Shown: piece after piece, positions 1 through 64,000 of the stretch
Layout of the letters: the number at the start of each line of letters is the position of its first letter
Numbering within the stretch: position 1 is the first letter of the stretch
From: a bacterium
Lineage (GTDB): Bacteria; Patescibacteriota; Dojkabacteria; GCA-016699595
Reading direction: 5' to 3'
Length of the DNA stretch: 64,000 nt
NCBI GenBank assembly: GCA_016699595.1
Contig: CP064982.1
Location: 507,962 to 571,961 of the forward strand
Notes under the pieces: model-generated
What the model was told of the DNA's origin: nothing
What the model saw: only the letters and a program-made list of their open reading frames with translations
Database searches by the model: none
Program-made: the position numbers and the translations under genes

Positions 1-232
1 TTTTTCTCAAAAACTTGTTACCTGCTCCATTAAAAATGGTATAGTCAACAGCAGAATTTACCCCAAACCTACAATTATAGACAACACTACCAGGATTTAA
101 TGGTTTCAATACTTCCGAAGATGCTATGACATCATTTTTAGGAGAAAGCAAAATACCTACATAAATGAAAACAACAGCAAACATTGCTGATACTATACTT
201 AAATATATTTTACTAATTCTTCTAGTTGACAT
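1..232 (-). CDS. Partial CDS (N-terminal part, runs off window start): hypothetical protein with N-terminal signal-anchor
   Basis: Manual minus-strand translation from ATG at 230-232 gives MSTRRISKIYLSIVSAMFAVVFIYVGILLSPKNDV... open to position 1; hydrophobic N-terminus; not in the ORF track because truncated. Confidence 0.3.
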   Translation of the reverse strand, partial: MSTRRISKIYLSIVSAMFAVVFIYVGILLSPKNDVIASSEVLKPLNPGSVVYNCRFGVNSAVDYTIFNGAGNKFLRK

Positions 233-329
233 ATCAATTATTAGTTAAATGAAATCTTTAGGCTGATAATTGTCAATAAATTATACAAAATTGTAGATAT
301 ATTTACATGAAAAAAGTACAATTAATGAG

Positions 330-1898
330 GTGAAATTTTTTAACAGATCAAAACCTATAGTTTTGTGTGTTTTAGATGGATTGGGAGCAGCACCCCCTGA
401 CCCTGGAAATGCCGTTGATTTTGCAAATACTCCAAACCTTGACTTTTTGTGGCCAAGATATCCTCACGGTTACCTATATGCCTCAGGGACAGAGGTTGGA
501 TTACCTTTTGGAGTACCTGGAAATTCTGAAGTCTGCCACTTAAACATTGGAGCTGGGAAAATTGTAATGAATGACCTATCTAGAATTGATAATGCAATTG
601 TAAAAGGAGAGTTTGACAAAAATCCCGTTTTTGAAAATTTGATAAAAAATTGCATTGACAATGGATCAAATTTGCATATCCTGAGTCTTGCTGGACTTGG
701 GTACACACACAGCAGTATAAATCACCTAAAGTCGTTTATCAAACTGGTACTTGCTAGGTCTGAATTGAAAAATGATTTAAATAACAGAGTCTTTATACAT
801 GCATTTACTGATGGTAGAGATTCAGGCCCAAAAACATCAAAGCAGGCACTTGAAGAAATACAAGATGCTTGTGACAGGTTTAAAATTGGGAAAATAGCGA
901 GCCTCGTTGGCAGATACTATGCTATGGATAGAGATGACCGTTGGGAAAGAACCAAAGTAGCCTATGATTTGATCATCGAGGGGCAAGGAGAACACTATGA
1001 TAATTTTTATGAGGCTATAGATGCAAGTTATGCCTCAAACATTACCGATGAATTTATCACTCCAAAGATATTTCCTGAATTTGAAAATATAAAATGTAAT
1101 GATTCAGTTATTTTTTTAAATTTTCGATCAGACAGAGCTATACAATTAACTGAGAGTCTAGTTCTTCCAAACTTTGACAAATTTGAAAGAAAACATATAT
1201 GTGGGCAATTACACCTTGCTACTATGACCAACTTTTACAATGGTTTGGTATCCAATGATAGAGTTGCCTTTCACTCAATCGAAGAAAATATACCGAATCC
1301 TCTTGCAAAAGTTATTTCAGACGCTGGTTTGAAGCAACTACATATTGCAGAATCAGAAAAATTTCCTCATGTTACATACTTTTTTAACGGTGCAAATCAC
1401 GAACCAAATCCTCAAGAAGACTGGGTTGAAGTTCCATCTCCTCGAGATGTGCCTACATATGATTACAAGCCACAAATGTCAGCACACGAACTAACTGACG
1501 AGGTACTGGAAAGAATAAATAATAACACTTATGATTTCATTTTGATCAACTTTGCAAATCCAGACATGGTTGGACATACTGGAGTTTTGAAAGCTGGCAT
1601 CAAAGCTATAGAGACAGTTGATGAGTGTATAGGCAGGATATATCCTGAAGTTTTGAAGCTTGGTGGAACAATGATAATTACTTCAGATCATGGTAATGTT
1701 GAAGAAATGATAAATAAAGTCACTGGGGATATAGATACTCAACATTCAATAAATCCAGTCCCATTCATCTTTATAAAAAACGGTGAAAATCCTAGAGAAA
1801 TTAGATTTGGTAGACTTGCAGATATTTCTCCGACTATTTTGAATCTTCTTCAAATACCTGTCCCACATGATATGACTGGAAGAGATTTGCTTAGCTAG
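330..1898 (+). CDS. gpmI: 2,3-bisphosphoglycerate-independent phosphoglycerate mutase
   Basis: 522 aa; N-terminal VLCVLDGLG, NSEVCHLNIGAGKIV, GRYYAMDRDDRWERT and C-terminal DMVGHTG/TSDHGN motifs typical of iPGM; GTG start at 330 is uncertain. Confidence 0.9.
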   Translation: MKFFNRSKPIVLCVLDGLGAAPPDPGNAVDFANTPNLDFLWPRYPHGYLYASGTEVGLPFGVPGNSEVCHLNIGAGKIVMNDLSRIDNAIVKGEFDKNPVFENLIKNCIDNGSNLHILSLAGLGYTHSSINHLKSFIKLVLARSELKNDLNNRVFIHAFTDGRDSGPKTSKQALEEIQDACDRFKIGKIASLVGRYYAMDRDDRWERTKVAYDLIIEGQGEHYDNFYEAIDASYASNITDEFITPKIFPEFENIKCNDSVIFLNFRSDRAIQLTESLVLPNFDKFERKHICGQLHLATMTNFYNGLVSNDRVAFHSIEENIPNPLAKVISDAGLKQLHIAESEKFPHVTYFFNGANHEPNPQEDWVEVPSPRDVPTYDYKPQMSAHELTDEVLERINNNTYDFILINFANPDMVGHTGVLKAGIKAIETVDECIGRIYPEVLKLGGTMIITSDHGNVEEMINKVTGDIDTQHSINPVPFIFIKNGENPREIRFGRLADISPTILNLLQIPVPHDMTGRDLLS

Positions 1899-2002
1899 AG
1901 AAAATTATATACATTCTTCAGAATACATATTTTGTAATATTTAAGCCTAGAAAATAGCTAAAAATTATTGAACTATTAGACACATTTTGTCATAATTTCT
2001 CA

Positions 2003-4252
2003 ATGCCTATTGATATCTCAAATAAGTACTCTACTGATTTTTTACAAACTTTAGAAAAAGCATTTGAGCTTACTTACTTTCAAAATAGATTTGAAGTAAC
2101 TATATGGGATTTTTGGAAAGTGATAATTGACCAGGAAAGCTATTTTACACTCTTTACTGAGATAAATTTGCCAACAGATACTATAGACAAGATAAAAACG
2201 CTACCCACTTCGATTGACCAGAATATTGCAAAGAAAAAGCCTGATACAAAGTCTATAAATACCTACAGAGTTCAAATTTCACATTCTTTGCACAAGTTGA
2301 TACTACTAAGTTACATGATTTCTGTTCGTTTTGGCAGAGAATTTGTGAATATTGAGGACAGCATACTCGCTTTTCTGGAATATCCTGACTCAGAACATAT
2401 ATTTTATAAATTGAAAATTGATCAACGAGCATTGGAAAATGCTATCAATGCGAGAATTGGAGGAGGCATGAATCTTACTGAAGATACTACAACTCCAGTA
2501 CTGAACAAATTTTCCACTGATTTAACAGCAAAAGCAAGGATAACTCCATTACACAAAGCCATTGGAAGAGATAGAGAAATTGCACAGTTGATTCGTGTTT
2601 TATCTAGAGAAAGCAAGTCAAATGCTATTCTAGTAGGAGAAGCAGGAGTCGGGAAGACAGCTATAGTTGAAACATTCGCTGAAATGGTAGTCAAAAATGA
2701 AATTCCAACAGCATTTCTTGATGCAAGGGTACTAAGTTTGAACCTATCATTATTGATGAGTGCAGCAATGAATCGGCAAGTTATCGACGATGTACTTACT
2801 ACAATTTTGGATGAAGTCAAACTTGATCCAAACATTATTCTCTTTATTGATGAGATTCATCTTATCACGCAAGACTCGAATCAAAGTGAAACTAGTATTA
2901 TTGCAAATATCTTGAAACCTGCTCTTGCAAGAGGTGAGATAAAAACCATTGGAGCAACAACTATGAGTGAATATAGGAAGTTTATTGAACCTGATGGAGC
3001 ACTTGCTAGAAGATTTGAAGTAATCAAAGTTGAGGAACCAAATGTAGAAAACTCTATACTTATTTGCAAAGAGGTAAGGAAGAGATTGGAAAACTTTCAT
3101 AAGTTGAAAATAAATGATGAAGCAATACAAAATGCTGTTGAATTATCAAAAAGATACATTACTGATAAATTTCTGCCAGATAAGGCTATTGACCTTCTAG
3201 ATGAAGCATGTGCAGCTGAAGAATCAGGTTCGAGTGCTAAATCAGATGACAAAATAATCACTGCTGACGATGTAAGAAAAATACTATCAGAAAAAACGGG
3301 GATACCTATTCAAAAACTGAGTGCTGACGAAGCAAGTAAACTAATGGATTTGGAAGGACAACTGAGAGAACATGTAAAAGGACAAGATTTAGCAGTCTAT
3401 AAAGTAGCAGAAGTTATACGCAGAAGTAGAGCTGGATTGAAAGATCCCAAAAAACCAATTGGTAGCTTTCTTTTTCTGGGTCCGTCTGGAGTTGGTAAGA
3501 CCGAGCTGGCCAAAGCTATCACCAAAATTGTTTATGACACAGAGAAAGCGATGATTAGGGTAGATATGAGCGAATTTAGCGAAAGTCATACTGTACAAAG
3601 GTTAGTTGGAGCACCCCCTGGTTATGTCGGTTATGAAGAGGGTGGCCAGCTTACCAATCCTGTTTTTGAAAGACCATATAGTTTGGTATTGTTAGATGAA
3701 ATTGAAAAGGCAAATGCAAAAGTCTTTGATGTATTTCTACAAGTCCTTGATGATGGACGACTTACAGATGGTCAAGGAAGAACTGTCGACTTTAAAAACA
3801 CAATTATAATCGCAACAAGTAACCTAGCTTCAGATATTATTACTCAATATTTTTCACAATCTATGAATCAATATCAAACTGCTTCTATAGAAGAAAGTGA
3901 ACAAATGATCAATAATTTGTACGAGTCCTATGTATTACCTGTTTTAAAACAAAGCTTTAGACCAGAATTCATCAATAGATTTGATAATGTCGTTATATTC
4001 AATGGACTTACTATTGATGCACTGAAACATATAGGACAGCTTAAGGTCAAAGAAATTGAAGATAGACTGAAGGATAGAAATATCACTATAAATCTGAAAC
4101 CACAAACTTTGGATGCCTTAGTTGCAAAATCATATTCTCCACAATTTGGTGCAAGACCTTTAGTTCGGGCCTTGCAGGAAAAAGTTGAGAACTTTATAGC
4201 AAAAGGTATAATTGATGCAAGCATCAAAGATGGAGACAGAGTCGAAATCTAA
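2003..4252 (+). CDS. clpC: Clp/Hsp100 AAA+ ATPase (ClpC/ClpA-like), two nucleotide-binding domains
   Basis: 749 aa; Walker A GEAGVGKTAIVE (D1) and GPSGVGKTELAKAI (D2), conserved GAPPGYVGYEEGGQLT, N-terminal Clp-N-like region. Confidence 0.85.
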   Translation: MPIDISNKYSTDFLQTLEKAFELTYFQNRFEVTIWDFWKVIIDQESYFTLFTEINLPTDTIDKIKTLPTSIDQNIAKKKPDTKSINTYRVQISHSLHKLILLSYMISVRFGREFVNIEDSILAFLEYPDSEHIFYKLKIDQRALENAINARIGGGMNLTEDTTTPVLNKFSTDLTAKARITPLHKAIGRDREIAQLIRVLSRESKSNAILVGEAGVGKTAIVETFAEMVVKNEIPTAFLDARVLSLNLSLLMSAAMNRQVIDDVLTTILDEVKLDPNIILFIDEIHLITQDSNQSETSIIANILKPALARGEIKTIGATTMSEYRKFIEPDGALARRFEVIKVEEPNVENSILICKEVRKRLENFHKLKINDEAIQNAVELSKRYITDKFLPDKAIDLLDEACAAEESGSSAKSDDKIITADDVRKILSEKTGIPIQKLSADEASKLMDLEGQLREHVKGQDLAVYKVAEVIRRSRAGLKDPKKPIGSFLFLGPSGVGKTELAKAITKIVYDTEKAMIRVDMSEFSESHTVQRLVGAPPGYVGYEEGGQLTNPVFERPYSLVLLDEIEKANAKVFDVFLQVLDDGRLTDGQGRTVDFKNTIIIATSNLASDIITQYFSQSMNQYQTASIEESEQMINNLYESYVLPVLKQSFRPEFINRFDNVVIFNGLTIDALKHIGQLKVKEIEDRLKDRNITINLKPQTLDALVAKSYSPQFGARPLVRALQEKVENFIAKGIIDASIKDGDRVEI

Positions 4253-4390
4253 TATAGATGAAATAATTAACGGTTATTTATTATGCAGAGAAGAAAAAAT
4301 ACAAATCGATCTATTTATCGACTTGAATTAATCATGGAATATCTTGCGAGATATTTAAGGTGTTAAGAAATACAATATAATATAACATCA

Positions 4391-4435
4391 GGGATAAAAG
4401 GAAAATTGCTCGGCTCGCAATTTTCCTTTTATCCC
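4391..4435. terminator. Perfect 18-bp stem / 9-nt loop hairpin between convergent clpC and SDR genes, putative bidirectional intrinsic terminator
   Basis: GGGATAAAAGGAAAATTG-ctcggctcg-CAATTTTCCTTTTATCCC followed by TTGTT; lies downstream of both flanking 3' ends. Confidence 0.4.
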
Positions 4436-4520
4436 TTGTTAAATGAGGGTGAACGAAACGAAGTGGAGTGAAAGCGCAGCGTCCCCTTGAGTTCAAGCCC
4501 GAGCCGTCTCTACACTTAGA

Positions 4521-5261
4521 TTAATCATATCCACCATCAACTTTTAGAATACTTCCAGTAATATAATTAGCATCATCAGATGCAAAAAATAAAATCGCTT
4601 TTGCAATTTCTTCTGGTCTGGCAAATCTTTTCATATAGATTTTCTCTGTTTCTTCTTCAACAAAATTCTTTGGCAAATCTTTATTCATCTCGGTATCCAC
4701 CCAACCTGGAGCAATGGAATTTACTTGAATTTTTGGAGCAAGTTCTTTTGCCAAATTCTTAGTCAAATTAATAATTCCTGCTTTTGAAGCGTCATAATCC
4801 GCAGCTTCAGGACTAAGAGTATTAATTCCATTTGTTGAAGAAATGTTAATTATTTTTCCTTTGCCATTTTTCAGCATTTGTTCAGAAGCATATTTACTGC
4901 AAAGAAATGTTCCAATTAAATTGACATTTAAGGTTTGTTTCCATTGCTCAACAGTTTTTTCAAACAATGGAACATCAAAAACAATTCCCGCATTATTTAC
5001 TAAGATGTCAATTTTTCCAAAAGTATCGATTGTTTTTTGAATCATTTCTTTGACTTCGTTTTCTTTGGAAACATCGCATTTGATTGCTATTGCTTCGGAA
5101 CCAATTTTCTTGATTTGATCAACAACAGAAAATGCTTCTTTTTCAGAGGAAAAATAATTGACTACTACTTTTGCTCCTTCTTTTGCGAAAAGTAATGCAG
5201 TAGATTTGCCAATACCTTTACTAGAACCAGTAATAATTGCGATTTTATTTTTTAGCTTCAT
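4521..5261 (-). CDS. Short-chain dehydrogenase/reductase (3-oxoacyl-ACP reductase FabG-like)
   Basis: MKLKNKIAIITGSSKGIGK glycine-rich NAD(P)-binding motif, NNAG, YxxxK-type catalytic region; start trimmed from track M (5306) to the MKLKNK Met at 5261. Confidence 0.8.
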   Translation of the reverse strand: MKLKNKIAIITGSSKGIGKSTALLFAKEGAKVVVNYFSSEKEAFSVVDQIKKIGSEAIAIKCDVSKENEVKEMIQKTIDTFGKIDILVNNAGIVFDVPLFEKTVEQWKQTLNVNLIGTFLCSKYASEQMLKNGKGKIINISSTNGINTLSPEAADYDASKAGIINLTKNLAKELAPKIQVNSIAPGWVDTEMNKDLPKNFVEEETEKIYMKRFARPEEIAKAILFFASDDANYITGSILKVDGGYD

Positions 5262-5366
5262 ATGGATATGATTAATTGATTGGTATATATAACTTTTTCT
5301 ACACATCTAGGCTCGGGCTTGAATTTCATTTAACATCAATATGAACGAAATAGAGGAAATATAGGT

Positions 5367-6152
5367 TTATTTCCATATCTCAAACATTCTTTTTGCAACC
5401 TCATATGGGTTTTTGCTAGCCCAAATATTTCTACCTACAGCCATTCCTGCAGAACCTGAAGATTTCAACAATTGAACTCTATTTAGAAAGTCTTCTTCTT
5501 TGGTTTCTATACCGCCAGCAAAAATAACTTTCGTAGGGCCTGCAATCTGTACAATTTCTGAAAGTATTGACAACTTGTCATCTTGATTCATATCTTCACT
5601 AAAATGTGGATATTTTATCTTTACTGCATCAGCTCCAATCTCTAGACCCAATCGTGCATGGTATGCAATGTTTTTTGGACTTGTACTCAGCTCATCATGC
5701 TCTTTTTTGGATGGATATGACCATAAGACAAAATCAAGACCAGCAACTTTTGTGCTTTCTTGCAATATTCCTGCTTCCCTAACCATGTCAGATTCATATT
5801 CAGAACCCCAATATACAGTATAACCTATCGCTGTGGCTCCTATGCTAACTGCATATTCTATCGTGGAATATGCCAAACTGACATCATTTGTAGCAGACAT
5901 TCTTGTCTTCCCATTTATCTTAAGCACTAACGAAGTTGGAGAAAAGTTTAGCATTGAACCAAGTTTATATTTTTGAGAATAATGTGATGCCGGACCTTTT
6001 TGAAGAGCAATTCCGGTGAATCCTTGTTCTTGTGCAAGTTTGAAAATATTATAAATATCTGAACTCCAGCTATTCAAGCATGATGGCCCAATTTCCATGC
6101 CTTGATCATAAGCTAAGATAAATACTTGTCCTTTGTTGTTTGTAATTTTCAT
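5367..6152 (-). CDS. Class I fructose-bisphosphate aldolase (DhnA/FbaB-type)
   Basis: 261 aa; ILAYDQG, LKIN, AIGYTVYWGSE, VLWSYP, GADAVKIKYP segments align by eye with the E. coli FbaB family. Confidence 0.7.
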   Translation of the reverse strand: MKITNNKGQVFILAYDQGMEIGPSCLNSWSSDIYNIFKLAQEQGFTGIALQKGPASHYSQKYKLGSMLNFSPTSLVLKINGKTRMSATNDVSLAYSTIEYAVSIGATAIGYTVYWGSEYESDMVREAGILQESTKVAGLDFVLWSYPSKKEHDELSTSPKNIAYHARLGLEIGADAVKIKYPHFSEDMNQDDKLSILSEIVQIAGPTKVIFAGGIETKEEDFLNRVQLLKSSGSAGMAVGRNIWASKNPYEVAKRMFEIWK

Positions 6153-6168
6153 AGGCAGTAAATGTTGA

Positions 6169-6453
6169 TTAAGTAGCTTTCCCTAGTACTGAAGGCACTC
6201 CAAATCCACCTTTTCGAATATTCTTAGCATTTGACAATGCTTCTTCTTGGGTTAGGGATGGTTCAGAAATATCTTCTCTTAGATTGTTAATTTCTACAAA
6301 GCTCAAAAACTCTATTCCTTTGGTATCTACATCTTTGAGAGATTCAAACAATTCAAAAATGTTTGACAATTGTACAGAATACTTGGCTAATTCATCTTCA
6401 GTTAGCTTCAATTTTGCTAATTTTGCTGTTTTTTTAACTATACTAGTATCCAT
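6169..6453 (-). CDS. gatC: Asp/Glu-tRNA amidotransferase subunit C
   Basis: 94 aa; LAKLKLTEDELAKY...NNLREDISEPSL pattern and size typical of GatC. Confidence 0.75.
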   Translation of the reverse strand: MDTSIVKKTAKLAKLKLTEDELAKYSVQLSNIFELFESLKDVDTKGIEFLSFVEINNLREDISEPSLTQEEALSNAKNIRKGGFGVPSVLGKAT

Positions 6454-6470
6454 TTGTCTATACCAATCAA

Positions 6471-8393
6471 TTATAATTTTCCTGATATTATCGTATGTAC
6501 CAACGAAGATGGAAAAACCACATGTACATTTCTCTTTATACTTTCAATCATTATATTACCAAATTTGCCAGAAATCAAATTGTCATCCAGATCTTTATCT
6601 ACAAACCTGAGCATTAACAGAATCCCTAGATCCTTTTTTGACATATTTTTTATTTGTGTATTTATAGGATCAGTTAAAAAGTTAAAAAGTTTTTCTATGC
6701 CATATTTATAACCAAGCTCAAAAAAAACTGATTTCATCAAACTTTCAAATAATTCTGATTCAGAAAACCTTCTATACAACGCTTGTTTTCCAAATGTTGA
6801 TAACTGACATTGATTATTTGAAACCTTAGCTAAACTGGCCAATCTTAATAACTCTAACATTTGCGAATTTTGTTTGGACGAAGGTTTACCAATGTCAAAG
6901 TTTACAACTGATTCTAAAGTATGTAATAACTTTGTAACAATCCCATTTTGAAATCTACCCTCTTCATTGTCCTCAAATTTAGTCACTATCAAAACTTTTG
7001 TCAAAATCATATCTGACATTTTATCCGCTCTAAGATGAGTAGCATTCTTAGAATTGTTTTTAATATTTACATTGCCAAGCAAAAACTTCCTGATATCTTC
7101 AAAATGCTTCTTTTCGAGCAATCTATATAGTCTATTTAGAGATTTTTTGTAGTATAGACTATTTCTATTTCTCTCCCTTAGATTTACATTTACAGATGTC
7201 AATTCATATATCGGCAATAATTTTTGAAAAGTGGCCAAATATTGTTCAAAGTTATCATAGCACCTGTACACACTTTGAAACTTTTCGTTTATTCTCTCAA
7301 ACTCTTCAACTACTTCAAATGTAGAAACTTTATTTGGAACACTTGAATAGTTTAACAAATTACTCTCATCACCATCATTCATATATTCAGAGATTCTTAG
7401 AACCTTGTTTATGAAGTCCTTCGTAAAGCTCTCAGTATTCAGAAAAGATTGTTTTGCAGGATGAGATACAAACAAACTTTTGGCAAGAAATTTCAAAAAA
7501 ACTATATCTTCAGCCGATAGTAATTCAAAGTTCAATTTTAATTCAAGATTCTCTATAAATTTCTCAATGGACTTCTCCTCCAATATTTCTAGTTCAAAAT
7601 CAAAAAGATTGAGTCTTATCAATAATTCTCTGCACTTATGAAAAAAAACTACGAGAAGTTCATCGTATTCCAAACTCTGGATCACTTCTATTTTGTCTAA
7701 TGTATTTTGAAATCTATAAAACAAATATAATGAATCAAGTTGGGGTGAATATTTTTTAAATGATTGACCTCGCAGAAGTTTTTGACCCGCCTCTAACTTC
7801 TCAAATCTAGCTGCAACAAAACCTTCGGTAAATTTCCAAATATACCCATCTTTATAAATTCTAGCTAGAAGGATCGCTCCCCTTTTCAAAAAGATTCTAT
7901 CACTTTTGTCAACAGAAAAAACACTTTTCGTTTTGATATTTTCAAGGAAGACTATATTTGCAGAATCAAATCCAACTATTTTGAATTCGGAATAAATTGT
8001 ATGTAGAAAATTCTGGAAAAGTATATATTCCTCAGGGTCAACTACTTTTGCAAAATCAAGATAATGTTCTAGTATTGTTTTTGTCTCTCCACCAATATCT
8101 ACTTTTCCTTCAAAAACCAATCCTTCAAACAAAGCTACAATCTGATCCATATTTGCTACACCTTCAAAATATTGCATAATCTTCAATTCAAAGTACTTAG
8201 GCCAAAACTTCTGTGAAGCAAGCCAAACTCCAATTTTCTTCATCCATCCTGGACCTTGAAATTTTGAAGAAAGGGTAAAATTCGAAATATTTAATTCGTT
8301 TGATTTTGAATCTGGATAATTGTCAAATTTCTCCTTTGCTTTAACTTTTTTTTCAGAAAATGGATCTTGATTTGCCAGTATCTTGTATGACAT
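6471..8393 (-). CDS. Hypothetical protein (640 aa), no recognisable motif
   Basis: Long uninterrupted ORF tightly spaced with neighbours; no Walker or other motif recognised. Confidence 0.5.
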   Translation of the reverse strand: MSYKILANQDPFSEKKVKAKEKFDNYPDSKSNELNISNFTLSSKFQGPGWMKKIGVWLASQKFWPKYFELKIMQYFEGVANMDQIVALFEGLVFEGKVDIGGETKTILEHYLDFAKVVDPEEYILFQNFLHTIYSEFKIVGFDSANIVFLENIKTKSVFSVDKSDRIFLKRGAILLARIYKDGYIWKFTEGFVAARFEKLEAGQKLLRGQSFKKYSPQLDSLYLFYRFQNTLDKIEVIQSLEYDELLVVFFHKCRELLIRLNLFDFELEILEEKSIEKFIENLELKLNFELLSAEDIVFLKFLAKSLFVSHPAKQSFLNTESFTKDFINKVLRISEYMNDGDESNLLNYSSVPNKVSTFEVVEEFERINEKFQSVYRCYDNFEQYLATFQKLLPIYELTSVNVNLRERNRNSLYYKKSLNRLYRLLEKKHFEDIRKFLLGNVNIKNNSKNATHLRADKMSDMILTKVLIVTKFEDNEEGRFQNGIVTKLLHTLESVVNFDIGKPSSKQNSQMLELLRLASLAKVSNNQCQLSTFGKQALYRRFSESELFESLMKSVFFELGYKYGIEKLFNFLTDPINTQIKNMSKKDLGILLMLRFVDKDLDDNLISGKFGNIMIESIKRNVHVVFPSSLVHTIISGKL

Positions 8394-8405
8394 TTACAAA
8401 TTATA

Positions 8406-9107
8406 TCAATTGAAGCGTTCAAAATGAATACTTTCCTCAGAATAGCCCTTTTGAAGTAAGTATTCCTGCAAATCATTTACAGCTTGTTTGCTACCACAAA
8501 TGAAGAAATGAGGAGATTTCAAGTTGCTTAATGTAAGTTTATCTAATCCGTCTTGTATATGCCCAATATTATAGCTACCAAATATCTCTTCACCTTTGGA
8601 TAACCATAATTCATAGTGAAAGTGATTATTCTCTTTCATGAGCTTATCAAAACAGTCCTTATAGTAAATGTCCTTTACAAATCTCAGTCCATGATAAAGA
8701 AACAAATGTCTTATTCTTTGTGAATGAAAATTTATTTCTGTCTCAGGGAGCAAACTTTCTATCATGATTTTTATAGGGGCAATACCAACTCCAGTTGCTA
8801 AGAAAATTAGATCCGAATCGATAGGGATCTTTTCAAGTGTAAATTTACCTATAGGACCTAGCATTTTGATGTTATCGCCAATTTGTAAATTTGATAATAA
8901 GCTTGTAAATCTACCTCCTTCAATGATTTCTATCGTCAAACTAAAGGAATCTTCTAGAATACCTGATATTGAATAAGCCCTAGCAACCTTGTCTAATACT
9001 AAGTTGACATATTGACCAGGCTGTGGATTAAAATTTTGTGGCCTTGCAAAAAAAAATTCGACAACACTTGTTGTCAAATTTATCTTTTTTAATAGCCTTG
9101 TGAACAT
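8406..9107 (-). CDS. Ferredoxin-NADP reductase-like FAD/NAD(P)-binding oxidoreductase
   Basis: RAYSIS (RxYS FAD-binding) and LATGVGIAPIKIM nucleotide-binding motifs; start trimmed to MFTRLL at 9107 to avoid overlap with the upstream gene. Confidence 0.6.
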   Translation of the reverse strand: MFTRLLKKINLTTSVVEFFFARPQNFNPQPGQYVNLVLDKVARAYSISGILEDSFSLTIEIIEGGRFTSLLSNLQIGDNIKMLGPIGKFTLEKIPIDSDLIFLATGVGIAPIKIMIESLLPETEINFHSQRIRHLFLYHGLRFVKDIYYKDCFDKLMKENNHFHYELWLSKGEEIFGSYNIGHIQDGLDKLTLSNLKSPHFFICGSKQAVNDLQEYLLQKGYSEESIHFERFN

Positions 9108-9132
9108 ATACTTTATAAAAAGAGAAAAATTT

Positions 9133-18614: not shown

Positions 18615-19442
18615 TTACAAAGCAGCATCTGCTGCTGATTTCATTTCAGTCCAACTATATGCTCCAGCAAAGTTTTGATAATTCACAAAAAAGCCCGGTG
18701 TCCCAAAATTAGGGCCTACTGCAAAAGTATATGACAGAGTTTGTTCTGATGCCAATCTTGCTTTATACTTACCAGAAGATACACACTCCTTTAACGAGTC
18801 ATTAACTACATTTGTGGGTAACAAAGCATATAGTTTATCAACTAGTGCAATATCATTTTTGACTTCATTGTTGATCACGCTATAAGCAATATTTGTGAAT
18901 AAGGCATTATGAGCTTCAAAAAACTTGCCTTGATCGTATGCACAATACATAACTTGTGTAGCAACTTCACCAGCTCCATGTCCTGGGAAATATAACCAGA
19001 CAAATTGTGCCTTTCCTTCATTTACAAGCTTCTCAATCTCTCTAACAGGTGGAACATAAGTTCCTCCATCGGTATCATATTTAAACCTAGCATCTTGACT
19101 AGCTAGTTCTGGGTTGTATCCTCCTGCAATATGACAATAAGGACAACTTGGATCTGATATTTCTACTATTTTCAATTTAGCATCCTTACTTCCCATGAAA
19201 ATGAGATCATTTCTTTCAAAGAGTGCATCAATTTGTTCATTGGAAATCGTTTTGGTTTCTGCAGTAGTAGTAGTGTTTTGTGAGTTTGCAGTCAAATTCA
19301 AATTTCCACCTGATAGCTTATCTACTTTTGTAGATATAACTATCAAACCAACAAAAATTATGATTGCTGATATAAATATAGTTATAGGAGTCAAAAAAGG
19401 CAATAAATTCACCTCATCCATTTTTGAAGAATTTCTATCCAT
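18615..19442 (-). CDS. DsbA-like thiol:disulfide oxidoreductase, membrane-anchored
   Basis: N-terminal TM helix, thioredoxin-fold CPYC active-site motif. Confidence 0.7.
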   Translation of the reverse strand: MDRNSSKMDEVNLLPFLTPITIFISAIIIFVGLIVISTKVDKLSGGNLNLTANSQNTTTTAETKTISNEQIDALFERNDLIFMGSKDAKLKIVEISDPSCPYCHIAGGYNPELASQDARFKYDTDGGTYVPPVREIEKLVNEGKAQFVWLYFPGHGAGEVATQVMYCAYDQGKFFEAHNALFTNIAYSVINNEVKNDIALVDKLYALLPTNVVNDSLKECVSSGKYKARLASEQTLSYTFAVGPNFGTPGFFVNYQNFAGAYSWTEMKSAADAAL

Positions 19443-19506
19443 AATACTTGTCTCATCTGGATTACCAGATCAAATTGATAAGTCAGATATTCTATAACAA
19501 AAATAA

Positions 19507-20673
19507 TTAAAGTGCAACAATAAAATCTCCGGAAATCCACCCAGTCAGATTTCCTTTTGAAATTTTATACCATCCATTTTCTTCTGAAATAACTTTATAG
19601 ACTTCGCCATTATAAACCCTGTCTATCTCAACAGAGTAAATGTTCGAACTCTCCCTTACACGAAGAAAATCATTCGGGGCGCCGCTTACAACAATACTTT
19701 TTTCAGTTTGCACTCCTTGTATAGCTTGTATCAGTTTTACTTGCTCACGATCAGTATTTACTGAGAATCTGGTATTACTTATTTTGATCCCGTTTAATGT
19801 GCCCAAAATGAAATCCTGTGAAGCATTGGGAACAAACTTAATAAACAAGCTAATCACTTTTTCATCATTCACCTTCAAAACATCCTTGGGTTTGAAAAGT
19901 GCAACTCTAGAAAAAGATGACCAGTATTCCTCTCCTGCGTAAAACTTACTCGTTTTGTCAAATGGATTTTCAGTTATCAAAAATATTGGGGAAATATTCT
20001 CTCCATATATGCCAACATCACCAATGTTTTTTAAGGACATTTTAACTTCAACTATGTCACCTTGCTTATAGCTTTGTTCCATTTCTTCAAAGTTTACAGA
20101 TAACTTATACTCTGGAGACTTAGTACTTGATAGATCTTTTAGTGAATTTATGGAATTAGATAAACTTGAATTTTCCGAATCAAGCAACGATAATTTGTAG
20201 GATTTTTCTTCTTCATTGATATTTATTTGCAATTTGCTTAGGATAATATCTTCAATAGCATAGCTTTCAAGCATTTTTTGAATATCCTTATTCACTACAC
20301 TTTCGCTAGGTGAAGTCCATACAATTATTTCATTTGATGTTTCGCCTAAGTTTATTTCTGATTCAGGTCCATCTTTTGCAAGTTGGTACAGTTCCTGATT
20401 GCATAAAAAATAATGAGCAGGCAAGTCAGACATAAAAAATCTTGTAGTCAGATAATACTGTAAATTTCTAACTTGCCTATCGCAACTTCTGGTCTCACTT
20501 AGTTCAACTTCAACGAATCTTAGTGATTTTGGCATTCTGAAGACTGCTTCTTTTGAGTATAGGGCTTCGTCAGCTAGCCAAACCTCCCTTTTCGTTAGTG
20601 CAAAATTATCTATAGTCGAATAGCTAAAGAAAAATATTGTAAAGATAAGTATTAAAAAAAGTTTTTTGATCAT
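19507..20673 (-). CDS. Secreted hypothetical protein with C-terminal SH3b-like domain
   Basis: N-terminal signal peptide MIKKLFLILIFTIFFFSYS; C-terminal YKVISEENGWYKISKGNLTGWISGDFI resembles bacterial SH3. Confidence 0.5.
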   Translation of the reverse strand: MIKKLFLILIFTIFFFSYSTIDNFALTKREVWLADEALYSKEAVFRMPKSLRFVEVELSETRSCDRQVRNLQYYLTTRFFMSDLPAHYFLCNQELYQLAKDGPESEINLGETSNEIIVWTSPSESVVNKDIQKMLESYAIEDIILSKLQININEEEKSYKLSLLDSENSSLSNSINSLKDLSSTKSPEYKLSVNFEEMEQSYKQGDIVEVKMSLKNIGDVGIYGENISPIFLITENPFDKTSKFYAGEEYWSSFSRVALFKPKDVLKVNDEKVISLFIKFVPNASQDFILGTLNGIKISNTRFSVNTDREQVKLIQAIQGVQTEKSIVVSGAPNDFLRVRESSNIYSVEIDRVYNGEVYKVISEENGWYKISKGNLTGWISGDFIVAL

Positions 20674-20695
20674 AATTTATAAAATGCCGTTACAT

Positions 20696-21619
20696 TTAGC
20701 GGATATATCTTCTTATCACAAAAGCATTTATGAATCCTCCAAAAAGTACTCCAACTGCGACATTAATTAACAGACAAAATATCAAATTTACCAAACTAAT
20801 AGAATCCCTCAATCCTATTTGATTAAAAAGATTATATATTTGACCTTCCCTAAGAATGTTTGGGTTAATGAAATAAATAACAAGAAAAATAGCTAAGAAA
20901 AATAACATCGAAAATATAATGGAGATAAAACCATATACAGCCCCTTCCATGACGAATGGAGTTCGAATTTGACTATTCGTAGCACCAACCAGCTGCATAA
21001 TACCAATTTCTTCTGACCTGATCCTTATTGAGAGTTCAATTGATAGTATGGTACTTGCCAAAGCTACCAAAAACATCAACCCCAAAAATATTCCTACCAA
21101 AACTCTAGCTACATTTAGTAACTTATCTAGTTTTTCAATATTGTCAATCTGCGATTCAATATCTTCGATTTGGCCCTCCGACAATTCCTTTTCTTTTGTT
21201 ACGAAACTAACCAATTCCTTAAGTTCGTCAATTGTATTCGCTCTAATGTCAAGAGATGCAGGTAATTGTCCAGGTTCATCTGGCTTTATTGATTCGTAAA
21301 TCAAAGGATAATCCTTTACTGATTCTAGGAAGTATGGAATAGCTTCTATATCAGAGGTATATATTATTTGATTTGCCTTTTTTGTATCTTCTATTTTAGT
21401 TTTAATGTCATTTATATAGTTTTCTGGAGTATTTATCTTAAAGAAAATGATTACATTAGGTTGCGTCTCAGCATAATTTGCAATTTTTTGAAAAACAAAT
21501 AAACTTATCAGCAGTATATTTGTGAGCAAAAATATCAAGGATAATACTGACAAAGTAGAAAAAGTTATAAACTTATACCTTGCAATATTTTTTGTAGCTG
21601 TAGATAAATTTTTAAACAT
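20696..21619 (-). CDS. ftsX: Cell division permease FtsX-like
   Basis: 307 aa; N-terminal TM, large extracytoplasmic loop, three C-terminal TM helices, MQLVGATNSQIRTPF motif. Confidence 0.7.
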   Translation of the reverse strand: MFKNLSTATKNIARYKFITFSTLSVLSLIFLLTNILLISLFVFQKIANYAETQPNVIIFFKINTPENYINDIKTKIEDTKKANQIIYTSDIEAIPYFLESVKDYPLIYESIKPDEPGQLPASLDIRANTIDELKELVSFVTKEKELSEGQIEDIESQIDNIEKLDKLLNVARVLVGIFLGLMFLVALASTILSIELSIRIRSEEIGIMQLVGATNSQIRTPFVMEGAVYGFISIIFSMLFFLAIFLVIYFINPNILREGQIYNLFNQIGLRDSISLVNLIFCLLINVAVGVLFGGFINAFVIRRYIR

Positions 21620-21712
21620 GATGAAATTTTAATCATTATCGATTTTGATTGCAAGAAGAAGATTGCAGAATTTACTCAAACAATACCAGTCATTTGAAAA
21701 AGAAAATGCTTA

Positions 21713-22960
21713 TCATATGCGTTTCATCTCTTTTGCTAACTCAACCTCATATTCATCTGGAGTTGCTGAGACATAAATTGTTTGATGAAGTTTTGAGTTA
21801 AATTCTTCAAACTTGAGAGGTCTATTGTCAAGTGCAGAAGGAAGTCTGAAGCCATACTCAACTAAGTTCGTTTTCCTTGCTCGATCTCCATTGTACATTC
21901 CACGAACTTGCGGAATAGTCATATGAGATTCATCAACTACAAGCAACCAATCTTTTGGAAAATAGTCAAGAAGTGTGCTAGGAGAACTTCCAACTTCTCT
22001 ACCTTCAATGATTCTGGAGTAGTTTTCGATTCCAGAAACATAACCGACTTCTTGAAGCATTTCAATATCAAAATTAACTCGCTGCTCAATTCTTTTTGAT
22101 TCAACTATTAGGCTCCTATTTTTGAAGTAATCAATTCTTTTGACTAACTCTTCTTGAATTTTTGGAATAGATGAAACAAGTTTTTCTTCTGGAGTTACAT
22201 ATTGTTTTGCAGGAAAGATTTTTATTTCAGTAATGCTGCTTCCCTGGATACTTTCCGGTTTATTTCCAATTTTCTCTCCAGTTAGTGGATGAAATAAGTT
22301 AATTTGTTCCAAAGTATCTCCAAAAAATTCAAGTCGAATTGCATTTTCACCTCCAACTTGATAAATATCTATGATATCGCCTCGAATTCTGAAACTTCCT
22401 GGGATGAAATCAAGCTCAGATCTTTCATACTGAAGATCAATCAACTGATGAATGAGTTTGTCTCTTGGGTAATCTTCTCGAACTTTCAAATTTCTAGTTA
22501 AAGCCATATAATCTTCAGGGTTTCCAAGTCCATAAATTGCAGAAACAGAAGCAACTATGATCACATCTGATCGAGTTAGTAATGACTGAGTAGTTGCAGC
22601 TCTATAGCGCTCAATATCTTTATTTATATCAACTTCCTTTTCAATGTAAAGATCTTTACTTGGAACATAGCTTTCCGGTTGATAATAGTCATAATAAGAA
22701 ATGAAGTATTCAACTGCATTATTGGGAAAAAACTCTTTAAATTCTGAAAATAACTGTGCTGCTAGAGTTTTGTTGTGAGCAAGAACTAGTGTTGGTTTTT
22801 GGATATTTTCGATAACATTTGCAATTGTGAAAGTTTTCCCAGTTCCAGTTGCACCAAGTAAGACTTGATTTTTCAAACCATAATTTATTCCTTGCGTTAG
22901 ATAATCTATAGCTTTTGGCTGATCTCCAGATGGTTTGTACTTAGAATGAAGTTGAAACAT
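21713..22960 (-). CDS. uvrB: UvrB excinuclease subunit, N-terminal 415 aa only (truncated or split)
   Basis: KPSGDQPKAI, LLGATGTGKTF Walker A, YFISYYDYYQPE, VDESHMTIPQ, RLPSALDNRPLKFEEF, IYVSATP; ORF stops where UvrB domain 3 should begin. Confidence 0.8.
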   Translation of the reverse strand: MFQLHSKYKPSGDQPKAIDYLTQGINYGLKNQVLLGATGTGKTFTIANVIENIQKPTLVLAHNKTLAAQLFSEFKEFFPNNAVEYFISYYDYYQPESYVPSKDLYIEKEVDINKDIERYRAATTQSLLTRSDVIIVASVSAIYGLGNPEDYMALTRNLKVREDYPRDKLIHQLIDLQYERSELDFIPGSFRIRGDIIDIYQVGGENAIRLEFFGDTLEQINLFHPLTGEKIGNKPESIQGSSITEIKIFPAKQYVTPEEKLVSSIPKIQEELVKRIDYFKNRSLIVESKRIEQRVNFDIEMLQEVGYVSGIENYSRIIEGREVGSSPSTLLDYFPKDWLLVVDESHMTIPQVRGMYNGDRARKTNLVEYGFRLPSALDNRPLKFEEFNSKLHQTIYVSATPDEYEVELAKEMKRI

Positions 22961-22968
22961 AAATTTAA

Positions 22969-23793
22969 CTAATCTTTAAATAACTCTAATATCATTTTTC
23001 TATAAATATTTTTAACAATATCATAATGTTCTTCCGAGAATTCAGAAAATATCTTTAGTGAAGCTGAACCATTTACTTCCAATATTATAGGTTGTCCAAA
23101 TTCATCAATAAGAAAATCTACTCCAGCATACCTTAATTCCATAATTTTGCAAGCTTTCTTTGATGCATCAGCAATCTTGTCCTTTAAATCACTAGAAACA
23201 TTCAATTCTGGAATTGCACCTTCAGACAAATTATGTTTCCAACTTGTAGTTCTTTTCTTAGCATAAACAAGTTCTATTTCACCATTCAAAATTATACATC
23301 TATATTCAAATTCAGAATCAATAAATGGATTTACTACGAAATTAAAATAAGTCTTTACTTGGTTTAAATAATATTGCAAAAAGATCTCTTTAAAATCATT
23401 TAAGTTTTCTATCTTATAAACATCTTTTCCACCAGATGAATTAAGAGGTTTAATAACTATTGGAAATTTTTCATTTTTTACAAATTCATAAGCTAAATTG
23501 AAGAATTTCTCAAACTTATTTTCTGTTTCTATTTCATTATCCAATGTCCAAAATAATTTGTATTCTACAACATTTATATTTTCATGCGAAAGAATTTCAT
23601 AAGTAATTTGTTTATCTTTTGCAAGCTCCAAAGCATTTCCAGAATTTGGATTTGGTTGTTTATTTAAAATATATTTAGTTACTTCACCATTCGTAAGCTT
23701 CGCAAGATATTTATCATTTTGCAAATATTTTATTTTTACCCTTGCTTCCTTGCATACTTCTTCTAAAACTTTGAATAAACTATCGTTTTGCAT
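22969..23793 (-). CDS. ATP-grasp family protein
   Basis: 274 aa; fold-level resemblance (IVIKPLNSSGGKDV, EVNGSASL) to RimK/glutathione-synthetase-type ATP-grasp enzymes. Confidence 0.5.
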   Translation of the reverse strand: MQNDSLFKVLEEVCKEARVKIKYLQNDKYLAKLTNGEVTKYILNKQPNPNSGNALELAKDKQITYEILSHENINVVEYKLFWTLDNEIETENKFEKFFNLAYEFVKNEKFPIVIKPLNSSGGKDVYKIENLNDFKEIFLQYYLNQVKTYFNFVVNPFIDSEFEYRCIILNGEIELVYAKKRTTSWKHNLSEGAIPELNVSSDLKDKIADASKKACKIMELRYAGVDFLIDEFGQPIILEVNGSASLKIFSEFSEEHYDIVKNIYRKMILELFKD

Positions 23794-23818
23794 ATGTTAG
23801 AATTATATTATTAATTTA

Positions 23819-24685
23819 ATGCTGAATATTATATCAGTTCTAAAACCCTATAACCCAGAAACTAAATCCGGTCTAATCGTTTTTGATAAACCTACGGGAA
23901 TTACTACGAATGACTTGGTTTATCAAGTTCGAAAAGAATACGGAACTCGCAAAGTTGGTGCAGCTGGAGTTCTAGATCCATTCGCAACTGGTGCTGTGAT
24001 AATAGGTATAGGAAATTGTACAAAAGACCTGACTCAATTTGAAAATTGTGAAAAGACTTACGAATTTGAGATGATTTTCGGACTTCAAACCTTGTCTGGA
24101 GACAATCAAGATATGATCGTAGATATCGTTCCTTTTAGGAAGGTGCCAAATGTCAATGAGGCGAAAGGTTTAAGTATAGATACTCTTGCAACTAATCGTC
24201 AAAATATTATTTCTACTTTTCCTAACTCCTACTTTCAAGAAGTTCCACTTTTGAGTTCAGTTAAGGTTCAAGGTCATAAACTTCGAGAATTAACTAGGAA
24301 GAATGTAAATAATATTGAATTCCTAAGCGAATATAAGTTCAATATAAAAACAGAAAGAGAAGTAAACTTCAAAAAAAGTGAAATAATACTCAAAATTCCA
24401 AGAAGAAAAGTTGAGATAAAGAGTTTAGAATTACTTGAGACCGGAACAAAGAGTTATAATCAAATTATACAAAATGCAAGTCAAGAATTTATAAATTCTT
24501 TTAATTGCTTCCTTGGGGAAGCTGTCCCGCAAAGCGGGGCTGAAGGGGTTCATTTCTCTTATTTCAAGTTCAAAACAACAGTTTCCAAAGGAACATATAT
24601 CCGAAAACTTGCAGAAGATATAGCTTTCTTGAATAATGAATTGGGGTGTGTGATGCTTTTAAGCAGGACGTCTTATATAGCTTAA
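23819..24685 (+). CDS. truB: tRNA pseudouridine(55) synthase TruB
   Basis: KPTGITTNDLV, GAAGVLDPFATG catalytic Asp motif, SKGTYIRKLAEDI. Confidence 0.85.
   Translation: MLNIISVLKPYNPETKSGLIVFDKPTGITTNDLVYQVRKEYGTRKVGAAGVLDPFATGAVIIGIGNCTKDLTQFENCEKTYEFEMIFGLQTLSGDNQDMIVDIVPFRKVPNVNEAKGLSIDTLATNRQNIISTFPNSYFQEVPLLSSVKVQGHKLRELTRKNVNNIEFLSEYKFNIKTEREVNFKKSEIILKIPRRKVEIKSLELLETGTKSYNQIIQNASQEFINSFNCFLGEAVPQSGAEGVHFSYFKFKTTVSKGTYIRKLAEDIAFLNNELGCVMLLSRTSYIA
24506..24558. repeat. GC-rich double-hairpin palindromic element, copy A, in-frame within truB
   Basis: GCTTCCTTGGGGAAGCTGTCCCGCAAAGCGGGGCTGAAGGGGTTCATTTCTC; close match to 53853-53905; encodes FLGEAVPQSGAEGVHFS. Confidence 0.65.
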
Positions 24686-24998
24686 GGGCCCACCATTAGA
24701 ATTCGAACTACTTAACTCCTGTTCCCTAGCCTGAGCAAACACAATTTTTTCTATACAGTCAGTAAGCTTCTGCAATGCCTCCTTTAAGGAGACTTCCGAA
24801 TAACATCTTATCGCCCCATTTACATCATCAGTAGCTTGATCTACTAATTCAGTAAAGGGTCCATCAGATCTATAGTATGTAGTACCAAAAAGTCTTCTAA
24901 TCTCTACTGATGCTCCTTTTATTCCAGCTTCTATTTTTTGCTTATTTTCGGGAGTATAGACATTAGAACCTTCGAAAGCATGAAAAATTTTTTGCCAT
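24659..24998 (-). pseudogene. Frameshifted or unconventional-start ORF convergent with truB
   Basis: ATG at 24996-24998 opens an 11-codon frame; the neighbouring frame is open for ~107 codons with no Met; a 1-nt slip in the A6T5 run would fuse them. Confidence 0.3.
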
Positions 24999-25116
24999 AA
25001 AGTTTAAAGTTTAGTTAGTAAAATTCAATCTGTAGAATTATATATATATATGGAAAATCAAGCAAAAAAATTATCAAATGTAATAGAGTCAAATTCAGTA
25101 GTTCACAATACGAAGA

Positions 25117-25147
25117 GAATGCATTTACATTGTAAATAAATGCATTC
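25117..25147. terminator. 11-bp stem hairpin downstream of the adhesin gene stop, putative terminator
   Basis: GAATGCATTTA-cattgtaaa-TAAATGCATTC, followed by CTTTATTTATTAT on the plus strand. Confidence 0.35.
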
Positions 25148-25181
25148 CTTTATTTATTATAAGAAATTTATATGCTTACCC

Positions 25182-28100
25182 TTAAATATACTTCAAGAAG
25201 AAAATCTTCTTCCCTGTTGATGCGAGAGAACCCAAAATCTCTCCAAAATTGATATTTTCAATATCAGAATCAATTATATTTACAGACTCTTCGTTTGAAG
25301 GTCTTTCCGTAGATGAGTACTTCTCAGGTTGTGACTCTACGACTCGATATTGACCAGGCAATAAATCAGTGAATTCATAATAGCCGAATTCATCAGTCAG
25401 AACTATTTGCCCATTTGACAAAGTCATTTTGATACCTGCAAGTGATCTGTCGCCATAATTCTTTGATTTATCGGCATTTTTATCATGATATACATAACCA
25501 GATATTGTATACAGTTTTAATCTAGCATATGCCAAGTCAGTATCCATAACATTAGCAGGTTGCCCAGATGGTAGAAGTGGTGGAGTAGCTACTACTGTTG
25601 CTACATTCACATGCTGACTTGAATCAGTTGGTGCAAGATAAGTTGCAGTACATTGCATACTCTCTCCTTCAGTCAAAACATCTTTCGGACACTGAATATT
25701 ATTTATAAGATTATCTGTAACTGATATATCATGTAGATTTGTATTTCCAGTGTTTGTCACATAGTATGTTATATTCATCATTTCTCCAGCAGATACTACA
25801 ACACCCGGAGGTGTATTTGCATCATCTCCGTTTATTTTCTTAACAATACTAATTGATGAAGATGTACCAACTAAACCTGCATCTATTGTTAAATTATTTT
25901 CTCCGACCATAAGCTCAAATTGTTCCGTATCTCCAAGAGCATCAGAATTTGAATCTGTCAAAAAACTCCCACCATTCTTGTATGTAAATTCATAACCATT
26001 AGGTTTAGCAAACCTTACTTTATAACTTCCATGCAATATATTTTCAAAAAGATAGTGTCCATCTGCATCAGTGAAAACAGTTCCAACTACATTATTCAAG
26101 CTATCCAATAATTCAACTTTCATATTTCCAAACCCAGATTCATCATTATCTTGGATCCCGTTGCCATTCTTATCTAACCAAACAAAGTTACCTATACTTC
26201 CATTAACTACTATTATAGGTACATTATTTGACTGTACTGGTAAAGCTAGACCTGTAGCTCTAAGCATAAACTTGTTTGTATAAATATCTCCTGGTTTATT
26301 CGGATTTGATATAGAAGGTATCAATACCAGCAGATACTTTGATTCTTCATTAGGTAACATTGCACTTGTTTGTATTCTAAAACCAGTAACCTCAGTTATG
26401 TTTGACGGACATCCGGCATTACCGAACTGACCTTGAGCACACCAAACTATACTTGGATTGATGGTTTGTGGGTCAAAGTCTTGAGGAAGCGTCAACAAAG
26501 ATTGTGATTGTTTCGAGTAAAGTATTGCACTTGGATCTACTCCAGATACTTTTGTCAAACTACTCAAGTAAGTAGTTCCTGTAAAATTCGTTGCAGGATT
26601 GCGCCCATCACCATTCCATGGTAGCCAATCGATGAGGTCAGTTCCAGCAACTGGATCACTTCCGGTGTTTTTCATCACAATTTCATACTCAAGTGGTTGC
26701 ATACTCTCAATTAGGGGTGAAATTGCTTTTTTGTTTACCGAAAAAGCAGATGAATTTTCAAACTGTACTGTAGCAGTAGAAGTTCGTACACTTTCAAACG
26801 AATTATCATTATCTGCAGACATAATTGCTTGATTAATTTTGATATCTCCATTACCAATGGTTGCATCTGAAATTGTTTTATATGTAATTTTTGTCAGGGG
26901 TAAACCAGAGGTTACATTACCAAAATTCCAAACTAATGTTGCACTTCCATCATTGTTCACAGTGAATGTTGGTTCACAAGTTACAGGTTGAATCATATCA
27001 GTATCCATACATATAGAAGAGCCATATTGATATCCCAATCCAGCAGGAATTGTATCTACTATTTTTACATTTATTGCTTCACCGGCTGGAGTTACTCCCA
27101 TAGCATCAGTACTTGGTTGCAAGTACCAGTTTATCTCACTCCCTGATAATTTCGAATCATTTTTTGTAGTTAAATCTTTCGTTGTTTTATTTATCCTAAC
27201 TCTAGAACCTGTAACTATTACCCTATCTCCGTGAGTGCCAGTAGCAGTATTTGCATTATAAGAAGGAACTGTTTGCCATGAACTTGGGTCATTTGGATTT
27301 GCATTAAACCAATTCCCACCTGGTATGTACCACTTACCATAATTTGGAACTATATCGCCAGGTTGTGCTGTAGGCAACATCTTATGTTTAATTGCTAAAA
27401 ATTGTACGCCATAACCTGTTTGGGCTATCATATCAGCCTGTTCAGATGCAGTAAAATTATCCCTAAATTTCAACCTAACTTTTGTAACCCGTTCAGGACC
27501 TCCAGGTATACTGTTTAGATCCAAATACCATATTCCCCCAGTAGAGTCATTATCAAAACATGTGCCAAGTCTTTCATCTTCAAAATTACTCCATGTAATT
27601 CCTTGACCATTTAGACCACCTACTCCATATTCAATAACTGCATCAGTATATGATTCCCATAAACTTGAATTTGATGGAATATGAGTAAATGCACCTTCAC
27701 CAGTATTTCCAGGGATTCTATCTATTGAAGAATTTTTGTTATCTATAGTTGTACACATAATCGAACCATTTGGTATATCAGCTATCCCATAATAATACCA
27801 AAGATTCAATGACGTCCAATTTGAATTGGCACTTAAAAACCCATCTCCTGTACGATAGGATGATCCAACATATTCTGCACCCCACCACATTGCACATGAA
27901 TCAGCATTTGCTTCAGTAATAAAGTTACAATTAATCAAATCATCGCTACGATAATCATAATCAGCTTTTTCAACCGAACCTTCAGATGGTCTAGCTATAA
28001 TTTGTTGATACCAGTTTTCAGTTCCCACTAAATCTGACTGTCCTGTTGTTTGTATATTTGTCATTCCACTACCTGGCTCATTACCAACCCCGCCCCAGTT

Positions 28101-29267
28101 TTGCCTTCCTGATATTGCTCCAATTGGCTCAAAGTTATTTATTTTATTCAGAGCAGAGATCTGATACTGATTTGATCCAGAAAACTCTGAATATGGTATC
28201 CATACACCTATTGAATACGAACCAATCCAATTATCTCTTGAAGATAAAGACACACCCGTCCAATCAACAGTTGGGAAATAAGATGGATTTGTATGAAGAT
28301 CAGTAATTGTTACATCAATTAACTGTGAATTACCCATACTAGGAATACAAGTTATTTGCCCTGAATCTTCCACAGATCTGTCAGGCGTTGAATAGCCAGG
28401 GTTATTCCCTCCATAAATACCTAATCTTCCAGCAGGTGCATTATAAGCATAGTGAAGGTTATTCGTAAATCCAGGGGTAGAAAAATAATTTAGTGACAAT
28501 CCGCATTCAAACAATTTTGCATTGGGACTAATCATTGATATATCATCTTGAAAAGTTATTGGTAAGGCAGGAATTTCTGATCCTGCACGAAGTTTCAAGC
28601 CAACTCCATAAGTCCATACTCCTCCAACTACACCATCTACTGTTATGGTTCCTCTAAATGAGGCTGACAATTTCTGTAAATCCACCTTCATGGCAGATGT
28701 TCCAGTTATATCAACTGTTGTTGCATTATCAGTATTTGGTACACCAGAAACTGAAACTGAAGCAGATACATTGAAAGTACTCCCATCAACTAATGTAGGC
28801 AAAGCTTTTACATTTGCTGTGAAACCCAGCGTATCACCCGTAGATTTTGTACCTAAGTTACATGTCAATTGACTTTGATTGTTAACGCCATCACCAGTTA
28901 TTTGTGAACCAGTTCCATTACAAACCAATGGAAGTGCTTCCCATTTATACCCTAGAGGTAAAGGAACTGTAGTCAATGTATAATTATCATAAGGGCTTGG
29001 AACAGTAGCATTTGGATCATTCAGAGAAACATCAAATCGATAGCTTGTTATCTGACCAGCCCGAACTATCTCATTACTATCACCAATGTCATTACCCGAA
29101 CCTGCAACAGAATCAAAAGGTGCAGTACCATCGAATAGTTTCGTGATAGCGATTTCAGGATAAGTGGTCGTGGAATCAGCATTAACTTTCAATTTATAGT
29201 CACTGTAAATATTTATAGATAAAAAAACAAATACAAAAAGTGTTATTAGTTTAAAGAATTTTTTCAT
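25182..29267 (-). CDS. Large secreted surface protein (1361 aa) with SdrD/Cna B-type domains and C-terminal SLASTGK motif
   Basis: Signal peptide MKKFFKLITLFVFVFLSINIYS; B-type repeats (GNFVWLDKNGNGIQD..., YTISGYVYHDKNADKSKNYGD...); C-terminus GSLASTGKKIFFLKYI. Confidence 0.75.
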   Translation of the reverse strand: MKKFFKLITLFVFVFLSINIYSDYKLKVNADSTTTYPEIAITKLFDGTAPFDSVAGSGNDIGDSNEIVRAGQITSYRFDVSLNDPNATVPSPYDNYTLTTVPLPLGYKWEALPLVCNGTGSQITGDGVNNQSQLTCNLGTKSTGDTLGFTANVKALPTLVDGSTFNVSASVSVSGVPNTDNATTVDITGTSAMKVDLQKLSASFRGTITVDGVVGGVWTYGVGLKLRAGSEIPALPITFQDDISMISPNAKLFECGLSLNYFSTPGFTNNLHYAYNAPAGRLGIYGGNNPGYSTPDRSVEDSGQITCIPSMGNSQLIDVTITDLHTNPSYFPTVDWTGVSLSSRDNWIGSYSIGVWIPYSEFSGSNQYQISALNKINNFEPIGAISGRQNWGGVGNEPGSGMTNIQTTGQSDLVGTENWYQQIIARPSEGSVEKADYDYRSDDLINCNFITEANADSCAMWWGAEYVGSSYRTGDGFLSANSNWTSLNLWYYYGIADIPNGSIMCTTIDNKNSSIDRIPGNTGEGAFTHIPSNSSLWESYTDAVIEYGVGGLNGQGITWSNFEDERLGTCFDNDSTGGIWYLDLNSIPGGPERVTKVRLKFRDNFTASEQADMIAQTGYGVQFLAIKHKMLPTAQPGDIVPNYGKWYIPGGNWFNANPNDPSSWQTVPSYNANTATGTHGDRVIVTGSRVRINKTTKDLTTKNDSKLSGSEINWYLQPSTDAMGVTPAGEAINVKIVDTIPAGLGYQYGSSICMDTDMIQPVTCEPTFTVNNDGSATLVWNFGNVTSGLPLTKITYKTISDATIGNGDIKINQAIMSADNDNSFESVRTSTATVQFENSSAFSVNKKAISPLIESMQPLEYEIVMKNTGSDPVAGTDLIDWLPWNGDGRNPATNFTGTTYLSSLTKVSGVDPSAILYSKQSQSLLTLPQDFDPQTINPSIVWCAQGQFGNAGCPSNITEVTGFRIQTSAMLPNEESKYLLVLIPSISNPNKPGDIYTNKFMLRATGLALPVQSNNVPIIVVNGSIGNFVWLDKNGNGIQDNDESGFGNMKVELLDSLNNVVGTVFTDADGHYLFENILHGSYKVRFAKPNGYEFTYKNGGSFLTDSNSDALGDTEQFELMVGENNLTIDAGLVGTSSSISIVKKINGDDANTPPGVVVSAGEMMNITYYVTNTGNTNLHDISVTDNLINNIQCPKDVLTEGESMQCTATYLAPTDSSQHVNVATVVATPPLLPSGQPANVMDTDLAYARLKLYTISGYVYHDKNADKSKNYGDRSLAGIKMTLSNGQIVLTDEFGYYEFTDLLPGQYRVVESQPEKYSSTERPSNEESVNIIDSDIENINFGEILGSLASTGKKIFFLKYI

Positions 29268-29353
29268 TGTAGAATTTAATTTACCAAATTTATATAATTA
29301 TTTGAATTTATTTTATCAAAGAAAAGAATTAATTTCAAGTTTATTTCAAAATC

Positions 29354-30058
29354 ATGGATAGAAATTCGGACTTCCACAATATCTACAAGCTACTAAAACT
29401 AAAGTATCCTAATGTAAAATCAAGTCTAAACTTTTCAAATGAAGTTGAATGTTGGGCTGCCGTTTTATTATCAGTTCAAAATACAGATAAACATATAAAT
29501 ACGCTTACGCCAAAATTATTCACAAGATTTAAAACTTTTGAAGATTATGCAAACTCAAGTACAAGTGAAATTTTTGAATATGTGAAAGCTGCTAATTACA
29601 ATAAGACTAAAGCAAAATATCTCTTTAATGGAGCCAAAGTAATCTGCAATGAATTTAAAGGCGAATTGCCAAACAATTTGAATGATTTGATGAAGCTTCC
29701 AGGGGTTGGTAGAAAGGTTGGGAATGTGATATTTAGTGAAATGAGCAATGTTTCAGCTGGAATTGCTATAGATACTCATAACTTGAGAGTTTGGAATAGA
29801 ATCTTGTATATAATTCCAGAACAAAACAAAGAATACAAAAAATTATCAGCAAAACAACTTGAGCAACTTCTCATGCAAAATTTAGATAAATCAACTTGGA
29901 GAGAAATTAGTTTGTTAGTTATAGAACATGGAAGAAATATATGCAAAGCTCAAAAACCAAAGTGTGAAGAATGCTTGCTTAAGACGTATTGTGCTTATTA
30001 TATGAGTGAAGTATCCGGACAAAAAATTCACGATATACCAATTTCAACTAGGACTTAA
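29354..30058 (+). CDS. nth: Endonuclease III-family HhH-GPD DNA glycosylase
   Basis: LPGVGRKVGNVI HhH-GPD motif, C-terminal Cys cluster CKAQKPKCEECLLKTYC. Confidence 0.85.
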   Translation: MDRNSDFHNIYKLLKLKYPNVKSSLNFSNEVECWAAVLLSVQNTDKHINTLTPKLFTRFKTFEDYANSSTSEIFEYVKAANYNKTKAKYLFNGAKVICNEFKGELPNNLNDLMKLPGVGRKVGNVIFSEMSNVSAGIAIDTHNLRVWNRILYIIPEQNKEYKKLSAKQLEQLLMQNLDKSTWREISLLVIEHGRNICKAQKPKCEECLLKTYCAYYMSEVSGQKIHDIPISTRT

Positions 30059-30504
30059 CGCTTTGAATACTGTGGAGCCTTTCTTGCTTTCTTTAAACCA
30101 GATTTCTTTCTTTCAACTTTCCTAGGATCTCTTGTCAAATATTTTGAATCCTTTAAAGTCTTTTTATAGTCTGGATTATACATTGACAAAGCTCTAGCAA
30201 TACCGAGTCTCACAGCTCCAACTAGACCGGAAGTACCTCCACCATTTGCTTTTGCCGTGAAAAACATTTGACCTTGCAAATCCAAAACTGAAAATACTCT
30301 GAGTAATTCATCCAATTTCTGTGGATCCAAAAAATCTTCAATATTTCTATCATTTATCGTTGATATTCCTTGACCTTCATACAATCTAACTGACGCAATT
30401 GCAGTTTTTCTTCTCCCTAAAGCAAAAATATACTTTTGATTTTCTAGTTCAGTCTCATTACTAACTTTAGTTTTGTTTTTTATAGTTTTTGCCTTTGTTG
30501 CCAT
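30055..30504 (-). CDS. rpsI: 30S ribosomal protein S9
   Basis: C-terminal RDPRKVERKKSGLKKARKAPQYSKR and GGGTSGLVGAVRLGIARAL. Confidence 0.95.
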   Translation of the reverse strand: MATKAKTIKNKTKVSNETELENQKYIFALGRRKTAIASVRLYEGQGISTINDRNIEDFLDPQKLDELLRVFSVLDLQGQMFFTAKANGGGTSGLVGAVRLGIARALSMYNPDYKKTLKDSKYLTRDPRKVERKKSGLKKARKAPQYSKR

Positions 30505-30508
30505 AATT

Positions 30509-30943
30509 TTATTTACTTACTTGTACTGATTCATAGTCAACTGGTAATTTCACACTATCATCTTTATACACCCTTACATTTTTGATTAATCTTCTGCCAT
30601 ACCTATTTTTTGGTAACATTCCCCAAATACCATCTTTTACAAACTTCTCTACATTTTTTTGCATCTTCTTTTCTAGTGTAATTTCCCTAAAGCCACCTGG
30701 ATAGCCTGTATGCCAAAAAAATTTTTTATCCATCTTTGTTGGATGAATATCGACTTCATTTGCATTTATGATAATGACTTTATTTGAATCAGGGATATAC
30801 TCGACAGATGCTACAATGTCATTTTTACCTAGTAAAAGCTCACTTGCTTGTGTCAACAACTTTCCTAGCCTTATGCCTTTGGCATCCAAAACATAAGTCT
30901 TCTTTTTAAATTCAACTTTTTTTATAGATCTAGTTTTCAACAT
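30509..30943 (-). CDS. rplM: 50S ribosomal protein L13
   Basis: 144 aa; conserved uL13 sequence, adjacent to rpsI. Confidence 0.95.
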   Translation of the reverse strand: MLKTRSIKKVEFKKKTYVLDAKGIRLGKLLTQASELLLGKNDIVASVEYIPDSNKVIIINANEVDIHPTKMDKKFFWHTGYPGGFREITLEKKMQKNVEKFVKDGIWGMLPKNRYGRRLIKNVRVYKDDSVKLPVDYESVQVSK

Positions 30944-30962
30944 AGCAAATAATTAAACTTAG

Positions 30963-31373
30963 TTATTTTGATTTAGCTTTTTTCGAAATTTTTGATTTAT
31001 TTGTGACTTCTTTTTCAGACACATCTATCCATTCAACTTTTGTCAAAACAGCATTATCTCCAACTCTATTTTTGATACTTACATGAGTAGTAAATCCGGA
31101 ATTTCTACTCCTCATTCTTTCTGACAAAATAAATACCTTCCTTACTAAACGATCACTTTGTAATTTTGCAAACATCAATCTAGATGCATGTTCCTTATCT
31201 TCCTTTCTTGATGTCGTTATAATCTTATCAGCATTAGCCTTAAGTACTTTTGCCTTATTTAGAGTAGTATATATGGATTCTTTTTCTATAAGAGATTTAA
31301 GTTGATTGTTCAACATACTATCCCTGTGATGTTTCACTCTGCCGAATTTTTTTACTGATGATAAATGGAGCAT
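30963..31373 (-). CDS. rplQ: 50S ribosomal protein L17
   Basis: 136 aa; bL17 family sequence, directly downstream of rpoA. Confidence 0.9.
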   Translation of the reverse strand: MLHLSSVKKFGRVKHHRDSMLNNQLKSLIEKESIYTTLNKAKVLKANADKIITTSRKEDKEHASRLMFAKLQSDRLVRKVFILSERMRSRNSGFTTHVSIKNRVGDNAVLTKVEWIDVSEKEVTNKSKISKKAKSK

Positions 31374-31374
31374 A

Positions 31375-32295
31375 TTAGTCTACAATTTCTATCTGATATT
31401 TTTCAAGCATTTTTAATAATTCTTTCTTACTCTTTTCACCCAAACCTTTGATCTCACCAATTTCCTTCTTTGTCTTGCCTTCAAGATCATTTAGAGTTTG
31501 AATGTTGAGCTTGTCCAAACAATTGTAAAGTCTAGTTGAAATGTTTAGTTTCGATATAGATAGATCTACTTTCTTGCCTTGTGCAAATCCTTCTTTCTTG
31601 ACCTCTACAACTTTACCGTGACAGACTTCAACAAAATGTGCAGTTATCGCATTCAAGACTTCAGATGATTCTTTCAAAGCTTCACTTGGCAATATTGAAC
31701 CATTGGTGTAAATATCCAATTCAATTTGATCTAAATCCAGATCTTGACCTAACCTTGTTTGACTTACTTTGTATGCAACTCTTTTGACTGGTGAAAAGTC
31801 AGAATCTAATGGTATAAGACCTACCTCTGATCTTTTTTCGTTATCTTCTCTTTGGTATCCTTTTTCCTTTTTTAATGTGATTTCTAATTCAAAGACTGCT
31901 TTTGAAGAACTTAGTGTAGTAATTACAAAATCTGGATTCAATATTTCAACACTTGAAGAATCTTCAAAGTCATCAGCCAAAACATCACCTTCACCTTTTT
32001 TAGATAATTTCAATTTTACTTCATCTTCGGTATTTAAGACAAAAACTATTTCTTTCAATTTCAGCAATATTTTCAAAACATCATCTGTAATACCGTCCAA
32101 AGCAGAATATTCATGCATTACATTGTTTACTCTAACTGAAGTAATTGCAACACCCATTATTGAAGAATATAGTACCCTTCGAATCATATTTGCCAAAGTA
32201 TATCCATAACCTCTAGGTAATGGTCCAATTACAAACGAACCTTCGTTTGACTTTTCAGAAATGGTTTTTAAATTAAATCTATTGAAATCAATCAT
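31375..32295 (-). CDS. rpoA: DNA-directed RNA polymerase subunit alpha
   Basis: 306 aa; N-terminal dimerisation domain and C-terminal HhH CTD. Confidence 0.95.
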   Translation of the reverse strand: MIDFNRFNLKTISEKSNEGSFVIGPLPRGYGYTLANMIRRVLYSSIMGVAITSVRVNNVMHEYSALDGITDDVLKILLKLKEIVFVLNTEDEVKLKLSKKGEGDVLADDFEDSSSVEILNPDFVITTLSSSKAVFELEITLKKEKGYQREDNEKRSEVGLIPLDSDFSPVKRVAYKVSQTRLGQDLDLDQIELDIYTNGSILPSEALKESSEVLNAITAHFVEVCHGKVVEVKKEGFAQGKKVDLSISKLNISTRLYNCLDKLNIQTLNDLEGKTKKEIGEIKGLGEKSKKELLKMLEKYQIEIVD

Positions 32296-32326
32296 AAATT
32301 TATATTGATATAAACGAAATAATTGT

Positions 32327-32923
32327 CTATCTTGAATAAAATTCGACTATAAGTCTCTCTCTAAATGTTTTGTCAATCATATCTCTCGATGGTAATAATT
32401 TTACTTTTCCACCATCAGAATATTCTTCCAACCAAACTGGCAATTCAATAACTTTCATGCCCTCTTTCATCGAAACAAAGTAATTATTGTTTTTGGTTTT
32501 TTCCTTTAATGTAACTTGGTCACCAGAGTCAACTATATAAGAAGGGATGTCTAATTTCTTACCATTCACCAATATATGCCCATGAGCGACTAACTGCCTA
32601 GCAGCTGGTCTAGAATTCGCCAACTTAAGTCTATAAACTACATTATCTAGTCTCCTTTCCAACAACTCCAAAAATTTAGCACCTGTATTTCCTATGTCAG
32701 ACTGTGCCATCGCAAAAAACCTTCTAAATTGCTTTTCGCTCATACCATAAATCTTTTTTACCTTTTGCTTTTCTGCAAATTGTTCTGCATATGGTGAATT
32801 ATTGGGTCTACCACCTTTATGTTGACCAGGTTTGCCCGGCCTTAATTTATAATCTTCCTTATCAAAAATAGGGAAGTTTGCTGCTCGTGCTATTCTTCTT
32901 TTTGGTCCAGTATATCTCGACAT
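32327..32923 (-). CDS. rpsD: 30S ribosomal protein S4
   Basis: MSRYTGPKRRIARA N-terminus, S4 domain. Confidence 0.95.
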   Translation of the reverse strand: MSRYTGPKRRIARAANFPIFDKEDYKLRPGKPGQHKGGRPNNSPYAEQFAEKQKVKKIYGMSEKQFRRFFAMAQSDIGNTGAKFLELLERRLDNVVYRLKLANSRPAARQLVAHGHILVNGKKLDIPSYIVDSGDQVTLKEKTKNNNYFVSMKEGMKVIELPVWLEEYSDGGKVKLLPSRDMIDKTFRERLIVEFYSR

Positions 32924-32928
32924 AGTTT

Positions 32929-33327
32929 TTAAACTTTTCTTTGTTTCTTAGGTTTTACACCACCGTGAGGTATAGGTGTTTTATCTGTTATAAAATTTAT
33001 TTTCAATCCAGCTGCCCTTGCACCTTTTATTGCTGCAGTTCTACCCTGTCCAATACCCCTTATAAAAGCGTGAACTTCTTGCAATCCATATCTTTGAGCT
33101 TTCACGACAAGATCCTCAGCTGCTTTGGTAGCTGCAAAAGCAGTAGACTTTTTTGATCCTTTGAAACCAATGGTGCCACAATTCGACCAACACAATACAT
33201 TTCCATCCAAATCAGTTATTGTAAGTTTTGTATTGTTGAAAGTCGATAAGACATACAACCTACCTACAGGAACCTGTATCTTAATCTTTTTTGCCTTTTT
33301 TTGAGTTGCTTTTGCTTTCTGTGCCAT
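32929..33327 (-). CDS. rpsK: 30S ribosomal protein S11
   Basis: uS11 family sequence, conserved position. Confidence 0.95.
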   Translation of the reverse strand: MAQKAKATQKKAKKIKIQVPVGRLYVLSTFNNTKLTITDLDGNVLCWSNCGTIGFKGSKKSTAFAATKAAEDLVVKAQRYGLQEVHAFIRGIGQGRTAAIKGARAAGLKINFITDKTPIPHGGVKPKKQRKV

Positions 33328-33334
33328 AAGTTTA

Positions 33335-33718
33335 TTAAGTCTTAGTCAAAACTCTTTTCAAGCCACCAACTGCCATATTTTTACCCTTTCTAGTTCTACC
33401 ATTTTTTCTTGTACCTTGTCCCTTTGTTGGTAGATTTTTTTTATGCCTATCACCCCTGTAAGATCTGATATCTTTCAATCTTTTTATGTTTCTAAATACT
33501 TCTTGTCGTAATTCTCCTTCAACTTTATAATTTTCTTCCAATAGTTTCGTCAGTTGAGCTATAGTAACATCATCGATATTCTCCGTTACCGTCGTAGGGT
33601 CAACCTTAAGTTCTTTAAGAAGTTTCTTTGCTACAAACGGTCCAACACCATAAATTTCTGATAAAGAATACATTATTTGCAACTTGGGTTTTAAGTCAAT
33701 ACCGTATATACGAGCCAT
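33335..33718 (-). CDS. rpsM: 30S ribosomal protein S13
   Basis: [10 protein letters not shown]-terminus, uS13 family. Confidence 0.95.
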   Translation of the reverse strand: MARIYGIDLKPKLQIMYSLSEIYGVGPFVAKKLLKELKVDPTTVTENIDDVTIAQLTKLLEENYKVEGELRQEVFRNIKRLKDIRSYRGDRHKKNLPTKGQGTRKNGRTRKGKNMAVGGLKRVLTKT

Positions 33719-33834
33719 TATTTTTGTCTTTGCTTGTGTTTGGGATTTCTTTTACAGTAAACAAAAAGTTTACCATCCCTTTTAACTGAATAGCAATTAT
33801 TGCACATGGGTTTTACACTAGTTCTAACTTTCAT
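33718..33834 (-). CDS. rpmJ: 50S ribosomal protein L36
   Basis: Manual translation [38 protein letters not shown] (38 aa); below the ORF-track size cutoff; stop overlaps the rpsM start. Confidence 0.85.
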
Positions 33835-33838
33835 ACTT

Positions 33839-34087
33839 TTATAGTCTTTGAATAATCCTTCCTTTCGTCAAATCGTATTTACTTACCTCAATTTTCACTT
33901 TATCTCCACTAACAATCTTTATATAATGTAACCTCATTTTACCAGATTCATAACAAAACATATCAAGCTCAGTGTCTTCGATTTTCACCTTCACTTTAAA
34001 CTTACCCTCAGGCAAAACATCAATTATAGTTCCTTCAAAAAGAAATTTATCTTCTTGATTTTTCATTTTCTTTATCTGGTTATTCAT
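33839..34087 (-). CDS. infA: Translation initiation factor IF-1
   Basis: S1-like fold sequence [31 protein letters not shown]. Confidence 0.9.
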
Positions 34088-34164
34088 ATTGAAATACTTT
34101 ATTGCGACTTTTTCAGTATAGCAATTAAACTAAAATATTTCAAGCAAATAATTCGGATTAACAA

Positions 34165-34941
34165 CTAATTTGTCAGTATTTCACATCCATCATCCAAAAC
34201 AAGTACAGTATTTTCATAACTAACTGCTTTCATATCGTCTACTATTCTAGCATTAAGCCCAAGTAAACCTTCAGATTCAGTATATCCCGAGCCAGAAGAT
34301 ATCATCGGTTCAATTGCCAAGGTCATACCACTTTTCAAAATCATATCGTCATTTGAGGATATCCAAAAATTTGGGATATCTGGTTCTTCATGTAAATCAT
34401 AGCCAACTCCATGTCCACAAAATTCAATAATAGGTTGAAATTCATATTCAATAATTTTACTCTCAATCTTCTTTATAACCTTGCTGAGCTTTTGCCCGTT
34501 TTTAATCTGTTCACAAGCAACATTCATACAGGAATATGCACAATCAATCAATAACTTTTCCGTCTGGTATGCCTCACACACTCTCTCTTGTTCTAAACCT
34601 TCAATTAATTTGCATCTTGTCGAATCAAGGTACATGCCTTCAAAAATTATCCCGCAATCAATAGACAATAAATCCCCCTCTACTATGACTCTATCAAAAG
34701 GCGTACCATGCTGCACTATAGAATTCAAGTTTAAACATGTCGCATATTGATAGCCATAGTAACCCAGGAATGCTGGTTGTACGCCATAGACATTCATCAA
34801 TCTATTTGCTTCATCTTCAATTGCTAACAAGTTAACTCCTATTTTTGTAAATTGTAAAAGCTTATCTAAAATGTCTGATAATATTTTTCCTCCCTTCCTC
34901 ATAGACTCTATCTCTGTTTTATTCTTCACCTGTTGCATCAA
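34165..34941 (-). CDS. map: Methionine aminopeptidase, type I
   Basis: 258 aa; pita-bread fold motifs, conserved position between adk and infA. Confidence 0.9.
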   Translation of the reverse strand: MMQQVKNKTEIESMRKGGKILSDILDKLLQFTKIGVNLLAIEDEANRLMNVYGVQPAFLGYYGYQYATCLNLNSIVQHGTPFDRVIVEGDLLSIDCGIIFEGMYLDSTRCKLIEGLEQERVCEAYQTEKLLIDCAYSCMNVACEQIKNGQKLSKVIKKIESKIIEYEFQPIIEFCGHGVGYDLHEEPDIPNFWISSNDDMILKSGMTLAIEPMISSGSGYTESEGLLGLNARIVDDMKAVSYENTVLVLDDGCEILTN

Positions 34942-34952
34942 AATTTGAAAAA

Positions 34953-35537
34953 TTATATATAGCCCATTATCTCGTCATGAATATCATAAATATCAGCATC
35001 TCCATCAATTTTCACCAATTTATTATTCATTCCAAAATATTGTTCAATAATTTCAAAATCTATAGCATATTCTTTCAATCTATTTTGGAATATTCTGAGG
35101 TCTGCATCATCTTGCCTAATCTGTTTCCCAAGTTTCAAAGCATCTTCATTTCTAGCAATTCTTCTTTCTAAAGCAACTTCATCACTAATATCAAGTAAAA
35201 AAACCCTTGTTTGTTCCAAACCTTGCTTCCACAAATAATAATCAAATCGAATTGTTTGAGAAATAGTTCTATTACTTCCATCAAAAATAAAACCATTTTT
35301 CAAAAAATTATCAGGTATATATTTCTCAGTTATAGTTTGTATAATATCACCCGGAATAAAAATTCCATTCTCAACCATTTCTCTCACTTTGCGAGATAAA
35401 TCAGTTTTAGCTTCTATCTCCTTTCTCAATAAATCGGACATAACAATAATTGGCGATTTTATACTTTCGGATAGTAATTTCGCTTGTGTACCCTTTCCAC
35501 AACCTGACTTTCCAATTATTGAATAAATCTTTCCCAT
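34953..35537 (-). CDS. adk: Adenylate kinase
   Basis: P-loop IIGKSGCGKGTQA, conserved position downstream of secY. Confidence 0.85.
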   Translation of the reverse strand: MGKIYSIIGKSGCGKGTQAKLLSESIKSPIIVMSDLLRKEIEAKTDLSRKVREMVENGIFIPGDIIQTITEKYIPDNFLKNGFIFDGSNRTISQTIRFDYYLWKQGLEQTRVFLLDISDEVALERRIARNEDALKLGKQIRQDDADLRIFQNRLKEYAIDFEIIEQYFGMNNKLVKIDGDADIYDIHDEIMGYI

Positions 35538-35546
35538 ATAACTAAA

Positions 35547-36881
35547 TTAATAATTAATGCCATCATAGTTACTAGTTACCAAGTAAGAGTTAATCTGTCT
35601 TACAGTGTCTAGAACTCCAGTCACAATAATCAATAAACTAGTACTTCCTAAACCATACCTTAAAACATCTAAGTTAATATTTTGATTAACAATTGATGGT
35701 AAAACAGTAAGTAAAGCTAAAAATATCGTTCCTACAATTGTAAGCTTAGCAACCAGACTTGTCAAATACTTTGCAGTTGATGCACCTGGTCTAATGCCTG
35801 GTACAAATGCACCTGACCTTTGAAAGTTTTCTGCTATTTCATTCGGCTTAAACATTATAAAAAATGTTACAAAAAAGCCAAAAATCATCACAGCAAAAAA
35901 CAAAAGAATATCATATGTCCAAAAGCTTTCGTTTGAATAAATATTATTTACAAGCCACATAGCGGATCTATAGATAAAATCGCCCTCCTTAATATTGAGA
36001 GGATTGTTTGCAGAGAGTAAAAATTGTGCCACAAGAGAAGGTGCACTAACTAGTGCCTGAGCAAAGATTACTGGCATTACACCAGCCATATTGAGCTTTA
36101 CAGGAAAAGTTGATTGTGGAGAGACGATTGTTCCTACATTATTCCTTACTCTACTAGAATACTGTATTATCACATTGCGGACAGCTTCAGTAATAAATAT
36201 GATTACTCCTGTCAATACTAGTAATCCAATTATCATGAAAATAATTGTATTTATTTGCCCATTATCAAGGAACTTAGTAATATCTTGCCAAATAAGCGAT
36301 GGCAAAATGCTAGCAATTCCTGCAATTATTATTATAGTAGAACCATTTCCGATACCTTTCTCAGTGATAGCTTCTGATATCCACATCAATAATAAAGTAC
36401 CCGCCGTCATTGAAGCTAAAATAGCTATAAGCGTTGATTTGTGTGAAAAATCAAATAGTCCTGCATAGTTTTGATTCAATAAAACTATAATTGCATATGA
36501 TTGAATTATACTAATAGGCACTGTAAGAAATCGAGTAATTTGATTTAACATCATCCTACCTCTTGCACCTTCTTTTGACAAATCATCCAACTTTTTAATC
36601 ACACTTTGCAATAGTTGCACAACAAAGGACGCACTAATGTACGATCCAAGTCCTACTGCAATAATTGAAGGCGAATCAAGTCGGCCACCAGTTACAAGAG
36701 TAAAAGCTAGACTAAATGGATTATTGAAAGAATTACTCAAAACAATAGAATTTGTTCCAGGTAATGGAACTGCAGAAAGAAATCGAAATACAACTATCAT
36801 TCCAAAAGTAAACAAAATCCTGGATTTAACTTCAGGATTTTTTGATATCGATCTTACTTTTTCTGAAAATTTTTCTAACAC
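35547..36881 (-). CDS. secY: Preprotein translocase subunit SecY
   Basis: 444 aa multi-TM protein with SecY signature, conserved operon position. Confidence 0.95.
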   Translation of the reverse strand: MLEKFSEKVRSISKNPEVKSRILFTFGMIVVFRFLSAVPLPGTNSIVLSNSFNNPFSLAFTLVTGGRLDSPSIIAVGLGSYISASFVVQLLQSVIKKLDDLSKEGARGRMMLNQITRFLTVPISIIQSYAIIVLLNQNYAGLFDFSHKSTLIAILASMTAGTLLLMWISEAITEKGIGNGSTIIIIAGIASILPSLIWQDITKFLDNGQINTIIFMIIGLLVLTGVIIFITEAVRNVIIQYSSRVRNNVGTIVSPQSTFPVKLNMAGVMPVIFAQALVSAPSLVAQFLLSANNPLNIKEGDFIYRSAMWLVNNIYSNESFWTYDILLFFAVMIFGFFVTFFIMFKPNEIAENFQRSGAFVPGIRPGASTAKYLTSLVAKLTIVGTIFLALLTVLPSIVNQNINLDVLRYGLGSTSLLIIVTGVLDTVRQINSYLVTSNYDGINY

Positions 36882-36911
36882 AAATTTACTGTTCGCTTAC
36901 TAATTTTAAAT

Positions 36912-37340
36912 TTACAAAAGTGATTTTGAAACAAAAACATCAACAAAATTGAATTTTTTATTCAAAGGAACATCCTTCAAAACTTTAATTTCTAACACTT
37001 TTCCTTGCTTTACTTTGGTAGCATTCATCTCAAGCAACTTAGCAACAGTAATTTCATCATTTTCATTGAAATGATCGTTTATATATGATGATTTTATAAG
37101 CACTCTTTGAATATTTAACTTTCTTTGTGACTTAAAACCTCGCAATTTAGGAAGTCTCCTTGAAATTCTGTTTTGACCACCTTCAAAATCTAGCGAAGGT
37201 AATTTCGCTCCAGATCTGCTCATTTGTCCATTCATACCTCGGCCTGTAGTATGTGCACCTTTTCCACTGCCAGCACCTCTACCTACGATCTTTGCCCTTT
37301 TTTGATAATTTTTTTGTTTTGGTAGAGAATGTAAATTCAT
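36912..37340 (-). CDS. rplO: 50S ribosomal protein L15
   Basis: GRGAGSGKGAHTTGRG glycine-rich motif. Confidence 0.95.
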   Translation of the reverse strand: MNLHSLPKQKNYQKRAKIVGRGAGSGKGAHTTGRGMNGQMSRSGAKLPSLDFEGGQNRISRRLPKLRGFKSQRKLNIQRVLIKSSYINDHFNENDEITVAKLLEMNATKVKQGKVLEIKVLKDVPLNKKFNFVDVFVSKSLL

Positions 37341-37350
37341 TTGAATAGTA

Positions 37351-37947
37351 CTATTTTTTCAACATAGTTAAACCTTTCATAGTTGCATAAGCATTTGAAA
37401 CTGGATTTGAACAACCAAGTTGCTTTGTTAAAATATCACTTACACCAGCCATTTCCAATACTTTTCTAACTGGTCCCCCAGCGATAATACCAGTTCCAGG
37501 AGCTGCTGGTTTCAACATCACTTTTGCAGCACCAAACTTCACAGTTATTTCATGAGGTATTGTCCTACCTTTCAAATTTACTTTAACTAATTTCCGCTTA
37601 GCTCTTTCAAGTGCTTTTTCCTGAGCTATTTTAGTGTCAATTCCCTTACCAGAACCAATTGCTAATCTACCTTTTTTGTCGCCAACGACCATAAATACTG
37701 ACATCCTCATTCTTTTTCCTCCAGAATGCACCTTTGTTACTCTTTTCATTTTCAGCAAAACATGATCAAGTTCCTTTTCTTTCTTTTGAGATGATTGTTG
37801 AGTAGTATTTGGAGCAGAAACCCTACCTTGTATAAGGTTTGAAACCCCTTGTTTTCTCCTTTGTACAATTCGTTGTCTGTTACTATCAACTTCATTCGTT
37901 TTTGAAGCTAGTTGTGCTTGGTTTTCAGTTATCATTTTATCATCCAT
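37351..37947 (-). CDS. rpsE: 30S ribosomal protein S5 (with N-terminal extension)
   Basis: uS5 core MVVGDKKGRLAIGSGKG...GTGIIAGGPVRKVLEMAGV; only 10 nt from rplO, so no room for an L30 gene. Confidence 0.95.
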   Translation of the reverse strand: MDDKMITENQAQLASKTNEVDSNRQRIVQRRKQGVSNLIQGRVSAPNTTQQSSQKKEKELDHVLLKMKRVTKVHSGGKRMRMSVFMVVGDKKGRLAIGSGKGIDTKIAQEKALERAKRKLVKVNLKGRTIPHEITVKFGAAKVMLKPAAPGTGIIAGGPVRKVLEMAGVSDILTKQLGCSNPVSNAYATMKGLTMLKK

Positions 37948-37951
37948 AATA

Positions 37952-38287
37952 CTATATGATTATATTATTTTGCCTAACACTTTCTACTAATGCCTTCACT
38001 CTTCCATGATACTTGTAGCCACTTCTATCAAATGTAACTTTTTCAATTTCATTATCCTTCATCATTTTCGAAACCAAAAGTCCAACCTCATTCGCATCTT
38101 CAATCTTGTTCTTATTTTTTAGTTTAAGACTACTTGCAGAAAACAATACCTTACCTTTGTTATCATGTACATAACCATAGATATGCTTATTAGACCTAAA
38201 GACTGACAAAACATACCCAGTTACTTCTCTTTGAAGCCTAGATCTTATACTTAGTTTTCTTTTTTGATGCTTTATCCTTTTACTCAT
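37952..38287 (-). CDS. rplR: 50S ribosomal protein L18
   Basis: uL18 family sequence, conserved position. Confidence 0.9.
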   Translation of the reverse strand: MSKRIKHQKRKLSIRSRLQREVTGYVLSVFRSNKHIYGYVHDNKGKVLFSASSLKLKNKNKIEDANEVGLLVSKMMKDNEIEKVTFDRSGYKYHGRVKALVESVRQNNIII

Positions 38288-38303
38288 TATTTTATAAAAA
38301 ATT

Positions 38304-38864
38304 CTACTTACTACCCGCGGTCTTTCCTTGCTTTCTTCTAACTACTTCACCTGCATATCTTATACCCTTTCCTTTATAAGGTTCCGGCTTCCTCACTTTA
38401 CGAATTTTTGCGGCATATTCTGTAACCTTTTGTTTGTCGATCCCACTTATAGTAATGTTTACCGGATCTTTCAATTCAAAATTGATATCAGCTGGTGCTT
38501 CTATGATTATGGGATGTGAATAACCAACTTTCAAACTTAATTTATTGCCATTCAATTCTGCCTTGTAGCCAATTCCTTGAATCTCCAATTTCTTTTCATA
38601 ACCTTGAGTGACTCCAATGACAGCATTATTTACTATAGATCTATACAATCCATGATAAGCTCTAAGTTGCTTTTCATCACTATCTCTATCAAAAACTATT
38701 TCTTCATTAACTACTTGAAATGTTATACCCGGCTGCATATCAATTCTCAAATCGCCTCGTGGACCGCTCACCAATACACTAATCCCACCATATATATTAT
38801 TGTTTTCTGTTTTTATTTCCACTCCTGCTGGTACTTTTACAGGAGCCTTTCCAATCTTTGACAT
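38304..38864 (-). CDS. rplF: 50S ribosomal protein L6
   Basis: uL6 family sequence, conserved position. Confidence 0.95.
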   Translation of the reverse strand: MSKIGKAPVKVPAGVEIKTENNNIYGGISVLVSGPRGDLRIDMQPGITFQVVNEEIVFDRDSDEKQLRAYHGLYRSIVNNAVIGVTQGYEKKLEIQGIGYKAELNGNKLSLKVGYSHPIIIEAPADINFELKDPVNITISGIDKQKVTEYAAKIRKVRKPEPYKGKGIRYAGEVVRRKQGKTAGSK

Positions 38865-38872
38865 AGTATTGA

Positions 38873-39268
38873 TTAATAAATTTCACACAAAATTTCTCCA
38901 CCTAATCTCTGCCTGTATGCATCTTCACCAGTCATTACGCCTTTGGTAGTCGAAATAATACTTACACCTCTTCCACCCAAAACTTTTTTGATACTTTTGT
39001 AACCTGTATAAACTCTTACACCTGATTTTGAAATTCTTTTCACTTCTGAAATAGCTGGAGCACCTTCAATACTTGATATCTTTGCTTTGATAGTTTTGGC
39101 ATTTTTGATTTTAGGATTGTCAGAAACTTCTACTGACTCCAGAAAACCTCTCTCCTTTAAAACTATTGCAACATTTTCTACAAGGTTTGAATGATTTACA
39201 GTTATTTCATACTTTCCTGCAGTTCCTATGTTTTTAAGTGAACTTAAAAAGTTCGATAAATTATCCAT
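38873..39268 (-). CDS. rpsH: 30S ribosomal protein S8
   Basis: uS8 family sequence, conserved position. Confidence 0.95.
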   Translation of the reverse strand: MDNLSNFLSSLKNIGTAGKYEITVNHSNLVENVAIVLKERGFLESVEVSDNPKIKNAKTIKAKISSIEGAPAISEVKRISKSGVRVYTGYKSIKKVLGGRGVSIISTTKGVMTGEDAYRQRLGGEILCEIY

Positions 39269-39272
39269 AAAT

Positions 39273-39470
39273 TTACCAAGTCGCTTTTGTTACGCCGGGA
39301 ATTTCACCATTAAAAGAAAGCTTTCTCAGGCATATTCTACAAACTCCAAATTGTCGAAAGTAAGCACCAGATCTACCACAAATATTACATCTATTATAAT
39401 TTCTTGTAGAATACTTGCCCTTACCTGCCTTATTCATTTTTGCTTTGTATTCTTTAGCAACAGTACTCAT
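39273..39470 (-). CDS. rpsN: 30S ribosomal protein S14, zinc-binding type Z
   Basis: 65 aa; [20 protein letters not shown] zinc-ribbon motif. Confidence 0.95.
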
Positions 39471-39472
39471 GT

Positions 39473-40030
39473 TTATATATTAGTTTTAACAAATGGCATT
39501 CCTAACATTTCTAGTAATTTTAGTGATTTCTCTGGATCAGAATTTTTTATAACTATTGTCACTTCAAAACCTCTAAGTTTGTCTAGTTTAGTGCCATCAA
39601 CTTCAGGAAATACAGTTTGTTCTTTGAATCCTAAAGTAAAATTTCCTGCTTTATCAAACTTCTTAGGTAGACCTCTAAAATCCTTTACTCTAGGTAGAGC
39701 AACATTCATAGTCCTATCTAGAAAGTCCCACATTTTATCCTTTCTCAAAGTAACCATACATCCTATTTTCGCACCCTTTCTTAAAGAAAAATTTGAAATA
39801 TCAACTCTAGCCTTAGTCAATACTGGAGCCTGCCCAGTCATTTCTTTGATAGCATCAATTGTATTTTCCAAAGCATTAGCATTTTTCAAAGCCTCACCTA
39901 ATCCGAAATTTACTACCACCTTTTCAATCCTTGGTAGTCCCAAAAGATTTTTTATTTCCAATTCACTTGCCAATTTCTTTGCTATTTCTTTTTTATATTT
40001 ATCTTGCAAATTAGTCATTCTTTTTTTCAC
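39473..40030 (-). CDS. rplE: 50S ribosomal protein L5
   Basis: uL5 family sequence; start may be an internal Met (20-nt overlap with rplX). Confidence 0.95.
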
Positions 40031-40325
40031 TTGAAGATGCTAATGTTTTTCGCTTTACATTTTCTTTTTTAATCTTCACTGACTTGCTCTTTTCATCTTC
40101 AATATAATCTGTCAAAACAACATTTGAATGATGGATTTTCCCTTCAACTTTAAACAATCCACCTGCAAAGCCTAGTGTTTTGTTTGGCTTAGCATGCCTT
40201 GTTTTCATATTGATTCCCTCAACCCATAAATATTGTTTGTCCTTGCTCATTTTCAATATCTTTCCGGACTTACCTTTATCATCACCACAAATTATTTTTA
40301 CTTTTTGATCTTTTTTTAAATTCAT
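40011..40325 (-). CDS. rplX: 50S ribosomal protein L24
   Basis: KOW-domain sequence KVKIICGDDKGKSGKIL. Confidence 0.9.
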   Translation of the reverse strand: MNLKKDQKVKIICGDDKGKSGKILKMSKDKQYLWVEGINMKTRHAKPNKTLGFAGGLFKVEGKIHHSNVVLTDYIEDEKSKSVKIKKENVKRKTLASSSEKKND

Positions 40326-40340
40326 ATGTTTATTAATCTA

Positions 40341-40724
40341 TTACAATACTTCTGGAGCGAGAGAGATAATTTTGTTGAAACCCTTCGCTTTCAACTCTCT
40401 TGCAATTGGTCCAAATACTCTAGTCCCTTTTGGATCTCTATTTTTCATATCAATTATTACAGCAGCATTATCGTCAAATCGAATATAAGTTCCATCCTTT
40501 CTTCTTTGTTCTTTCTTTGTTCTGACAATAACTATATGGCATTTATCACCATCCTTAAATTGACCATTAGGCTTAACCTTCGTTACAGCTGCCGAACAAA
40601 TATCTCCAATCCTTGCATACCTATGCCATTTACCACCCTTTAACCCACCTCTTACCTGTATAATCATAGCTTCCTTAGCTCCTGAATTATCTGCAATTGT
40701 TACATGAGATTTAGATTGTAACAT
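40341..40724 (-). CDS. rplN: 50S ribosomal protein L14
   Basis: [25 protein letters not shown]-terminus. Confidence 0.95.
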
Positions 40725-40729
40725 ACTTT

Positions 40730-40981
40730 TTAATTTACTAATTTATGTGCGACCCTTTTAGACAAAGGTCTAATCGAAACCATATTTACAACATCACCAA
40801 CTTTAGGATTCAAGTCTGATTTTGATACTAAATACTTTTTTGATTTTCTTAATATTTTTTTGTATTTTGAATGTGCAAAGCTTCGCGTTACTTTCACAGA
40901 AACTGTGCCTTCCATCTTGTCTGAAACTACTATCCCAACAATTTTCTTTTTTGCTTTTATATTCTTATCCATAAATAACAT
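40730..40981 (-). CDS. rpsQ: 30S ribosomal protein S17
   Basis: [18 protein letters not shown]...IRPLSKRV; start abuts the rplP stop, leaving no L29 gene. Confidence 0.9.
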
Positions 40982-41400
40982 TAAACTTCAGATTCTGATT
41001 TGATCAAAAATCTTACATGAATAGGTAACTTTTTTGCTGCCTTTTCCAAAGCAGTTTTTGCAATCTCCTTACTAACACCACTAAGCTCAAATATAACTCT
41101 ACCTGGCTTCACTATTGCAACATAATGATCAATATCACCTTTGCCTGAGCCCATTCTTGTTTCAGCTGGCTTTTTTGTAATTGGCTTATCTGGGAATATT
41201 CTTAACCATAATTTCCCCTTTCTTTGAGTTTCCCTAACTATAACTCTTCTAGCAGCTTCAATCTGGTTTGGAGTAATCCTACATCTTTCTAACGCTTGAA
41301 TGCCATAATTCCCAACTGTCAAGGAATTACCAGAAAAAGCAAGCCCTCCCATTCTTCCTTTCATTTGCTTCCTGTATTTTGTTCTTGCTGGTTGTAACAT
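40981..41400 (-). CDS. rplP: 50S ribosomal protein L16
   Basis: [20 protein letters not shown]-terminus. Confidence 0.95.
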
Positions 41401-41413
41401 AAATCTTAGTCAA

Positions 41414-42055
41414 TTATTTCTCCAATTTATCTTCTTTGTATATCCAAACTTTTATACCATGCAATCCTGCATTAGGAACCCTGACATTATACAAATGATA
41501 GTCTACATTGGCTTTCAGAGTTTGCAAAGGAACAGATCCAAAAGATACCTTTTCCGTTCTAGCAATTTCAGTACCTCTTATGCGACCTGAAACTGATATT
41601 TTTGCACCCCTTACACTAGGTATTGCCTTCATTTTTAGAAGCTCTCTTTGCATAGCTTGTTTTGGAGAAACCCTCCTTTTGCATTGATCTGCAACCATAT
41701 AAGCAACAATAGCTGCTTGAGATTCGGGATTCTTTGATTCAATAATTTTCACATCTACTTTTACTTTCAACAGTTTCGCCAAATCTTTCTTTAAATCTTC
41801 TATCGCTTTGCCACCTCTACCTATAACTACACCTGGTCTAGCCACAGTTACATCTATTTGTATATCATTTATATTCCTATAAATAAATATTGATTCAATT
41901 CCGGAAGAATCAAGTTTCTTTTCAATAAATCTTCTTACTTTGTTGTCCTCAGCCAAATTCTTCGCAAAATCAAGTTTTGTCTTTGAAAACCAACTACTTG
42001 AATGTGTTTTATTTACTCCCAATCGCAAAACAATTGGATTAGTTTTGTGTCCCAT
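41414..42055 (-). CDS. rpsC: 30S ribosomal protein S3
   Basis: MGHKTNPIVLRLG N-terminus, KH domain. Confidence 0.95.
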   Translation of the reverse strand: MGHKTNPIVLRLGVNKTHSSSWFSKTKLDFAKNLAEDNKVRRFIEKKLDSSGIESIFIYRNINDIQIDVTVARPGVVIGRGGKAIEDLKKDLAKLLKVKVDVKIIESKNPESQAAIVAYMVADQCKRRVSPKQAMQRELLKMKAIPSVRGAKISVSGRIRGTEIARTEKVSFGSVPLQTLKANVDYHLYNVRVPNAGLHGIKVWIYKEDKLEK

Positions 42056-42398
42056 TAATTTCTTCTAAAACTACAGTTATATGAGAAGATCTTTTCAATA
42101 TCTCACGAACACCGTGTCTTGATGCAATTCTAGCTCTTTTCAATGTTGGTGCTTCATCAACCATTATCTTGCTTACAACCAAACTATTCACTGATAAACC
42201 AGCTACTTTGGCATTCGCCACTGCACTACTTATTGTTTTATAAACAGATTTTGAACCTGATCTATTTACAAATTTTAAAGCATCCAATACATCCAAAGCA
42301 TTTTGCATTCGAACCATATCTGCAACCAACCTAGTTTTTTGAACTGAAATACCTGTATACTTGTTTTTTGCTATTGCAAATTTTTTCGTCATTGCCAA
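42039..42398 (-). CDS. rplV: 50S ribosomal protein L22
   Basis: uL22 family sequence, conserved position. Confidence 0.9.
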   Translation of the reverse strand: MAMTKKFAIAKNKYTGISVQKTRLVADMVRMQNALDVLDALKFVNRSGSKSVYKTISSAVANAKVAGLSVNSLVVSKIMVDEAPTLKRARIASRHGVREILKRSSHITVVLEEINGTQN

Positions 42399-42407
42399 TA
42401 AATATGT

Positions 42408-42713
42408 CTATTTAGCTAAAGAACCTGAACTCCCGGTAGCTTTAGCGATTTTACCTTTCTTGCTATGACCATTAAACTTTCTAGTCAAAGAAAATTCACC
42501 CAATCTGTGTCCAATCATAGATTCAGTAATAAAAACAGGAATGAAATCTTTCCCGTTATGTACCTCCATAGTAAATCCAACCATTTCTGGAGAGATCTGA
42601 GAAGCTCTCGCCCATGTCTTAAAATATTTCTTCCCATTAGTTTCTAGTATCTTATCAACCTTTTTTTGAACTCTTGGATCTATATAAGGTCCCTTTTTCA
42701 ATGATCTTGACAT
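42408..42713 (-). CDS. rpsS: 30S ribosomal protein S19
   Basis: [14 protein letters not shown]-terminus. Confidence 0.95.
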
Positions 42714-42725
42714 AATATTGTACTT

Positions 42726-43568
42726 TTAAACTAAAGCCTTTTTACTATTTCGCCCTCTTAAAATAAATTTTTGTGTTCTCTTGTTGTTTCTAGTCTTAGC
42801 AAATCTCTTATTCCCCCATGGATCAACAGCTGGACCACCCGTTCCGTGCCTACCAGCCTTTCCTTGACCTCCTCCATGTGGATGTGATCTTGGATGCTGA
42901 GCTACACCTCTAACAATCGGTCTGAAACCTTTGTGTCGGAGCGTACCAGCCTTACCAAACTTCTGATTCATGTTATCAAGGTTTGAAAGCTGACCTATTG
43001 TAGCATAATTTTTCGATAAAACAAGTCTAACTTCACCTGATGGTAACTTAATTTGTGTATAATTTTCTTTTTGCCCCATTACAACTGCACTAGTTCCAGC
43101 TGACCTAACTAATCCACCATCTCTATTTTCATCTATAATTATATTATGCACAGCAGTACCAGATGGAATATTTGCAAGCCTCATAGCATTACCAACAAGC
43201 ACTGGTGTTGTTTCAGCAGATAATACTTGATCTCCAACCTTTACGCCATTTGGATTTAATATATAGGACTTTTTACCATTTGGATAAAAAACTAAACTAA
43301 TATAACAAGATCTATATGGATCATATTCAACAGTTTTTACCGTACCTGGCAAATCTCTGTCTAGTCTCCTGAAATCAATAAGTCTATACATTCTATCTGC
43401 CCTCGTTCCTCGACCACGCACAGTTATTTTACCTCTCCCACTCCTAGCAAGCCTTGGATTTAATTTCTTTAATAAAGATTTTTCTGGAGTATCTGTCGTC
43501 AAATCTACATGCTTTACCCTTACTTGATGCCTTCTTGTTTGTGTTGTGGCTTTATGATGCGTTAACAT
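42726..43568 (-). CDS. rplB: 50S ribosomal protein L2
   Basis: Conserved C-terminal GGGQGKAGRHGTGGPAVDPWG region. Confidence 0.95.
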   Translation of the reverse strand: MLTHHKATTQTRRHQVRVKHVDLTTDTPEKSLLKKLNPRLARSGRGKITVRGRGTRADRMYRLIDFRRLDRDLPGTVKTVEYDPYRSCYISLVFYPNGKKSYILNPNGVKVGDQVLSAETTPVLVGNAMRLANIPSGTAVHNIIIDENRDGGLVRSAGTSAVVMGQKENYTQIKLPSGEVRLVLSKNYATIGQLSNLDNMNQKFGKAGTLRHKGFRPIVRGVAQHPRSHPHGGGQGKAGRHGTGGPAVDPWGNKRFAKTRNNKRTQKFILRGRNSKKALV

Positions 43569-43915
43569 TATATTGCAAAACCTTCAATACTATCACCCTT
43601 CGCTAGTTTCACTAAATATCGTTTTTTAGAATCTGTAATTCGGAAATTTCTAGTATTTCCAATTCGCTTTTTTTTACCTCTAATTGATACTGACCTTATA
43701 TCTACGACTTTCACCTTGTATAAATTAGCTATCTCTTTTCCAACAATTATTTTATTCGATCTTGACTTCGACGATTCTTTTTTGGTCACAACAAAACTAT
43801 AAATTCCGTCTTTTGCGAGCAATATTGATTTTTCATTTATTATAGGTTTCAAAAATTCTGAACCTTTATCAATATCTACTGCACCTGTTTTTTTTACTTG
43901 GTTTGCTTTTGCCAT
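43568..43915 (-). CDS. rplW: 50S ribosomal protein L23
   Basis: uL23 family sequence, conserved position. Confidence 0.9.
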   Translation of the reverse strand: MAKANQVKKTGAVDIDKGSEFLKPIINEKSILLAKDGIYSFVVTKKESSKSRSNKIIVGKEIANLYKVKVVDIRSVSIRGKKKRIGNTRNFRITDSKKRYLVKLAKGDSIEGFAI

Positions 43916-44529
43916 TAACTTTCGTATCTAGCCTCTAAGCTTTTGATTGACTCTTCAGTAAATATTACTTTACCATAATTTATAATGTCATAAACTGACA
44001 ATTCTGATAAATTTGCTACTTTATATCCCTTGAGATTTACGAAAGCTTTGTAAATCATAGGTTCATCACCACTTTGAACAATCAGTAATTTTTTGAAGTT
44101 CAATAACTTGATAAATTCATTAGCTTCCTTCGTTTTCGTAAAATCAAACTTATCCTTCGATACATACAACCCATCCGAACTAGCAACCATATTCAAAGCC
44201 GACAACATAGCAAGCAATCTTAACTTTTTCGACAATTTTCTTTTGTAATTCCTATCATTTTTAGGTCCAAACACTGTTCCACCACCTCGTAGCAATGGCG
44301 ATTTGACAGATCCTCTTCTAGCATTTCCAGTTCCTTTTTGCCTGTATAGTTTTCTAGTAGAGCCTGTAACATCTCCCCTATCTTTCGTATGTGCATTTGA
44401 CTCTCTTTGGTTCCCTAGATAAATCTTGACCGATAGTGCAACCAAGTCAACATTTGGTTCAATATCAAGAAATTTATAATCTTTTTGTTCAACTACTTTT
44501 CCTGTTTTGTTTAATACATTAACTTTCAT
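43915..44529 (-). CDS. rplD: 50S ribosomal protein L4
   Basis: uL4 family sequence, conserved position. Confidence 0.9.
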   Translation of the reverse strand: MKVNVLNKTGKVVEQKDYKFLDIEPNVDLVALSVKIYLGNQRESNAHTKDRGDVTGSTRKLYRQKGTGNARRGSVKSPLLRGGGTVFGPKNDRNYKRKLSKKLRLLAMLSALNMVASSDGLYVSKDKFDFTKTKEANEFIKLLNFKKLLIVQSGDEPMIYKAFVNLKGYKVANLSELSVYDIINYGKVIFTEESIKSLEARYES

Positions 44530-44531
44530 AA

Positions 44532-44912
44532 CTAAATTGCATTAATTGCATAATACAAATCATTAATACTAAGATTAAAAGCCTCAATAAAACTTTCACT
44601 TCCATCTTCTGTAGAACCTTCACTGATTTTAACTAAATCCTCATTTACAGTATCAATTTTATTTTTGATCTCAACAAAAAACACTTCACATTCTTCGTCA
44701 ACTTTCAAACTCAAAAACAATTTGTCTTCATAGTTTTGCGACAAAATTCTTTGATTTATGCCTAGCTTTACATCATTTACAGACCGACTCAAAATGTACC
44801 TACAATTTTCCTTATTCAGTACATTTTCAAACCTTTCAGTTTTTTCATAAAAAAAGAAAGATAAGACAAAACACAAAATAAGAAAAGCAAATGAAAAAAT
44901 AGCCTTCAACAT
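44532..44912 (-). CDS. Hypothetical small membrane-anchored protein embedded between rplC and rplD
   Basis: 126-aa ORF spaced 2-3 nt from both ribosomal genes; N-terminal hydrophobic segment AIFSFAFLILCFVLSFFFY; no recognisable family. Confidence 0.5.
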   Translation of the reverse strand: MLKAIFSFAFLILCFVLSFFFYEKTERFENVLNKENCRYILSRSVNDVKLGINQRILSQNYEDKLFLSLKVDEECEVFFVEIKNKIDTVNEDLVKISEGSTEDGSESFIEAFNLSINDLYYAINAI

Positions 44913-44915
44913 AAT

Positions 44916-45527
44916 TTATTGCTTTCTTGCCTTTTTCAAAAAAATATAAGAACCTTTCATTCCAGGAACAGCACCCTTTACAAGGATAATTTTATTTTCC
45001 CTATCATACTTAACTATTTGCAAATTTTTTACAGTCACTTGATGGTTACCAAATTTCTTAGGCATTCTTCGGCCCTTGTGTACATGTCCAAAAGTTTGAC
45101 CCTGAGCAATAGATCCTATCGACCTATGTTTTGTACTTTGTCCATGAGTTTTCGGTCCACCTTTAAAATGATATGCCCTAACTACACCTTGAAACCCTTT
45201 GCCTTTACTAGTACCTGTGACATCTACAATATCGCCTTCTGCAAGTTCTGAAGCATAATCATCACCAACATTCAAACCTTCAACAATTGTTCCAAATTCT
45301 TTAATATACTTATAGGATTTACCAATCCCAAATTGGTTTTTTTCTGGCTTATTTGAATTTTTCTTTACATCTTTACCAACAACAGTTGACTCGTAACCAT
45401 CAGTTTCTTTCGACTTAGCACCCAAAAAAATATTATCCGCCACATCTATTACAGTACAAGGCACAACATTCCCACCGTCTTCAAATATCTGAATCATATT
45501 CTTTTTTGTTCCTAAAATAAAATTCAT
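44916..45527 (-). CDS. rplC: 50S ribosomal protein L3
   Basis: uL3 family sequence, conserved position after rpsJ. Confidence 0.95.
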   Translation of the reverse strand: MNFILGTKKNMIQIFEDGGNVVPCTVIDVADNIFLGAKSKETDGYESTVVGKDVKKNSNKPEKNQFGIGKSYKYIKEFGTIVEGLNVGDDYASELAEGDIVDVTGTSKGKGFQGVVRAYHFKGGPKTHGQSTKHRSIGSIAQGQTFGHVHKGRRMPKKFGNHQVTVKNLQIVKYDRENKIILVKGAVPGMKGSYIFLKKARKQ

Positions 45528-45530
45528 TAT

Positions 45531-45830
45531 TTACTTAATTTCTATACCTACACCAGAAGGTGCTTGCATTTTTGTCAACGCATCTATAGTTTTAGCATTA
45601 TAGTCATTCAAAACCAGAAGTCTTTTATGCCTTATCAGCTGTACATGTTCCTTTGACCTAGCATCAATGTGAGGTCCCCTAAGTAAACAAAAAACGCTCC
45701 TTTTGTTTGGCAAAGGAATTGGACCTGAAAGCCTAGCTCCTGTTCTGAGTACATCTTCAACCAATTGAGAAATTACTTTATCAACTAGTTTTGAATCGTA
45801 TCCTGTTATAGTTATCTTTATGGGTGTCAT
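45531..45830 (-). CDS. rpsJ: 30S ribosomal protein S10
   Basis: 99 aa; uS10 family sequence. Confidence 0.95.
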   Translation of the reverse strand: MTPIKITITGYDSKLVDKVISQLVEDVLRTGARLSGPIPLPNKRSVFCLLRGPHIDARSKEHVQLIRHKRLLVLNDYNAKTIDALTKMQAPSGVGIEIK

Positions 45831-45835
45831 ACTTT

Positions 45836-45863
45836 AAAAATTGCTGCACTAGGGCAGCAATTT
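45836..45863 (-). terminator. Putative intrinsic terminator downstream of tuf
   Basis: Hairpin AAATTGCTGC-actagg-GCAGCAATTT; on the minus-strand transcript it is followed by a U-rich run. Confidence 0.45.
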
Positions 45864-45877
45864 ATTTAAGTTAATAT

Positions 45878-47077
45878 TTATTTAAGAACTTTGGTAACAA
45901 CTCCAGCACCAACTGTTCTACCACCTTCTCGAATTGCAAATTTCATTTTTTCTTCGACGACTACTGGAACTATCAACTTGATAGTCAAAGTTACATCATC
46001 ACCTGGCATAACCATCTCTGTACCTTGTGGCAAAAAAACTTCGCCTGTTATATCAGCAGTTCCTATATACAGTTGAGGCTTGTACCCTGCAAAGAATGAT
46101 GTGTGTCTACCACCTTCTTCTTTAGTCAATATATAAACTTGAGCTTCAAATTCCGTATGAACTTTCAAGGAACCTGGTTTACACAAAGTTTGACCTCTTT
46201 GAATCCTATCTTTATCAACACCTCTAAGCAAAAGTCCAACATTATCACCTGCTTGAGCCTCTTCCATTTGTTTATTAAACATTTCAACTCCAGTAACAAC
46301 TGATTTTTGGGAAGCTTCTCCCATACCCAAAATTTCCACTTCTTCTCCAACCTTTATTTTACCTTTATCTATTCTACCAGTTGCTACTGTACCCCTACCT
46401 GAGATAGAAAATACATCCTCAACTGACATTTTGAAAGGTAAGTCAATTTCTCGAACTGGTTCGTCTATCCATTCATCTAGCTTAATCAAGAGTTCCTCAA
46501 TTCCCTTTCTTGATTCTGCATCTTGGGGATTAGTCATAGCATTATAAGAATTTCCATAGACAACTGGAGTACCTTTCCCATCAAATTCATACTTCTCCAA
46601 AAGATCTCTGACCTCTTCTTCAATAAGAGCCAACATGTCTGGATCATCAGAACCTGGATATACATTGACATAAACAACAATCTTAGGAACACCAACCTGC
46701 TTAGCAAGTAAAAGATGCTCTCTTGTCTGAGGCATTGGGCCATCAGCAGAACTCACAACCAATATCGCTCCATCCATCTGAGCTGCACCAGTTATCATAT
46801 TCTTTATATAGTCAGCATGACCAGGACAATCAACATGAGCATAATGCCTATTTGCAGACTCGTATTCAACATGAGAAGTTGCAACAGTAACTATTTTTTT
46901 ACCATCGCCTCGAGTGATACCACCTTTAGCAATAGTAGCATAATCCTTTGCTTGAGCAGAGTAACCCAATGCTGCAGATACTTGCAAAAGAGCAGCAGTA
47001 GTTGTAGTTTTGCCATGGTCAACATGACCAATAGTACCAATGTTTAAATGAGGTTTGTTTCGAACAAATTGTGCCAT
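45878..47077 (-). CDS. tuf: Translation elongation factor Tu
   Basis: [15 protein letters not shown]1 motif, DCPGH, NKCD-type motifs; start placed at [10 protein letters not shown] Met (track ORF begins 47092). Confidence 0.97.
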
Positions 47078-47344
47078 AAAAATAAAGTTCATTCCGCTAT
47101 TAACGGAATCAAAGAGCCTATCTTAAATTAATAACTTAGGCAGAATAAATATTTTCAAACAATTCTCAAATTCAGATCATCACCAGAAGAATTATTCAAT
47201 ATCAAAAGCTTATTCAATTGCAAAATCGATTATCACACAATGTTTTAAAATTTGCAAGCAAATTTTTACTAATTTTAAAACTAAATATGCTTTCCAACTT
47301 AAAAAACATTTCCAGTCTTTACAATACAATTGCAATAAATTCTT

Positions 47345-49474
47345 TTACTCTTCTTCGCTCGCATCCTTTTTCAACCTATCTCCCAAAAGCTCAGCAACCA
47401 ATCCGTTTGGTACTATTGAATAGCTATCAAATTCCATAGTACTTGCACCCCTTCCTGATGTCATAGATCGAAGTTCCATCGTCCAACCAAACATATTTGA
47501 TAATGGAACCTTTGCTTTGACACTTTGTATATCACCATCCAAAGCGTCCATACCTTCAATCATTCCCCTTTTTGATGAGAGTGCTCCTGTTACATCACCT
47601 GCATATTGAGTAGGAACAGTAACCACAACTGTCATCATAGGCTCCAAAAGTACAGGTTTCGCTGCTTTTAGAGCTGCCCTCATAGCCATTGAACCTGCTC
47701 TTTCGAATGCTTCTGAACTTGAGTCAACATCATGATATGAACCGTCATACAGTTCAACCTTGACATCACTTGTAGGAAATCCACCAATAACACCATTACC
47801 CAGAGCTTTCTCGCAGCCATCTTGAATTGGTTTGATATACTCCCTAGGTATTGAACCTCCCTTTATAGCATCAACAAACTCAAACCCTTTCCCAACATTA
47901 GGTTCAATTCGAATCCTACAATGCCCATACTGTCCACGACCTCCAGATTGTTTGATATATTTTCCTTCCTGATCTGCAGTTCCAGTAATCGTTTCCTTGT
48001 AAGCAACTTGAGGTTTTCCTACATTTACATTTATACCGTAATCTCTTTGCATTATATCAACTTTGATCTCCAAATGAAGCTCACCCATTCCTGAAATAAT
48101 CGTTTGACCCGTTTCTTGATTTACAGTTACTTTGAATGTAGGATCTTCTTTCGTCAACTTGTTCAATGCCTCACCCATTTTTTCTTGATCAGACTTTGTC
48201 TTTGGCTCAATTGCTAGACTTACAACTGGATTTGCAAAACGAATTGTCTCAAGTATTATCGGACTACTTGGATCTGACAAAGTTTCTCCTGTGCCGGTAT
48301 CTTTCAAACCAATAATAGCTGCTATATCACCAGCTCTCACTTCTTGTACATCCTCTCTAGAATTTGCATGCAACATAACAATCCTACCAATCCTTTCATC
48401 AGCCCTTTTAATTGGATTTAAGACTGTTGTACCTGCCTTCAAAGAACCTGAATACACCCTAAAAAACGACAATGTTCCAACATGAGGGTCAACGGCTATT
48501 TTGAAGACTAATGCAGCAAAGGGATCTTTTGTATCTGGCTTTCTTTCCAAACTTACAGATTCATCTACTGGATCATGACCTTGAACTGCCCCTCTGTCAT
48601 TTGGAGATGGTAAATATCTACAAATCACATCAAGCAGTGGCTGAATCCCTTTGTTTTTTAATGATGCTCCAACTAGTACAGGAAAAATTTTGTTCTCAAT
48701 TGTAGCCTTTCTCATGACAGGATAAATTTCTTCAGGAGTGATTTCCTCGCCAGCAAAAAACTTTTCAATCAATCCATCATCAAATTCAGCAATCTTTTCA
48801 ATCATTTTTGTCCTCCATTCATTTGCAGTTTCAATCATATCTGCAGGAATTTCAGTAATCGTCATTTCCTTGACATCATCTTTGCCATATTCATAAACTT
48901 TCATAGTCACCAAGTCAATTATTCTGTACAAATCTGACTCTGCACCAATAGGAATTTGGATAGCTATAGCATCTTTTGACAGTCTAGCTTTTATAGAATC
49001 TAGTGACTTATAAAAACTTGAACCAATAGAGTCAAGTTTGTTTACATAGCAAACTCTAGGTACTTTGTATTCGTTTGCTTGTCGCCAAACAGTTTCCGAC
49101 TGAGGCTCAACCCCCATCTTGCCATCAAAACAAACTACAGCTCCATCCAAAACTCTCAACGACCTTTGAACTTCAGCAGTAAAGTCTACATGACCGGGTG
49201 TATCTATAATATTTATCCTATGAGCTTTTCCATCGGTATTCCAAAAGCAAGTAGTTGCAGCTGACTGAATAGTGATACCTCTTTCTCTTTCCTGTTGCAT
49301 GAAATCCATCTCAGCAGCACCCTCATGTACTTCGCCTAATTTATGTTTCCTCCCTGTGAAGTATAGTATTCTTTCTGTAGTTGTAGTTTTACCAGCATCA
49401 ATATGAGCTATGATACCGATATTTCTATATAAGTTTAAGTCTTTGACTTGTGTATAATCTATTGCGTTCGCCAT
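47345..49474 (-). CDS. fusA: Translation elongation factor G
   Basis: [28 protein letters not shown] and the five-domain EF-G architecture. Confidence 0.97.
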
Positions 49475-49636
49475 ATATTTTGTTTAAGGAATTTTCAGAA
49501 TTTCTAAAGAAAAATAAAAGTATATAAAAGTATAAAAGTAAAATTGATTATATCCTATTTTATCTGTGAATTCTATCAATACAAAATAGAAACACGTCAT
49601 CTATTCTAGCATTAAATTTGAATAATTCAATAACAA

Positions 49637-51844
49637 TCAATGAAAAAGAGAGTGTATTAAAGAAAGTAGTACATTCATCTTACCAGTACTAGCTAGAGAT
49701 GCATTGATACTAATACTAACATCCGTACTCCCCAAAACTCCTGCTATACTCTCTTTCGATACGGTTAGCATGTAGCTACTACCTGTTAGGTTTGCATTTG
49801 ATACACAACTTACACTACTTCCTGTTGCTGGTGTAGGTGTACATGTAAAGTTTGGTATAGTAACCTTATCTCCTACTTCCGTTACCACAACTACTGTAGG
49901 CTTGGTACTGTTCGTACTTGATAAGATTTCTACACGGGTACTTGTTTGTATAACTAAATTCAATACAGTCGATCTTGCTGATTCTTGTCCTGATCCATTT
50001 GTATCAGTATAACTGAGTACATAACTAGCATTTGTTACTGGGAATATCAAATTCAATGTGACTGGTCCAGTAGTTGTACATGTATAAGTTGTGAGTAGGT
50101 CATTACCACTATACACTTTTAGAGTATTTCCTACTTCACTACATATCAAGCTTACATCTGGTGTATTGTCTGATGTGACATTGTCAGTAGAAGATATACC
50201 TGTATCGCTACTAGTTAGCAGGTCAATCATTACAGGTTGAGTTGGTGGGGTACTTTCACTTACATACACATTGAAATTTTTGTCAAATACTCCCCCTAGG
50301 TTATCTGTTACTCTGATACATAGACTGTAGATACTTTTCGTTTCATAGTCTGGTTGTACATTTAGTCTTAGGTTGTTTGTTGATATATTGAAACTTCCAT
50401 CATCTAATCCTGGTACTGCACATGATAGGGAGTATGTATATGGTGAGTCTCCTTCTGCATCTGTTGCTGTCAGTACTCCAACTAGGTATGGTGATACTAT
50501 ACTCTCTGTTACTACATTATTACTTAGGCTTATGTCAGTAGGATCTTCGTTAGTATAGGTTACAAATACATCTACTATTGAATTTGTATCCCCAGGAACG
50601 AGGTTGTTAGCATCGGAAGTGAATGTTACAAATCTTCCGTCTGCAGAAATTGAAGAGAATCCAGAAAAATTATTTCCTTCTACTCCACTACTACTTACCG
50701 ATACTCTTTCTACAGTATCAGTATCTCGATCATATACAAAAATATCCTCAGTAACATTGGCATCACCAGGGACTAAATTGTTAGCATCAGAAGTGAATGT
50801 TACAAATCTTCCATCTGTAGAGATTGAAGGTACATATGAGTAGTCATTACCTTCTACCCCAGTACCACTTACTGATACTCTTTCTATATTGTCAGTATCT
50901 CGATCATATACAAATACATCTGCCATTGAATTCGTATCTCCAGGAACTAAATTGTTAGCAGCAGAAGTGAATGTTACAAATCTTCCATTTGTAGAAATTG
51001 AAGGTTCATATGAACCATCATTACCCTGTACTCCACTACTACTTACCGATACTCTTTCTACAGTATCAGTATCTCGATCATATACAAAAATATCCTCAGT
51101 AACATTGGCATCACCAGGGACTAAATTGTTAGCATCAGAAGTGAATGTTACAAATCTTCCATCTGCAGAAATTGAAGGTTCATATGAATCAATATTACCC
51201 TGTACCCCACTACTACTTACCGATACTCTTTCTACAGTGTCAGTATTTTGATCATACACAAAGATATCATCTCTAGCATTTGTATCTCCAGAAACTAAAT
51301 TGTCAGCTCGTGAAGTAAATGTTACAAATCTTCCATCTGCAGAAATTGAAGGTTGATATGAAACATGATTACCCTCTACCCCAGTACCACTTACTGATAC
51401 TCTTTCTATACTATCAGTATCTCGATCATACACAAAAATATCAGCTCTAGCATTTGTATCACCAGGGACGAGGTTATTAGCAGCAGAATAGAATGTTACA
51501 AATCTCCCATCTGCAGAAATTGAAGATTCATATGAGTAGTCATTACCTTCTACCCCAGTACCACTTACTGATACTCTTTCTATACTATCAGTATCTCGAT
51601 CATACACAAAAATATCAGCTCTAGCATTTGTATCACCAGGGACGAGGTTATTAGCATCGGAAGTGAATGTTACAAATCTTCCATCCGTAGAGGTTGAAGA
51701 TAAATATGAACCATCATTACCCTGTACTCCAGTACTATCAACTGATATTCTCTCTACATATCTTGTAGTAGCTGCATACGTAGGAAGGGTAAATATACCA
51801 AGTAGCAATAGTGTGTATGTTGTTAATTTGAGCAGTGTTTTCAT
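49637..51844 (-). CDS. Secreted surface protein with ~7 tandem 59-aa PD40/TolB-like repeats and C-terminal SLASTGK motif
   Basis: Signal peptide MKTLLKLTTYTLLLLGIFTLPTYAA; repeats of ERVSVSxxGVxGNxxSYxPSISxDGRFVTFTSxANNLVPGDTNxxxDIFVYDRDTD; C-terminus ASLASTGKMNVLLSLIHSLFH. Confidence 0.7.
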   Translation of the reverse strand: MKTLLKLTTYTLLLLGIFTLPTYAATTRYVERISVDSTGVQGNDGSYLSSTSTDGRFVTFTSDANNLVPGDTNARADIFVYDRDTDSIERVSVSGTGVEGNDYSYESSISADGRFVTFYSAANNLVPGDTNARADIFVYDRDTDSIERVSVSGTGVEGNHVSYQPSISADGRFVTFTSRADNLVSGDTNARDDIFVYDQNTDTVERVSVSSSGVQGNIDSYEPSISADGRFVTFTSDANNLVPGDANVTEDIFVYDRDTDTVERVSVSSSGVQGNDGSYEPSISTNGRFVTFTSAANNLVPGDTNSMADVFVYDRDTDNIERVSVSGTGVEGNDYSYVPSISTDGRFVTFTSDANNLVPGDANVTEDIFVYDRDTDTVERVSVSSSGVEGNNFSGFSSISADGRFVTFTSDANNLVPGDTNSIVDVFVTYTNEDPTDISLSNNVVTESIVSPYLVGVLTATDAEGDSPYTYSLSCAVPGLDDGSFNISTNNLRLNVQPDYETKSIYSLCIRVTDNLGGVFDKNFNVYVSESTPPTQPVMIDLLTSSDTGISSTDNVTSDNTPDVSLICSEVGNTLKVYSGNDLLTTYTCTTTGPVTLNLIFPVTNASYVLSYTDTNGSGQESARSTVLNLVIQTSTRVEILSSTNSTKPTVVVVTEVGDKVTIPNFTCTPTPATGSSVSCVSNANLTGSSYMLTVSKESIAGVLGSTDVSISINASLASTGKMNVLLSLIHSLFH
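50524..51769. repeat. Tandem ~177-nt repeat array (about 7 units) inside the PD40-repeat surface protein gene
   Basis: Some adjacent units are near-identical at nucleotide level over more than 100 nt (e.g. around 51377-51480 versus 51554-51657). Confidence 0.7.
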
Positions 51845-51898
51845 GTGAAAATTATTTAAGTTGATGCTAAACAATGCAATTTTATGTTAAATGCAATT

Positions 51899-52420
51899 TC
51901 ATTTCAACTTAAAATTCAAAGCATGATCCAAAATCGACAACTCTTTGGCAGTGAACCTCTCAAGCAGATAGTCAGCTCCACTCGTATATTCTTTTTGTTC
52001 TTTGGTTCTATTGTCAATCCCGACTCTAAGTCTCCAAAAGCTTTTGGTTTCGAGCCTTTGTTCGATGTCCAAAATGCCATTGTGTACCTTCGGACCTATC
52101 GCAAATTGAAGTTTGTATTCACTAAGCTGCAAATCAAGATCATCATGGATAACTAGTAATTCTTCAGGTTTTATTTTGTAATACTTTAGTTTTTTAGCTA
52201 CAAAACTACCAGATTCATTCATGAAAGTGTCTGACTTGAAAAACTTCACATCTGGGCTAAATTTCACATGCTTGAGTTCGAATATTTCGCACTTTTCGTC
52301 TCTAAACTTTGATTCAAGTCTTTCCAAAACTAGATGCCCTGCATTATGACGGGTAAATTCATACTTTTTCCCGGGATTTCCGAGTGAGACAATGAGTTTT
52401 AATTGAAAAAAGTTACTCAT
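51899..52420 (-). CDS. pth: Peptidyl-tRNA hydrolase
   Basis: KLIVSLGNPGKKYEFTRHNAGH signature; start placed at the MSNFFQ Met. Confidence 0.85.
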   Translation of the reverse strand: MSNFFQLKLIVSLGNPGKKYEFTRHNAGHLVLERLESKFRDEKCEIFELKHVKFSPDVKFFKSDTFMNESGSFVAKKLKYYKIKPEELLVIHDDLDLQLSEYKLQFAIGPKVHNGILDIEQRLETKSFWRLRVGIDNRTKEQKEYTSGADYLLERFTAKELSILDHALNFKLK

Positions 52421-52463
52421 TTTTGGATACTCCATCATTGAAATGATAGCATTCTAAGAACAA

Positions 52464-54071
52464 CTATTCTTCATTCCTCTTTTCCCACTCCATCCCAAAC
52501 TTACAAATTTTGTCCTCTTCAAATCTACTTCCTATTATCTGCATACCGATCGGAAGTTTCATGCAAACTTCACCCAAGTAATTTTTCCCAAATCCAGCTG
52601 GGTCAACAGTTGTTTTATAACCAACATTTATAGATAACCCTGGAATTCCTGCTGCATTGACTGGAATTGTGAATATATCAGCAAGATAATTGAAAACCGG
52701 ATCATCACTTTTTGTCCCAATTCCCCAAGCAACAACTGGTGAAGTAGGTGCCATTATGACATCAACTTTCTCAAATGCTTTATCAAAATCTTGTTTAATA
52801 AGCGTTCTTACTTGCATAGCTTTACTGTAATACCTGTCAGCATAACCTTTCGCCGAAGTATAAGTTCCAATCATGATTCTTCTTTTCACTTCGGGTTCAA
52901 GCAAAGCTCTATTCTCAAGATAAAATGATTCTAAATCTTGTGCATTATTCAAGGCCTCTTTTGCATCAATTGGATTGTTTTGGTCAATTTCTTTCGAAAG
53001 CCCTCCATATCTGATTCCATCAAACCTTCCCATATTACTTGCAATTTCAGTAGGAACTACGACATAGTAAACGGGGACAGCATACTTGGTATACGGCATC
53101 TGGATATCTACTAGCTCACAACCCATAATCTCAAACTCCTTGATCGCATCTAGAACAACCTTTTTGATATCTTCATCTACTCCATCTGCAAAATATTCTT
53201 GGGGAATTCCAATCTTCATACCAGCAATTGAGCTTGATTTCAATTTATCTAATTCTGATTTTACTTTTTCTACAAATTCAGATGAACTAGTATCTATGCC
53301 TTGCCCTAAAAATGGTTCATGTGAACTTGTCCCGTCTTTTGGATCATGACCTTCTATGTACTTCTGCACTATCCAAGCATCTTCAGTATTTTTTGCGAGA
53401 ACTCCAGGAGTGTCCCAACTACTTCCCATAGCAATCAAACCATACCTAGAATTTCTACCATAGCTTACTTTAAGTCCAGAAAGTCCAGTAAGTGCTGCAG
53501 GTTGCCGTATCGAACCACCTGTGTCAGTTCCTATTGAATATTCTCCGACTTCAAGTTTTACTGCAGCAGCAGATCCTGATGAGCTTCCACCAGTTATTCT
53601 GTTTATACAAACTGGATTTCTTGTTGGTCCAAACCCTGAATTTTCTCCACTTGCACCAAATGCAAACGGATCAGAATTGTTTTTTCCAATCATTATAGCT
53701 CCTGCTTTGTCAAGTCTGGCATGCGTAGTAGAGTCATATTGAGGGATGTAAGTATTGAGCATTTTTGAACTTGCAGTAGTTCGAATTCCCTTTGTAACTA
53801 TAACATCTTTGATTGTCATCGGAATTCCAGCAAGTAATGATTCTGTACTAACTGCTTCCTTGGGGAAGCTCCCCGCATTTTGCGGGGTGAATGGGTTTTT
53901 CATTTTCTCATCTACTTGCAAAGCCTTTTCTAATGCTTCTTTATCTGTCAAAGTATTTAGGAAATTTATTTCAGAGTTATACTTTTTGACTTTGTCAATT
54001 GCTACTTGAGTAAGTTCAGTTGAACTAATTTCTTTATTTTGTAGTTTTTTGTGAATATCCAAAATCGACAT
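52464..54071 (-). CDS. gatA: Glu-tRNA(Gln)/Asp-tRNA(Asn) amidotransferase subunit A
   Basis: Amidase signature GGSSSGSAAAV, GIPMTIKD, GTDTGGSIRQPAA. Confidence 0.9.
   Translation of the reverse strand: MSILDIHKKLQNKEISSTELTQVAIDKVKKYNSEINFLNTLTDKEALEKALQVDEKMKNPFTPQNAGSFPKEAVSTESLLAGIPMTIKDVIVTKGIRTTASSKMLNTYIPQYDSTTHARLDKAGAIMIGKNNSDPFAFGASGENSGFGPTRNPVCINRITGGSSSGSAAAVKLEVGEYSIGTDTGGSIRQPAALTGLSGLKVSYGRNSRYGLIAMGSSWDTPGVLAKNTEDAWIVQKYIEGHDPKDGTSSHEPFLGQGIDTSSSEFVEKVKSELDKLKSSSIAGMKIGIPQEYFADGVDEDIKKVVLDAIKEFEIMGCELVDIQMPYTKYAVPVYYVVVPTEIASNMGRFDGIRYGGLSKEIDQNNPIDAKEALNNAQDLESFYLENRALLEPEVKRRIMIGTYTSAKGYADRYYSKAMQVRTLIKQDFDKAFEKVDVIMAPTSPVVAWGIGTKSDDPVFNYLADIFTIPVNAAGIPGLSINVGYKTTVDPAGFGKNYLGEVCMKLPIGMQIIGSRFEEDKICKFGMEWEKRNEE
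53853..53905. repeat. GC-rich double-hairpin palindromic element, copy B, in-frame within gatA (coded on the opposite strand to copy A)
   Basis: GCTTCCTTGGGGAAGCTCCCCGCATTTTGCGGGGTGAATGGGTTTTTCATTTTCTC; encodes KNPFTPQNAGSFPKEAV. Confidence 0.65.
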
Positions 54072-54441
54072 CTCATGAGTTTAGCATGAAGGCATACAAA
54101 ATGCTAGATGCTCGACAAAATTAAACTCTGTGGTATAACTTCGATTATGCTAACTCCAGAACTAGCCACAGACATACTTGAATTTATTGACACACTCACA
54201 CCCAAGTTGCTACAAAGCATAACTTTAGTCAAAGTCGGTAGCGAATCGAAGGTTTATAAAAATATATAGAAGTGCTGCTGGATTAGGTGAAGTTTTTGTA
54301 GCTGGATTTGTCATTGAATCACTAAAAGCTGTTAATGAAAAAAGGGATCTTTACATACTAGCCTATTTTGTGATGTCAGGACAATCCTGGTTGCTTACTT
54401 AGGACAAGAAAGTCCGAAAGCATTCGAAGTATCTTAAATAC

Positions 54442-54723
54442 CTATTTCCTCAGCTCCTTCAATTTCCACATGAAGATCTTTCCTCTGTTTCCTGATTTGA
54501 GATTGTAGTCAATCGCAAAGTCAAAAGCTTCTCTGATCAATTTTTCATCAGTAACCTTGCAAAGTTTTATATACAAAGATTTGTGTGACAAATCATCAAG
54601 TTTAGTTGCAATCTCGACTCCAAGTTTTTGAAAATCATATTTCAAATATTTCTTTTCTTGCAATATTTTTTGAGTTATAAATCCGGAGTTTGAACTTGAA
54701 ATAATACTTGAAATCTTTTTCAT
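54442..54723 (-). CDS. Hypothetical small protein (93 aa)
   Basis: ORF only; no recognisable motif. Confidence 0.35.
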   Translation of the reverse strand: MKKISSIISSSNSGFITQKILQEKKYLKYDFQKLGVEIATKLDDLSHKSLYIKLCKVTDEKLIREAFDFAIDYNLKSGNRGKIFMWKLKELRK

Positions 54724-54796
54724 AAGAAAAATTTTAACAAATAAAAACGATTAATTGTATAATTGTGAATTGTTTTAATGTTTAACCTAATAAATC

Positions 54797-55957
54797 ATGA
54801 ACATAAAAAGCGACCCACAACTTGAAAAGTTAATTAATCTTGAAGAAAAAAGACAATCTGAAACTTGGTCATTGATAGCTTCAGAAAATGAAATGTTTGA
54901 TGAGGTTCGAGAAATTTTGGGAAGCAAGTTGAATAATAAATACTCAGAGGGTTACGCAGGCAAAAGATACTACAATGGAAATCAGTTTATAGATGAAATT
55001 GAGAATCTTGCAATTTCTAGAACTTGTGAAGGTTTCGGAGCAAATTTTGCAAATGTGCAAAGTTATTCAGGAAGTCCTGCAAACCAAGCAATTTATAAAG
55101 CACTACTAAATCCTGGTGATACAGTTTTAGGTTTTGACTTAAATTGTGGAGGACATTTGACTCATGGAGCAAGTGTGAATTTTTCAGGAAGTTACTATAA
55201 CTCTATAACTTATAAAGTAGATCCTCAAACTGAACTAATTGACTTTGAAGAAGTCAGAAAGTTAGCTTATGAGTATAAGCCAAAGCTGATAATCTGTGGA
55301 ACAACTGCATATAGTCGTGAAATAGACTTTCAAAAGTTCAAGGAAATTGCAACTGAAGTTGGTGCTTTTTTGCTTGCAGATATTTCTCATATTTCAGGTC
55401 TTATTATTTCAAATCTTCACCCTAGTCCAGTTGGAATTGCAGATGTTATGATGAGTACAACTCATAAACAACTTAGAGGTCCAAGAGGAGCTGTGATTTT
55501 GAGTAATAGTGAAGAAATTATGACAAAAATAAACAAGGCAGTTTTTCCAGGCCTTCAAGGTGGACCGCATAATAGTACAACTGCTGCAATTGCTCTTTGT
55601 ATGAAGAAAGTTAACAGTCGAGAATACAAAGATTATTGCAAACGAATTGTAGAAAACAGGAAAGTTATGCAAGATGTATTTGTGGATAATGAAATTCAAG
55701 TTGTTAGCGGTGGATCTGATAATCATCTCTTGGTTTTGAAAGTAGGAACGGGCAGAGGAAGGCAAGTTGCTGATGAACTTGAAAAGCTTGGAATAATCAT
55801 AAATGCAAATACAATTCCATTTGATCCAAGTAGTCCTTTTAAGCCAAGTGGCATAAGAATCGGAACCCCATGGATTACAAGTAGAAATATAGATAGTGAA
55901 AAGTTGACTGAATTGACAACCAAAATTGTAGAAATTGTGAAAAGTACAAATATCTAA
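54797..55957 (+). CDS. glyA: Serine hydroxymethyltransferase
   Basis: PLP-enzyme motifs GGHLTHG and TTHKQLRGPRGAVIL, YSEGYAGKRYYNG. Confidence 0.85.
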   Translation: MNIKSDPQLEKLINLEEKRQSETWSLIASENEMFDEVREILGSKLNNKYSEGYAGKRYYNGNQFIDEIENLAISRTCEGFGANFANVQSYSGSPANQAIYKALLNPGDTVLGFDLNCGGHLTHGASVNFSGSYYNSITYKVDPQTELIDFEEVRKLAYEYKPKLIICGTTAYSREIDFQKFKEIATEVGAFLLADISHISGLIISNLHPSPVGIADVMMSTTHKQLRGPRGAVILSNSEEIMTKINKAVFPGLQGGPHNSTTAAIALCMKKVNSREYKDYCKRIVENRKVMQDVFVDNEIQVVSGGSDNHLLVLKVGTGRGRQVADELEKLGIIINANTIPFDPSSPFKPSGIRIGTPWITSRNIDSEKLTELTTKIVEIVKSTNI

Positions 55958-55974
55958 ACGATCGAAATACTTCA

Positions 55975-56379
55975 ATGACTACAATTGACCTTCTAACAAT
56001 CAAAACACTTGGCCAACAAATTGCAAATATTCTTGATTCAAATCATATTAATTACTTAGTCTATGGAAGTTTCGGAAAATATCTTCATGGATTTGATATT
56101 GACAAGTGTAATGATATAGACATTATCATAAAAGAGATTGATTTAAACAAAATTTATGAAGTTTTCAAAAGTGACTATAATTGTTTTTTATATAAATACG
56201 GTTTACATGCAAACTCTAAATATTTCGCAAATTACAAAAACGAAACATTTGACATATCTTTTGATAGTTACGAACATTATTTTTTGGACAATGGTATAAA
56301 GCTCAATTTTCACAAAGACTGTCAAATCATCGATGGCATCAAGTGCATAAGCTTTGCACAAGCTGATATTCAGTTCTAA
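55975..56379 (+). CDS. Nucleotidyltransferase-fold protein, Lnu/Lin (lincosamide nucleotidyltransferase)-like
   Basis: YGSFGKYLHGFDIDKCNDIDIII fits the hG[GS]...DxD minimal NTase motif; C-terminal IKCISFAQADI resembles Lnu(A) KIPCISKEAQL (from memory). Confidence 0.45.
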   Translation: MTTIDLLTIKTLGQQIANILDSNHINYLVYGSFGKYLHGFDIDKCNDIDIIIKEIDLNKIYEVFKSDYNCFLYKYGLHANSKYFANYKNETFDISFDSYEHYFLDNGIKLNFHKDCQIIDGIKCISFAQADIQF

Positions 56380-56437
56380 AATACTCTCCAATCTTACCTT
56401 ACAATTCTCTTTCAATTTTTGCTAAAATATTTTCTGA

Positions 56438-58036
56438 ATGATCGAATTTCGAAACATATATAAAAAGTATGGAAGCAATGTGATATTTGATGGCTTTACA
56501 GAAGCTATTCAAACTGGAGAGTTTGTCTTTTTGGTAGGAGCGTCTGGATCAGGTAAATCTACATTGTTCAAAATGCTAATTAAGGCAGAAACTCCAGATA
56601 GTGGCAATATTTTGATTGATGGGTATGATCTAAATGATTTAAGAAATCCTCAATTACCCATGCTTAGAAGACAAATAGCAGTGATTTTCCAAGACTTCAA
56701 ACTTGTCCCAAACAAAACTGTTTATGAGAATTTGGAATTTGCTATTAGAGTTCAAAATATAAAGATAAATATTCCAGCAAAAATAAACGAACTTTTGGAT
56801 CTAGTTTCATTACAACACAGAAAAGACGCTCTGCCAAAGCAACTTTCGGGAGGAGAAAAGCAAAGAGTGGCAATAGCTAGAGCTATGAGTACGGATCCGA
56901 AAATTCTGCTAGCTGATGAACCAACTGGCAACCTAGATCCTCAATCGACTTGGCAGATTGTGAAATTGCTTGATGAGATAAATGAAACTGGAACAACTGT
57001 AATTATGGCGACTCATGATCCTGAGATAGTAGATACTGTAAACACTAGAATTATCCATCTTGGATCAGACAATAAAGCTGAAAATAAAACAAAACAATAT
57101 AAAGAAGAGGTGATGAATGATTTTGCAAATGAAGGTAGAAGGTTTCTATATACCGAGCCTGACTCAAAAGCAAGTACAGATATAGATAATTTTGAATCTA
57201 CTTACTTTGCTAATGATTTTACTTCATCTGATGTACAGCAACCACAAGACGAATCTTTTGAAGGTAAAATGCGAGAGGCTGAGACTAGGCAGGAAGCAAA
57301 TTCTAGATTTGCTCAAACCGAAAACATAAGACCTGAAAATGTCAAAGGTAGCTTACTGAACGAAACACAAGAAAATAAGCATGAAGATAGAGCAAGTGAA
57401 TTTGAGAAAAGTTTTGCAACAAAGCGAAGTATATTCGGAAGTAATTTGACAGAGAGAAAACCAGCTTCACCTAACACAAATCAGAAACAAAATTACAGCT
57501 CAACTTTGACTAGTAATAATCATGTCAAAAAGCCAAAGAATGACATGTCGTTGAATAAGGACCGTAAACATAATGAGAGGAAATCAGATGATAAACCAAA
57601 AATCGATAAGAATTCTATAGAAAATAAGTCATACTCTATAGCTGAAAATCAGAATGTACCACACAAGCAATTTCAAAATACTTCACTAGCTAGATTCAAA
57701 AGTATTTTTAGCAAAAACAAAGTAACTTCTGATACTGTGGACAAAAAGATCAGCATCGACATAGTAGAACCGACAACTCAAACAAAAGAGTCACATACAA
57801 GCAAACATTATCAAGGCTTCACTTATACTACAACGAAAGTTTCACAAATTTCAAATGACAATGTCGATGAACTTGAAGTTCTTGATTTGCCAGAAGATAT
57901 AAAAAGAACACTAAGGATAAATAGAGTTCGGACCATTCGACAACTGAAACTAATGAGCGAATTTGAGCTAAATAAACTTGTTGGAAGTTTGAATACTTGG
58001 AAAGTGAAGAAGGCTATAGAGAAAGTCAGATTGTAA
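56438..58036 (+). CDS. ftsE: FtsE-like ABC ATPase with ~300-aa low-complexity C-terminal extension ending in an RpoA-CTD-like HhH segment
   Basis: Walker [13 protein letters not shown] signature [14 protein letters not shown], Walker [14 protein letters not shown]-loop; C-terminal [48 protein letters not shown]. Confidence 0.75.
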
Positions 58037-58110
58037 GAATTATAGAAAGTAACTTAAAGAACTCTATTGAATTTATGAGTTCAAGCAAATTAGTTGATCC
58101 AGTTGACAGA

Positions 58111-60642
58111 TCATCTATTTACACTTGCAATACCTTCTAGTTCATCCATATCTCCATAAATTGAATCTTCAGCTTTGCTAGTAAATCCTACCGGTTCACT
58201 ATCAGCAGTATACTCATTCACTTTATCCCAATTAATTGTATAGCCCTTTGTCCCACCTAAGTTTTCGCCAAGAAATCCTTCTTCTTGAAGCTCTGCTACC
58301 AACCTAGAAGATTTGTTGTAACCTATCTTCATATGTGTTTGCAAAAGCGAGGCTGAAGCTTTCCCAGCTCTTTTGATGATTTTCAATACCTCAATCTTTT
58401 CAACTGAAAGATCACTATCGCTTGGAATATTTTCACCTTGTGAATATTCTACAAAGGACTTTCGTTGCGAATCCCACTTCTGAGATGAATTCACACTTTC
58501 TAAGTAGTTAGGTTCATTTGAGTAAGATTCATATTGTTCCTTGATAAATGCGACAATTCTTTTGATCTCATCACCAGAAATGAACGCACCCTGCAATCTC
58601 CTGACTTTGTTTGATTCTATTTGTGCCAACATATCTCCATTTCCCAAAAGATCTTCTGCGCCAGGTTGATCAAGAACAACCCTAGAATCAGTATTGCTAT
58701 TGACCCTAAGTGCTACATGCGCTGGAAGATTACCTTTCAAAATACCAGTTATGACATTGACACTAGGTCTTTGTGTAGCAAGTATTAGGTGAATTCCGAC
58801 TGCTCTTGCCTTTTGGGCAATTCTAGTAACTTCTCCTTCAAATGCTTTTCCTGTAGTCATCATCAGATCAGCAACCTCGTCTATAATGATAACTATAAAT
58901 GGCATAGCTGAAAATCCCATTACATCATTGTATTCAGATATATTTTTGACACGTGCTTCAGCAAGTATCGTATATCTTCTATCCATTTCTTCAACCGACC
59001 ACTTGATAGCATTCATAACTTTATCAGTTTCACCAGTTATAAGTGGAGTTAGCAAGTGCGGTATACCATCATAGTCAGCAAAGTCAACTTTCTTAGGATC
59101 AACAATAATCAATCTAAGTTCGTCAGGACTTTTTGTCATAAGCAGACTCATCAGAAGCGTATTTGTCAAAATAGATTTCCCAGAACCAGTAGTACCAGCT
59201 ATAAGTAAATGAGGCATTTTTTGTAAGTCATAGACAACCGTTGAACCATCTATAGCTTTACCTAGAGTGACACCTAATTTATGAGATTTATAACTTTTAG
59301 AAAGTGTTTCCATCATTTCTCTAAATCTAACTATATTCCTCACTTTGTTTGGCACCTCTATCCCTATATACGGAGTTCCATCAATTTGTTGCATTCTGAT
59401 TTCACCTACTGCAGATAGGTGCGACTTCAAATCACTAGAACGCCTTTTGATCGAATCGACAGTAACTCCCTCTGCTATAGCTACTACATACTGTGATACA
59501 GATGGACCTATCTTACATAATTCTCTTTGTACTTTCACATTTATACCAAAAGATCTAAACGATCTTTCAATAATTTCAGAGTTTCTTTCAATTTCCTTTC
59601 TATCTTGTTTTGGAAGTTCGTACTTATCAAGTTCTGAAACAGGTGGATTTATCCAATCACTAAATTTCAAAACTAAGTTTTGCAGAGCTTCTTCACTTGT
59701 TGCATTTTCTGCTAATTCTTTAGTAAGGTCAGACGGATCTTCATCACCTTCGATGTAATTGATAGCTTTATCTACTTGCAAATTCTTCTTATCAACATCA
59801 AGGTTAACCGATTTTTGCCTTGCCAATTCTTTCCATGGCGGCTCTTTAGCTTCATTGTTGTATTGATTGTGATTAGGCTTAAGAGGTTCAATATCTTTTT
59901 CGTTATTTTGCCAATACTTTGAGTTTATGATCCTGTCTTCTTCATCTTCATCATCTATCTCATCTTCGCTTACTAGTTTTGTCTCACGCGCAGCTTTCTT
60001 TTGTTCGATATACAAATTAGTTGCTAGAAACAAGCCTTTGATCTGATCATAGATTGAAGAGAATATCTTGGCTATCATCTCAAAAATCTTCAAGATTTTG
60101 ACCCAGATATTTGCAAGAGATAAATTGAAAGATAATGACGCTACTAAAATCATCGTAATGACGAGAATAAATTTAGCAAGAAAATTTCCCAAAGCATCTG
60201 CCAAAAATCCGCCAAGAAAATAGCCTACATGACAATTACCCAAAAAGGTAAGAATATCAAGTGAACCTGAAACAAATTTACAACTATAGGAAGCAAAGTT
60301 GCCTAAATATTCATAACTTCCAATAAGGAAAAAAAGTATAAACTGAAAGAAACTAGATAAATTTTGATTTGCAGCATAAGAAAAACCTAATTTCTTTAGG
60401 GAAATATTTATAAGCAGAAATGACAATGGGAATGTTGAAATACCAAGAAATTTACCAATAGTTACCAAAATCTTTCCTGAATCAACAGGTGCAAAATATG
60501 AAAGTAAAACAATAATTCCTAATATGAATATAAATATACCAAAAACTATATTTACTTCTGTAATGTCGTATTTGACAACTTGAGGTGCTTTTTTCCGTCC
60601 CATGTCTCTGATATTACTAAATAATACTAGAGATATCAACAT
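58111..60642 (-). CDS. ftsK: DNA translocase FtsK/SpoIIIE
   Basis: N-terminal TM domain, Walker A GTTGSGKS, Walker B IVIIIDEVADLMM, ILATQRPS, C-terminal gamma-like winged helix. Confidence 0.9.
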   Translation of the reverse strand: MLISLVLFSNIRDMGRKKAPQVVKYDITEVNIVFGIFIFILGIIVLLSYFAPVDSGKILVTIGKFLGISTFPLSFLLINISLKKLGFSYAANQNLSSFFQFILFFLIGSYEYLGNFASYSCKFVSGSLDILTFLGNCHVGYFLGGFLADALGNFLAKFILVITMILVASLSFNLSLANIWVKILKIFEMIAKIFSSIYDQIKGLFLATNLYIEQKKAARETKLVSEDEIDDEDEEDRIINSKYWQNNEKDIEPLKPNHNQYNNEAKEPPWKELARQKSVNLDVDKKNLQVDKAINYIEGDEDPSDLTKELAENATSEEALQNLVLKFSDWINPPVSELDKYELPKQDRKEIERNSEIIERSFRSFGINVKVQRELCKIGPSVSQYVVAIAEGVTVDSIKRRSSDLKSHLSAVGEIRMQQIDGTPYIGIEVPNKVRNIVRFREMMETLSKSYKSHKLGVTLGKAIDGSTVVYDLQKMPHLLIAGTTGSGKSILTNTLLMSLLMTKSPDELRLIIVDPKKVDFADYDGIPHLLTPLITGETDKVMNAIKWSVEEMDRRYTILAEARVKNISEYNDVMGFSAMPFIVIIIDEVADLMMTTGKAFEGEVTRIAQKARAVGIHLILATQRPSVNVITGILKGNLPAHVALRVNSNTDSRVVLDQPGAEDLLGNGDMLAQIESNKVRRLQGAFISGDEIKRIVAFIKEQYESYSNEPNYLESVNSSQKWDSQRKSFVEYSQGENIPSDSDLSVEKIEVLKIIKRAGKASASLLQTHMKIGYNKSSRLVAELQEEGFLGENLGGTKGYTINWDKVNEYTADSEPVGFTSKAEDSIYGDMDELEGIASVNR

Positions 60643-60684
60643 TTAAGCTACTGACACAGTATATAAATATACTTCTGTAACATA

Positions 60685-61179
60685 TTATAAAACTTCCAAT
60701 AGTTTAACTTCAAAATATAATATTGAATTTGCAGGAATTAATCCATTTTGATTCGCACCATATCCAAGTTCAGCTGGAATCTTCAAATACCTGGTTCCAC
60801 CAACCTTCATACCTTGTAATCCATTCCTCCAACCCTCTATCACACCTGACAATGGGAAACTGATTGGATCTTTTATCTCTGAACCATTTGCATTTATAGT
60901 CTTATCAAATTCTGTGCCATCTTCAAGCCAACCTCTATAATGAACCTTGACTGTAGATGTATCAACCACTTCAGTCCCTGTACCAACCTCTTTGTCAACA
61001 ATATAAAGTTTTGCATTTGCTACAGTGCCATCAGGCAAAGTATATTCCACTAGTTTTGCATTATCTTCGTTGAACATAATTTTTGCATTATCGATAGTAT
61101 TATTATTTTTCCATAATATAACTACCCCAAATATAAGTAATAAAGTAACGAATGTGATGTAGATAAATTTGTCTTTCAT
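60685..61179 (-). CDS. FKBP-type peptidyl-prolyl cis-trans isomerase
   Basis: VKVHYRGWLEDGTEFD...FPLSGVIEGWRNGLQGMKVGGTRYLKIPAELGYG FKBP signature; N-terminal TM/signal. Confidence 0.85.
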   Translation of the reverse strand: MKDKFIYITFVTLLLIFGVVILWKNNNTIDNAKIMFNEDNAKLVEYTLPDGTVANAKLYIVDKEVGTGTEVVDTSTVKVHYRGWLEDGTEFDKTINANGSEIKDPISFPLSGVIEGWRNGLQGMKVGGTRYLKIPAELGYGANQNGLIPANSILYFEVKLLEVL

Positions 61180-61194
61180 ATCTTTAAATTTAAG

Positions 61195-61980
61195 TTAATT
61201 AATTAAATCATTTTGATACATAGAAATAACACTATTAGGTTCTCCTACTGCGGCAACCTTATGATCTTTGATATACAAAACTTTGTTGCAATATTTAGCA
61301 ATAGATACTAAATCGTGACTCACAAAGATGATCGTACTTCTTTCGCTAATTTTCTCCTCCAATTTCGAAGTACACTTTTCTTGAAACTTTGCATCACCAA
61401 CAGCAAGGACTTCATCCATGATGTAAATATCTCCTTTTGCTTCCATAGCTATTGCGAAAGCCAGCCTTACCATCATTCCAGAAGAATAGTGTTTGATTTG
61501 CATATCCTCAAATTCACGAAGTTCAGCAAAGTCCCAAATTTTATCATACCTAGAGCTAATTTCCGCTGCAGTTAAACCCAAAATAGTACCGTTCAAGTAT
61601 ACATTCTCTTGCCCCGTTAACTCTGGATTGAACCCAACACCAAGTTCCAAAAAAGGAATAATTTTTCCATCACTCAAAATTTTACCTATATTTGGAGTAT
61701 ATATTTGGGCAATCATTTTCAAAAGCGTTGATTTGCCTGAACCATTCCTACCAATGATACCAAAGAAGTCACCTTTTGTTACTTCAAAATTAATATCATC
61801 TAATGCAATAAATTTAGTCTTTTGACTCTCGTTTTTCTTAAAAAAATTCTGAAACCTTGATTTGAAAGTATTATGATTATCTTTATCTAGAAAAAACCAT
61901 TTACTTACATTTTCAACTTTGATAGCCAAACTTGGAGCTAAGACTTGATTCACTTTTTTTATACTATCTTTGATAGACAC
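61195..61980 (-). CDS. ABC transporter ATP-binding protein (polysaccharide/teichoic-acid exporter TagH/Wzt/KpsT-like)
   Basis: Walker A GRNGSGKST, signature YSSGMMVRLAFA, Walker B IYIMDEVLAVGD; no cognate permease recognised nearby. Confidence 0.75.
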   Translation of the reverse strand: MSIKDSIKKVNQVLAPSLAIKVENVSKWFFLDKDNHNTFKSRFQNFFKKNESQKTKFIALDDINFEVTKGDFFGIIGRNGSGKSTLLKMIAQIYTPNIGKILSDGKIIPFLELGVGFNPELTGQENVYLNGTILGLTAAEISSRYDKIWDFAELREFEDMQIKHYSSGMMVRLAFAIAMEAKGDIYIMDEVLAVGDAKFQEKCTSKLEEKISERSTIIFVSHDLVSIAKYCNKVLYIKDHKVAAVGEPNSVISMYQNDLIN

Positions 61981-62022
61981 AATGCCATTATAACATAACT
62001 AGTATTCTATATTTATGATAAG

Positions 62023-62235
62023 TTAGAAGTTTGATTTAAGCAAATCTGCATTCCCGTCATATATCTTCAAAATATCCGTTCTTAATTCAGGATCCATTTT
62101 CTTTATTTCTTTTGTCACAATTGTCTTTGAACTCATATCCAAAAACATCTGGACACCAGTTGATACTAAAATAACTATCAAAAGACTACCTATAAACAAT
62201 GACCATGTTTTCGAAATTTTGACCTTTGTTTTCAT
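62023..62235 (-). CDS. Small hypothetical membrane protein (70 aa)
   Basis: Single predicted TM helix; 1-nt spacing to the upstream gene. Confidence 0.35.
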   Translation of the reverse strand: MKTKVKISKTWSLFIGSLLIVILVSTGVQMFLDMSSKTIVTKEIKKMDPELRTDILKIYDGNADLLKSNF

Positions 62236-62236
62236 A

Positions 62237-62812
62237 CTAATTTCCTACGCTAACAAGCGAGTAAAAGTTTATATTTAAGCTATATGTTCCATTACCAGTC
62301 TGACTTATACCAGTAATCTCAACTCCCCTTGGATACCTTTCAATATCATGAATAAATTTTGCGAAGTTAGATTCATCATTTCTTGATTTGATGTCGATAG
62401 AAAAGGATTTATAGGAGAGCGTTTGATAAGCTTCACCTACACCTATTATACTAGTTTCAAAAGAAAGCATATCAAACCCAGAGACATTGGCAATATCTGC
62501 TAAATTTTGTATCAATTCTTCTTCTACGTGATCCTCAACCATTCTAACTTTAACCAATGAGAAACTAGCTTTATTTTCTTCAAACTTGTCACTTAAAACT
62601 CTAAGAGTCTCAATCTTTTGGTTCATATCACTAAGGTACTGTGTATTGACTACGATTTCATTTTTGATTCTTGTAATTTTCAATATTGTAGGTCTCACAG
62701 TCAGAAGAAAAAGAAGTAAAGTAATTAGAATGCTCAAAAATAGGAGCAAAAAAGTTTTTTTCTGAGTTGATTCAAGTATGTCAGTTAGTTTTGAAGAAAA
62801 TGATATATTCAT
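62237..62812 (-). CDS. Bitopic membrane protein, PilO-like (type IV pilus assembly)
   Basis: N-terminal TM, predicted coiled coil, C-terminal domain; overlaps the upstream PilN-like gene by 4 nt. Confidence 0.4.
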   Translation of the reverse strand: MNISFSSKLTDILESTQKKTFLLLFLSILITLLLFLLTVRPTILKITRIKNEIVVNTQYLSDMNQKIETLRVLSDKFEENKASFSLVKVRMVEDHVEEELIQNLADIANVSGFDMLSFETSIIGVGEAYQTLSYKSFSIDIKSRNDESNFAKFIHDIERYPRGVEITGISQTGNGTYSLNINFYSLVSVGN

Positions 62813-63357
62813 ATTTGATTGTCAATAACTTCAATTTCACTAAATTCTTTGTCCAAGATTAGCTCTCCAGAAAGCGAAGCTACTATTGCCCCTTCCTTGT
62901 CTGGTGTATAACTAGCCAAAACTACATTTTTTGTATACTTTGATTCTTTAAGCATTCGTTCTATTTCTTGAATATTTGAAGGTGTCGAAACGATACTAAT
63001 CTCAAAAGATTTTCCTTTTGCAATCGTAATATTCATTTTCTTGAAATCAGGTAATTTCGAGAATAAATCAACCCAAACATTTTCATATATAAAAATATTT
63101 GAACTTAGTTTAACTAAGTCATTTAGTTTGGCCTGAGCATCGCGTAATTCAGCTTCAGAATCTTGATAAACCATAAGTATTCGCTCTTTTTGCTCGATTT
63201 CTTCTTTCAAATCATTTGACTGTCGGTCTAATATTACCCTATATCCAAAACTAATTATAATAACTATTTGTACAAAGAGAATTAAAATCCTCACAGTTCC
63301 AGTGAGCCAAAAATAAATTTTGTCCCAAAAGGGAATTACAGGTCTAGCTGACTTCAA
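62809..63357 (-). CDS. Bitopic membrane protein, PilN-like (type IV pilus assembly)
   Basis: Short cytoplasmic N-terminus, TM RILILFVQIVIIISFGY, coiled coil, C-terminal domain. Confidence 0.4.
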   Translation of the reverse strand: MKSARPVIPFWDKIYFWLTGTVRILILFVQIVIIISFGYRVILDRQSNDLKEEIEQKERILMVYQDSEAELRDAQAKLNDLVKLSSNIFIYENVWVDLFSKLPDFKKMNITIAKGKSFEISIVSTPSNIQEIERMLKESKYTKNVVLASYTPDKEGAIVASLSGELILDKEFSEIEVIDNQI

Positions 63358-63438
63358 TAGGTTGAATATCTGTTTTGAGGAGGTTGGCAGTTTTTTGATA
63401 GCTTTACATTTGCAAATTCTTCAGACAAACAGGATTTA

Positions 63439-63996
63439 CTAACTTGATATGATTTTATCAAATTCTTTTGGGTTATTGCAAACAGATAAATACAATCCTT
63501 TATTTTCGAACTTAAACTCTTCTGCTAATTCCTTCTGCTTGATTTCATTTAGAACTTCATTATTTTTGTAATGGCAATTTGGTACAGCTTCAGTGCGACC
63601 GTTCTTTCTTATAATATAGTGACTCATTCCTCTAGCATCTGGTATAGATTTGTAGTTCAATTTATAGTCATTTTTATAAACTTTCGAAACGATACACGGA
63701 GTTGACCTTATATTGATTATTGTAAAGTCGTATCCACAGGGAACAGTAAACTTCTCACCTTTTCTCAGTTTGACCAAAGCCGAAAATTCAACTTCAGGAT
63801 TTGCAGGTACAAGCCAATCTTCTTTGGACTTGCGTACTTGCATCATAACCAAGCATTGTCCATATATCGGCTCAATAACGGAAGAAATACCGACTTTTAT
63901 AAACTTATCCAAAAGATTATCCGTTTTTTTTATTTTTTTATTTGTTAGGAACTTTGAAGTATATATATGAGTTCTACTATACTCCACTCCTATCAT
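63439..63996 (-). CDS. Hypothetical protein (185 aa)
   Basis: ORF only; Cys/His-containing segments but no confident motif. Confidence 0.4.
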   Translation of the reverse strand: MIGVEYSRTHIYTSKFLTNKKIKKTDNLLDKFIKVGISSVIEPIYGQCLVMMQVRKSKEDWLVPANPEVEFSALVKLRKGEKFTVPCGYDFTIINIRSTPCIVSKVYKNDYKLNYKSIPDARGMSHYIIRKNGRTEAVPNCHYKNNEVLNEIKQKELAEEFKFENKGLYLSVCNNPKEFDKIISS

Positions 63997-64000
63997 CTGT

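Follow-up and report, generated by a model that had tools for sequence, protein, structure and literature searches.

The closest described counterparts of the locus analysed here are the sedentary chromosomal integrons of bacteria and the integrons of archaea (Ghaly et al. 2022, PMC9668308). Insertion outside integrons, termed SALIN or attG insertion, has been described for IntI1-3 in E. coli at 5'-GWT-3' sites (bioRxiv 10.1101/2022.09.11.507474). Gene exchange between Patescibacteria and DPANN archaea has already been reported as well, and PMC12455944 mentions no integrons, integrases or cassettes. In the window, by which we mean the whole stretch of 64,000 nucleotides that was analysed, a first-pass annotation had drawn attention to nested inverted repeats around an SDR gene and had suggested either a mobile or invertible gene cassette or a long-range mRNA stem. 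We propose that a 948-bp, integron-like cassette, which carries one gene and is folded for mobility, is inserted singly in the window, and that the repeats are helices within it; we consider this reading likely to be correct.

The cassette, its insertion site and its relatives

The features of the locus, in window positions, are as follows.

4386 to 5333, minus strand: mobile gene cassette, 948 bp, beginning with TTAAAT... at 5333 and finishing with ...CCCTGATG at 4386 when read 5' to 3' in gene orientation
5326 to 5334, minus strand: core-like box R', which reads G|TTAAATGA along the gene; G5334 belongs to the host, and the left junction lies between 5334 and 5333
4438 to 4446, minus strand: inverse-core-like box R'', TCATTTAAC in gene orientation, in which ATTTAAC fits RYYYAAC
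4390 to 4436, unstranded: hairpin forming the central stem of the attC-like site, 20 bp, perfect
4447 to 4491, minus strand: GC-rich conserved trailer, CTCAAGGGGACGCTGCGC...CACCCTC, also found behind unrelated cassettes
5285 to 5292, minus strand: TATA/-10-like box TTATATAT, at -31 to -24 from the ATG, conserved in the alignment and travelling with the cassette
4380 to 4385, minus strand: half of the target core that belongs to the host, TTATAT, following the crossover G
5310 to 5323, unstranded: 5' arm of the outer inverted repeat, TTCAAGCCCGAGCC in gene orientation, after the conserved leader TTAAATGAAAT
4492 to 4505, unstranded: 3' arm of the outer inverted repeat, GGCTCGGGCTTGAA in gene orientation, with the stop codon 15 nt before it
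5263 to 5276, unstranded: 5' arm of the inner inverted repeat, at -15 to -2 relative to the ATG
4520 to 4533, unstranded: 3' arm of the inner inverted repeat, overlapping the final 13 nt of the ORF with its stop codon and extending 1 nt further
4584 to 4617 with 5220 to 5253, unstranded: arms of an intragenic helix, 34 nt, 74% complementary, with a 15-bp perfect core
4845 to 4863 with 5144 to 5162, unstranded: arms of an intragenic helix, 19 nt, 89% complementary
Host target site: TTGATGTTATAT

The gene itself is as annotated, an ORF on the minus strand at 4521-5261 (741 nt, 246 aa, MKLKNK...GGYD and stop), whose product is a FabG / glucose-1-dehydrogenase-like classical SDR (Pfam adh_short_C2, 3.7e-68; NCBIfam matches to FabG and to the glucose 1-dehydrogenase subfamily). 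Both reported inverted repeats, the outer TTCAAGCCCGAGCC (4492-4505 / 5310-5323) and the inner ATTAATCATATCCA (4520-4533 / 5263-5276), are perfect and lie where the annotation had placed them. Its statement that they are very unlikely by chance holds for the outer repeat, which is far beyond chance: 0.08 occurrences of the motif are expected in the window with up to two mismatches allowed, and two matches arose in none of 100 shuffles. It does not hold for the AT-rich inner motif, in which there is nothing unusual by composition alone. Perfect inverted-repeat pairs of at least 14 bp within 1.5 kb number six distinct cases in 64 kb, four of them at the SDR locus. A third and outermost pair is formed by GTTAAATGA and TCATTTAAC (5326-5334 / 4438-4446), and more nested inverted repeats lie within the SDR ORF (4584-4617/5220-5253, 4845-4863/5144-5162, 4900-4915/5037-5052 and 4918-4932/5000-5014). 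The hairpin at the 3' end is real and larger than the 18 bp given for it, with perfect 20-bp arms (4390-4409 / 4417-4436) and a 7-nt loop; it probably doubles as a bidirectional terminator. A search of Rfam at gathering thresholds returned two tRNAs only, and a permissive scan of 4230-5400 gave only sub-threshold chance matches, the GC-rich trailer fitting no known RNA family. Copies of TCTACAC are present as direct repeats at 4509-4515 / 5298-5304, in internal loops flanking the outer stem; we found no role for them, and they may be due to chance.

How the cassette came to lie here is revealed by a sister strain that is about 97% identical, two contigs of which (L093 and L094) contain no SDR gene. 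These contigs match the window up to 5327-5336 and then again from 4383 downward, encode an aldolase 99% identical in amino acids to that of the window, and read ...CATATTGATG|TTATATGG..., with the uninterrupted target TTGATG|TTATAT. The window reads ...CATATTGATG|TTAAATGAAATTC...SDR...CCCTGATG|TTATAT..., an insertion between the aldolase gene and a ClpB-like gene. Because the sister strain keeps the empty site, entry of the cassette can be placed at G|TT, with the crossover resolved to the 8 nt, TGATGTTA, common to both junctions. Comparison with related genomes, which the annotation had named as a check, thus finds the SDR cassette filled here and missing in the sister strain. Homology to two further copies, L003 and L004, covers exactly 4386-5333. 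The repeats that had been taken to enclose the gene are therefore not the ends of the element: its borders are 4386 and 5333 at G|TT, and both repeats are internal helices of a larger nested fold. No host sequence was duplicated at the insertion, as judged from the empty and filled sites. The 9-nt direct repeats TGAACGAAA are present as described at 4450-4458 / 5342-5350; the copy at 5342-5350 is host DNA that also occurs in the empty-site allele, and hence the pair is not a target-site duplication. The upstream TTTCGTTCATATTGATG was considered as a remnant of an upstream attC and rejected, since the empty-site allele shows it to be native host sequence.

The same cassette occurs in at least nine other contexts at 80-94% nucleotide identity with unrelated flanks. 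All nine upstream contexts break at |TTA, and G precedes the break in six. Identities of 80-97% link the SDR to hundreds of relatives; those of the host aldolase that come from other species do not exceed 70% identity. Carriers include both CPR bacteria and DPANN archaea. The window's contig has bacterial markers (L17, RpoA alpha-CTD, EF-Tu, FtsK), as do two other contigs beside the cassette (GreA on L003; S2, EF-Ts and L1/L11/NusG on L095), and L084 has archaeal ones (L21e, Rpb4, DUF655). Searches of a plasmid collection gave just two short, weak matches, inside the SDR coding region, and a phage collection gave no matches to the cassette. The TTATATAT box is similar to a TATA box as well as to a -10 element, and its function as either is putative; a simple sigma-70 scan found no full promoter at the cassette. 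An archaeal host for the window, raised by this TATA-like box and by the DPANN labels of relatives, was rejected in view of the bacterial L17, RpoA alpha-CTD, EF-Tu/G and FtsK that are encoded in the window.

Several relatives (L041, L083/84 and L095) lie in arrays of small ORFs with like sites between them, and in three genomes (L003, L083/85/87 and L012) a tyrosine recombinase gene adjoins the array and is divergent from it. The SDR cassette of L003 stands first in its array, an attI-like region of 115 nt separating it from the recombinase gene (accessions: L003, CAYSEI010000004; L004, DAOOOW010000019; L041, JAHINX010000036; L012, PCYI01000001; read sets for filled or array forms, SRR11674035 and SRR22315508; for the empty site, SRR30164240/51). 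Such cassettes may be defined by a leader TTA-N5-AAT and a trailer ...RYYYAAC. The empty-site allele, the nine or more other contexts and these arrays together bear out the suggestion of a mobile gene cassette. The array recombinases (274 aa in L083, 270 aa in L003) are XerA/IntI-like. They align to VchIntIA only at residues 8-186 and 246-317, so about 43-60 residues are missing, those of the IntI-specific (patch III) extra domain. On the integron-integrase model TIGR02249 they score 220-232 bits, under the cut-off of 265, and on NF040815 (XerA_Arch) they pass with 232-236 bits against a cut-off of 220.

The 64-kb window contains no recombinase homolog, and neither a second copy of the cassette nor a comparable hairpin; the window copy is therefore a solo insertion, for which the enzyme was probably a Xer-like recombinase. 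Its hairpin is a deletion derivative, relatives having an additional 'CCAAAT-hairpin-ACTT' segment. The window copy is probably immobilised and decaying, having lost part of the attC-like site and some folding energy. We propose that an active cassette would travel as an excised circle or as single-stranded DNA, with the recombinase supplied in trans, and that the head-to-tail circular junction would read ...CTTTTATCCC(N)GATG|TTAAATGAAATTCAAGCC.... Among the loci examined, no circular junction or tandem copy of the cassette was seen, the 947-nt contig L097 had no terminal overlap, and the junction of attC to leader was absent from all. Given that the cassette has no recombinase of its own and that neither junction nor tandem copy was seen, we infer excision rather than observe it.

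Pairing across the whole cassette

When its two ends are joined head to tail, so that the non-coding parts at 3' and 5' abut, the junction of the cassette folds as a single nested hairpin (as DNA, -56.3 kcal/mol, z = -11.5), in which the 20-bp hairpin is followed by R''/R' (TCATTTAAC/GTTAAATGA), the outer inverted repeat and the inner inverted repeat, with further nested helices running on into the SDR coding sequence. The crossover lies inside the 3' arm of this hairpin, and integration therefore splits it, leaving the complementary arms on either side of the ORF. Folded as a whole, the cassette has z = -9.15, and 12 other window genes range from -2.1 to +1.15. Pairing between the two flanks of the SDR ORF amounts to -59.6 kcal/mol versus -23.7 +/- 5.7 for 34 other window genes. 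For cassette ORFs in general, mean flank pairing is -41.8 kcal/mol versus -23.7 for ordinary genes (p = 7e-7); ordinary genes were chosen as the control because one built from flanks of different cassettes was confounded by the attC-like hairpins that neighbours have in common.

Is the pairing maintained? In an alignment of 11 copies, 16 pairs have changed on both sides, against 6.2 +/- 1.7 in shuffles (0/500 reaching this number) and 4-5 in slid controls. Compensatory changes affect 8 of the 12 pairs of the outer stem, and the counterpart of the window's TTCAAGCCCGAGCC/GGCTCGGGCTTGAA is TTCAAGCCCTCGCC/GGCGAGGGCTTGAA in L083. The R'/R'' pair, perfect over 9 bp in the window (ATTTAAC and G|TTAAAT), also covaries, reading ATTAAGTGA for R' and TCACTTAAC for R'' in L083. 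The inner inverted repeat is confined to the closest relatives and has no compensatory changes. Other cassettes have bracket stems of their own in the same position, and those of unrelated cassettes differ in sequence.

Shuffles among synonymous codons extend this to the coding sequence, with z of -3.7 for the window copy, -7.0 for L003, -6.8 for L004, -5.4 for L012 and -4.6 for L083. Where the outer stem has decayed, z is -0.3 and -0.8; controls lie at -0.5 to +1.25, and L006 reaches only -1.4. The SDR-like and DedA ORFs of L041 have a folding z near 0, i.e. some cassette ORFs are internally unstructured, and some ordinary genes reach a folding z of about -3 (with few shuffles). The link between an intact stem and strong folding is based on about ten copies. 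Synonymous codons are set so as to strengthen folding in copies with an intact outer stem, and selection for the fold probably acts on mobility. The long fold may present the recombination site, join the borders of the cassette or shield its single strand. The cassette-wide fold has not previously been reported, and our literature search found no description of cassette-wide self-complementarity for integron cassettes; why the cassette folds, and whether it does so as DNA or as RNA, we only infer.

Alternative explanations of the repeats

The strongest competitor, which we nevertheless think unlikely, is that the repeats act in RNA, where a panhandle of 5' and 3' ends would stabilise the SDR transcript or a read-through transcript of an array, or be cut by RNase III to release a monocistronic unit, with mobility a separate matter. 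The sense transcript does fold well (z of about -7 to -9), the helices between its 5' and 3' parts belong to the minimum-energy structure, and RNAalifold assigns the sense strand a lower energy (-106) than the antisense (-89). Several of the positions that deviate from Watson-Crick pairing are G.U in the sense strand (in the inner stem of L004, L006 and L010 and in the outer stem of L010), and among Watson-Crick-only pairs 34 deviations are of G.U type and 21 of A.C type; however, this excess is not significant. Sense and antisense fold equally well and gain equal energy in the synonymous shuffles, so that DNA and RNA are indistinguishable in this respect, and none of the strand tests, by z-scores, by G.U versus A.C counts or with reversed-ORF cassettes, singled out a strand. 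Against an RNA role, moreover, the 5' arm of the outer repeat (-62 to -49) lies upstream of the only promoter-like box (-31 to -24), and its transcription would require read-through from the aldolase gene. In reversed-ORF cassettes the bracket follows the cassette and not the gene, the recombination-site hairpin and the R''/R' pair form one nested series with the stems, and copies without the stem fold less although the gene is still intact.

A non-autonomous transposon, either MITE-like with terminal inverted repeats or a palindrome-associated element that an IS200/IS605-type transposase moves as single-stranded DNA and inserts beside TTGAT-like sites, is a considerably poorer explanation, and we regard it as improbable. 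The insertion is discrete and has no transposase, a strong hairpin lies close to one end, and the host target closes with TTGAT|G and the cassette with CTGAT|G, which we take to recall the left and right cleavage sites of IS200/IS605 elements. Yet the repeats that drew attention to the locus are internal, the insertion lacks a target-site duplication, and TGATGTTA, which occurs twice, belongs to the element's own site. Palindrome-associated elements of the IS200/IS605 kind have subterminal hairpins at either end and a fixed target or cleavage sequence of 4-5 nt. Here the hairpin is at the 3' end only, the left end having none, and the four nucleotides before the junction vary (CGAT, AAAC, ATAC, CAAT, GTAG, ACGA...) while G|TTA is kept. 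Head-to-tail cassette arrays beside a tyrosine recombinase also speak against a transposon, and a transposase gene was not noted in the arrays examined.

Most improbable of all is a segment flipped by an invertase, or repeats without function left by chance or by a one-off event of fold-back repair: a gene bracketed by inverted repeats is the classic layout of the former, and the composition of the AT-rich inner repeat is ordinary, but among the 11 aligned copies, each from a different genomic setting, the gene never changes direction with respect to leader and trailer, which lends no support to the suggested invertible cassette, the window has no homolog of an invertase or recombinase, the outer repeat is far beyond chance and is maintained by compensatory changes, and equivalent stems of other sequence occur in unrelated cassettes.

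Significance and comparison with known systems

Returning to the integron-like cassette, we speculate that CPR bacteria and DPANN archaea, both of them ultra-small organisms, have a common integron-like system in which a XerA-like recombinase without the IntI domain moves single-gene cassettes, the whole cassette with its coding sequence being selected to fold into one long nested hairpin, presumably of single-stranded DNA. We hold this wider view tentatively and would put it at somewhat below even chances. If it is true, it would add a cassette design undescribed for classical integrons and a concrete vehicle for gene exchange. One defined 948-bp unit is polymorphic for presence and absence within one species and is also found on contigs with bacterial or archaeal markers; if the arrays are active, they would offer a vehicle, open to testing, by which genes cross between domains in organisms that do not grow in pure culture. 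Self-complementarity kept by compensatory and synonymous changes in a conserved enzyme gene would mean that the mobility machinery constrains the codon choice of its cargo. Flank pairing together with the folding z-score of the ORF could serve as a simple signature to find active cassettes and to separate domesticated ones.

How does the locus compare with described systems? Pairing over a distance of about 0.7-3 kb across a gene recalls the RNase III stems of 16S and 23S rRNA, and folding of the whole unit into nested helices recalls viroid-like RNAs, which are rod-like circular replicons. Unlike either, the unit described here, known from its sequence, is chromosomal DNA with an ordinary enzyme gene, and its stems nest with a DNA recombination site.

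Xer/dif-dependent modules, among them pdif modules and elements integrating at dif, share with it a Xer-type recombinase, and in the DPANN arrays the junction is made of two short inverted sequences about 5-6 nt apart (...GTCTAAC-ACAAA-TTA...), similar to a dif-like core. The pdif modules of Acinetobacter plasmids differ in the alternating orientation of their sites and in having no dedicated adjacent recombinase gene, no array beside such a gene and no long hairpins.

The likeness to SALIN/attG insertion is close, in that a single, isolated cassette has one attC-like site, neither an integrase nor another att site lies near it, and its place of insertion is a G|TT site between ordinary genes, the junctions falling within the shared 8 nt as recombination at G|TT or insertion at GWT would have it. 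The difference is that the target has 8 nt (TGATGTTA) in common with the end of the cassette.

The arrays resemble integrons in their single-ORF units, placed head to tail beside a divergently transcribed tyrosine recombinase gene (as in L003, L083/85/87 and L012, the window having a solo cassette). They also do so in ATTTAAC ... GTTAAAT (RYYYAAC ... GTTRRRY) around an internal hairpin with the junction at G|TT, in a cargo of ParE, HicAB and small enzymes, and in their spread over two domains. Paired RYYYAAC / GTTRRRY boxes are found in the window, in L083 and in L041, where the core pairs are GCCTAAC...GTTAGGC and GTATAAC...GTTATAC; several cores fit GTTAKRY only. Between the boxes lies the 20-bp hairpin in the window and, in relatives, a branched structure with two covarying inner hairpins. 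We use the word integron by analogy only, because the array recombinases lack the IntI-specific domain. Unlike the enzymes of integrons, these recombinases pass the XerA model and fail that of integron integrases; neither extrahelical bases nor an unpaired central spacer was identified in their sites; and each cassette has its own TATA/-10-like box. Complementarity in these cassettes does not stop at the R boxes but continues well past them, into stems that are peculiar to each cassette and bracket its ORF, and on into the coding sequence, and the hosts are CPR bacteria and DPANN archaea.

The SDR cassette, its empty site and its spread

Two contigs from other samples (L093 and L094; numbers with L denote contigs with related loci) carry the same gatC–aldolase genes as the window, with 99% amino acid identity in the aldolase and flanks that agree at about 97% of nucleotides. 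In both, the aldolase is directly joined to the tail of a ClpB-like gene, and hence the 948 bp at 4386-5333, which carry an SDR gene on the minus strand, constitute an insertion at G|TT. The empty site reads ...TTTCGTTCATATTGATG|TTATATGGTATGTCTTAACA..., and the filled site ...TTTCGTTCATATTGATG|TTAAATGAAATTCAAGCCCGAGCC ... SDR ... CTTTTATCCCTGATG|TTATATTATATTG...; since TGATGTTA is common to both junctions, the crossover is resolvable only to those 8 nt. L001 is identical to the window, placing the filled allele in another assembly too. The empty-site allele, together with the occurrence of the cassette in many unrelated contexts, bears out the mobile cassette proposed in the first-pass annotation; for the invertible segment offered beside it, the 11 aligned SDR cassettes yielded no evidence of inversion. 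A 9-nt direct repeat recorded there was rejected as a target-site duplication, because its upstream copy is host DNA already present in the empty allele.

Features of the SDR locus (window positions)
4390-4409 / 4417-4436: hairpin with perfect 20-bp arms
5326-5334 / 4438-4446: third, outermost pair (R'/R''), GTTAAATGA / TCATTTAAC
4492-4505 / 5310-5323: outer repeat, TTCAAGCCCGAGCC and its reverse complement, perfect
4520-4533 / 5263-5276: inner repeat, ATTAATCATATCCA and its complement, perfect
4521-5261, minus strand: SDR ORF, 741 nt, 246 aa, between the repeat arms
4584-4617 / 5220-5253: nested pair inside the ORF
4845-4863 / 5144-5162: nested pair inside the ORF
4900-4915 / 5037-5052: nested pair inside the ORF
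4918-4932 / 5000-5014: nested pair inside the ORF

The product belongs to the classical short-chain dehydrogenases and is of the FabG / glucose-1-dehydrogenase type. Both 14-bp inverted repeats reported around its gene are present and perfect, and the accompanying hairpin, described as 18 bp, has 20-bp arms. The view that the repeats exceed chance holds for the GC-rich outer one, whose motif is expected 0.08 times per window with two mismatches permitted; the AT-rich inner one, judged by composition alone, is not unusual. Even so, in the whole 64-kb window only six distinct inverted pairs are perfect over 14 bp or more with arms no further than 1.5 kb apart, and four of these are at the SDR locus. 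The 7-nt direct repeat TCTACAC (4509-4515, 5298-5304; GTGTAGA in gene orientation), which may be due to chance, lies in the internal loops that flank the outer stem and is partly conserved in L003 and L004 as TAAGTGT(A/T)G. The promoter-proximal region of the cassette (TATACCAATCAATTA, 5273-5287) has a perfect inverted match of 15 bp to host DNA just upstream of gatC (6459-6473); two window-specific substitutions relative to L003/L004 make it perfect, and no other good copy lies within the window. The match could have arisen by chance or by gene conversion, or could be an adaptation to some regulator of the host.

The window DNA is bacterial, encoding L17, RpoA with a bacterial alpha-CTD, S11, L2, SecY, EF-Tu, EF-G and FtsK, and its host is probably a CPR bacterium, given a G+C content of 33.5% and nearest relatives among CPR/Patescibacteria records. 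The window also contains a VirB4/TraG-like ATPase gene (9133-11433), a 1361-aa surface protein bearing SdrD-B/SpaA-type domains (25182-29267) and two adjacent tRNA-Met genes (18324-18557). Among 5.8 billion proteins, the neighbouring aldolase has two close relatives only (99% and 70% identity, the rest at most 42%). Unlike the aldolase, the SDR has hundreds at 80-97% identity, with labels including Pacebacteria, Uhrbacteria, Micrarchaeota and Aenigmarchaeota. The cassette occurs in multiple contexts and across domains. The closest loci, L003 and L004, match the window at 93% nucleotide identity across 935 bp, from GTTAAATGA, 73 nt before the ATG, to about 121 nt past the stop, beyond which the flanks are unrelated. 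All nine different upstream contexts break directly before TTA(A/T)(A/G)(T/C)GAAATTCAAG. Many close SDR homologs lie on contigs of 900-1100 nt, about cassette size, which suggests that assemblies break at cassette borders owing to several contexts per sample. One such contig, L097 (947 nt), presents a fifth upstream context and has no terminal overlap, hence no evidence for a circle.

Recombination sites and cassette arrays

L041 (Patescibacteria) is an array of small ORFs, each with a site of one common type and orientation behind it. The site consists of an inverse-core-like box (GCCTAAC, GTATAAC), then a stem, then a core-like box (G|TTAGGC, G|TTATAC). The stem, for example GGGATAAAAG / CTTTTATCCC, encloses two inner hairpins with CCAAAT between them. 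Stems vary in sequence while retaining complementarity (TCGC/GCGA, TTGGGC/GCCCAA, TCCCC/GGGGA, TCGTGC/GCACGA). The window site is such a site minus the second inner hairpin, with a perfect palindrome of 20 bp remaining between ATTTAAC and G|TTAAAT. The window copy lacks an approximately 33-nt CCAAAT-hairpin-ACTT segment found in relatives. Its 7-nt hairpin loop (4410-4416) reads GAGCCGA in gene orientation, and three relatives (L004 ~4810, L011 ~945, L041 2728-2734) have the exact reverse complement, TCGGCTC, which looks like a loop flip within a perfect palindrome.

Elsewhere, this SDR cassette occurs in arrays or clusters and is associated with an Xer/IntI-like recombinase. L083, L085 and L087 share the order tyrosine recombinase (divergent), 187-aa ORF, SDR, SnoaL and 2',5'-ligase; their sister contig L084 continues with ParE and HicAB and carries the archaeal markers L21e, Rpb4 and DUF655. 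L003 comes from a bacterium, its contig carrying GreA; there, 115 nt separate the SDR, which occupies the first cassette position, from the start of the gene for a 270-aa recombinase. In L012 (Vogelbacteria) the recombinase likewise adjoins the cassettes. The bacterial contig L095 holds a TspO / His-phosphatase / SDR / transglutaminase / HD cluster amid housekeeping genes, and the 10 kb around it contain no recombinase; a scan of the window found no recombinase homolog, second element copy or comparable hairpin.

The L095 cluster (8266-12748) comprises six small accessory genes (TspO, histidine phosphatase, SDR, transglutaminase-core, a 107-aa ORF and HD), separated by attC-like sites of the same type and situated between PPIase and the rplA-rplK-nusG-secE operon; its histidine-phosphatase ORF contains five nested perfect repeats of 12-14 bp. 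In the archaeal array of L083, ORF-less units of about 130 nt (TTATACACAATATCCC...GGGGTGTCTAAC) recur between cassettes (8868-8995, 9802-9935, 12015-12300, 12790-12925), and the inter-cassette junction is a short ...YTAAC-N5-TTA..., in place of the long hairpin site of CPR arrays. Downstream of the L012 array there are two perfect inverted repeats rich in GC, one of 43 bp and one of 49 bp (6830-6962 and 8067-8231), about 1.1 kb apart; they are probably another mobile or structured element.

Conserved complementarity around and within the ORF

The nested complementarity is conserved through compensatory and synonymous change. In an alignment of 11 SDR cassettes that share 80-94% of their nucleotides with the window, a consensus restricted to Watson-Crick pairing comprises 126 pairs, with 95.7% of cells paired; both sides changed in 16 pairs, versus 6.2 +/- 1.7 in shuffles (0/500) and 4-5 with partners slid. 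Compensatory changes affect 8/12 pairs of the outer stem (e.g., the window has CCCGAGCC/GGCTCGGG where archaeal L083 has CCCTCGCC/GGCGAGGG), and R'/R'' covaries. The inner repeat shows no covariation in this alignment; it is perfect or near-perfect only in the closest relatives, deviations being G.U pairs or mismatches.

Joining the two ends of the cassette, as would happen in an excised circle, brings its 3' and 5' non-coding parts next to each other, and together they form one nested hairpin, layered from the inner repeat (14 bp), the outer repeat (14 bp), TCATTTAAC/GTTAAATGA (9-10 bp) and the 20-bp hairpin, with a DNA folding energy of -56.3 kcal/mol versus -20.5 +/- 3.1 in shuffles (z = -11.5). 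The crossover G|TT sits within its 3' arm, so integration separates the distal arms, one to each side of the ORF. In other cassettes, stems that differ in sequence occupy this position, immediately after a conserved leader ...GAAAT and immediately before a conserved trailer ACTC.... A 153-aa ORF of L041 has two nested pairs, of 12 and 23 bp. Mean flank pairing is -41.8 kcal/mol for cassette ORFs (n=18) versus -23.7 for ordinary genes (n=34; p = 7e-7).

Stems of other cassettes (5' arm; 3' arm)
DedA: AAATTTTAGCGCG; CGCGCGTCAAAATTT
L041 SDR-like: TTCAAAAACCCGCCTT; AAGGCGGGTTTTTGAA
His-phosphatase: CGAGAAAAGAG; CTCTTTTCTCG
2',5'-ligase: GGACACTATCC; GGATAGTGTCC
SnoaL: GGGGCAAC; GTTGCCCC

Folding z-scores
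Dinucleotide shuffle, whole window cassette: sense -9.15; antisense -6.7
Dinucleotide shuffle, 12 other window genes: -2.1 to +1.15
Synonymous codon shuffle, SDR ORFs: window -3.7; L003 -7.0; L004 -6.8; L012 -5.4; L083 -4.6
Synonymous codon shuffle, other cassette ORFs: 2',5'-ligase -5.6; His-phosphatase -4.1
Synonymous codon shuffle, L005 and L009 (outer stems decayed): -0.3, -0.8
Synonymous codon shuffle, five control genes: -0.5 to +1.25

Folding of the coding sequence is strong in some cassettes and moderate in the window copy. It is not universal, as the L041 SDR-like, DedA and transglutaminase cassette ORFs are unstructured by their z-scores and, with few shuffles, an ordinary gene may reach about -3. 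SDR homologs below about 72% identity have z near 0, with one clear exception (L014, -4.2). Relative to L003/L004, the window copy is 20-25 kcal/mol less stably folded, and part of its site is gone; judging from few cases, this would be consistent with a fixed, decaying copy.

Proposed mechanism and relation to known systems

We propose that the cassette moves as an excised circle or single-stranded DNA through a recombinase acting in trans, and that the fold may serve recombination, either exposing the site or drawing both borders close to each other; alternatively, it could protect the single strand. The repeats and fold might instead act in RNA. Sense and antisense gain equal energy in synonymous shuffles, and the G.U excess is slight and not significant. 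Against a role in RNA, the outer 5' arm lies upstream of a promoter-like box, the bracket tracks the orientation of the cassette and not that of the ORF, and the stems nest with the recombination site.

Transposon models fail, with no target duplication, no fixed tetranucleotide before the junction and a hairpin confined to one end. Integrons are already known from both Bacteria and Archaea (PMC9668308), as are solo cassettes at GWT sites (10.1101/2022.09.11.507474) and gene exchange between CPR and DPANN (PMC12455944). A literature search of incomplete coverage found no description of CPR/DPANN cassette arrays whose recombinase lacks the IntI domain, nor of an ORF bracketed by cassette-specific stems and itself selected to fold; there is a real chance that the cassette-wide fold represents a new principle.

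We would class the system as integron-like and not as an integron. With scores of 232-236 bits, the array-associated recombinases clear the cut-off (220) of the XerA model NF040815; on the integron-integrase model TIGR02249 they reach 220-232 bits, short of the required 265. Their best solved relative is VchIntIA, aligned over residues 8-186 and 246-317 only, and the IntI-specific extra domain is therefore missing; archaeal IntIs do have it, according to Ghaly et al. (PMC9668308). The core pair of the cassette and its G|TT junction fit integrons, and in layout the loci correspond to integrons, to attC clusters without an integrase and to solo cassettes inserted at GWT (PMC9668308; 10.1101/2022.09.11.507474).

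Follow-up and report, generated by a model that had tools for sequence, protein, structure and literature searches.

The gene under study lies on the reverse strand of the 64-kb window (the whole stretch of DNA that was analysed) and encodes a 415-aa protein (P0001) whose C-terminal end reads ...IYVSATPDEYEVELAKEMKRI, directly followed by the stop codon. An identical protein is held at NCBI as QQR93318.1 under the label 'DEAD/DEAH box helicase family protein'. The gene, its motifs and its neighbours are arranged in the window as follows:

20696..21619, (-) strand: ftsX, the downstream neighbour (context gene)
21620..21709, (-) strand: intergenic spacer between the N-half and ftsX, without UvrB-like frame, intein or Rfam family
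21710..21715, (-) strand: tandem stops TGA TAA closing the N-half (from the sequence)
21713..22960, (-) strand: N-terminal half of uvrB (domains 1a, 2 and 1b), 415 aa, ATG start (ORF list)
21716..21769, (-) strand: SATP motif (aa 398-401) and the 14-aa C-terminal tail DEYEVELAKEMKRI (alignment, structure model)
21923..21934, (-) strand: helicase motif II DESH, aa 343-346 (motif alignment)
22667..22696, (-) strand: beta-hairpin aromatic cluster YYDYYQPESY, aa 89-98 (motif alignment)
22832..22855, (-) strand: Walker A / helicase motif I GATGTGKT, aa 36-43 (motif alignment)
22969..23793, (-) strand: RimK-like ATP-grasp gene, ending 8 nt upstream of the N-half start (context)
23819..24685, (+) strand: truB, divergent, used as synteny anchor (ORF list, context)

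Analysis of the encoded protein with Pfam revealed matches to UvrB_inter (PF17757, E = 3.1e-25), ResIII and DEAD. In addition, the UvrB model of NCBIfam (TIGR00631) aligned residues 2-411 with model positions 2-403 of 658 (E = 7.9e-188), with a score of 625.7 bits that stays below the cutoff of 750.1 bits set for the full-length curated equivalog. Judged from these sequence matches, the ORF is unambiguously UvrB, and only its N-terminal part (domains 1a, 2 and 1b). The alignment and the Pfam matches place in it the N-terminal RecA-like domain 1a with helicase motifs I, Ia, II and III, and residues G36, T38, G41, K42 and T43 of Walker A were invariant in 48 aligned relatives. The beta-hairpin and the UvrA-interacting domain 2 were recognised by the YYDYYQPESY cluster, by PF17757 and by superposition on 3uwx_B. 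Identity to solved UvrBs is 56-57% for the N-half, whose AF2 model (pLDDT 89.1) superposed well both on the UvrB chain of the UvrA-UvrB complex (3uwx_B; TMq 0.94, rmsd 1.3 A) and on 7egt_A, an engineered fragment with the N-terminal part of UvrB (TMq 0.91, TMt 0.92). The last conserved UvrB element ahead of the break is SATP, after which residues 403-414 of the tail form a predicted terminal helix. The description given in an earlier note on this DNA, an ORF limited to the N-terminal 415 residues of UvrB that ends shortly past SATP and lacks the C-terminal helicase domain and the UvrC-interaction region, was therefore accurate: the protein stops at model position 403, and neither domain 3 (the second RecA-like domain, with motifs IV-VI) nor the C-terminal UVR (UvrC-binding) domain 4 is encoded by this ORF.

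The three frames past the N-half stop were all closed or unrelated to UvrB, and tblastn searches using three C-terminal regions as queries detected no UvrB C-terminal frame in the 64-kb window (best E = 0.24), in agreement with the earlier observation that nothing resembling UvrB lies between the ORF and ftsX. The ftsX gene occupies the site where the C-terminal half would sit in a fused or adjacent arrangement. On the other side, the gap of 8 nt makes it probable that the RimK-like gene and the N-half are co-transcribed. Around both halves, predicted promoters and terminators were no more numerous than in shuffled sequence, and neither uvrA nor uvrC was among the ten largest ORFs of the window. 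A sequencing or assembly error at the stop codon had been named as an observation that would overturn the truncation. However, an independent short-read contig (L001) from Logan sample SRR11674035, which derives from activated sludge, was 100% identical over 9,293 bp to window positions 18510..27802, and the stop was found at the same position in a strain variant with more than 90% identity (P0241) and in an 88%-identical relative (P0002), so that the stop is not an assembly error.

The search for a UvrB C-terminal ORF in the rest of the genome, suggested in the earlier note, led to a 303-aa gene (P0215; QQR93221.1, IPJ91_02050) that NCBI labels 'hypothetical protein' and that lies on the same 761,814-bp record as P0001; both halves were also found in Logan sample SRR11674035. 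The two protein accessions, QQR93221.1 and QQR93318.1, are 97 numbers apart; the resulting separation of ~97 genes is read from accession numbers, not from coordinates, and would correspond to a distance of roughly 90-100 kb. The C-half matched TIGR00631 at positions ~404-656 of 658 with 322 bits, again below the cutoff, whereas the summed score of the two halves (~948 bits) exceeds it. Together they tile UvrB without gap or overlap; when concatenated, they align with fused UvrBs over the full length, and all hallmark motifs are conserved. The C-half carries domain 3, with QTIGRAAR among its helicase motifs IV-VI, and the UVR domain, which lies at its very end (...LQMELFADQMYFEKAAILRDVLKEM) and aligns up to model position 656. 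On the contig that carries it (L007), the C-half opens with a start codon of its own, preceded by an AAGGAG sequence and, at a distance of two codons, by an in-frame stop; a head of ~13 residues (MDKKNHLDKNYEG) precedes the conserved NYEGIVEQIIRPTGL. The neighbours on this contig are unrelated to those of the window, and the two sequences do not overlap. With a pLDDT of 79.6 for the C-half model, each half was confidently predicted to fold alone. A full-length uvrB from the 761,814-bp record was absent from the best 120 matches of both the N-half and the C-half searches. What was found thus corresponds to a dispersed split gene: two ORFs in one genome, non-adjacent, tiling without overlap and each conserved.

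Comparison of the N-half with its counterpart in a relative that has the same stop and different flanking genes (L093) gave pN = 0.077, pS = 0.654 and omega = 0.05, with dS ~1.5, and dN/dS was ~0.05 with the 88%-identical relative. These substitution patterns showed the N-half to be under strong purifying selection. The corresponding value for the C-half was omega = 0.34 (against L094), calculated from 27 differences only. The identity to the same relatives (L002, P0004 and P0005) was 72-73% for the N-half and 73-80% for the C-half core, showing at the sequence level a shared phylogenetic affinity and congruent ancestry of both halves. The C-half contains a 35-aa insertion missing from the nearest relatives of the N-half; the foreign origin suspected from this insertion was discarded, as the C core is closest to precisely those relatives. 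Among the alternatives offered in the earlier note, the split gene with its other half elsewhere was borne out by the C-half on the same record. On the contrary, a pseudogene is contradicted by the omega of ~0.05, the intact motifs and the conserved stop position, and a genuinely minimal UvrB by a C-half that is present, conserved and congruent in affinity with the N-half. With both of these readings rejected, the label 'truncated' is misleading for the window ORF.

Three arrangements of uvrB were observed among the relatives. In a fused relative (L089/L090) the full-length uvrB directly adjoins truB, in divergent orientation. A full-length gene at this locus in related genomes had been put forward as evidence against truncation; such a gene does exist in L089, but it reveals the ancestral state rather than an error in the genome studied here. 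The halves are adjacent in four contigs, with gaps of 810 bp (L002), 190 bp (L004) and 298 bp (L091) or with a 113-aa ORF in between (L098), and they are dispersed in L006, L093 and L096, the last being the complete Dojkabacteria chromosome AP024679.1. At 90% identity, the standalone C-halves fell into 120 or more distinct clusters of uniform length and conserved N-terminus, several of them on contigs longer than 1 Mb. The best 120 matches to a standalone C-half were all standalone, in a ranking that seems to favour proteins of similar length; since the C-termini of fused UvrBs score as well as standalone C-halves in local BLAST, this proportion does not mean that fused forms are rare. When the N-half was searched against genome contigs, the matches listed were fused UvrBs from Bacillota and Chloroflexota with 55-59% identity.

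The linker at the position of the break varies from ~10 to ~70 aa in the alignment of fused relatives; as aligned, the break is located in a hyper-variable linker between the RecA-like domains 1a and 3. In a bootstrapped neighbour-joining tree, 5-7 independent state changes were needed (a minimum of 6 in 179 of the 200 replicates), a fission count that could be inflated by horizontal transfer, as the tree is built on one protein region, and some of the short uvrB forms come from short contigs. The split P0003 was sister to the fused P0004 in 97.5% of bootstraps, and monophyly of all split forms received 0% support. Unrelated insertions were present at the break in three lineages. The ORFs located there (113 aa in L098, 75 and 53 aa in L002, and an antisense peptide in L004/L091) showed no similarity to each other, which discards a common origin, and all their Pfam matches were below threshold. 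Several of the small genes inserted at the break encode hydrophobic peptides. In the papers searched we found no description of a split UvrB, nor any report linking uvrB, gene fission and Dojkabacteria.

Altogether, the data favour, with a probability of about 75%, the reading that the window ORF is the N-subunit gene of a fissioned uvrB and that the two halves form a two-subunit UvrB. The gene would have been broken in the variable linker between the RecA-like domains 1a and 3. The ATPase motifs (Walker A and DESH), the beta-hairpin that probes for damage and domain 2, which binds UvrA, would come from the N-half, and domain 3 and the UVR domain recruiting UvrC from the C-half. The association would most likely be non-covalent; it would probably take place through the native interface of domains 1a and 3 and might be stabilised by ATP, DNA and UvrA, and it would rebuild the single ATP site between the lobes of a two-subunit UvrB acting in nucleotide excision repair (NER). 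Inter-lobe interfaces of SF2 enzymes are generally weak, and the alignment of junction and linker revealed, in comparison with fused forms, no docking module specific to the split ones, either coiled coil or split intein. The ATP site of UvrB is located at the interface between domains 1a and 3 (PMC7835731), so reassembly is the best explanation for the maintenance of catalytic motifs on both polypeptides. The event would be one of several independent fissions in the Patescibacteria/Dojkabacteria-like group, all of them in the same linker, the halves being still adjacent in some lineages and probably scattered by later rearrangement in others, the window genome included.

An unlikely competitor is subfunctionalisation, in which both halves would be kept for separate jobs and no UvrB ATPase would be rebuilt; the N-half could be, for example, an ATPase-dead DNA clamp binding UvrA and UvrD, and the C-half a free UvrC adaptor or regulator. 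This possibility fits with the distance of ~97 genes between the halves, their different neighbours and what are presumably separate promoters, and with the lack of a split-specific docking element in the junction alignment. Furthermore, in 7EGT the N-terminal part of UvrB is stable on its own and binds the Tudor domain of UvrD, and domain 4, which is autoinhibitory in fused UvrB (PMC7835731), is in principle able to act in trans. However, split lineages keep Walker A and DESH (N-half) as well as motifs IV-VI with QTIGRAAR (C-half) invariant or nearly so; because the ATP site is placed between domains 1a and 3, it is hard to explain without reassembly why each piece retains its catalytic residues, and the congruent divergence of both halves also argues against separate jobs.

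The remaining explanations are far less probable. Some bacteria rejoin the products of dispersed split genes through split inteins, as with cyanobacterial DnaE, and a covalent full-length UvrB might be restored here by such an element or by intron trans-splicing. This is very improbable: the N-half has only 14 residues past SATP, with no Cys or Ser to open an intein block, the C-half has only ~13 residues ahead of NYEGIVEQIIRPTGL, with no HN + Cys/Ser/Thr junction, no intein blocks were recognised in either tail or head, and the linker of the concatenate is no longer than in fused relatives. In addition, an Rfam scan at gathering threshold of the window, L007, L002 and L004 detected tRNAs only; introns of group I or group II and other RNA elements were absent. 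Inactivation of uvrB by a nonsense mutation or a rearrangement, with both pieces as decaying remnants, might be expected in so small a genome, given that reduced-genome lineages lose repair genes and that neither piece is called UvrB in the NCBI annotation. Nevertheless, an omega of 0.05 maintained over a dS of ~1.5 with a conserved stop, the absence of frameshifts, the intact motifs, the start codon of the C-half and the large set of uniform standalone C-half clusters effectively refute decay. The least probable explanation, close to negligible, is that the real gene is full length and that its interruption is a sequencing or assembly artefact, the source being a metagenome-assembled genome, or a TGA read as a sense codon, as occurs in some CPR lineages. 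The identity of the short-read contig across the stop and on into ftsX, together with a C-half that lies on a different, non-overlapping contig with unrelated neighbours, speaks against an artefact, and recoding or read-through is discarded by the TAA that comes straight after the TGA and by the lack of a UvrB frame beyond it.

A two-subunit UvrB would share with the canonical single-chain enzyme (Bacillus caldotenax 1t5l/2fdc; TIGR00631) the same domain content and order and the same catalytic and structural motifs, namely Walker A, the beta-hairpin, domain 2, DESH, motifs IV-VI and the UVR domain. Unlike the canonical protein, it is encoded by two genes (415 and 303 aa) that lie ~97 genes apart, and, with the break placed between domains 1a and 3, its ATP site must form between two polypeptides. 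A close structural precedent is the engineered 'N-terminal domain of UvrB' from T. thermophilus in 7EGT, a 411-residue chain whose boundaries are almost the same as those of the natural N-half; as far as the models go, this near-identity shows that the N-half is an autonomous folding unit. The proteolytic form UvrB* lacks only domain 4 (PMC7835731), whereas the second polypeptide described here comprises domains 3 and 4 together. Whereas 7EGT and UvrB* were obtained from a fused gene in the laboratory or by proteolysis, the N-half is a native gene product with a separately encoded complement.

Similar cases are the dispersed split genes of Nanoarchaeota, which encode reverse gyrase (NEQ318/434) and a 'large helicase-related protein' (NEQ003/409) (PMC3655853). 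As in split uvrB, a single-chain enzyme is encoded there by two non-adjacent ORFs in a small-genome, probably symbiotic lineage, fission is derived, and the same helicase-type gene was split by different lineages at different times or sites (PMC3655853). Those cases are archaeal and affect other proteins, whereas the present one concerns a bacterial UvrB with recurrent fission at one linker, and here the fused, adjacent and dispersed stages can all be observed among relatives. The split-intein genes dnaE-n and dnaE-c of cyanobacteria likewise encode one conserved protein in two distant ORFs, but no intein sequence exists at either uvrB junction, so that any assembly must be non-covalent.

A broader proposal can be put forward only tentatively, at slightly under even odds. 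At least five separate fissions in Patescibacteria/Dojkabacteria-like bacteria, all in the one hyper-variable inter-lobe linker and often associated with, and maybe caused by, insertions of small unrelated genes, would have given rise to an obligate heterodimeric UvrB motor, with its ATP site between polypeptides that are separately encoded and, when dispersed, separately regulated. If this were true, the pair would represent a natural two-piece SF2 translocase, in which the stoichiometry or timing of the autoinhibitory, UvrC-recruiting half could be controlled apart from those of the damage-probing half.

Textbooks describe UvrB as a single-chain SF2 motor, and a naturally split form under purifying selection would imply that the covalent link between its lobes is dispensable. 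For NER biochemists, it would constitute a ready-made two-piece system in which to study the contribution of each lobe and of the autoinhibitory domain 4 in trans. Among bacteria, it would also parallel the split genes known from Nanoarchaeota, having arisen several times independently at a single permissive site, and because fused, adjacent and dispersed stages are all visible, the way in which genes undergo fission in reduced genomes becomes open to testing. Finally, the halves are annotated as 'DEAD/DEAH box helicase family protein' and as 'hypothetical protein' or 'UvrB/UvrC motif-containing protein'; since these labels do not identify either of them as UvrB, metabolic reconstructions of such CPR genomes will wrongly score UvrB and NER as absent or broken.

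The open reading frame at 21713..22960 of the reverse strand starts with ATG, encodes 415 residues ending in ...IYVSATPDEYEVELAKEMKRI and is terminated by a tandem stop (TGA TAA). The earlier note had assigned it to the N-terminal part of UvrB, and the ORF listing, the Pfam matches (UvrB_inter, E = 3.1e-25; ResIII; DEAD) and the NCBIfam UvrB equivalog TIGR00631 all agreed, residues 2-411 aligning with positions 2-403 of 658 of the latter (E = 7.9e-188, 625.7 bits). Among solved structures, the 658-aa UvrB chains of Bacillus caldotenax were covered from residue 5 to residue 403. Because both alignments stop at position 403, the product consists of domains 1a, 2 and 1b, domains 3 and 4 being wholly absent. 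No UvrB-like sequence was present in the three frames between the stop and ftsX (which begins at 21619), as the same note had claimed, and tblastn of the 64-kb window with C-terminal queries from three full-length relatives detected no UvrB C-terminal region (best E = 0.24). Lacking domains 3 and 4 and scoring below the curated full-length cutoff of TIGR00631 (750.1 bits), this ORF alone does not qualify as a single-chain UvrB.

The closest homologues of the ORF included many proteins of ~407-428 aa intermixed with fused proteins of 650-720 aa. In a 71% identical relative (contig L002), a 275-aa ORF with Helicase_C, UvrB and UVR domains was located 810 bp 3′ of the N-terminal half, and a homology search with it identified a 303-aa protein (P0215; QQR93221.1, locus tag IPJ91_02050) on the same 761,814-bp record as the window, annotated as 'hypothetical protein'. 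It is 97 protein accessions away from the N-terminal half (QQR93318.1), which would correspond to ~90-100 kb, a distance deduced from accession numbers and not from coordinates. The gene was also recovered in Logan run SRR11674035, on an 8-kb contig (L007) with no overlap with the window:

L007:5332-6243, C-terminal half of uvrB of the window's genome

Its product starts with MDKKNHLDKNYEGIVEQIIRPTGLLDP, with an in-frame stop two codons upstream of the ATG and AAGGAG 14 nt upstream, aligns with TIGR00631 as far as position 656 of 658 (322 bits) and ends in a UVR-type motif, ...LQMELFADQMYFEKAAILRDVLKEM. Only the two halves taken together have the domains and the score expected of a single-chain UvrB, and the split gene is a uvrB in sequence and in function. 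The suggestion of a split gene with its second half elsewhere was thus borne out; 'truncated UvrB' was correct as to the short ORF but not as to truncation, and 'N-terminal half of a dispersed split uvrB' is the better description.

The C-terminal half is flanked by a divergent SdrD_B/CLIPPER surface-protein gene (803 aa, L007:2803-5214, reverse strand) and, on the other side, by a 153-aa ORF followed by ruvX. A predicted surface protein of 1361 aa, whose SdrD_B-like C-terminal repeats were recognized by eye only, is encoded 2 kb from the N-terminal half (25182-29267, reverse strand); since this genome encodes many such proteins, their proximity to both halves is probably fortuitous. Elsewhere in the window, a 766-aa TraG-like P-loop/AAA_10 ATPase (9133-11433, reverse strand), flanked by 640- and 606-aa ORFs without Pfam match, lies in a cluster (6471-15331) that may be type IV secretion, conjugation or competence-like, and two tRNA genes (18324-18397 and 18486-18557, reverse strand) are located just 3′ of a thioredoxin-like gene.

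The concatenated halves aligned with fused UvrBs end to end, with motifs IV-VI intact in the C-terminal half (GINLLREGLDVPEV, ILDADKEGFLRS and QTIGRAAR) and a junction that does not exceed the fused relatives' linker in length. The core of the C-terminal half was closest to the same relatives (P0005, 79.5% identity; P0004, 74.7%; L002, 73.5%) as the N-terminal half (72-73%), indicating one vertical history for both pieces; against a 95% identical variant (P0236, locus L094) its omega was 0.34, from only 27 substitutions. The C-terminal half contains a ~35-aa insertion (residues ~34-68, after RPTGLLDPEIEIRP; sequence IDSQNFSTLRFEIENSTLIENVKHRIIKPQRDLFS), predicted helical with good confidence; an insertion at this site is also present in many ~700-aa CPR UvrBs but absent in the nearest relatives, L002, P0004 and P0005. 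As for the break site, the N-terminal half ends 10-30 residues past SATPxxYE in every split form, and nearly all sampled standalone C-terminal halves have a few residues ahead of (L)P.NY.G-IV(E/Y)QIIRPTGL, read as LDKNYEG in the window's genome. The inter-lobe linker of fused relatives ranges from ~10 to ~70 residues, which points to a permissive, hyper-variable segment. Residues 403-414 of the N-terminal half are predicted to form a terminal helix, and the first ~27 residues of the C-terminal half a coil, the first 20 being less confident (block pLDDT 61 and 68).

The possibility that the stop arose from a sequencing or assembly error, raised in the earlier note, is ruled out by an independent short-read contig (L001, run SRR11674035), 100% identical to window positions 18510..27802 over 9,293 bp and continuing from the stop directly into ftsX, and by the same terminal residue in a strain variant (P0241, >90% identical) and in P0002 (locus L093, 88% identical); the 415-aa protein is also identical to NCBI QQR93318.1, from a MAG. 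An artefact is therefore extremely improbable. Gene decay, the pseudogene alternative, fares no better. Codon-level comparison with L093, where the flanking genes on both sides differ and no C-terminal half lies directly 3′, gave pN = 0.077, pS = 0.654 and omega ~0.05, indicating that strong purifying selection has acted on the ORF in its N-half-only form from before the divergence of the two lineages onwards. Among 48 relatives, G36, T38, G41, K42 and T43 of Walker A (GATGTGKT) and the whole DESH motif were invariant, and the beta-hairpin aromatic cluster YYDYYQPESY and GFRLPSALDNRPL mostly so. The AF2 model built with this 48-relative alignment was confident (mean pLDDT 89.1, pTM 0.87) and superimposed on the UvrB chain from the complex with UvrA (3uwx_B; TMq 0.94, 1.3 A) and on 7egt_A (TMq 0.91, TMt 0.92), an engineered T. 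thermophilus UvrB N-terminal fragment, co-crystallised with the UvrD C-terminal domain, whose boundaries are nearly those of the natural half. Selection, motifs and fold rule out a pseudogene, which we consider hardly credible.

All stages were visible among relatives: fused (L088, L089/L090), split with adjacent halves (L002, L004/L005, L091/L092, L098/L099) and split with dispersed halves (the window, L006, L093 and AP024679.1). In L089/L090, truB is divergent and directly beside a full-length uvrB, the intact orthologue that the earlier note had asked about; the truB-uvrB arrangement of the window differs only by an intervening ATP-grasp gene, so the N-terminal half appears to occupy the ancestral uvrB site and the C-terminal half to have relocated. 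In AP024679.1, a complete 862-kb Dojkabacteria chromosome, the C-terminal half is flanked by ssb and mnmA, and an N-terminal half is absent within 10 kb. The adjacent halves are separated as follows:

L002:11225-12035 (= L003:2431-3241), spacer of 810 bp, very AT-rich (GC ~0.23)
L004:11261-11453 (= L005:3708-3900), spacer of 190 bp
L091:7647-7944 (= L092:7635-7932), spacer of 298 bp
L098:1765-2106 (= L099:1612-1926), ORF of 113 aa, multi-pass hydrophobic

The L002 spacer contains two small sense ORFs (75 and 53 aa) without family match or similarity to other spacer ORFs. The L004 and L091 spacers, from two related lineages, have in common an antisense ORF, conserved between them, that encodes a hydrophobic peptide of 22-24 aa (MSAAIMIVVVVAVLAILLGSFE and MDAALIAVFVLAALLVLNVLTGES). 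Located right at the point of fission, it may be a type-I-toxin-like gene or code for a small membrane peptide. The L098 ORF, without significant Pfam match, overlaps each half by 4 nt (ATGA) at its start and stop, suggesting translational coupling of the three genes. These three kinds of spacer content are mutually unrelated, an independent argument for separate fission events. When the N region (54 sequences, 394 columns) was analysed by NJ with 200 bootstrap replicates, the split P0003 and the fused P0004 were sisters in 97.5% of them, a clade comprising all split forms received 0% support, and the minimum number of state changes was 6 in 179/200 replicates (range 5-7). At 90% identity, standalone C-terminal halves fell into at least 120 separate clusters, several on contigs >1 Mb and several named Dojkabacteria.

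Domain 4 of UvrB binds UvrC. UvrB is an SF2 translocase with helicase motifs in domains 1a and 3, the nucleotide-binding site at their interface and an autoinhibitory domain 4 (PMC7835731), so that the break falls right at the boundary between the two lobes of the motor. Covalent rejoining of the halves is highly unlikely, since neither intein blocks nor, in Rfam, any intron or other RNA family was found at the break junctions. The main rival, that the halves took on separate functions, we regard as improbable although less remote: split lineages retain the catalytic residues of both lobes with little or no change, which favours a non-covalent two-subunit UvrB. One genome holds two intact, conserved, complementary genes, and the best-supported reading is that their products would assemble non-covalently into a two-subunit UvrB and act in NER. 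The N subunit would bind ATP, contact UvrA and carry the beta-hairpin, whereas the C subunit would contribute the second lobe, which completes the ATP site, along with the UVR domain that recruits UvrC. No docking module specific to split forms was found in the halves compared, so assembly would depend on the native interface, probably aided by ATP, DNA and UvrA.

The nearest conceptual precedent is that of the dispersed split protein genes of Nanoarchaeota, including reverse gyrase and a 'large helicase-related protein' with different split sites in two lineages, which the authors of that study consider to be traits derived in symbionts with reduced genomes (PMC3655853). In the searchable library, we found no paper describing a split UvrB. 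The host would be Patescibacteria/Dojkabacteria-like, judging from best-match names, the 0.76-Mb record and GC of ~33%. NCBI names the N-terminal half 'DEAD/DEAH box helicase family protein', and Dojkabacteria C-terminal halves appear as 'UvrB/UvrC motif-containing protein' or 'hypothetical protein', the latter also in the window's genome; with such generic names, automated pathway calls would miss UvrB in these genomes. The finding is valuable chiefly because fission has recurred at a single linker and because it would offer an SF2 motor that is naturally in two pieces.

Follow-up and report, generated by a model that had tools for sequence, protein, structure and literature searches.

The DNA analysed here (the window) is a stretch of 64,000 nucleotides from an activated-sludge record of 761,814 bp, which encodes QQR93320.1 and QQR93357.1 (locus tag IPJ91_02580). 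A ribosomal-protein operon, tRNAs and gatA show that the host is a bacterium. No L30 gene is located between S5 and the next ORF and T4SS-like genes are present, traits that are consistent with Patescibacteria but are not proof of such an origin. Two genes of the window, truB and gatA, each contain a short element made of two adjacent hairpins and a tail, termed copy A and copy B. The genes and the parts of the element are located as follows.

23819–24685, + strand: host gene truB, 288 amino acids, TruB_N catalytic domain, without a PUA domain (according to solved TruB structures and Pfam)
24506–24547, + strand: copy A, 42-base core, consisting of TGCTTCCTTGGGGAAGCT, hairpin 2 and TGAAGGG; the tail extends to 24550/24558
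24507–24522, + strand: hairpin 1 of copy A, GCTTCC-TTGG-GGAAGC, found by folding; same sequence in copy B and in five of five metagenomic copies
24524–24540, + strand: hairpin 2 of copy A, GTCCCGC-AAA-GCGGGGC, 7-bp stem with one T.G pair
24526–24538, + strand: core of hairpin 2 of copy A, CCCGC-AAA-GCGGG
24541–24550, + strand: conserved 3´ tail of copy A, TGAAGGGGTT
52464–54071, − strand: host gene gatA, 535 amino acids
53853–53894, + strand (same orientation as copy A): copy B, 42-base core, inside gatA on the opposite coding strand
53854–53869, + strand: hairpin 1 of copy B, GCTTCC-TTGG-GGAAGC
53871–53887, + strand: hairpin 2 of copy B, CCCCGCA-TTT-TGCGGGG, 7 bp
53888–53897, + strand: tail of copy B, TGAATGGGTT, with one mismatch to the consensus

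The two copies in truB and gatA

The first-pass annotation had described a GC-rich island of two adjacent palindromes in truB, and this description holds. The interval 24506–24558, comprising copy A plus flank/tail, reads TGCTTCCTTGGGGAAGCTGTCCCGCAAAGCGGGGCTGAAGGGGTTCATTTCTC; the 40-mer at 24507–24546 has a GC content of 65%, compared to 33.5% for the window, and is tied for the GC-richest 40-mer across the whole window. Both palindromes fold into hairpins, and copy A does so on either strand of single-stranded DNA (z = −3.9 to −4.0 compared to dinucleotide shuffles). For copies A and B the two-hairpin fold was obtained on either strand with z values from −3.9 to −6.5, and none of 200 shuffles was as stable. 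The chance expectation for the pattern CCCGCNNNGCGGG is 0.00. With the covariance model R1, copy A scored 64.9 bits (E 2e-18, span 24503–24558) and copy B 67.6 bits (E 3e-19, span 53850–53906); the boundaries of the element are uncertain by one to two bases.

Copy B (TGCTTCCTTGGGGAAGCTCCCCGCATTTTGCGGGGTGAATGG) was identified with blastn-short and a GC scan and was missed by a 46-base search allowing up to three mismatches. A near-identical copy on the opposite coding strand of gatA had been announced previously. The copy and its strand are correct, but only about 39 of 47 aligned columns (~83%) match, so that "near-identical" was overstated. Hairpin 1 is identical in all 18 bases and the core is exactly 42 bases long in both copies; in hairpin 2 the stem core is kept, but the loops differ (AAA in copy A, ATTTT/TTT in copy B) and the position is shifted by one base. 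Judged from their sequences, the two copies are clearly homologous without being near-identical.

A third copy was found neither in the window (blastn-short, nhmmer and the covariance model with filters off) nor in a right-hand extension of 5.6 kb obtained from Logan contigs. Of the 761,814-bp record approximately 70 kb were scanned (the window and its extension), and with two copies found there the copy number in the source genome looks low. High copy numbers, by which repeat families are usually recognised, are thus not seen in this part of the genome, a point against the selfish reading. Rfam 15 contains no family that reached the gathering score at either element, relaxed thresholds yielded only noise, and in the whole window Rfam reported just two tRNAs. 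A literature search with the 15-mer CTTCCTTGGGGAAGC of hairpin 1 retrieved no paper.

Several known structured elements were compared by eye through their characteristic motifs. For hammerhead (core CUGANGA...GAAA), pistol and twister ribozymes, group II intron domain V and the DGR IMH hairpin, the core motifs are absent or the context does not fit. The same is true for CRISPR repeats, dif sites and sequencing adapters: either the motif is missing or it is at odds with the context, namely in-frame copies, occurrence in both orientations and orthology across three species.

Copy A is in frame in truB, just upstream of the SKGTYIR motif, as had been noted before. Since codon 230 starts at 24506, the 42 bases encode residues C230–G243 (CFLGEAVPQSGAEG), which are located 13 residues upstream of VSKGTYIR. 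Copy B is read in antisense as residues P60–A73 of GatA (PFTPQNAGSFPKEA). Each copy thus adds about 14 residues in frame. That these residues are insertions, as initially proposed, was borne out by the orthologues. Among 19 aligned GatA proteins the segment of about 14 residues (about 60–74) is present only in the window protein and in none of the 18 others, including the closest of them (59% identity); in the alignment with GatA from P. aeruginosa (4wj3) the insert corresponds to a gap. P0002 (82% identity) and P0003 (73%), the closest relatives, are the only other TruBs in which the insert was found. In TruBs with about 40% identity the segment is largely absent, and the region is length-variable there. 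The same peptide was thus not found in unrelated TruBs and, as described below, further copies do exist, the two points on which the first-pass annotation had let its proposal depend.

The structure models agree with an insertion. AlphaFold2 predicted GatA with a mean pLDDT of 90.5, with values of 65 for the block 61–70 and 76 for the block 71–80, which are mostly coil. For TruB the mean pLDDT was 90.0 and that of block 231–240 was 69; the model has coil at residues 236–244 with a helix on one side and a strand on the other. Structure modelling had been suggested for the inserts, and in both cases it returned low-confidence coil within a confident model. Both inserts are thus predicted to be loops, an assignment that rests on coil and low confidence. 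Conservation of the frame suggests that they are translated, with candidate peptide regions including FLGEAVPQSGAEG and NPFTPQNAGSFPK.

Copies in other bacteria

A metagenome scan with the pattern TTCCTTGGGGAAGCTN{0,2}CCCGC yielded 12 loci, six of which have the whole architecture; the other six are chance matches in GC-rich DNA without the rest of the element. The six complete loci represent five independent contexts, since L015 equals L011 at the element.

L005 (44% GC): in frame in IleRS, with a clean 14-residue gap compared to PDB 8c8w exactly at ASLGKLPLTKAGEG
L011 (46% GC): in frame in a TsaC(YrdC)-TsaE fusion ORF; adjoins a hairpin CCCTCCC-TT-GGGAGGG
L008 (38% GC): spacer between adk and map in a ribosomal-protein operon, antisense to the operon; followed by two more GC hairpins
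L016: intergenic, upstream of a nuclease gene
L006: intergenic, between convergent genes and amid other TCCCGC-type hairpins; hairpin 2 loop of 26 bases

The order TGCTTCCTTGGGGAAGCT, GC hairpin, TGAAGGGGT(T) is shared by all five contexts, and the tail TGAAGGGGTT is present in four of the five metagenomic copies, the one in L011 having TGAAGGGGTC instead. That hairpin 1 does not vary among the metagenomic copies is in part a consequence of the scan pattern. This pattern did not include the tail, the leading TGC or the complementary 3´ arm of hairpin 2, so that these three features support homology independently. The stem of hairpin 2 is CCCGC, TCCCGC...GCGGGA or CCCCGC...GCGGGG, with loops of 3 to 26 bases, and its outer pair changes on both sides (T-A, C-G). 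The element thus consists of a sequence-invariant hairpin 1 (TGCTTCC-TTGG-GGAAGCT), a variable hairpin 2 with a kept stem core and a conserved single-stranded tail. Its length is 42 bases for the core, 56 positions in the R1 model and about 75 bases with a third hairpin.

At L008 four hairpins are found in a row, and the module CCCTCCC-NN-GGGAGGG co-occurs in L008 and L011. Companion hairpins observed next to the element are CCCTCCC-NN-GGGAGGG and GAAGGGGT...ACCCCTTC.

The GC content of the host context ranges from 38 to 46% in the metagenomic copies, and the L008 host is only distantly related to the source organism, with 32–48% amino acid identity for S5, SecY, Adk, Map, S13, S11 and S4. In 53 kb of DNA from three closer relatives (GatA 59% and 54%, TruB 37% identity) we found no copy and no GC-rich hairpins. 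Since the element is absent from these 53 kb and present in the distant L008 host, its distribution is patchy and not congruent with phylogeny. Further copies thus exist in other organisms, in five contexts, and none beyond copies A and B was found in the window and its 5.6-kb extension. Homologous copies are located at non-homologous sites, in at least four housekeeping genes and three spacers of several very distant AT-rich bacteria.

Other searches returned no additional copy. Collected genome contigs, scanned with TTGGGGAAGCTN{0,3}CCCGCN{2,7}GCGGGG, gave a single chance match in the GC-rich chromosome of Aerophototrophica, in a collection that also missed the exact-matching copies of the window itself. 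Pattern scans of viral contigs, phages and plasmids gave no match. A concatemer of 707 amino acids, made from the open frames of the seven copies, found no protein at E≤10 in a database of 5.8 billion sequences, since the matches are too short for a database of this size.

Reading frames, ends and fate of the copies

Taken together, seven independent sites are known, four of them intragenic (truB, gatA, ileS and tsaC-tsaE) and three intergenic, and both orientations relative to transcription occur. In truB the element is read in sense frame 1 (CFLGEA...) and in ileS in sense frame 2 (ASLGKL...), while gatA (...SFPKEA) and tsaC (...ELPQGS) use two different antisense frames. In copy A four of the six frames are open and the other two contain a stop, for instance the TGA in the tail; all intragenic copies leave the frame of the host gene open. 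The four intragenic copies thus use four different combinations of frame and orientation, and therefore the conserved unit is the DNA and not a peptide. The intragenic copies that we observe are those that can be read through.

The frame usage bears directly on the proposal that the insert is an adaptive peptide module of TruB and GatA and that the DNA hairpins are a by-product. The in-frame insert is kept in three TruB orthologues, and 21 bases added to one of them (see below) are also in frame, as expected for such a module. However, the same DNA encodes four unrelated peptides (CFLGEA..., ASLGKL..., ...SFPKEA and ...ELPQGS), intergenic copies exist, both inserts are predicted to be low-confidence coil, and in a 98%-identical GatA the amino acid changes cluster in or near the insert. 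An adaptive peptide is thus largely refuted by the frame usage and we give it very little credence.

Terminal inverted repeats were not found: the 5´ end TGCTTCCTTGGGG and the reverse-complemented 3´ end AACCCCTTCA are not complementary. No direct repeat that could represent a target-site duplication flanks any of the seven copies (seven flanks), and the copies share no common flanking motif, the left flanks being TTAAT, CTAAC, AATCA, GTGCG, GTACT, GCCCA and GTGCG. All seven copies begin with TGCTTCC. Among the 30 ORFs of the window that were screened there is no candidate for a transposase or nuclease, including Y1_Tnp.

The fate of the element after insertion could be followed in truB, where the DNA of two relatives was aligned, L001 (89% identical over the gene) and L002 (76%). 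In L001 the element has four changes; one of them introduces a C.T mismatch into hairpin 2, another disrupts the outer pair of hairpin 1, and both are uncompensated. In L002, 21 bases have been added in frame to the loop of hairpin 1, where they form a small hairpin. Hairpin 1 still has its arms and the tail is intact, but hardly anything is left of hairpin 2. The element is 93% identical between the window and L001 and 71% between the window and L002, close to the gene means over 42-base windows (89% and 76%), and is therefore not specially conserved. After insertion it evolves like the host gene or faster, with loss of hairpins. The truB insert is common to three species and carries changes in them; therefore, the insertion predates these species and has been drifting. 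For gatA, a 98%-identical protein from another sample (P0242) has the insert, and five of the nine amino acid differences lie within residues 53–67. Thus, the gatA insertion is younger or the region is fast-evolving.

These alignments also weigh against the possibility that the resemblance is due to chance or to an assembly, adapter or chimera artefact. A short sequence that turns up in several metagenome assemblies and stands out from its surroundings by an unusually high GC content may raise this suspicion, but the chance expectation is 0.00. The truB insertion was moreover recovered from an NCBI MAG and, independently, from Logan assemblies of two related species, in which it differs by substitutions and an in-frame indel. 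In addition, hairpin 2 varies between copies and yet stays paired, and the host frame is open in all intragenic copies. We consider chance or an artefact to be practically negligible as an explanation.

One observation does not fit a pure neutral decay. Hairpin 1 and the tail of copy A match the consensus perfectly, although the orthologous gene of L002 has diverged by 24%. This retention may be due to gene conversion from other copies or to constraint or selection.

Selection would be expected if the element were not selfish mobile DNA but a structured motif with a function for the host, for example in RNA stability, in termination or as a binding site for a protein, that is now and then tolerated within genes. 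Besides copy A, which is at consensus despite the age of its insertion, this view can draw on hairpin 1 and the tail, which are identical in hosts with only 32–48% identity of the ribosomal-operon proteins, on the outer pair of hairpin 2 that changes on both sides (T-A, C-G), and on the intergenic copies in operon spacers and between convergent genes. However, the element is sense in truB and ileS but antisense in gatA, in tsaC and to adk-map in L008, and therefore no single RNA is conserved. Furthermore, orthologous copies lose hairpins without compensatory changes, Rfam has no match, and the motif was not found in the 53 kb scanned from closer relatives. Clean inserts of 14 residues in four unrelated essential enzymes would also be hard to explain. 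A function for the host is thus improbable in our view.

Gene conversion is part of another scenario, in which template switching or the growth of palindromes during replication produced the hairpins on the spot, gene conversion homogenised them and no transposition took place. The loops indeed appear to have grown by nested additions (the 21 bases in L002 and the 26-base loop in L006), and copy A remains at consensus. Such a process cannot yield the same 18-mer and 10-mer at non-homologous sites in hosts with 33%, 38% and 44–46% GC, which makes a local origin highly improbable.

Probable selfish insertion and comparison with known systems

We consider it probable that the copies are short non-coding, GC-rich selfish DNA, which was spread by insertion and is tolerated in coding sequence. 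Selfish insertion is the most likely explanation because very distant bacteria have the same element, both within further essential genes and in spacers; we infer its mobility from this distribution. The original suggestion of a selfish palindromic family that tolerates coding insertion is thus supported, with the addition that the family is not private to the source genome.

The element would spread, or would once have spread, by insertion at many sites. In essential genes, survivors would be those insertions that kept the frame, avoided the stop-containing frames and landed in a tolerant surface loop, where the element would simply be translated. The element might be mobilised by a trans-acting enzyme with a specificity for hairpin 1 and the tail in single-stranded form. 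Such an enzyme could be an HUH tyrosine transposase similar to those of REP/RAYT or IS200/IS605, or else a nuclease of the homing type. Mobilisation in trans seems likeliest because terminal inverted repeats and target duplications are missing and because the hairpin and the tail are invariant; the mobilising enzyme is the weakest step of the explanation. The occurrence in distant hosts would reflect horizontal spread.

A more far-reaching version is that the element is an active, horizontally spreading hairpin transposon of about 42 bases, with hairpin 1 and the tail as recognition site of a trans-acting enzyme that is common to distant small-genome, probably Patescibacteria-like bacteria, and that it seeds new surface loops in TruB, GatA, IleRS and TsaC. 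This version is rather doubtful at present. If true, it would represent a bacterial counterpart of the mitochondrial GC clusters, and one whose mechanism of mobilisation could be worked out.

We rate the family as new, very small and modular, residing in uncultivated small-genome bacteria and much shorter than the Rickettsia palindromic elements (RPEs). To our knowledge, there is essentially one textbook example of in-frame selfish DNA in essential genes of bacteria, the RPEs, and we know of no case, neither for RPEs nor for mitochondrial GC clusters, in which the movement of hairpin elements has been resolved. The small size of 42 bases and the sharply defined anatomy provide a concrete handle for this problem: R1 can be used for genome-wide censuses, and phyletic profiling after such a census could identify the mobilising enzyme. 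In addition, the family lends itself to studies on the origin of new loops in core enzymes from neutral insertions. On the practical side, marker genes used in phylogenies of these lineages look more divergent than they are because of such inserts, and acquire lineage-specific 'domains'.

By definition, a MITE has terminal inverted repeats and a target-site duplication. Bacterial MITEs such as Correia, ERIC, BOX and Nezha resemble the element as small non-autonomous repeats that can form in-frame fusions with host ORFs (PMC10969869). Both defining features are absent from the seven copies, and an assignment to the MITEs was thus rejected. PATEs derived from IS200/IS605 share the subterminal hairpins and the lack of inverted repeats and duplications; in contrast to these elements, a fixed tetra- or pentanucleotide 5´ target is absent here, and the seven left flanks differ overall (only GTGCG occurs twice).

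REPs, which RAYT (HUH Y1) transposases mobilise, are extragenic by definition, have a conserved 5´ GTAG and occur in hundreds of copies. Like REPs, REPIN-RAYT systems and BIMEs, the present element is a short GC-rich imperfect palindrome without terminal inverted repeats or target duplications, and as in BIMEs different hairpin modules are located side by side (L008 and L011). It differs from REPs in that none of the seven copies has GTAG at either end, four of the seven insertion sites are intragenic and no RAYT was found among the 30 ORFs of the window that were screened. With regard to mobilisation by an enzyme of either type, the element thus has neither a GTAG as in REPs nor a fixed target as in IS200/IS605.

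Insertion into genes is also known for the GC clusters and double-hairpin elements of mitochondria. The yeast clusters include the 42-base GC42, with a putative AG target duplication (PMC4478555), and double-hairpin elements occur in Allomyces mtDNA (Paquin et al. 2000, cited in PMC4478555); repetitive hairpin-forming elements are present in sponge mtDNA (PMC2800124). The resemblance lies in GC-rich islands of about 30–80 bases with one or two hairpins in an AT-rich genome (65% versus 33.5% GC here), in the merging or nesting of elements (here L002 and L006), in the patchy distribution and in the suspected horizontal transfer. The hosts differ, organelles versus bacteria, and no sequence relationship is to be expected; a target duplication like the AG of GC42 was not seen at the seven copies.

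The genome of R. conorii contains 44 RPE copies. RPEs are confined to Rickettsia, and their families are said to encode a conserved peptide; PMC10969869 describes them, after Ogata et al. 2000, as palindromic repeats of approximately 100–150 bp. The present element resembles RPEs as a palindromic non-coding repeat that is located in frame in unrelated housekeeping genes of a small AT-rich genome, is predicted to be translated as an extra segment compatible with the host fold and occurs in intergenic regions as well. The in-frame, stop-free reading of RPEs is found here in truB, gatA, ileS (L005) and tsaC-tsaE (L011). In contrast to RPEs, it occurs in very distant uncultivated bacteria and uses four frames without a conserved peptide, and it is shorter, with 42 bases for the core, 56 in R1 and about 75 in the longest version. 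The likeness to Rickettsia that the first-pass annotation had pointed out is thus valid for the in-frame selfish behaviour but, judged by size, does not extend to membership in an RPE family (42–56 compared to about 100–150 bases). In behaviour the RPEs are the closest known system, whereas in form the element is closest to the REP/BIME mosaics and to the mitochondrial GC clusters and double-hairpin elements.

Genes of the window

The genes discussed here are listed by their coordinates in the window.

9133-12924, minus strand, type IV secretion-like genes
18324-18557, minus strand, two tRNA-Met (CAT) genes with a spacing of 85 bases
21713-22960, minus strand, uvrB-like ORF
22969-23793, minus strand, ATP-grasp (RimK-like) gene
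23819-24685, truB
25182-29267, minus strand, ORF of 1361 aa
36912-37947, minus strand, ribosomal genes and SecY
49637..51874, minus strand, repeat ORF of 745 aa

The uvrB-like ORF has only 415 aa and corresponds to the N-terminal half of the protein, with the ResIII and UvrB_inter domains. Since a relative, on the truB-carrying metagenome contig L001, encodes a UvrB of the same form (417 aa, L001:280-1533), this ORF is a conserved short or split UvrB and not an error. In the window, the ATP-grasp gene separates it from truB; in L001, the uvrB-like gene and truB adjoin. Immediately downstream of truB, the window encodes a predicted surface protein of 1361 aa with SdrD B-like, DUF7507 and SpaA prealbumin-like domains, and L001 has no such gene at the corresponding position. 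The 745-aa ORF probably encodes a surface protein as well; within it, at 50490-51833, a unit of 174 bases (58 aa) occurs seven times in tandem, and the ORF matches Kelch/PD40 and bacterial Ig-like (Big_13) domains. Among the type IV secretion-like genes are one for a PrgI-family protein and one for a P-loop ATPase of the TraG/VirB4 type, 766 aa long; the ORFs on either side have no Pfam matches.

In the ribosomal operon, S5 is followed after a gap of 10 bases by an ORF of 142 aa and then by SecY. The 142-aa ORF has no Pfam match, and its position after S5 suggests that it encodes L15. The interval between S5 and SecY is too small for an L30 gene, which Candidate Phyla Radiation genomes typically lack.

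Over the whole window (1-64000), all stretches with genes on the minus strand have a negative GC skew; only two stretches, 1-4 kb and 54-58 kb, have a positive skew, and their genes lie on the plus strand. The skew may follow the coding strand rather than replication, and therefore it gives no basis for orienting the two copies of the element, in truB and gatA, relative to the replication fork.

Lineage-specific and query-specific segments in TruB and GatA

The TruB of the window, with 288 aa, is a short form: it lacks the PUA domain and ends directly after the catalytic domain. Its closest homologues are likewise short (255-304 aa). A second lineage-specific segment of the protein, at about residues 105-130 (pLDDT 50-72), was recovered neither by the GC-rich 40-mer scan of the window nor by the searches for more copies of the element.

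GatA also has a second query-specific segment, residues 359-373 (KEIDQNNPIDAKEAL; window 52950-53020, GatA residues ~350-390), which sits within a region of low confidence (pLDDT 52-69). The window scans for GC-rich DNA, for hairpins and with the element model gave no signal there, and this segment has no relation to the element.

A GatA variant from another sample (P0242, 535 aa) is 98% identical to the GatA of the window. Five of the nine residue differences (V53E, E55K, M57R, P60T and G67V) are clustered at residues 53-67 (window 53850-53915), within the insert and beside it, and G67V would disrupt hairpin 2.

Loops and companion hairpins of the element

The loops of the element appear to enlarge through nested additions. 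In the truB orthologue of a second metagenome contig (L002:2617-2690), the loop of hairpin 1 contains 21 additional bases, which are in frame and fold into a small hairpin of their own, GGGTCC-GAA-GGATCCC. The copy in L006, a contig from another organism (L006:1125-1204, minus strand), has a hairpin 2 loop of 26 bases.

In three contigs of other organisms, the element is accompanied by further GC-rich hairpin modules (L008:4105-4205, minus strand; L011:3405-3430; L016:4850-4925). A third hairpin, GAAGGGGT-ttgaatgtgtt-ACCCCTTC, has the same sequence in L008 and L016, and a CCCTCCC-NN-GGGAGGG hairpin is located 3' of the element in L008 but 5' of it in L011. These data suggest that the modules form a repertoire that combines into mosaics, like those of BIMEs.

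Follow-up and report, generated by a model that had tools for sequence, protein, structure and literature searches.

Annotation pipelines and experimenters recognize sortase substrates by a tripartite C-terminal signal, in which the motif is followed by a membrane-spanning segment and then by a basic tail. Schneewind et al. are said to have found that staphylococcal protein A without the hydrophobic and charged elements of its tail is secreted. In C. difficile the proteins CD0183 and CD2768, which join a sortase-type pentapeptide (SPxTG) to weak hydrophobic and charged tails, are neither cleaved nor anchored by SrtB in vivo; peptides derived from them are cleaved in vitro (PMC5569036). The LAxTG version of the motif belongs to class E sortases, the housekeeping sortases of Actinobacteria (PMC5148588). 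Members of the sortase family are present in more than half of CPR genomes, and outside Microgenomates their distribution is patchy (PMC6744442). Our search of the literature on LAxTG or short-tailed signals in CPR returned nothing. Among the characterized substrates, SdrD of S. aureus, UafA of S. saprophyticus and the pilins BcpA, SpaD, EbpB and RrgB place B-type or CnaB-like prealbumin-fold domains before the C-terminal signal. A different precedent is provided by the curated models NF050076 (sort_motif_YLP) and NF053834 (ultrashort_CTERM), which describe very short, putative C-terminal sorting motifs that lack a membrane-spanning segment. The YLP-box, [FY]LP[LV][VI]x[RK], lies at the very end of secreted PD40-repeat and SdrD_B-repeat proteins, and we found neither a paper on it nor any description of its processing enzyme. 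In the general scheme of Haft, a sorting signal lies near the C-terminus, occurs several times per genome and contains at least three invariant signature residues (bioRxiv 10.1101/2023.06.07.544157).

The locus described here is a 64-kb window, by which we mean the whole stretch of DNA that was analysed (GC 33.5%), of a CPR/Patescibacteria-type small-genome bacterium whose genome is a single 761,814-bp contig. Two proteins encoded in the window share the heptapeptide SLASTGK near their C-termini, and we consider the chances about even that this heptapeptide, together with the short tail that follows it, constitutes a minimal LAxTG-type sortase signal on two Sec-exported surface proteins. The initial annotation had reported the shared motif in open reading frames of 1361 and 745 amino acids, both of which are as it described, the second being 735 residues long in the NCBI model. 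The N-terminal signal peptides that it had assigned to both proteins are likewise seen by inspection: in each, a basic n-region precedes a hydrophobic core of ~14-15 residues, and the cleavage site is of the small-x-small type. The features of the two genes are as follows.

25182..29267, minus strand: gene of protein 1, 1361 aa (QQR93321.1, locus tag IPJ91_02585), annotated as 'hypothetical protein'
29178..29267, minus strand: Sec signal peptide of protein 1, residues 1 to ~30, by sequence inspection
26208..29177, minus strand: conserved N-terminal region of protein 1, residues 31-1020, 28-51% identical to P0001, P0002, P0003 and P0006
25872..26198, minus strand: first SdrD B-like domain of protein 1, residues 1024-1132 (PF17210, E=1.1e-43)
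25578..25859, minus strand: DUF7507/DUF11-type Ig-like domain of protein 1, residues 1137-1230
25311..25469, minus strand: last prealbumin-like domain of protein 1 (SpaA / second SdrD_B), best matched over core residues 1267-1319
25209..25229, minus strand: SLASTGK of protein 1, residues 1347-1353
25185..25211, minus strand: tail of protein 1 after the G, KKIFFLKYI, 9 residues, longest uncharged run 4
49637..51844, minus strand: gene of protein 2, 735 aa from the ATG at 51844 (QQR93355.1), annotated as 'PD40 domain-containing protein'
51773..51844, minus strand: Sec signal peptide of protein 2, MKTLLKLTTYTLLLLGIFTLPTYA|A, by sequence inspection
50582..51762, minus strand: PD40 beta-propeller repeat array of protein 2, 174-nt unit, 6.8 copies, 83% matches
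49949..50512, minus strand: stalk of protein 2, cadherin-like plus Big_13 Ig-like
49679..49699, minus strand: SLASTGK of protein 2, residues 716-722 of the 735-aa form
49640..49681, minus strand: tail of protein 2 after the G, KMNVLLSLIHSLFH, 14 residues, 13 of them uncharged, without a terminal K or R

Protein 1 is a secreted protein that resembles adhesins of the SdrD-B/CnaB type. By inspection its signal peptide combines a basic n-region, a 15-residue hydrophobic core and the cleavage site VNA|D (in full, MKKFFKLITLFVFVFLSINIYSDYKLKVNA|D). Residues 31-1020, presumed to be the ligand-binding part, gave no Pfam or PDB match, and the AlphaFold model of this region (mean pLDDT 53) was below the quality required for a fold search. 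PF17210 covers two stretches of the protein, and the first of the B-like domains matches SdrD in the PDB (10ps, E=1.8e-29) and also UafA (3irp). More broadly, the last 341 residues match the B domains of SdrD and UafA in sequence, and in fold the pilins BcpA (Foldseek, C-terminal part, 3.7e-13), SpaD, EbpB and RrgB together with SdrD and the TIE protein of B. anthracis. The C-terminal domains of protein 1 are thus those of known sortase substrates. Unlike SdrD, UafA and the pilins, however, protein 1 contains neither a recognizable A region of the N2-N3 IgG-like type nor SD repeats nor a YPK pilin motif; its score with model NF012181 is 89 bits (cutoff 2500), and the organism is a CPR-type bacterium rather than a Firmicute or an Actinobacterium. 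In the structural model the final strand of the last prealbumin-like domain ends at about residue 1343, and residues 1347-1361 are unstructured (pLDDT<50) and lie outside the folded domain.

The 735-aa form of protein 2 corresponds to the NCBI model and agrees at 100% identity with P0015 (QQR93355.1); an in-frame TTG upstream, at 51874, would extend it to 745 aa (49637-51874). The number of PD40 copies varies, a strain variant encoding a protein of 537 aa. Within the stalk the Big_13 Ig-like domain (49949-50236) is above threshold at 34.8 bits (cutoff 27), whereas the cadherin-like match (50297-50512) is weak and sub-threshold at 22.5 bits against the Pfam cutoff of 28.8. A metagenome scan that used the last 227 aa of protein 2 as query recovered only unrelated giant Big_13 proteins, none of which carried the tail.

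The C-terminus of protein 1 reads ...GSLASTGKKIFFLKYI (in a longer view ...NINFGEILGSLASTGKKIFFLKYI), with the stop codon TAA at 25182-25184, and that of protein 2 reads ...ASLASTGKMNVLLSLIHSLFH (longer, ...INASLASTGKMNVLLSLIHSLFH), with TGA at 49637-49639. LASTG of protein 1 starts at 25226, such that positions 25182-25226 correspond exactly to LASTG, the tail and the stop. When the last 25 residues of the 69 proteins of the window were compared, SLASTGK was the sole 7-mer common to more than one of them; the chance expectation of a shared 7-mer is 0.0033, and one was reached in 5 of 2000 random sets. No further case of L[PASG]x[TS]G near the end of an open reading frame was found in the six frames of the window. 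The codons for the heptapeptide differ between the two genes at five of the seven positions, which rules out a recent DNA duplication. In agreement with the general criteria cited above, the window holds two occurrences in 64 kb, and the seven invariant residues are followed by only 9-14 more after the G. Independent assemblies reproduce both 3' ends: that of protein 1 lies within 9293 bp that are 100% identical in a Logan contig (L086, SRR11674035), and the tail of protein 2 was found again in the strain variant (L001/L002, DNA identity 93-98%) with one synonymous change and the TGA retained. The view that the resemblance is a coincidence or a sequence error draws on there being two instances only, and on the fact that L[PA]xTG arises near a C-terminus by chance in about one per 1000 proteins, with two cases in 1.45 Mb of unrelated loci. 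It is effectively refuted by the expectation of ~0.003 for identity at seven of seven residues, by the secreted, surface-type character of both proteins and by the agreement of the independent assemblies.

Other origins of the unusual C-termini were considered and rejected. Of the 69 genes, 7 end in TGA, among them ruvB and pth at their normal lengths, and no conserved gene is broken by an in-frame TGA, from which it follows that the standard code applies. Read-through of the TGA of protein 2 would append LLLNYSNLMLE, which has no basic end. A frameshift or homopolymer error that conceals a longer tail is not consistent with the downstream frames, none of which gives a membrane-spanning segment plus basic residues, nor with the agreement between assemblies. 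A type IV secretion signal, suggested by the VirB4 and PrgI genes of the window, was discarded because both proteins have Sec signal peptides.

As in LPXTG and LAXTG substrates (TIGR01167, PF00746; the actinobacterial substrates of class E sortases), a Sec signal peptide is combined in both proteins with an exact LAxTG no more than 20 residues from the end, and the motif directly follows Ig-like stalk domains of families that usually bear such signals. The differences reside in what comes after the motif. Tails of 9 and 14 residues, which the initial annotation had rightly called unusually short, compare with 29-43 residues after the G in signal-bearing relatives, and the longest uncharged runs of 4 and 13 residues compare with 19-23 in homologues. 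Neither tail contains a membrane-spanning hydrophobic segment or a basic cluster at the extreme C-terminus; in protein 1 three lysines are interspersed in KKIFFLKYI rather than placed after a transmembrane segment, and protein 2 has no K or R among its last 10 residues. Neither tail matched TIGR01167 or PF00746 at E<=10, and the whole proteins gave no match at E<=1 (NCBIfam) or E<=0.01 (Pfam). By contrast, the tail of P0006, used as a control, passes TIGR01167 (17.0 bits, cutoff 15.9). This actinobacterial full-length homologue from Cnuibacter ends in NLASTG followed by 22 uncharged residues and RRRR. Complete signals are also found in P0005, P0011, P0013 and P0014, which end with LPxTG signals, and in P0001 and P0002, in which [VI]RTG[AG] is followed by a transmembrane segment and KK or RK. 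Endings of the type L[PAS]xTG occur in 22 of the best 150 SdrD_B relatives, and the closest signal-bearing full-length homologues of protein 1 include Actinobacteria. The proposal that the two proteins are candidate sortase-anchored adhesins therefore holds in part: they are secreted, multidomain and of surface type, and protein 1 has domains of sortase substrates and homologues that carry signals, but two of the three parts of the signal are absent and the anchor models fail. The C. difficile proteins likewise join a sortase-type pentapeptide to a substandard retention tail. The tails described here are, however, even shorter, and the extended motif is common to two unrelated proteins.

No sortase (TLxTC signature, PF04203) was detected within the 64 kb of the window or over the 5.4 kb past its right end, which an outward walk along Logan contigs added (nothing was gained on the left). 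Those 5.4 kb encode no additional LASTGK protein. Nor was a sortase found on the contigs of homologues P0001, P0002 and P0003, and the only one in the 86 loci screened is a WD40-sortase fusion, on a non-CPR contig (L028). This sets the locus apart from LPXTG and LAXTG systems, in that a cognate sortase is not encoded in the window or the adjoining 5.4 kb. The initial annotation correctly identified LAxTG as the class E motif (PMC5148588). It should be emphasized, however, that a class E assignment specifically would depend on a single alanine, which occupies position 2 of the pentapeptide (L-A-S-T-G) in both proteins.

In the preferred interpretation, one of the proteins is an SdrD-B/CnaB-type fibrillar adhesin and the other a PD40 beta-propeller on an Ig-like stalk, and the signal would consist of SLASTG, then K, then 8-13 more residues. 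A sortase encoded elsewhere in the genome would cut between T and G (in protein 1 the predicted scissile bond, if a sortase acts, is T1351|G1352), and the threonine, held as a thioester on the enzyme, would be transferred with the protein to a peptidoglycan precursor; the last Ig-like domain would then sit nearly flush against a thin wall. The lysine and the short hydrophobic tail would act as the leaving group and as a weak tether at the membrane interface, rather than as the usual stop-transfer anchor. We infer the presence of a sortase in the genome, its cleavage of SLASTGK and anchoring without membrane retention; what points to them includes the same heptapeptide at the equivalent C-terminal position of two unrelated secreted proteins, the domains of protein 1 and the complete signals of its homologues.

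It could be argued that the motif is a relic, the ancestors of both proteins, possibly acquired from Actinobacteria or other monoderms, having been anchored by a sortase and having then lost the retention part, such that the proteins are now secreted or held non-covalently with LASTG unprocessed. Both retention elements are indeed missing, tails as weak as these abolish sorting in C. difficile (PMC5569036), CPR typically show genome reduction, no sortase was found in the window and the adjoining 5.4 kb, and an actinobacterial homologue with the identical LASTG and a full tail fits descent by truncation. We nevertheless regard this explanation as unlikely, as it needs independent loss of the tail in two unrelated genes while the same seven residues, including the S before and the K after the pentapeptide, were kept despite synonymous divergence. 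Drift would be expected if these residues were unselected, and a match of this kind is expected only ~0.003 times by chance. The tail is also unchanged in the strain with remodelled repeats, although the close relationship of that strain leaves this little weight. A further explanation, which we judge improbable, is that SLASTGK is an ultrashort signal for another enzyme, for instance a protease that processes C-termini or a sorting enzyme yet to be described, and that its likeness to LAxTG is convergent. In support of this, the YLP-box models provide a curated precedent for signals that lack a membrane-spanning segment, [FY]LP[LV][VI]x[RK]-like endings occur on many homologues of both window families (NF050076 and NF053834 both match the tail of P0115), the conserved unit of seven residues exceeds the sortase pentapeptide, and the canonical anchor models fail on the window tails. 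However, the core is exactly LAxTG, the same pentapeptide as in P0006, which is a true homologue, the association of the protein family with sortases is overwhelming and neither gene is adjoined by a candidate enzyme. The YLP-box, moreover, ends the protein, whereas SLASTGK is followed by 8-13 residues, and neither NF050076 nor NF053834 matches the window tails.

The CPR bacteria that have been brought into culture live as epibionts, in many cases on Actinobacteria. An epibiont's adhesins might, in principle, be ligated through their C-terminal LAxTG to the wall of an actinobacterial host by the host's class E sortase, which we think very improbable. The housekeeping sortase of Actinobacteria recognizes LAxTG (PMC5148588), Actinobacteria are among the sources of the closest signal-bearing full-length homologues, and the missing membrane anchor would be explained; on this view the short tail would avoid trapping in the epibiont's own membrane. 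The motif, however, lies only ~3 residues past the last folded domain, with no linker; a 150-kDa protein could hardly reach an active site beneath the host wall, and if the signal peptide is cleaved the other end would be unheld on the epibiont.

To return to the sortase interpretation, annotation now labels the two proteins only 'hypothetical protein' and 'PD40 domain-containing protein'. Processing of both would mean that at least one CPR lineage can do without the retention module; the prediction of surface proteomes for uncultivated episymbionts would change, and the two proteins would become concrete candidates for attachment factors. Without processing, the locus would be an ordinary case of an anchoring signal in decay in a reduced genome. 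A bolder version, which we hold to be doubtful, is that SLASTGK with its 8-13-residue tail is a genuine signal without a membrane-spanning segment in ultra-small CPR, acted upon by a sortase or by an undescribed enzyme; ligation to the host wall by a host class E sortase would be an extreme and much less likely variant of it. Were the bolder version true, 'ultrashort' signals of this kind would make up a third class in addition to tripartite signals and the YLP-box, missed by current annotation models, and would tag adhesins for episymbiotic attachment.

In further support of the sortase interpretation, both proteins contain paired cysteines, and a DsbA/MdbA-like thioredoxin is encoded at 18615-19442 of the window, a combination that fits oxidative folding outside the cell.

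An identical heptapeptide, SLASTGK, lies near the C-termini of two proteins encoded in the window, an SdrD-B/CnaB-type adhesin-like protein (protein 1) and a PD40 beta-propeller protein (protein 2), and contains LASTG, an instance of the class E sortase motif LAxTG.

Proteins with the SLASTGK ending
25182-29267, minus strand: protein 1, 1361 aa, C-terminus ...NINFGEILGSLASTGKKIFFLKYI*; QQR93321.1, IPJ91_02585, annotated 'hypothetical protein'
49637-51844, minus strand: protein 2, 735 aa, C-terminus ...SISINASLASTGKMNVLLSLIHSLFH*; QQR93355.1, annotated 'PD40 domain-containing protein'

The initial annotation held that both proteins end in this heptapeptide followed by a short tail, which ORF translation bears out: the tails comprise the 9 and 14 residues it reported, counted after the glycine, and the interval it singled out (25182-25226) is exactly LASTG, the tail and the stop codon of the protein 1 gene. 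The signal peptides it described are, by inspection, of the classical Sec type at both N-termini. SLASTGK is the sole 7-mer common to the last 25 residues of the 69 window proteins; by chance, 0.0033 such matches would be expected, and one arose in 5 of 2000 random sets. No further L[PASG]x[TS]G motif was found at ORF ends in the six frames of the window. The SLASTGK codons differ at five of seven positions between the two genes, so it is the peptide that is conserved, not a duplicated stretch of DNA. The 3' end of the protein 1 gene is 100% identical over 9293 bp in an independent Logan contig (SRR11674035). A strain variant from two other runs encodes an identical protein 2 tail, which ends at the same stop codon and differs by a single synonymous substitution. 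A frameshift or read-through hiding a longer membrane-spanning tail was considered and rejected; neither gene yields one.

Three elements define a cell-wall sorting signal: the motif itself, a hydrophobic stretch that spans the membrane, and basic residues clustered at the C-terminus (bioRxiv 10.1101/2023.06.07.544157; PMC5569036). Both window proteins possess the pentapeptide and a signal peptide; their tails have neither a hydrophobic stretch nor a basic cluster, and neither tail matches the LPXTG-anchor models TIGR01167 and PF00746. The tail of a Cnuibacter relative of protein 1 (P0006), which served as a control, passes TIGR01167. As three defining features of the canonical signal are lacking, it would be wrong to class the two with ordinary LPXTG-anchor proteins, although they may work in the same way. 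The initial proposal of sortase anchoring was thus reasonable and finds partial support in the pentapeptide, the signal peptide and a sortase-associated family, and these three absences count against it. No T[LIVM]x[TS]C sortase signature occurs in any long ORF of the window, no sortase family (PF04203) match among the 20 non-ribosomal window proteins scanned, and no sortase in the 5.4 kb beyond its right end. The family is present in more than half of CPR genomes: nearly all Microgenomates have it, and its occurrence in other groups is patchy (PMC6744442).

The N-terminal ~1000 residues of protein 1 match no family and are 28-51% identical in four homologues. An SdrD B-like domain comes next, matching in sequence the solved structures of SdrD (Staphylococcus aureus) and UafA (S. 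saprophyticus); after it lie an Ig-like domain of the DUF7507/DUF11 type and a second domain of prealbumin-like (SpaA/SdrD_B) type. Modelling of the C-terminal 341 residues (pLDDT 72) gives three beta-sandwich domains, the best structural neighbours of which are the sortase-assembled pilins BcpA, SpaD, EbpB and RrgB, followed by SdrD, UafA and TIE of B. anthracis, all of them sortase substrates. In the model the last strand extends to ~residue 1343 and SLASTGKKIFFLKYI (residues 1347-1361) has no structure (pLDDT <50); the motif is thus a free appendage ~3 residues past the last domain.

Among 5.8 billion proteins protein 1 has only three close full-length homologues, two of which, on low-GC contigs, end in [VI]RTG[AG], 19 uncharged residues and KK/RK. 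More distant full-length relatives from Actinobacteria have LPxTG ends, and the Cnuibacter relative terminates in NLASTG, 22 uncharged residues and RRRR. When the last domain was compared with a library of 1.8 billion proteins, L[PAS]xTG ends were seen in 22 of the 150 best relatives, always with 29-43 residues after the glycine. These signals indicate that the protein 1 family is commonly sortase-anchored and that the window tails are far outside the normal range. Canonical tripartite signals were also seen in a gene adjoining P0002, a low-GC homologue (L004, 7-516, plus strand; LPRTGG, transmembrane segment, RKSKK), and in a Gracilibacteria MAG (L007, 6223-6759, minus strand; LVPTG, transmembrane segment, KK); complete signals are thus found on low-GC contigs in related settings. 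A 610-aa protein of another Patescibacteria MAG (L012, 13532-15364, plus strand), with a hydrophobic signal-like N-terminus, ends ...HNLPLTGGVIIY (LPxTG and five residues) and resembles the short-tail pattern of the window proteins; since chance alone should yield about two such cases in the 1.45 Mb scanned, the resemblance may be meaningless.

In protein 2 a PD40 repeat (174-nt unit, 6.8 copies, 50582-51762) precedes a stalk in which a cadherin-like match (weak and below threshold) and a Big_13 Ig-like domain are followed by ~100 residues without a match. The window and the strain variant (L001 and L002), elsewhere 93-98% identical, differ in PD40 copy number, the protein having 735 aa in the window and, with fewer repeats, 537 aa in the variant; such fast repeat variation is typical of an exposed surface protein. 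Both window proteins are acidic, with cysteines in close pairs. When the C-terminal 227 residues of protein 2 served as query, a word-indexed homologue search missed even the identical P0015; negatives of such searches are unreliable for queries of low complexity or Ig-like type. A sortase catalytic domain (LTLVTC or LTLITC) is fused C-terminally to a PD40 or WD40 beta-propeller in P0042 (PD40 and PF04203) and on contig L028 (11184-12776, minus strand), in non-CPR genomes, probably of Chloroflexi type.

Many homologues of both families carry [FY]LP[LV][VI]x[RK] at the very C-terminus and have no membrane-spanning segment.

Homologues ending in [FY]LP[LV][VI]x[RK]
PD40 homologues: P0037, P0049, P0055, P0068, P0105, P0115, P0127
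SdrD_B homologues: P0141, P0144, P0152, P0156, P0164, P0174, P0182, P0210, P0231, P0233, P0248, P0258, P0277

One of six such tails scanned (P0115) matched the NCBIfam models NF050076 'sort_motif_YLP' and NF053834 'ultrashort_CTERM'; thus, putative C-terminal sorting motifs without a membrane-spanning segment are already known to curators, and our literature search found no paper on them. The window proteins likewise lack such a segment; their tails fall outside both models.

The best-supported reading, in which our confidence is evenly balanced, is that the SLASTGK ending is an LAxTG sortase signal in minimal form. Once the proteins were exported by Sec, a sortase from another locus of the genome would cleave between threonine and glycine and link the threonine to a wall precursor; the short lysine-plus-hydrophobic tail would act as the leaving group and bind the membrane interface weakly, if at all. 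The position of the motif flush against the last domain, without a Pro/Ser-rich wall-spanning linker, would suit a thin wall. The main objection is experimental, in that weak or missing retention tails abolish sorting in vivo where tested. C. difficile CD0183 and CD2768, whose retention tails are weak, are not sorted in vivo (PMC5569036). Staphylococcal protein A, too, is reportedly no longer sorted once its retention tail is removed.

Another reading is a relic motif on proteins now simply released; we consider this doubtful, its main weakness being the retention of an identical extended heptapeptide in two unrelated genes. An ultrashort signal of another, non-sortase kind, for which the YLP-type endings offer a parallel, seems unlikely. 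Ligation by a host class E sortase is highly improbable, as the linker is missing and the enzyme would be inaccessible under the host wall, and chance or error is scarcely credible given the rarity of shared 7-mers and the independent assemblies. If functional, SLASTGK with its short tail would be a new form of a known signal type; otherwise, it would be a decaying signal.

The window (33.5% GC) is read with the standard bacterial code; stop codons over its 69 genes are TAA (47), TAG (15) and TGA (7), and conserved genes are uninterrupted. Within its S10-spc-alpha ribosomal protein cluster there is no L30 gene between the ORFs read, by sequence inspection only, as S5 and L15 (36912-37947, minus strand; 10-nt gap). 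The absence of L30 between S5 and L15 is a hallmark of CPR/Patescibacteria and is consistent with a small single-contig genome. The S10 operon also holds, between ORFs read as rplC (44916-45527) and rplD (43915-44529), a 126-aa ORF with a hydrophobic N-terminal segment (44532-44912, minus strand), the sole family match of which is a weak one to ArlX (E=0.0027). GatA of the genome is at most 46% identical to the scanned species representatives, and the sequences closest to it are scattered across Saccharibacteria, Gracilibacteria and Levybacteria/Daviesbacteria; the lineage is therefore a deep and sparsely sampled one.

A T4SS-like cluster (6471-12924, minus strand) contains a VirB4/TraG-type ATPase (9133-11433), a PrgI-family protein (12115-12924) and unassigned ORFs (11440-12111, 6471-8393); it may be the monoderm-type T4SS reportedly described for Patescibacteria in one study. 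The window also encodes a DsbA/MdbA-like thioredoxin, a family tied to CPR surface and pilus proteins by Meheust et al. (PMC6744442). Next to an FtsK gene are two small membrane-protein ORFs (62237-63357, minus strand), one of which weakly matches PilO (E=0.005); they may belong to the type IV pilus assembly genes or be what is left of them. A UvrB-like gene (21713-22960, minus strand) encodes just 415 aa: it stops at a TGA right after a ...YVSATPDEYE motif, and 93 nt separate it from the ftsX gene that follows. The helicase and UVR portion at the C-terminus thus seems to be absent; the same 415-aa gene was called in the Logan assembly (L086). The sole RNA genes detected in the window are two adjacent copies of tRNA-Met (CAT) at 18324-18397 and 18483-18557 (minus strand).

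Follow-up and report, generated by a model that had tools for sequence, protein, structure and literature searches.

Few gene orders in bacteria are as conserved as that within the S10 operon (S10-L3-L4-L23-L2-...). Operons of ribosomal proteins (r-proteins) also carry passenger genes with non-ribosomal products, such as secY, adk and map, which are ancient, widespread and of known function, and all three are present in the superoperon analysed here. The gene that we describe resembles these passengers in being non-ribosomal and apparently co-expressed with its r-protein neighbours, and like SecY its product is a predicted membrane protein; unlike them, it interrupts the S10 operon between rplC and rplD, occurs only in a single clade of the candidate phyla radiation (CPR) and belongs to an orphan family. 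In architecture the nearest known class is FtsB/DivIC/FtsL, a group of small bitopic proteins in which a short tail in the cytoplasm is followed by one transmembrane (TM) helix and an extracytoplasmic coiled coil. In a survey of r-protein gene clusters in Gammaproteobacteria and Bacilli, the insertions that were analysed in detail lie between operons or in rpoBC, not in S10 (PMC8046335). In the literature and libraries that we searched, we found no description of the orphan family, of its conservation across the clade or of its position in the S10 operon. On present evidence, we regard the gene as an orphan family and as an unusual case of the known passenger-gene phenomenon, not as a new kind of system.

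The gene was found in a stretch of 64,000 nucleotides of contig CP064982.1 (hereafter the window, meaning this whole stretch). The organism belongs to CPR/Patescibacteria and is close to Dojkabacteria, as supported by a GC content of about 33%, a source contig of 762 kb and the lack of a uL30 gene between rpsE and rplO. The minus-strand gene order in the window is tuf - rpsJ - rplC - ORF - rplD - rplW - rplB - rpsS - rplV - rpsC, and the coordinates of the inserted ORF, its parts and its immediate neighbours are listed in Table 1. A preliminary description had reported an extra ORF wedged between rplC and rplD, and we were able to confirm it, with spacers of 3 nt and 2 nt on its two sides. The ORF has an ATG start, a TAG stop and 126 codons; the product is named hypothetical protein IPJ91_02740, which is its sole NCBI entry. 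According to the ORF listing, no plus-strand ORF of at least 40 aa overlaps it. Rfam found no structured RNA in the region, and no paralogues of the ORF were found in the 64-kb window or in the 20-kb locus of a relative (L102).

Table 1. Coordinates (positions in the window) of the inserted ORF, its predicted parts, the flanking genes and the spacers
Feature	Position	Strand	Evidence or remark
Extra ORF (126-aa predicted bitopic membrane protein, orphan family)	44532..44912	-	ORF listing, coding signature, positional orthologues
Predicted TM helix (signal-anchor), codons 4-22, after Met-Leu-Lys	44847..44903	-	best 19-residue hydropathy window
Cys37 codon (TGT)	44802..44804	-	sole invariant residue besides Met1 in alignments A2 and A3
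Cys75 codon (TGT), second conserved extramembrane Cys	44688..44690	-	position 75-92 in relatives
rplC (uL3), upstream neighbour	44916..45527	-	Pfam PF00297 Ribosomal_L3, homologues
rplD (uL4), downstream neighbour	43915..44529	-	Pfam PF00573 Ribosomal_L4, E=9.8e-54
3-nt spacer, rplC stop to ORF start	44913..44915	-	TAA ATT ATG; -4 to +5 nt in relatives
2-nt spacer, ORF stop to rplD start	44530..44531	-	TAG TT ATG; -11 to +9 nt in relatives

The inserted ORF has the properties of a coding sequence. Given the base composition of the ORF, 9.6% of the codons should be stops, so that the probability of 126 open codons is only about 3e-6, and the frame was kept open in none of 20,000 shuffles of the ORF (0/20,000). 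Using a codon-usage model trained on 41 genes of the window, we obtained a log-likelihood of 0.30 per codon for the ORF in frame, as compared to 0.33 +/- 0.07 for the genes of the window, and the scores of its five other frames are all negative (-0.27 to -1.70). The ORF differs from the 94%-identical copy in a close relative (L084) by 6 synonymous and 7 nonsynonymous changes, which gives a dN/dS of 0.26 (based on only 13 substitutions) and an excess of synonymous changes with a binomial p=0.02; in the same comparison, the dN/dS of the neighbouring r-protein genes is 0.08-0.15. With such small numbers, we take this comparison as no more than supportive. The order S10-L3-ORF-L4 also appears in the Logan assembly of SRR11674035, which was made separately, and two further runs yielded it in 98%-related strains. 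Two outcomes named in the preliminary description as fatal to the gene, the lack of a coding signature or of conservation in relatives, and a misassembly, were both contradicted: relatives down to 50% L3 identity carry an ORF of 120-148 aa at this place, and the arrangement is not a misassembly because it recurs in independent assemblies. We are highly confident that the ORF in the slot is a genuine, conserved protein-coding gene.

To find relatives, we searched with L3 and then read the contigs at the rplC-rplD slot. Relatives that bear the slot ORF were drawn from NCBI, JGI and Logan data and fall into five lineages, including that of the window. The ORF encodes 126 aa in L084/L085 (L3 98% identical to that of the window) and also in L086/L087 (L3 identity 61%), 148 aa in L090/L091/L102 (50%), 140 aa in L093 (52%) and 120 aa in L098 (50%), a partial copy of which is found in L099. 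By contrast to these loci, rplC and rplD abut or overlap, with no ORF between them, in the sister lineages (L088/L089, L100/L101 and L092). The ORF is likewise absent in L094/L095, in L096/L097 (a MAG named Candidatus Dojkabacteria) and in about 80 GTDB species representatives (WWE3, Gottesmanbacteria, and about 75 from Chloroflexota and other groups).

The neighbor-joining (NJ) tree of concatenated S10+L3+L4+L23+L2 (100 bootstraps) recovers the insert-bearing loci as a monophyletic group in 100/100 bootstraps. L088/L100 form the sister group of this clade, and L094 and the Dojkabacteria MAG L096 fall outside. L092, which is without the insert and has an L3 55% identical to that of the window, joins the insert-less sister clade (100/100 bootstraps). 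Since the insert-bearing loci form one clade and L092 goes with its insert-less sister, one event on the tree accounts for the presence and absence of the gene. We propose that the S10 operon acquired the gene once, in the ancestor of a Dojkabacteria-related clade of CPR/Patescibacteria, and that it has been kept since.

We note that the only other large gap between L3 and L4 (600 nt, in L020; SRP286056_co1_17, a MAG labelled 'uncultured Gammaproteobacteria') was considered as an insert and rejected, as it is taken up by extensions of the two flanking proteins. In this locus (L020, 423-2276), L3 (334 aa) is extended at its C-terminus by about 130 aa of acidic, low-complexity sequence, and L4 at its N-terminus by about 70 aa of basic sequence.

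All slot proteins have a K or R at residue 2-3, one hydrophobic helix at about residues 3-26 and then a polar stretch (often S-L-N-N), and they range from 120 to 148 aa. The N-terminal hydrophobic segment that was noticed at the outset in the window ORF is indeed present: residues 4-22 have a mean Kyte-Doolittle hydropathy of 2.49. Every slot protein contains exactly two Cys outside the TM helix, at positions 37-41 and 75-92. Cys makes up 0.66% of the residues in the proteins of the window, and the chance that the first Cys recurs in a 5-residue window across four further lineages is about 1e-6; the windows were set post hoc, yet this value leaves a wide margin. The net charge flanking the TM helix on its N side is +1 in four of the five lineages and 0 in L093, and on its C side it is -1 to +1, so that the charge asymmetry around the helix is weak. 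The C-terminal domain of the window ORF has a net charge of -9.

Sequence similarity among the slot proteins is significant only within two pairs, window/L084 and L090/L093 (E=2e-11 for the latter). BLASTP of the window ORF against the L086 slot protein gave E=0.03, and leave-one-out profile tests against shuffled controls were not significant for most of the slot proteins (p=0.03-0.5). Because the profile tests did not establish homology between most members, we define the family by synteny and architecture. Common descent of the slot proteins is suggested by their synteny, size, architecture, Cys pattern and restriction to a single clade, and not by sequence scores.

The preliminary description found no recognisable family for the ORF, and extensive searches agree with this. 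In a word-indexed search of 5.8 billion proteins and in a full phmmer scan of 1.84 billion representatives, the window ORF was matched only by itself; a search with the family profile returned slot-family proteins only, and metagenome contigs scanned with peptide patterns from the window ORF gave no match. Sub-threshold or scattered matches were all that was found in Pfam, NCBIfam, PHROGs, PADLOC and PDB sequences. In PHROGs and PADLOC, the window ORF has no match and other slot proteins have scattered single matches (E>=0.002), which gives no sign of a phage i-spanin or of any other phage or defence family. The only Pfam/NCBIfam family matched by the window ORF is ArlX/FlaX, the archaellum scaffold (PF24151 / NF058591; E=0.003-0.005), with scores below the cut-offs (17.7 vs 28.7 bits for Pfam gathering, and 16.5 vs 225 for NCBIfam). 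Two of seven slot proteins match it, namely the window ORF and its 94%-identical copy. Like the slot protein, ArlX/FlaX has a coiled coil after an N-terminal TM helix, but it is archaeal and is found in the context of the archaellum operon; this match is most likely compositional, reflecting coiled-coil bias.

Other families of small or membrane-anchored proteins were compared as well. The accessory subunits of Sec/YidC (SecE, SecG, YajC, YidD) have no match to the slot proteins in Pfam or NCBIfam, and one slot protein has a chance-level match to SPC12 (E=0.17). The slot proteins lack the two flanking TM helices and the cytoplasmic signalling module of four-helix-bundle sensors (4HB_MCP-like); the LytS-N, NarQ and Tar ligand-binding domains were considered as further extracytoplasmic four-helix-bundle comparators. 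No match to uL29 (Ribosomal_L29, PF00831) was found for the 7 slot proteins at E<=10, and hhalign of alignment A3 against three L29 sequences gave a probability of 0.06. uL29 is small (about 65 aa), soluble and lacks a membrane segment, and we rejected the idea that the slot ORF is a relocated or TM-fused uL29, given this hhalign result and a TM helix that is incompatible with uL29. Also rejected were a lipoprotein (by eye, as Leu-Ile-Leu-Cys14 makes a poor lipobox and Cys14 is found in the window lineage only) and a type IV pilin (by inspection, as the G-F/M-x-x-x-E prepilin motif is lacking).

We predicted structures with AlphaFold2 (AF2) from very shallow alignments (4 rows). The model of the window protein (pLDDT 75, pTM 0.55) has helices at residues 2-58, 73-98 and 104-125, and the model of a second slot protein (P0124; pLDDT 68) has helices at 2-64, 70-90, 96-106 and 112-139. 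Both models are all-helical, with a long helix that leads out of the membrane and two to three helices packed back on it. Foldseek against PDB returned nothing below E=0.8. In the window model, Cys37 is in the membrane-proximal helix 1 and Cys75 at the start of helix 2; the two are not clearly adjacent, and the pLDDT between them is 51-65. Going by this model, a disulfide between them may be intermolecular or absent.

We saw no consistent signal-peptidase or lipobox motif in the N-termini of the slot proteins. As far as can be read from the primary sequence, the basic N-tail, the signal-anchor core of about 20 residues and the flanking charges favour an N-in, C-out topology. The pair of Cys in a Cys-poor proteome would fit an oxidising extracytoplasmic site and a disulfide that stabilises or dimerises the protein. 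In our picture of the slot protein, a positive N-tail of 2-7 residues in the cytoplasm leads into one signal-anchor TM helix. The domain that follows, of about 100 residues, would form a helical bundle, most probably on the outside of the cell, in which the two conserved Cys are most likely disulfide-linked, either within one chain or between chains.

Promoter and terminator motifs for the slot ORF are not above chance frequency, and the spacers at its junctions are short (-11 to +9 nt) in all slot-family loci. Most genes from fusA to secY abut or overlap, and a Shine-Dalgarno motif within 22 nt upstream is near-absent among these 23 genes (36881-49474), including the slot ORF; initiation in this organism appears to be largely independent of Shine-Dalgarno motifs or coupled. 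The short spacers and chance-level motifs suggest co-transcription and translational coupling. The slot ORF would be co-transcribed in the S10 operon mRNA and most likely translated by termination-reinitiation coupling, because it has no promoter, terminator or Shine-Dalgarno motif of its own and abuts both rplC and rplD. Output of the protein would then be tied to ribosome synthesis, i.e. high, constitutive and proportional to growth rate, and the protein most probably belongs to the envelope or cell surface, not to the ribosome, and borrows the operon for its expression. Topology, disulfide, translational coupling and envelope role are each put forward as probable features; as for the whole package, a real gene for a fast-evolving, abundant, bitopic N-in/C-out envelope protein that is expressed via the S10 operon, we favour it with moderate confidence.

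The same data can be read in other ways. The protein could be a membrane factor associated with the ribosome or the translocon. In this case either its helical domain would face the cytoplasm (N-out, C-in) or the protein would be a neighbour of SecYEG/YidC, and it would anchor or organise translating ribosomes at the membrane, perhaps making up for the absence of uL29 from the tunnel exit; its place in S10 would reflect its function and its stoichiometry with ribosomes. In favour of such a factor, extra genes fixed in translation operons usually act in translation or secretion (e.g. secY, 35547-36881), and the slot ORF has remained closely spaced with its neighbours even between deeply diverged lineages. 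The state of uL29 also speaks for it: rpmC (uL29) is absent from its slot in the window, where the stop of rplP (40981-41400, minus strand) overlaps the start of rpsQ (40730-40981, minus strand), L16 and S17 are likewise adjacent in a second insert-bearing lineage (L102, 14234-14885), and a small L29 HMM found no L29-like ORF in the 64-kb window. Lineage-specific loss of uL29 has been reported in CPR (PMC9297842). Still, the signal-anchor-like N-terminus and the acidic-to-neutral C-terminal domain argue for an external domain, and a conserved pair of Cys is more typical of extracytoplasmic proteins. The slot proteins have no similarity to L29 and no Sec, YidC or ribosomal Pfam match, and their very rapid divergence sets them apart from proteins that bind to conserved surfaces of the ribosome. 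We consider a ribosome- or translocon-associated factor unlikely, and its more specific version, a clade-specific membrane-anchored partner of the ribosome or Sec that is encoded in S10 for stoichiometry and was acquired in a uL29-less lineage, rather improbable. In their architecture the slot proteins also resemble the FtsB/DivIC/FtsL divisome class, of which they could be analogues in function or homologues too diverged to recognise: proteins of this class (about 100-130 aa) likewise have a very short basic N-tail, one TM helix near the N-terminus and a long helix that extends it out of the membrane, at a size close to the 120-148 aa of the slot family. However, no slot protein matches the Pfam or NCBIfam HMMs of FtsB/DivIC/FtsL (PF04977 and relatives), for Pfam even at E<=10; a Cys pair is not a feature of the class, the genomic context is an r-protein operon instead of dcw or eno, and with the gene restricted to one clade, the sister clade and other CPR would need a different protein for the same job. 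A divisome role thus seems to us a long shot.

The gene might also be a young or neutral passenger ORF without important function, arisen de novo from an AT-rich spacer or left over from an old insertion, the hydrophobic N-terminus being a by-product of T-rich sequence. Homologues are not found outside the clade, the sequence evolves very fast, the GC content of the ORF (27-28%) is below that of the flanking genes, and T-rich DNA readily encodes segments rich in Phe, Leu and Ile, all of which speak for such an origin. A neutral frame, however, would close fast in AT-rich DNA at the stop frequency given above, whereas this frame has stayed open at near-constant length in five lineages down to 50% L3 identity, with conserved positions of the TM helix and the two Cys, a dN/dS below 1 and gene-like codon usage; we regard a functionless passenger as very improbable. 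That the gene is an artefact of assembly, or was brought into this MAG alone by a recent mobile element, can practically be dismissed: the separate Logan assembly, the two other runs and four more divergent lineages all contain the arrangement and refute this, and no transposase or mobile family was matched by the slot proteins, apart from a lone chance-level match of one of them to TNP-like_GBD (E=0.082).

The insert between rplC and rplD provides a clean synapomorphy for its CPR clade, and it shows that orphan genes whose sequences change too quickly to be traced by homology searches can still be recognised as conserved from synteny and architecture. The slot protein should be made at the levels of r-proteins, in organisms whose surface biology (e.g. 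host attachment) is little known. If it is a surface protein, as we favour, few envelope proteins of these cells are likely to exceed it in abundance, and it would be useful as a target for detecting or enriching the cells. If it is instead associated with the ribosome or the translocon, it would be a new component of translation or secretion, and as a partner of either in a lineage without uL29 it would represent a new coupling of ribosome and membrane in ultra-small bacteria.

Other features of the translation cluster were observed in the window and in related loci. Between tuf and rpsJ there is a hairpin (45838-45863, in the region 45831-45877, minus strand) of 10 bp followed by UUUUU, 9 nt before the rpsJ ATG. 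It has a folding energy of -14.5 kcal/mol (z=-3.5), an equally stable structure was seen in 0/200 shuffles, and it has no Rfam match; it could be a terminator, an attenuator or an S10-leader-like regulatory element. S5 (rpsE) is long (198 aa) and appears to be N-terminally extended as compared to the roughly 166 aa of typical bacterial S5. The gene rpmD (uL30) is absent between rpsE (37351-37947) and rplO (36912-37340), which are separated by a gap of 10 nt, and absence of uL30 is a hallmark of CPR (PMC9297842).

In place of rpsL-rpsG, fusA is preceded in the window by a gene for a 745-aa surface-type protein with PD40/Kelch/Big_13/cadherin-like domains (49637-51874, minus strand), and in L102 an ORF of 795 aa without Pfam match is found at the corresponding place before fusA. 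Just past the far end of the superoperon there is a 1361-aa SdrD_B/SpaA adhesin-like gene (25182-29267, minus strand), which is separated from rpsI by an endonuclease III-like gene in the opposite orientation (29354-30058, plus strand). Of the large surface-protein genes, one therefore abuts the translation cluster and one lies just beyond it. In the insert-less sister clade, an ORF of 287 aa without Pfam match is located between fusA and tuf (L088, 211-1074), which is another lineage-specific gene inside the conserved translation cluster.
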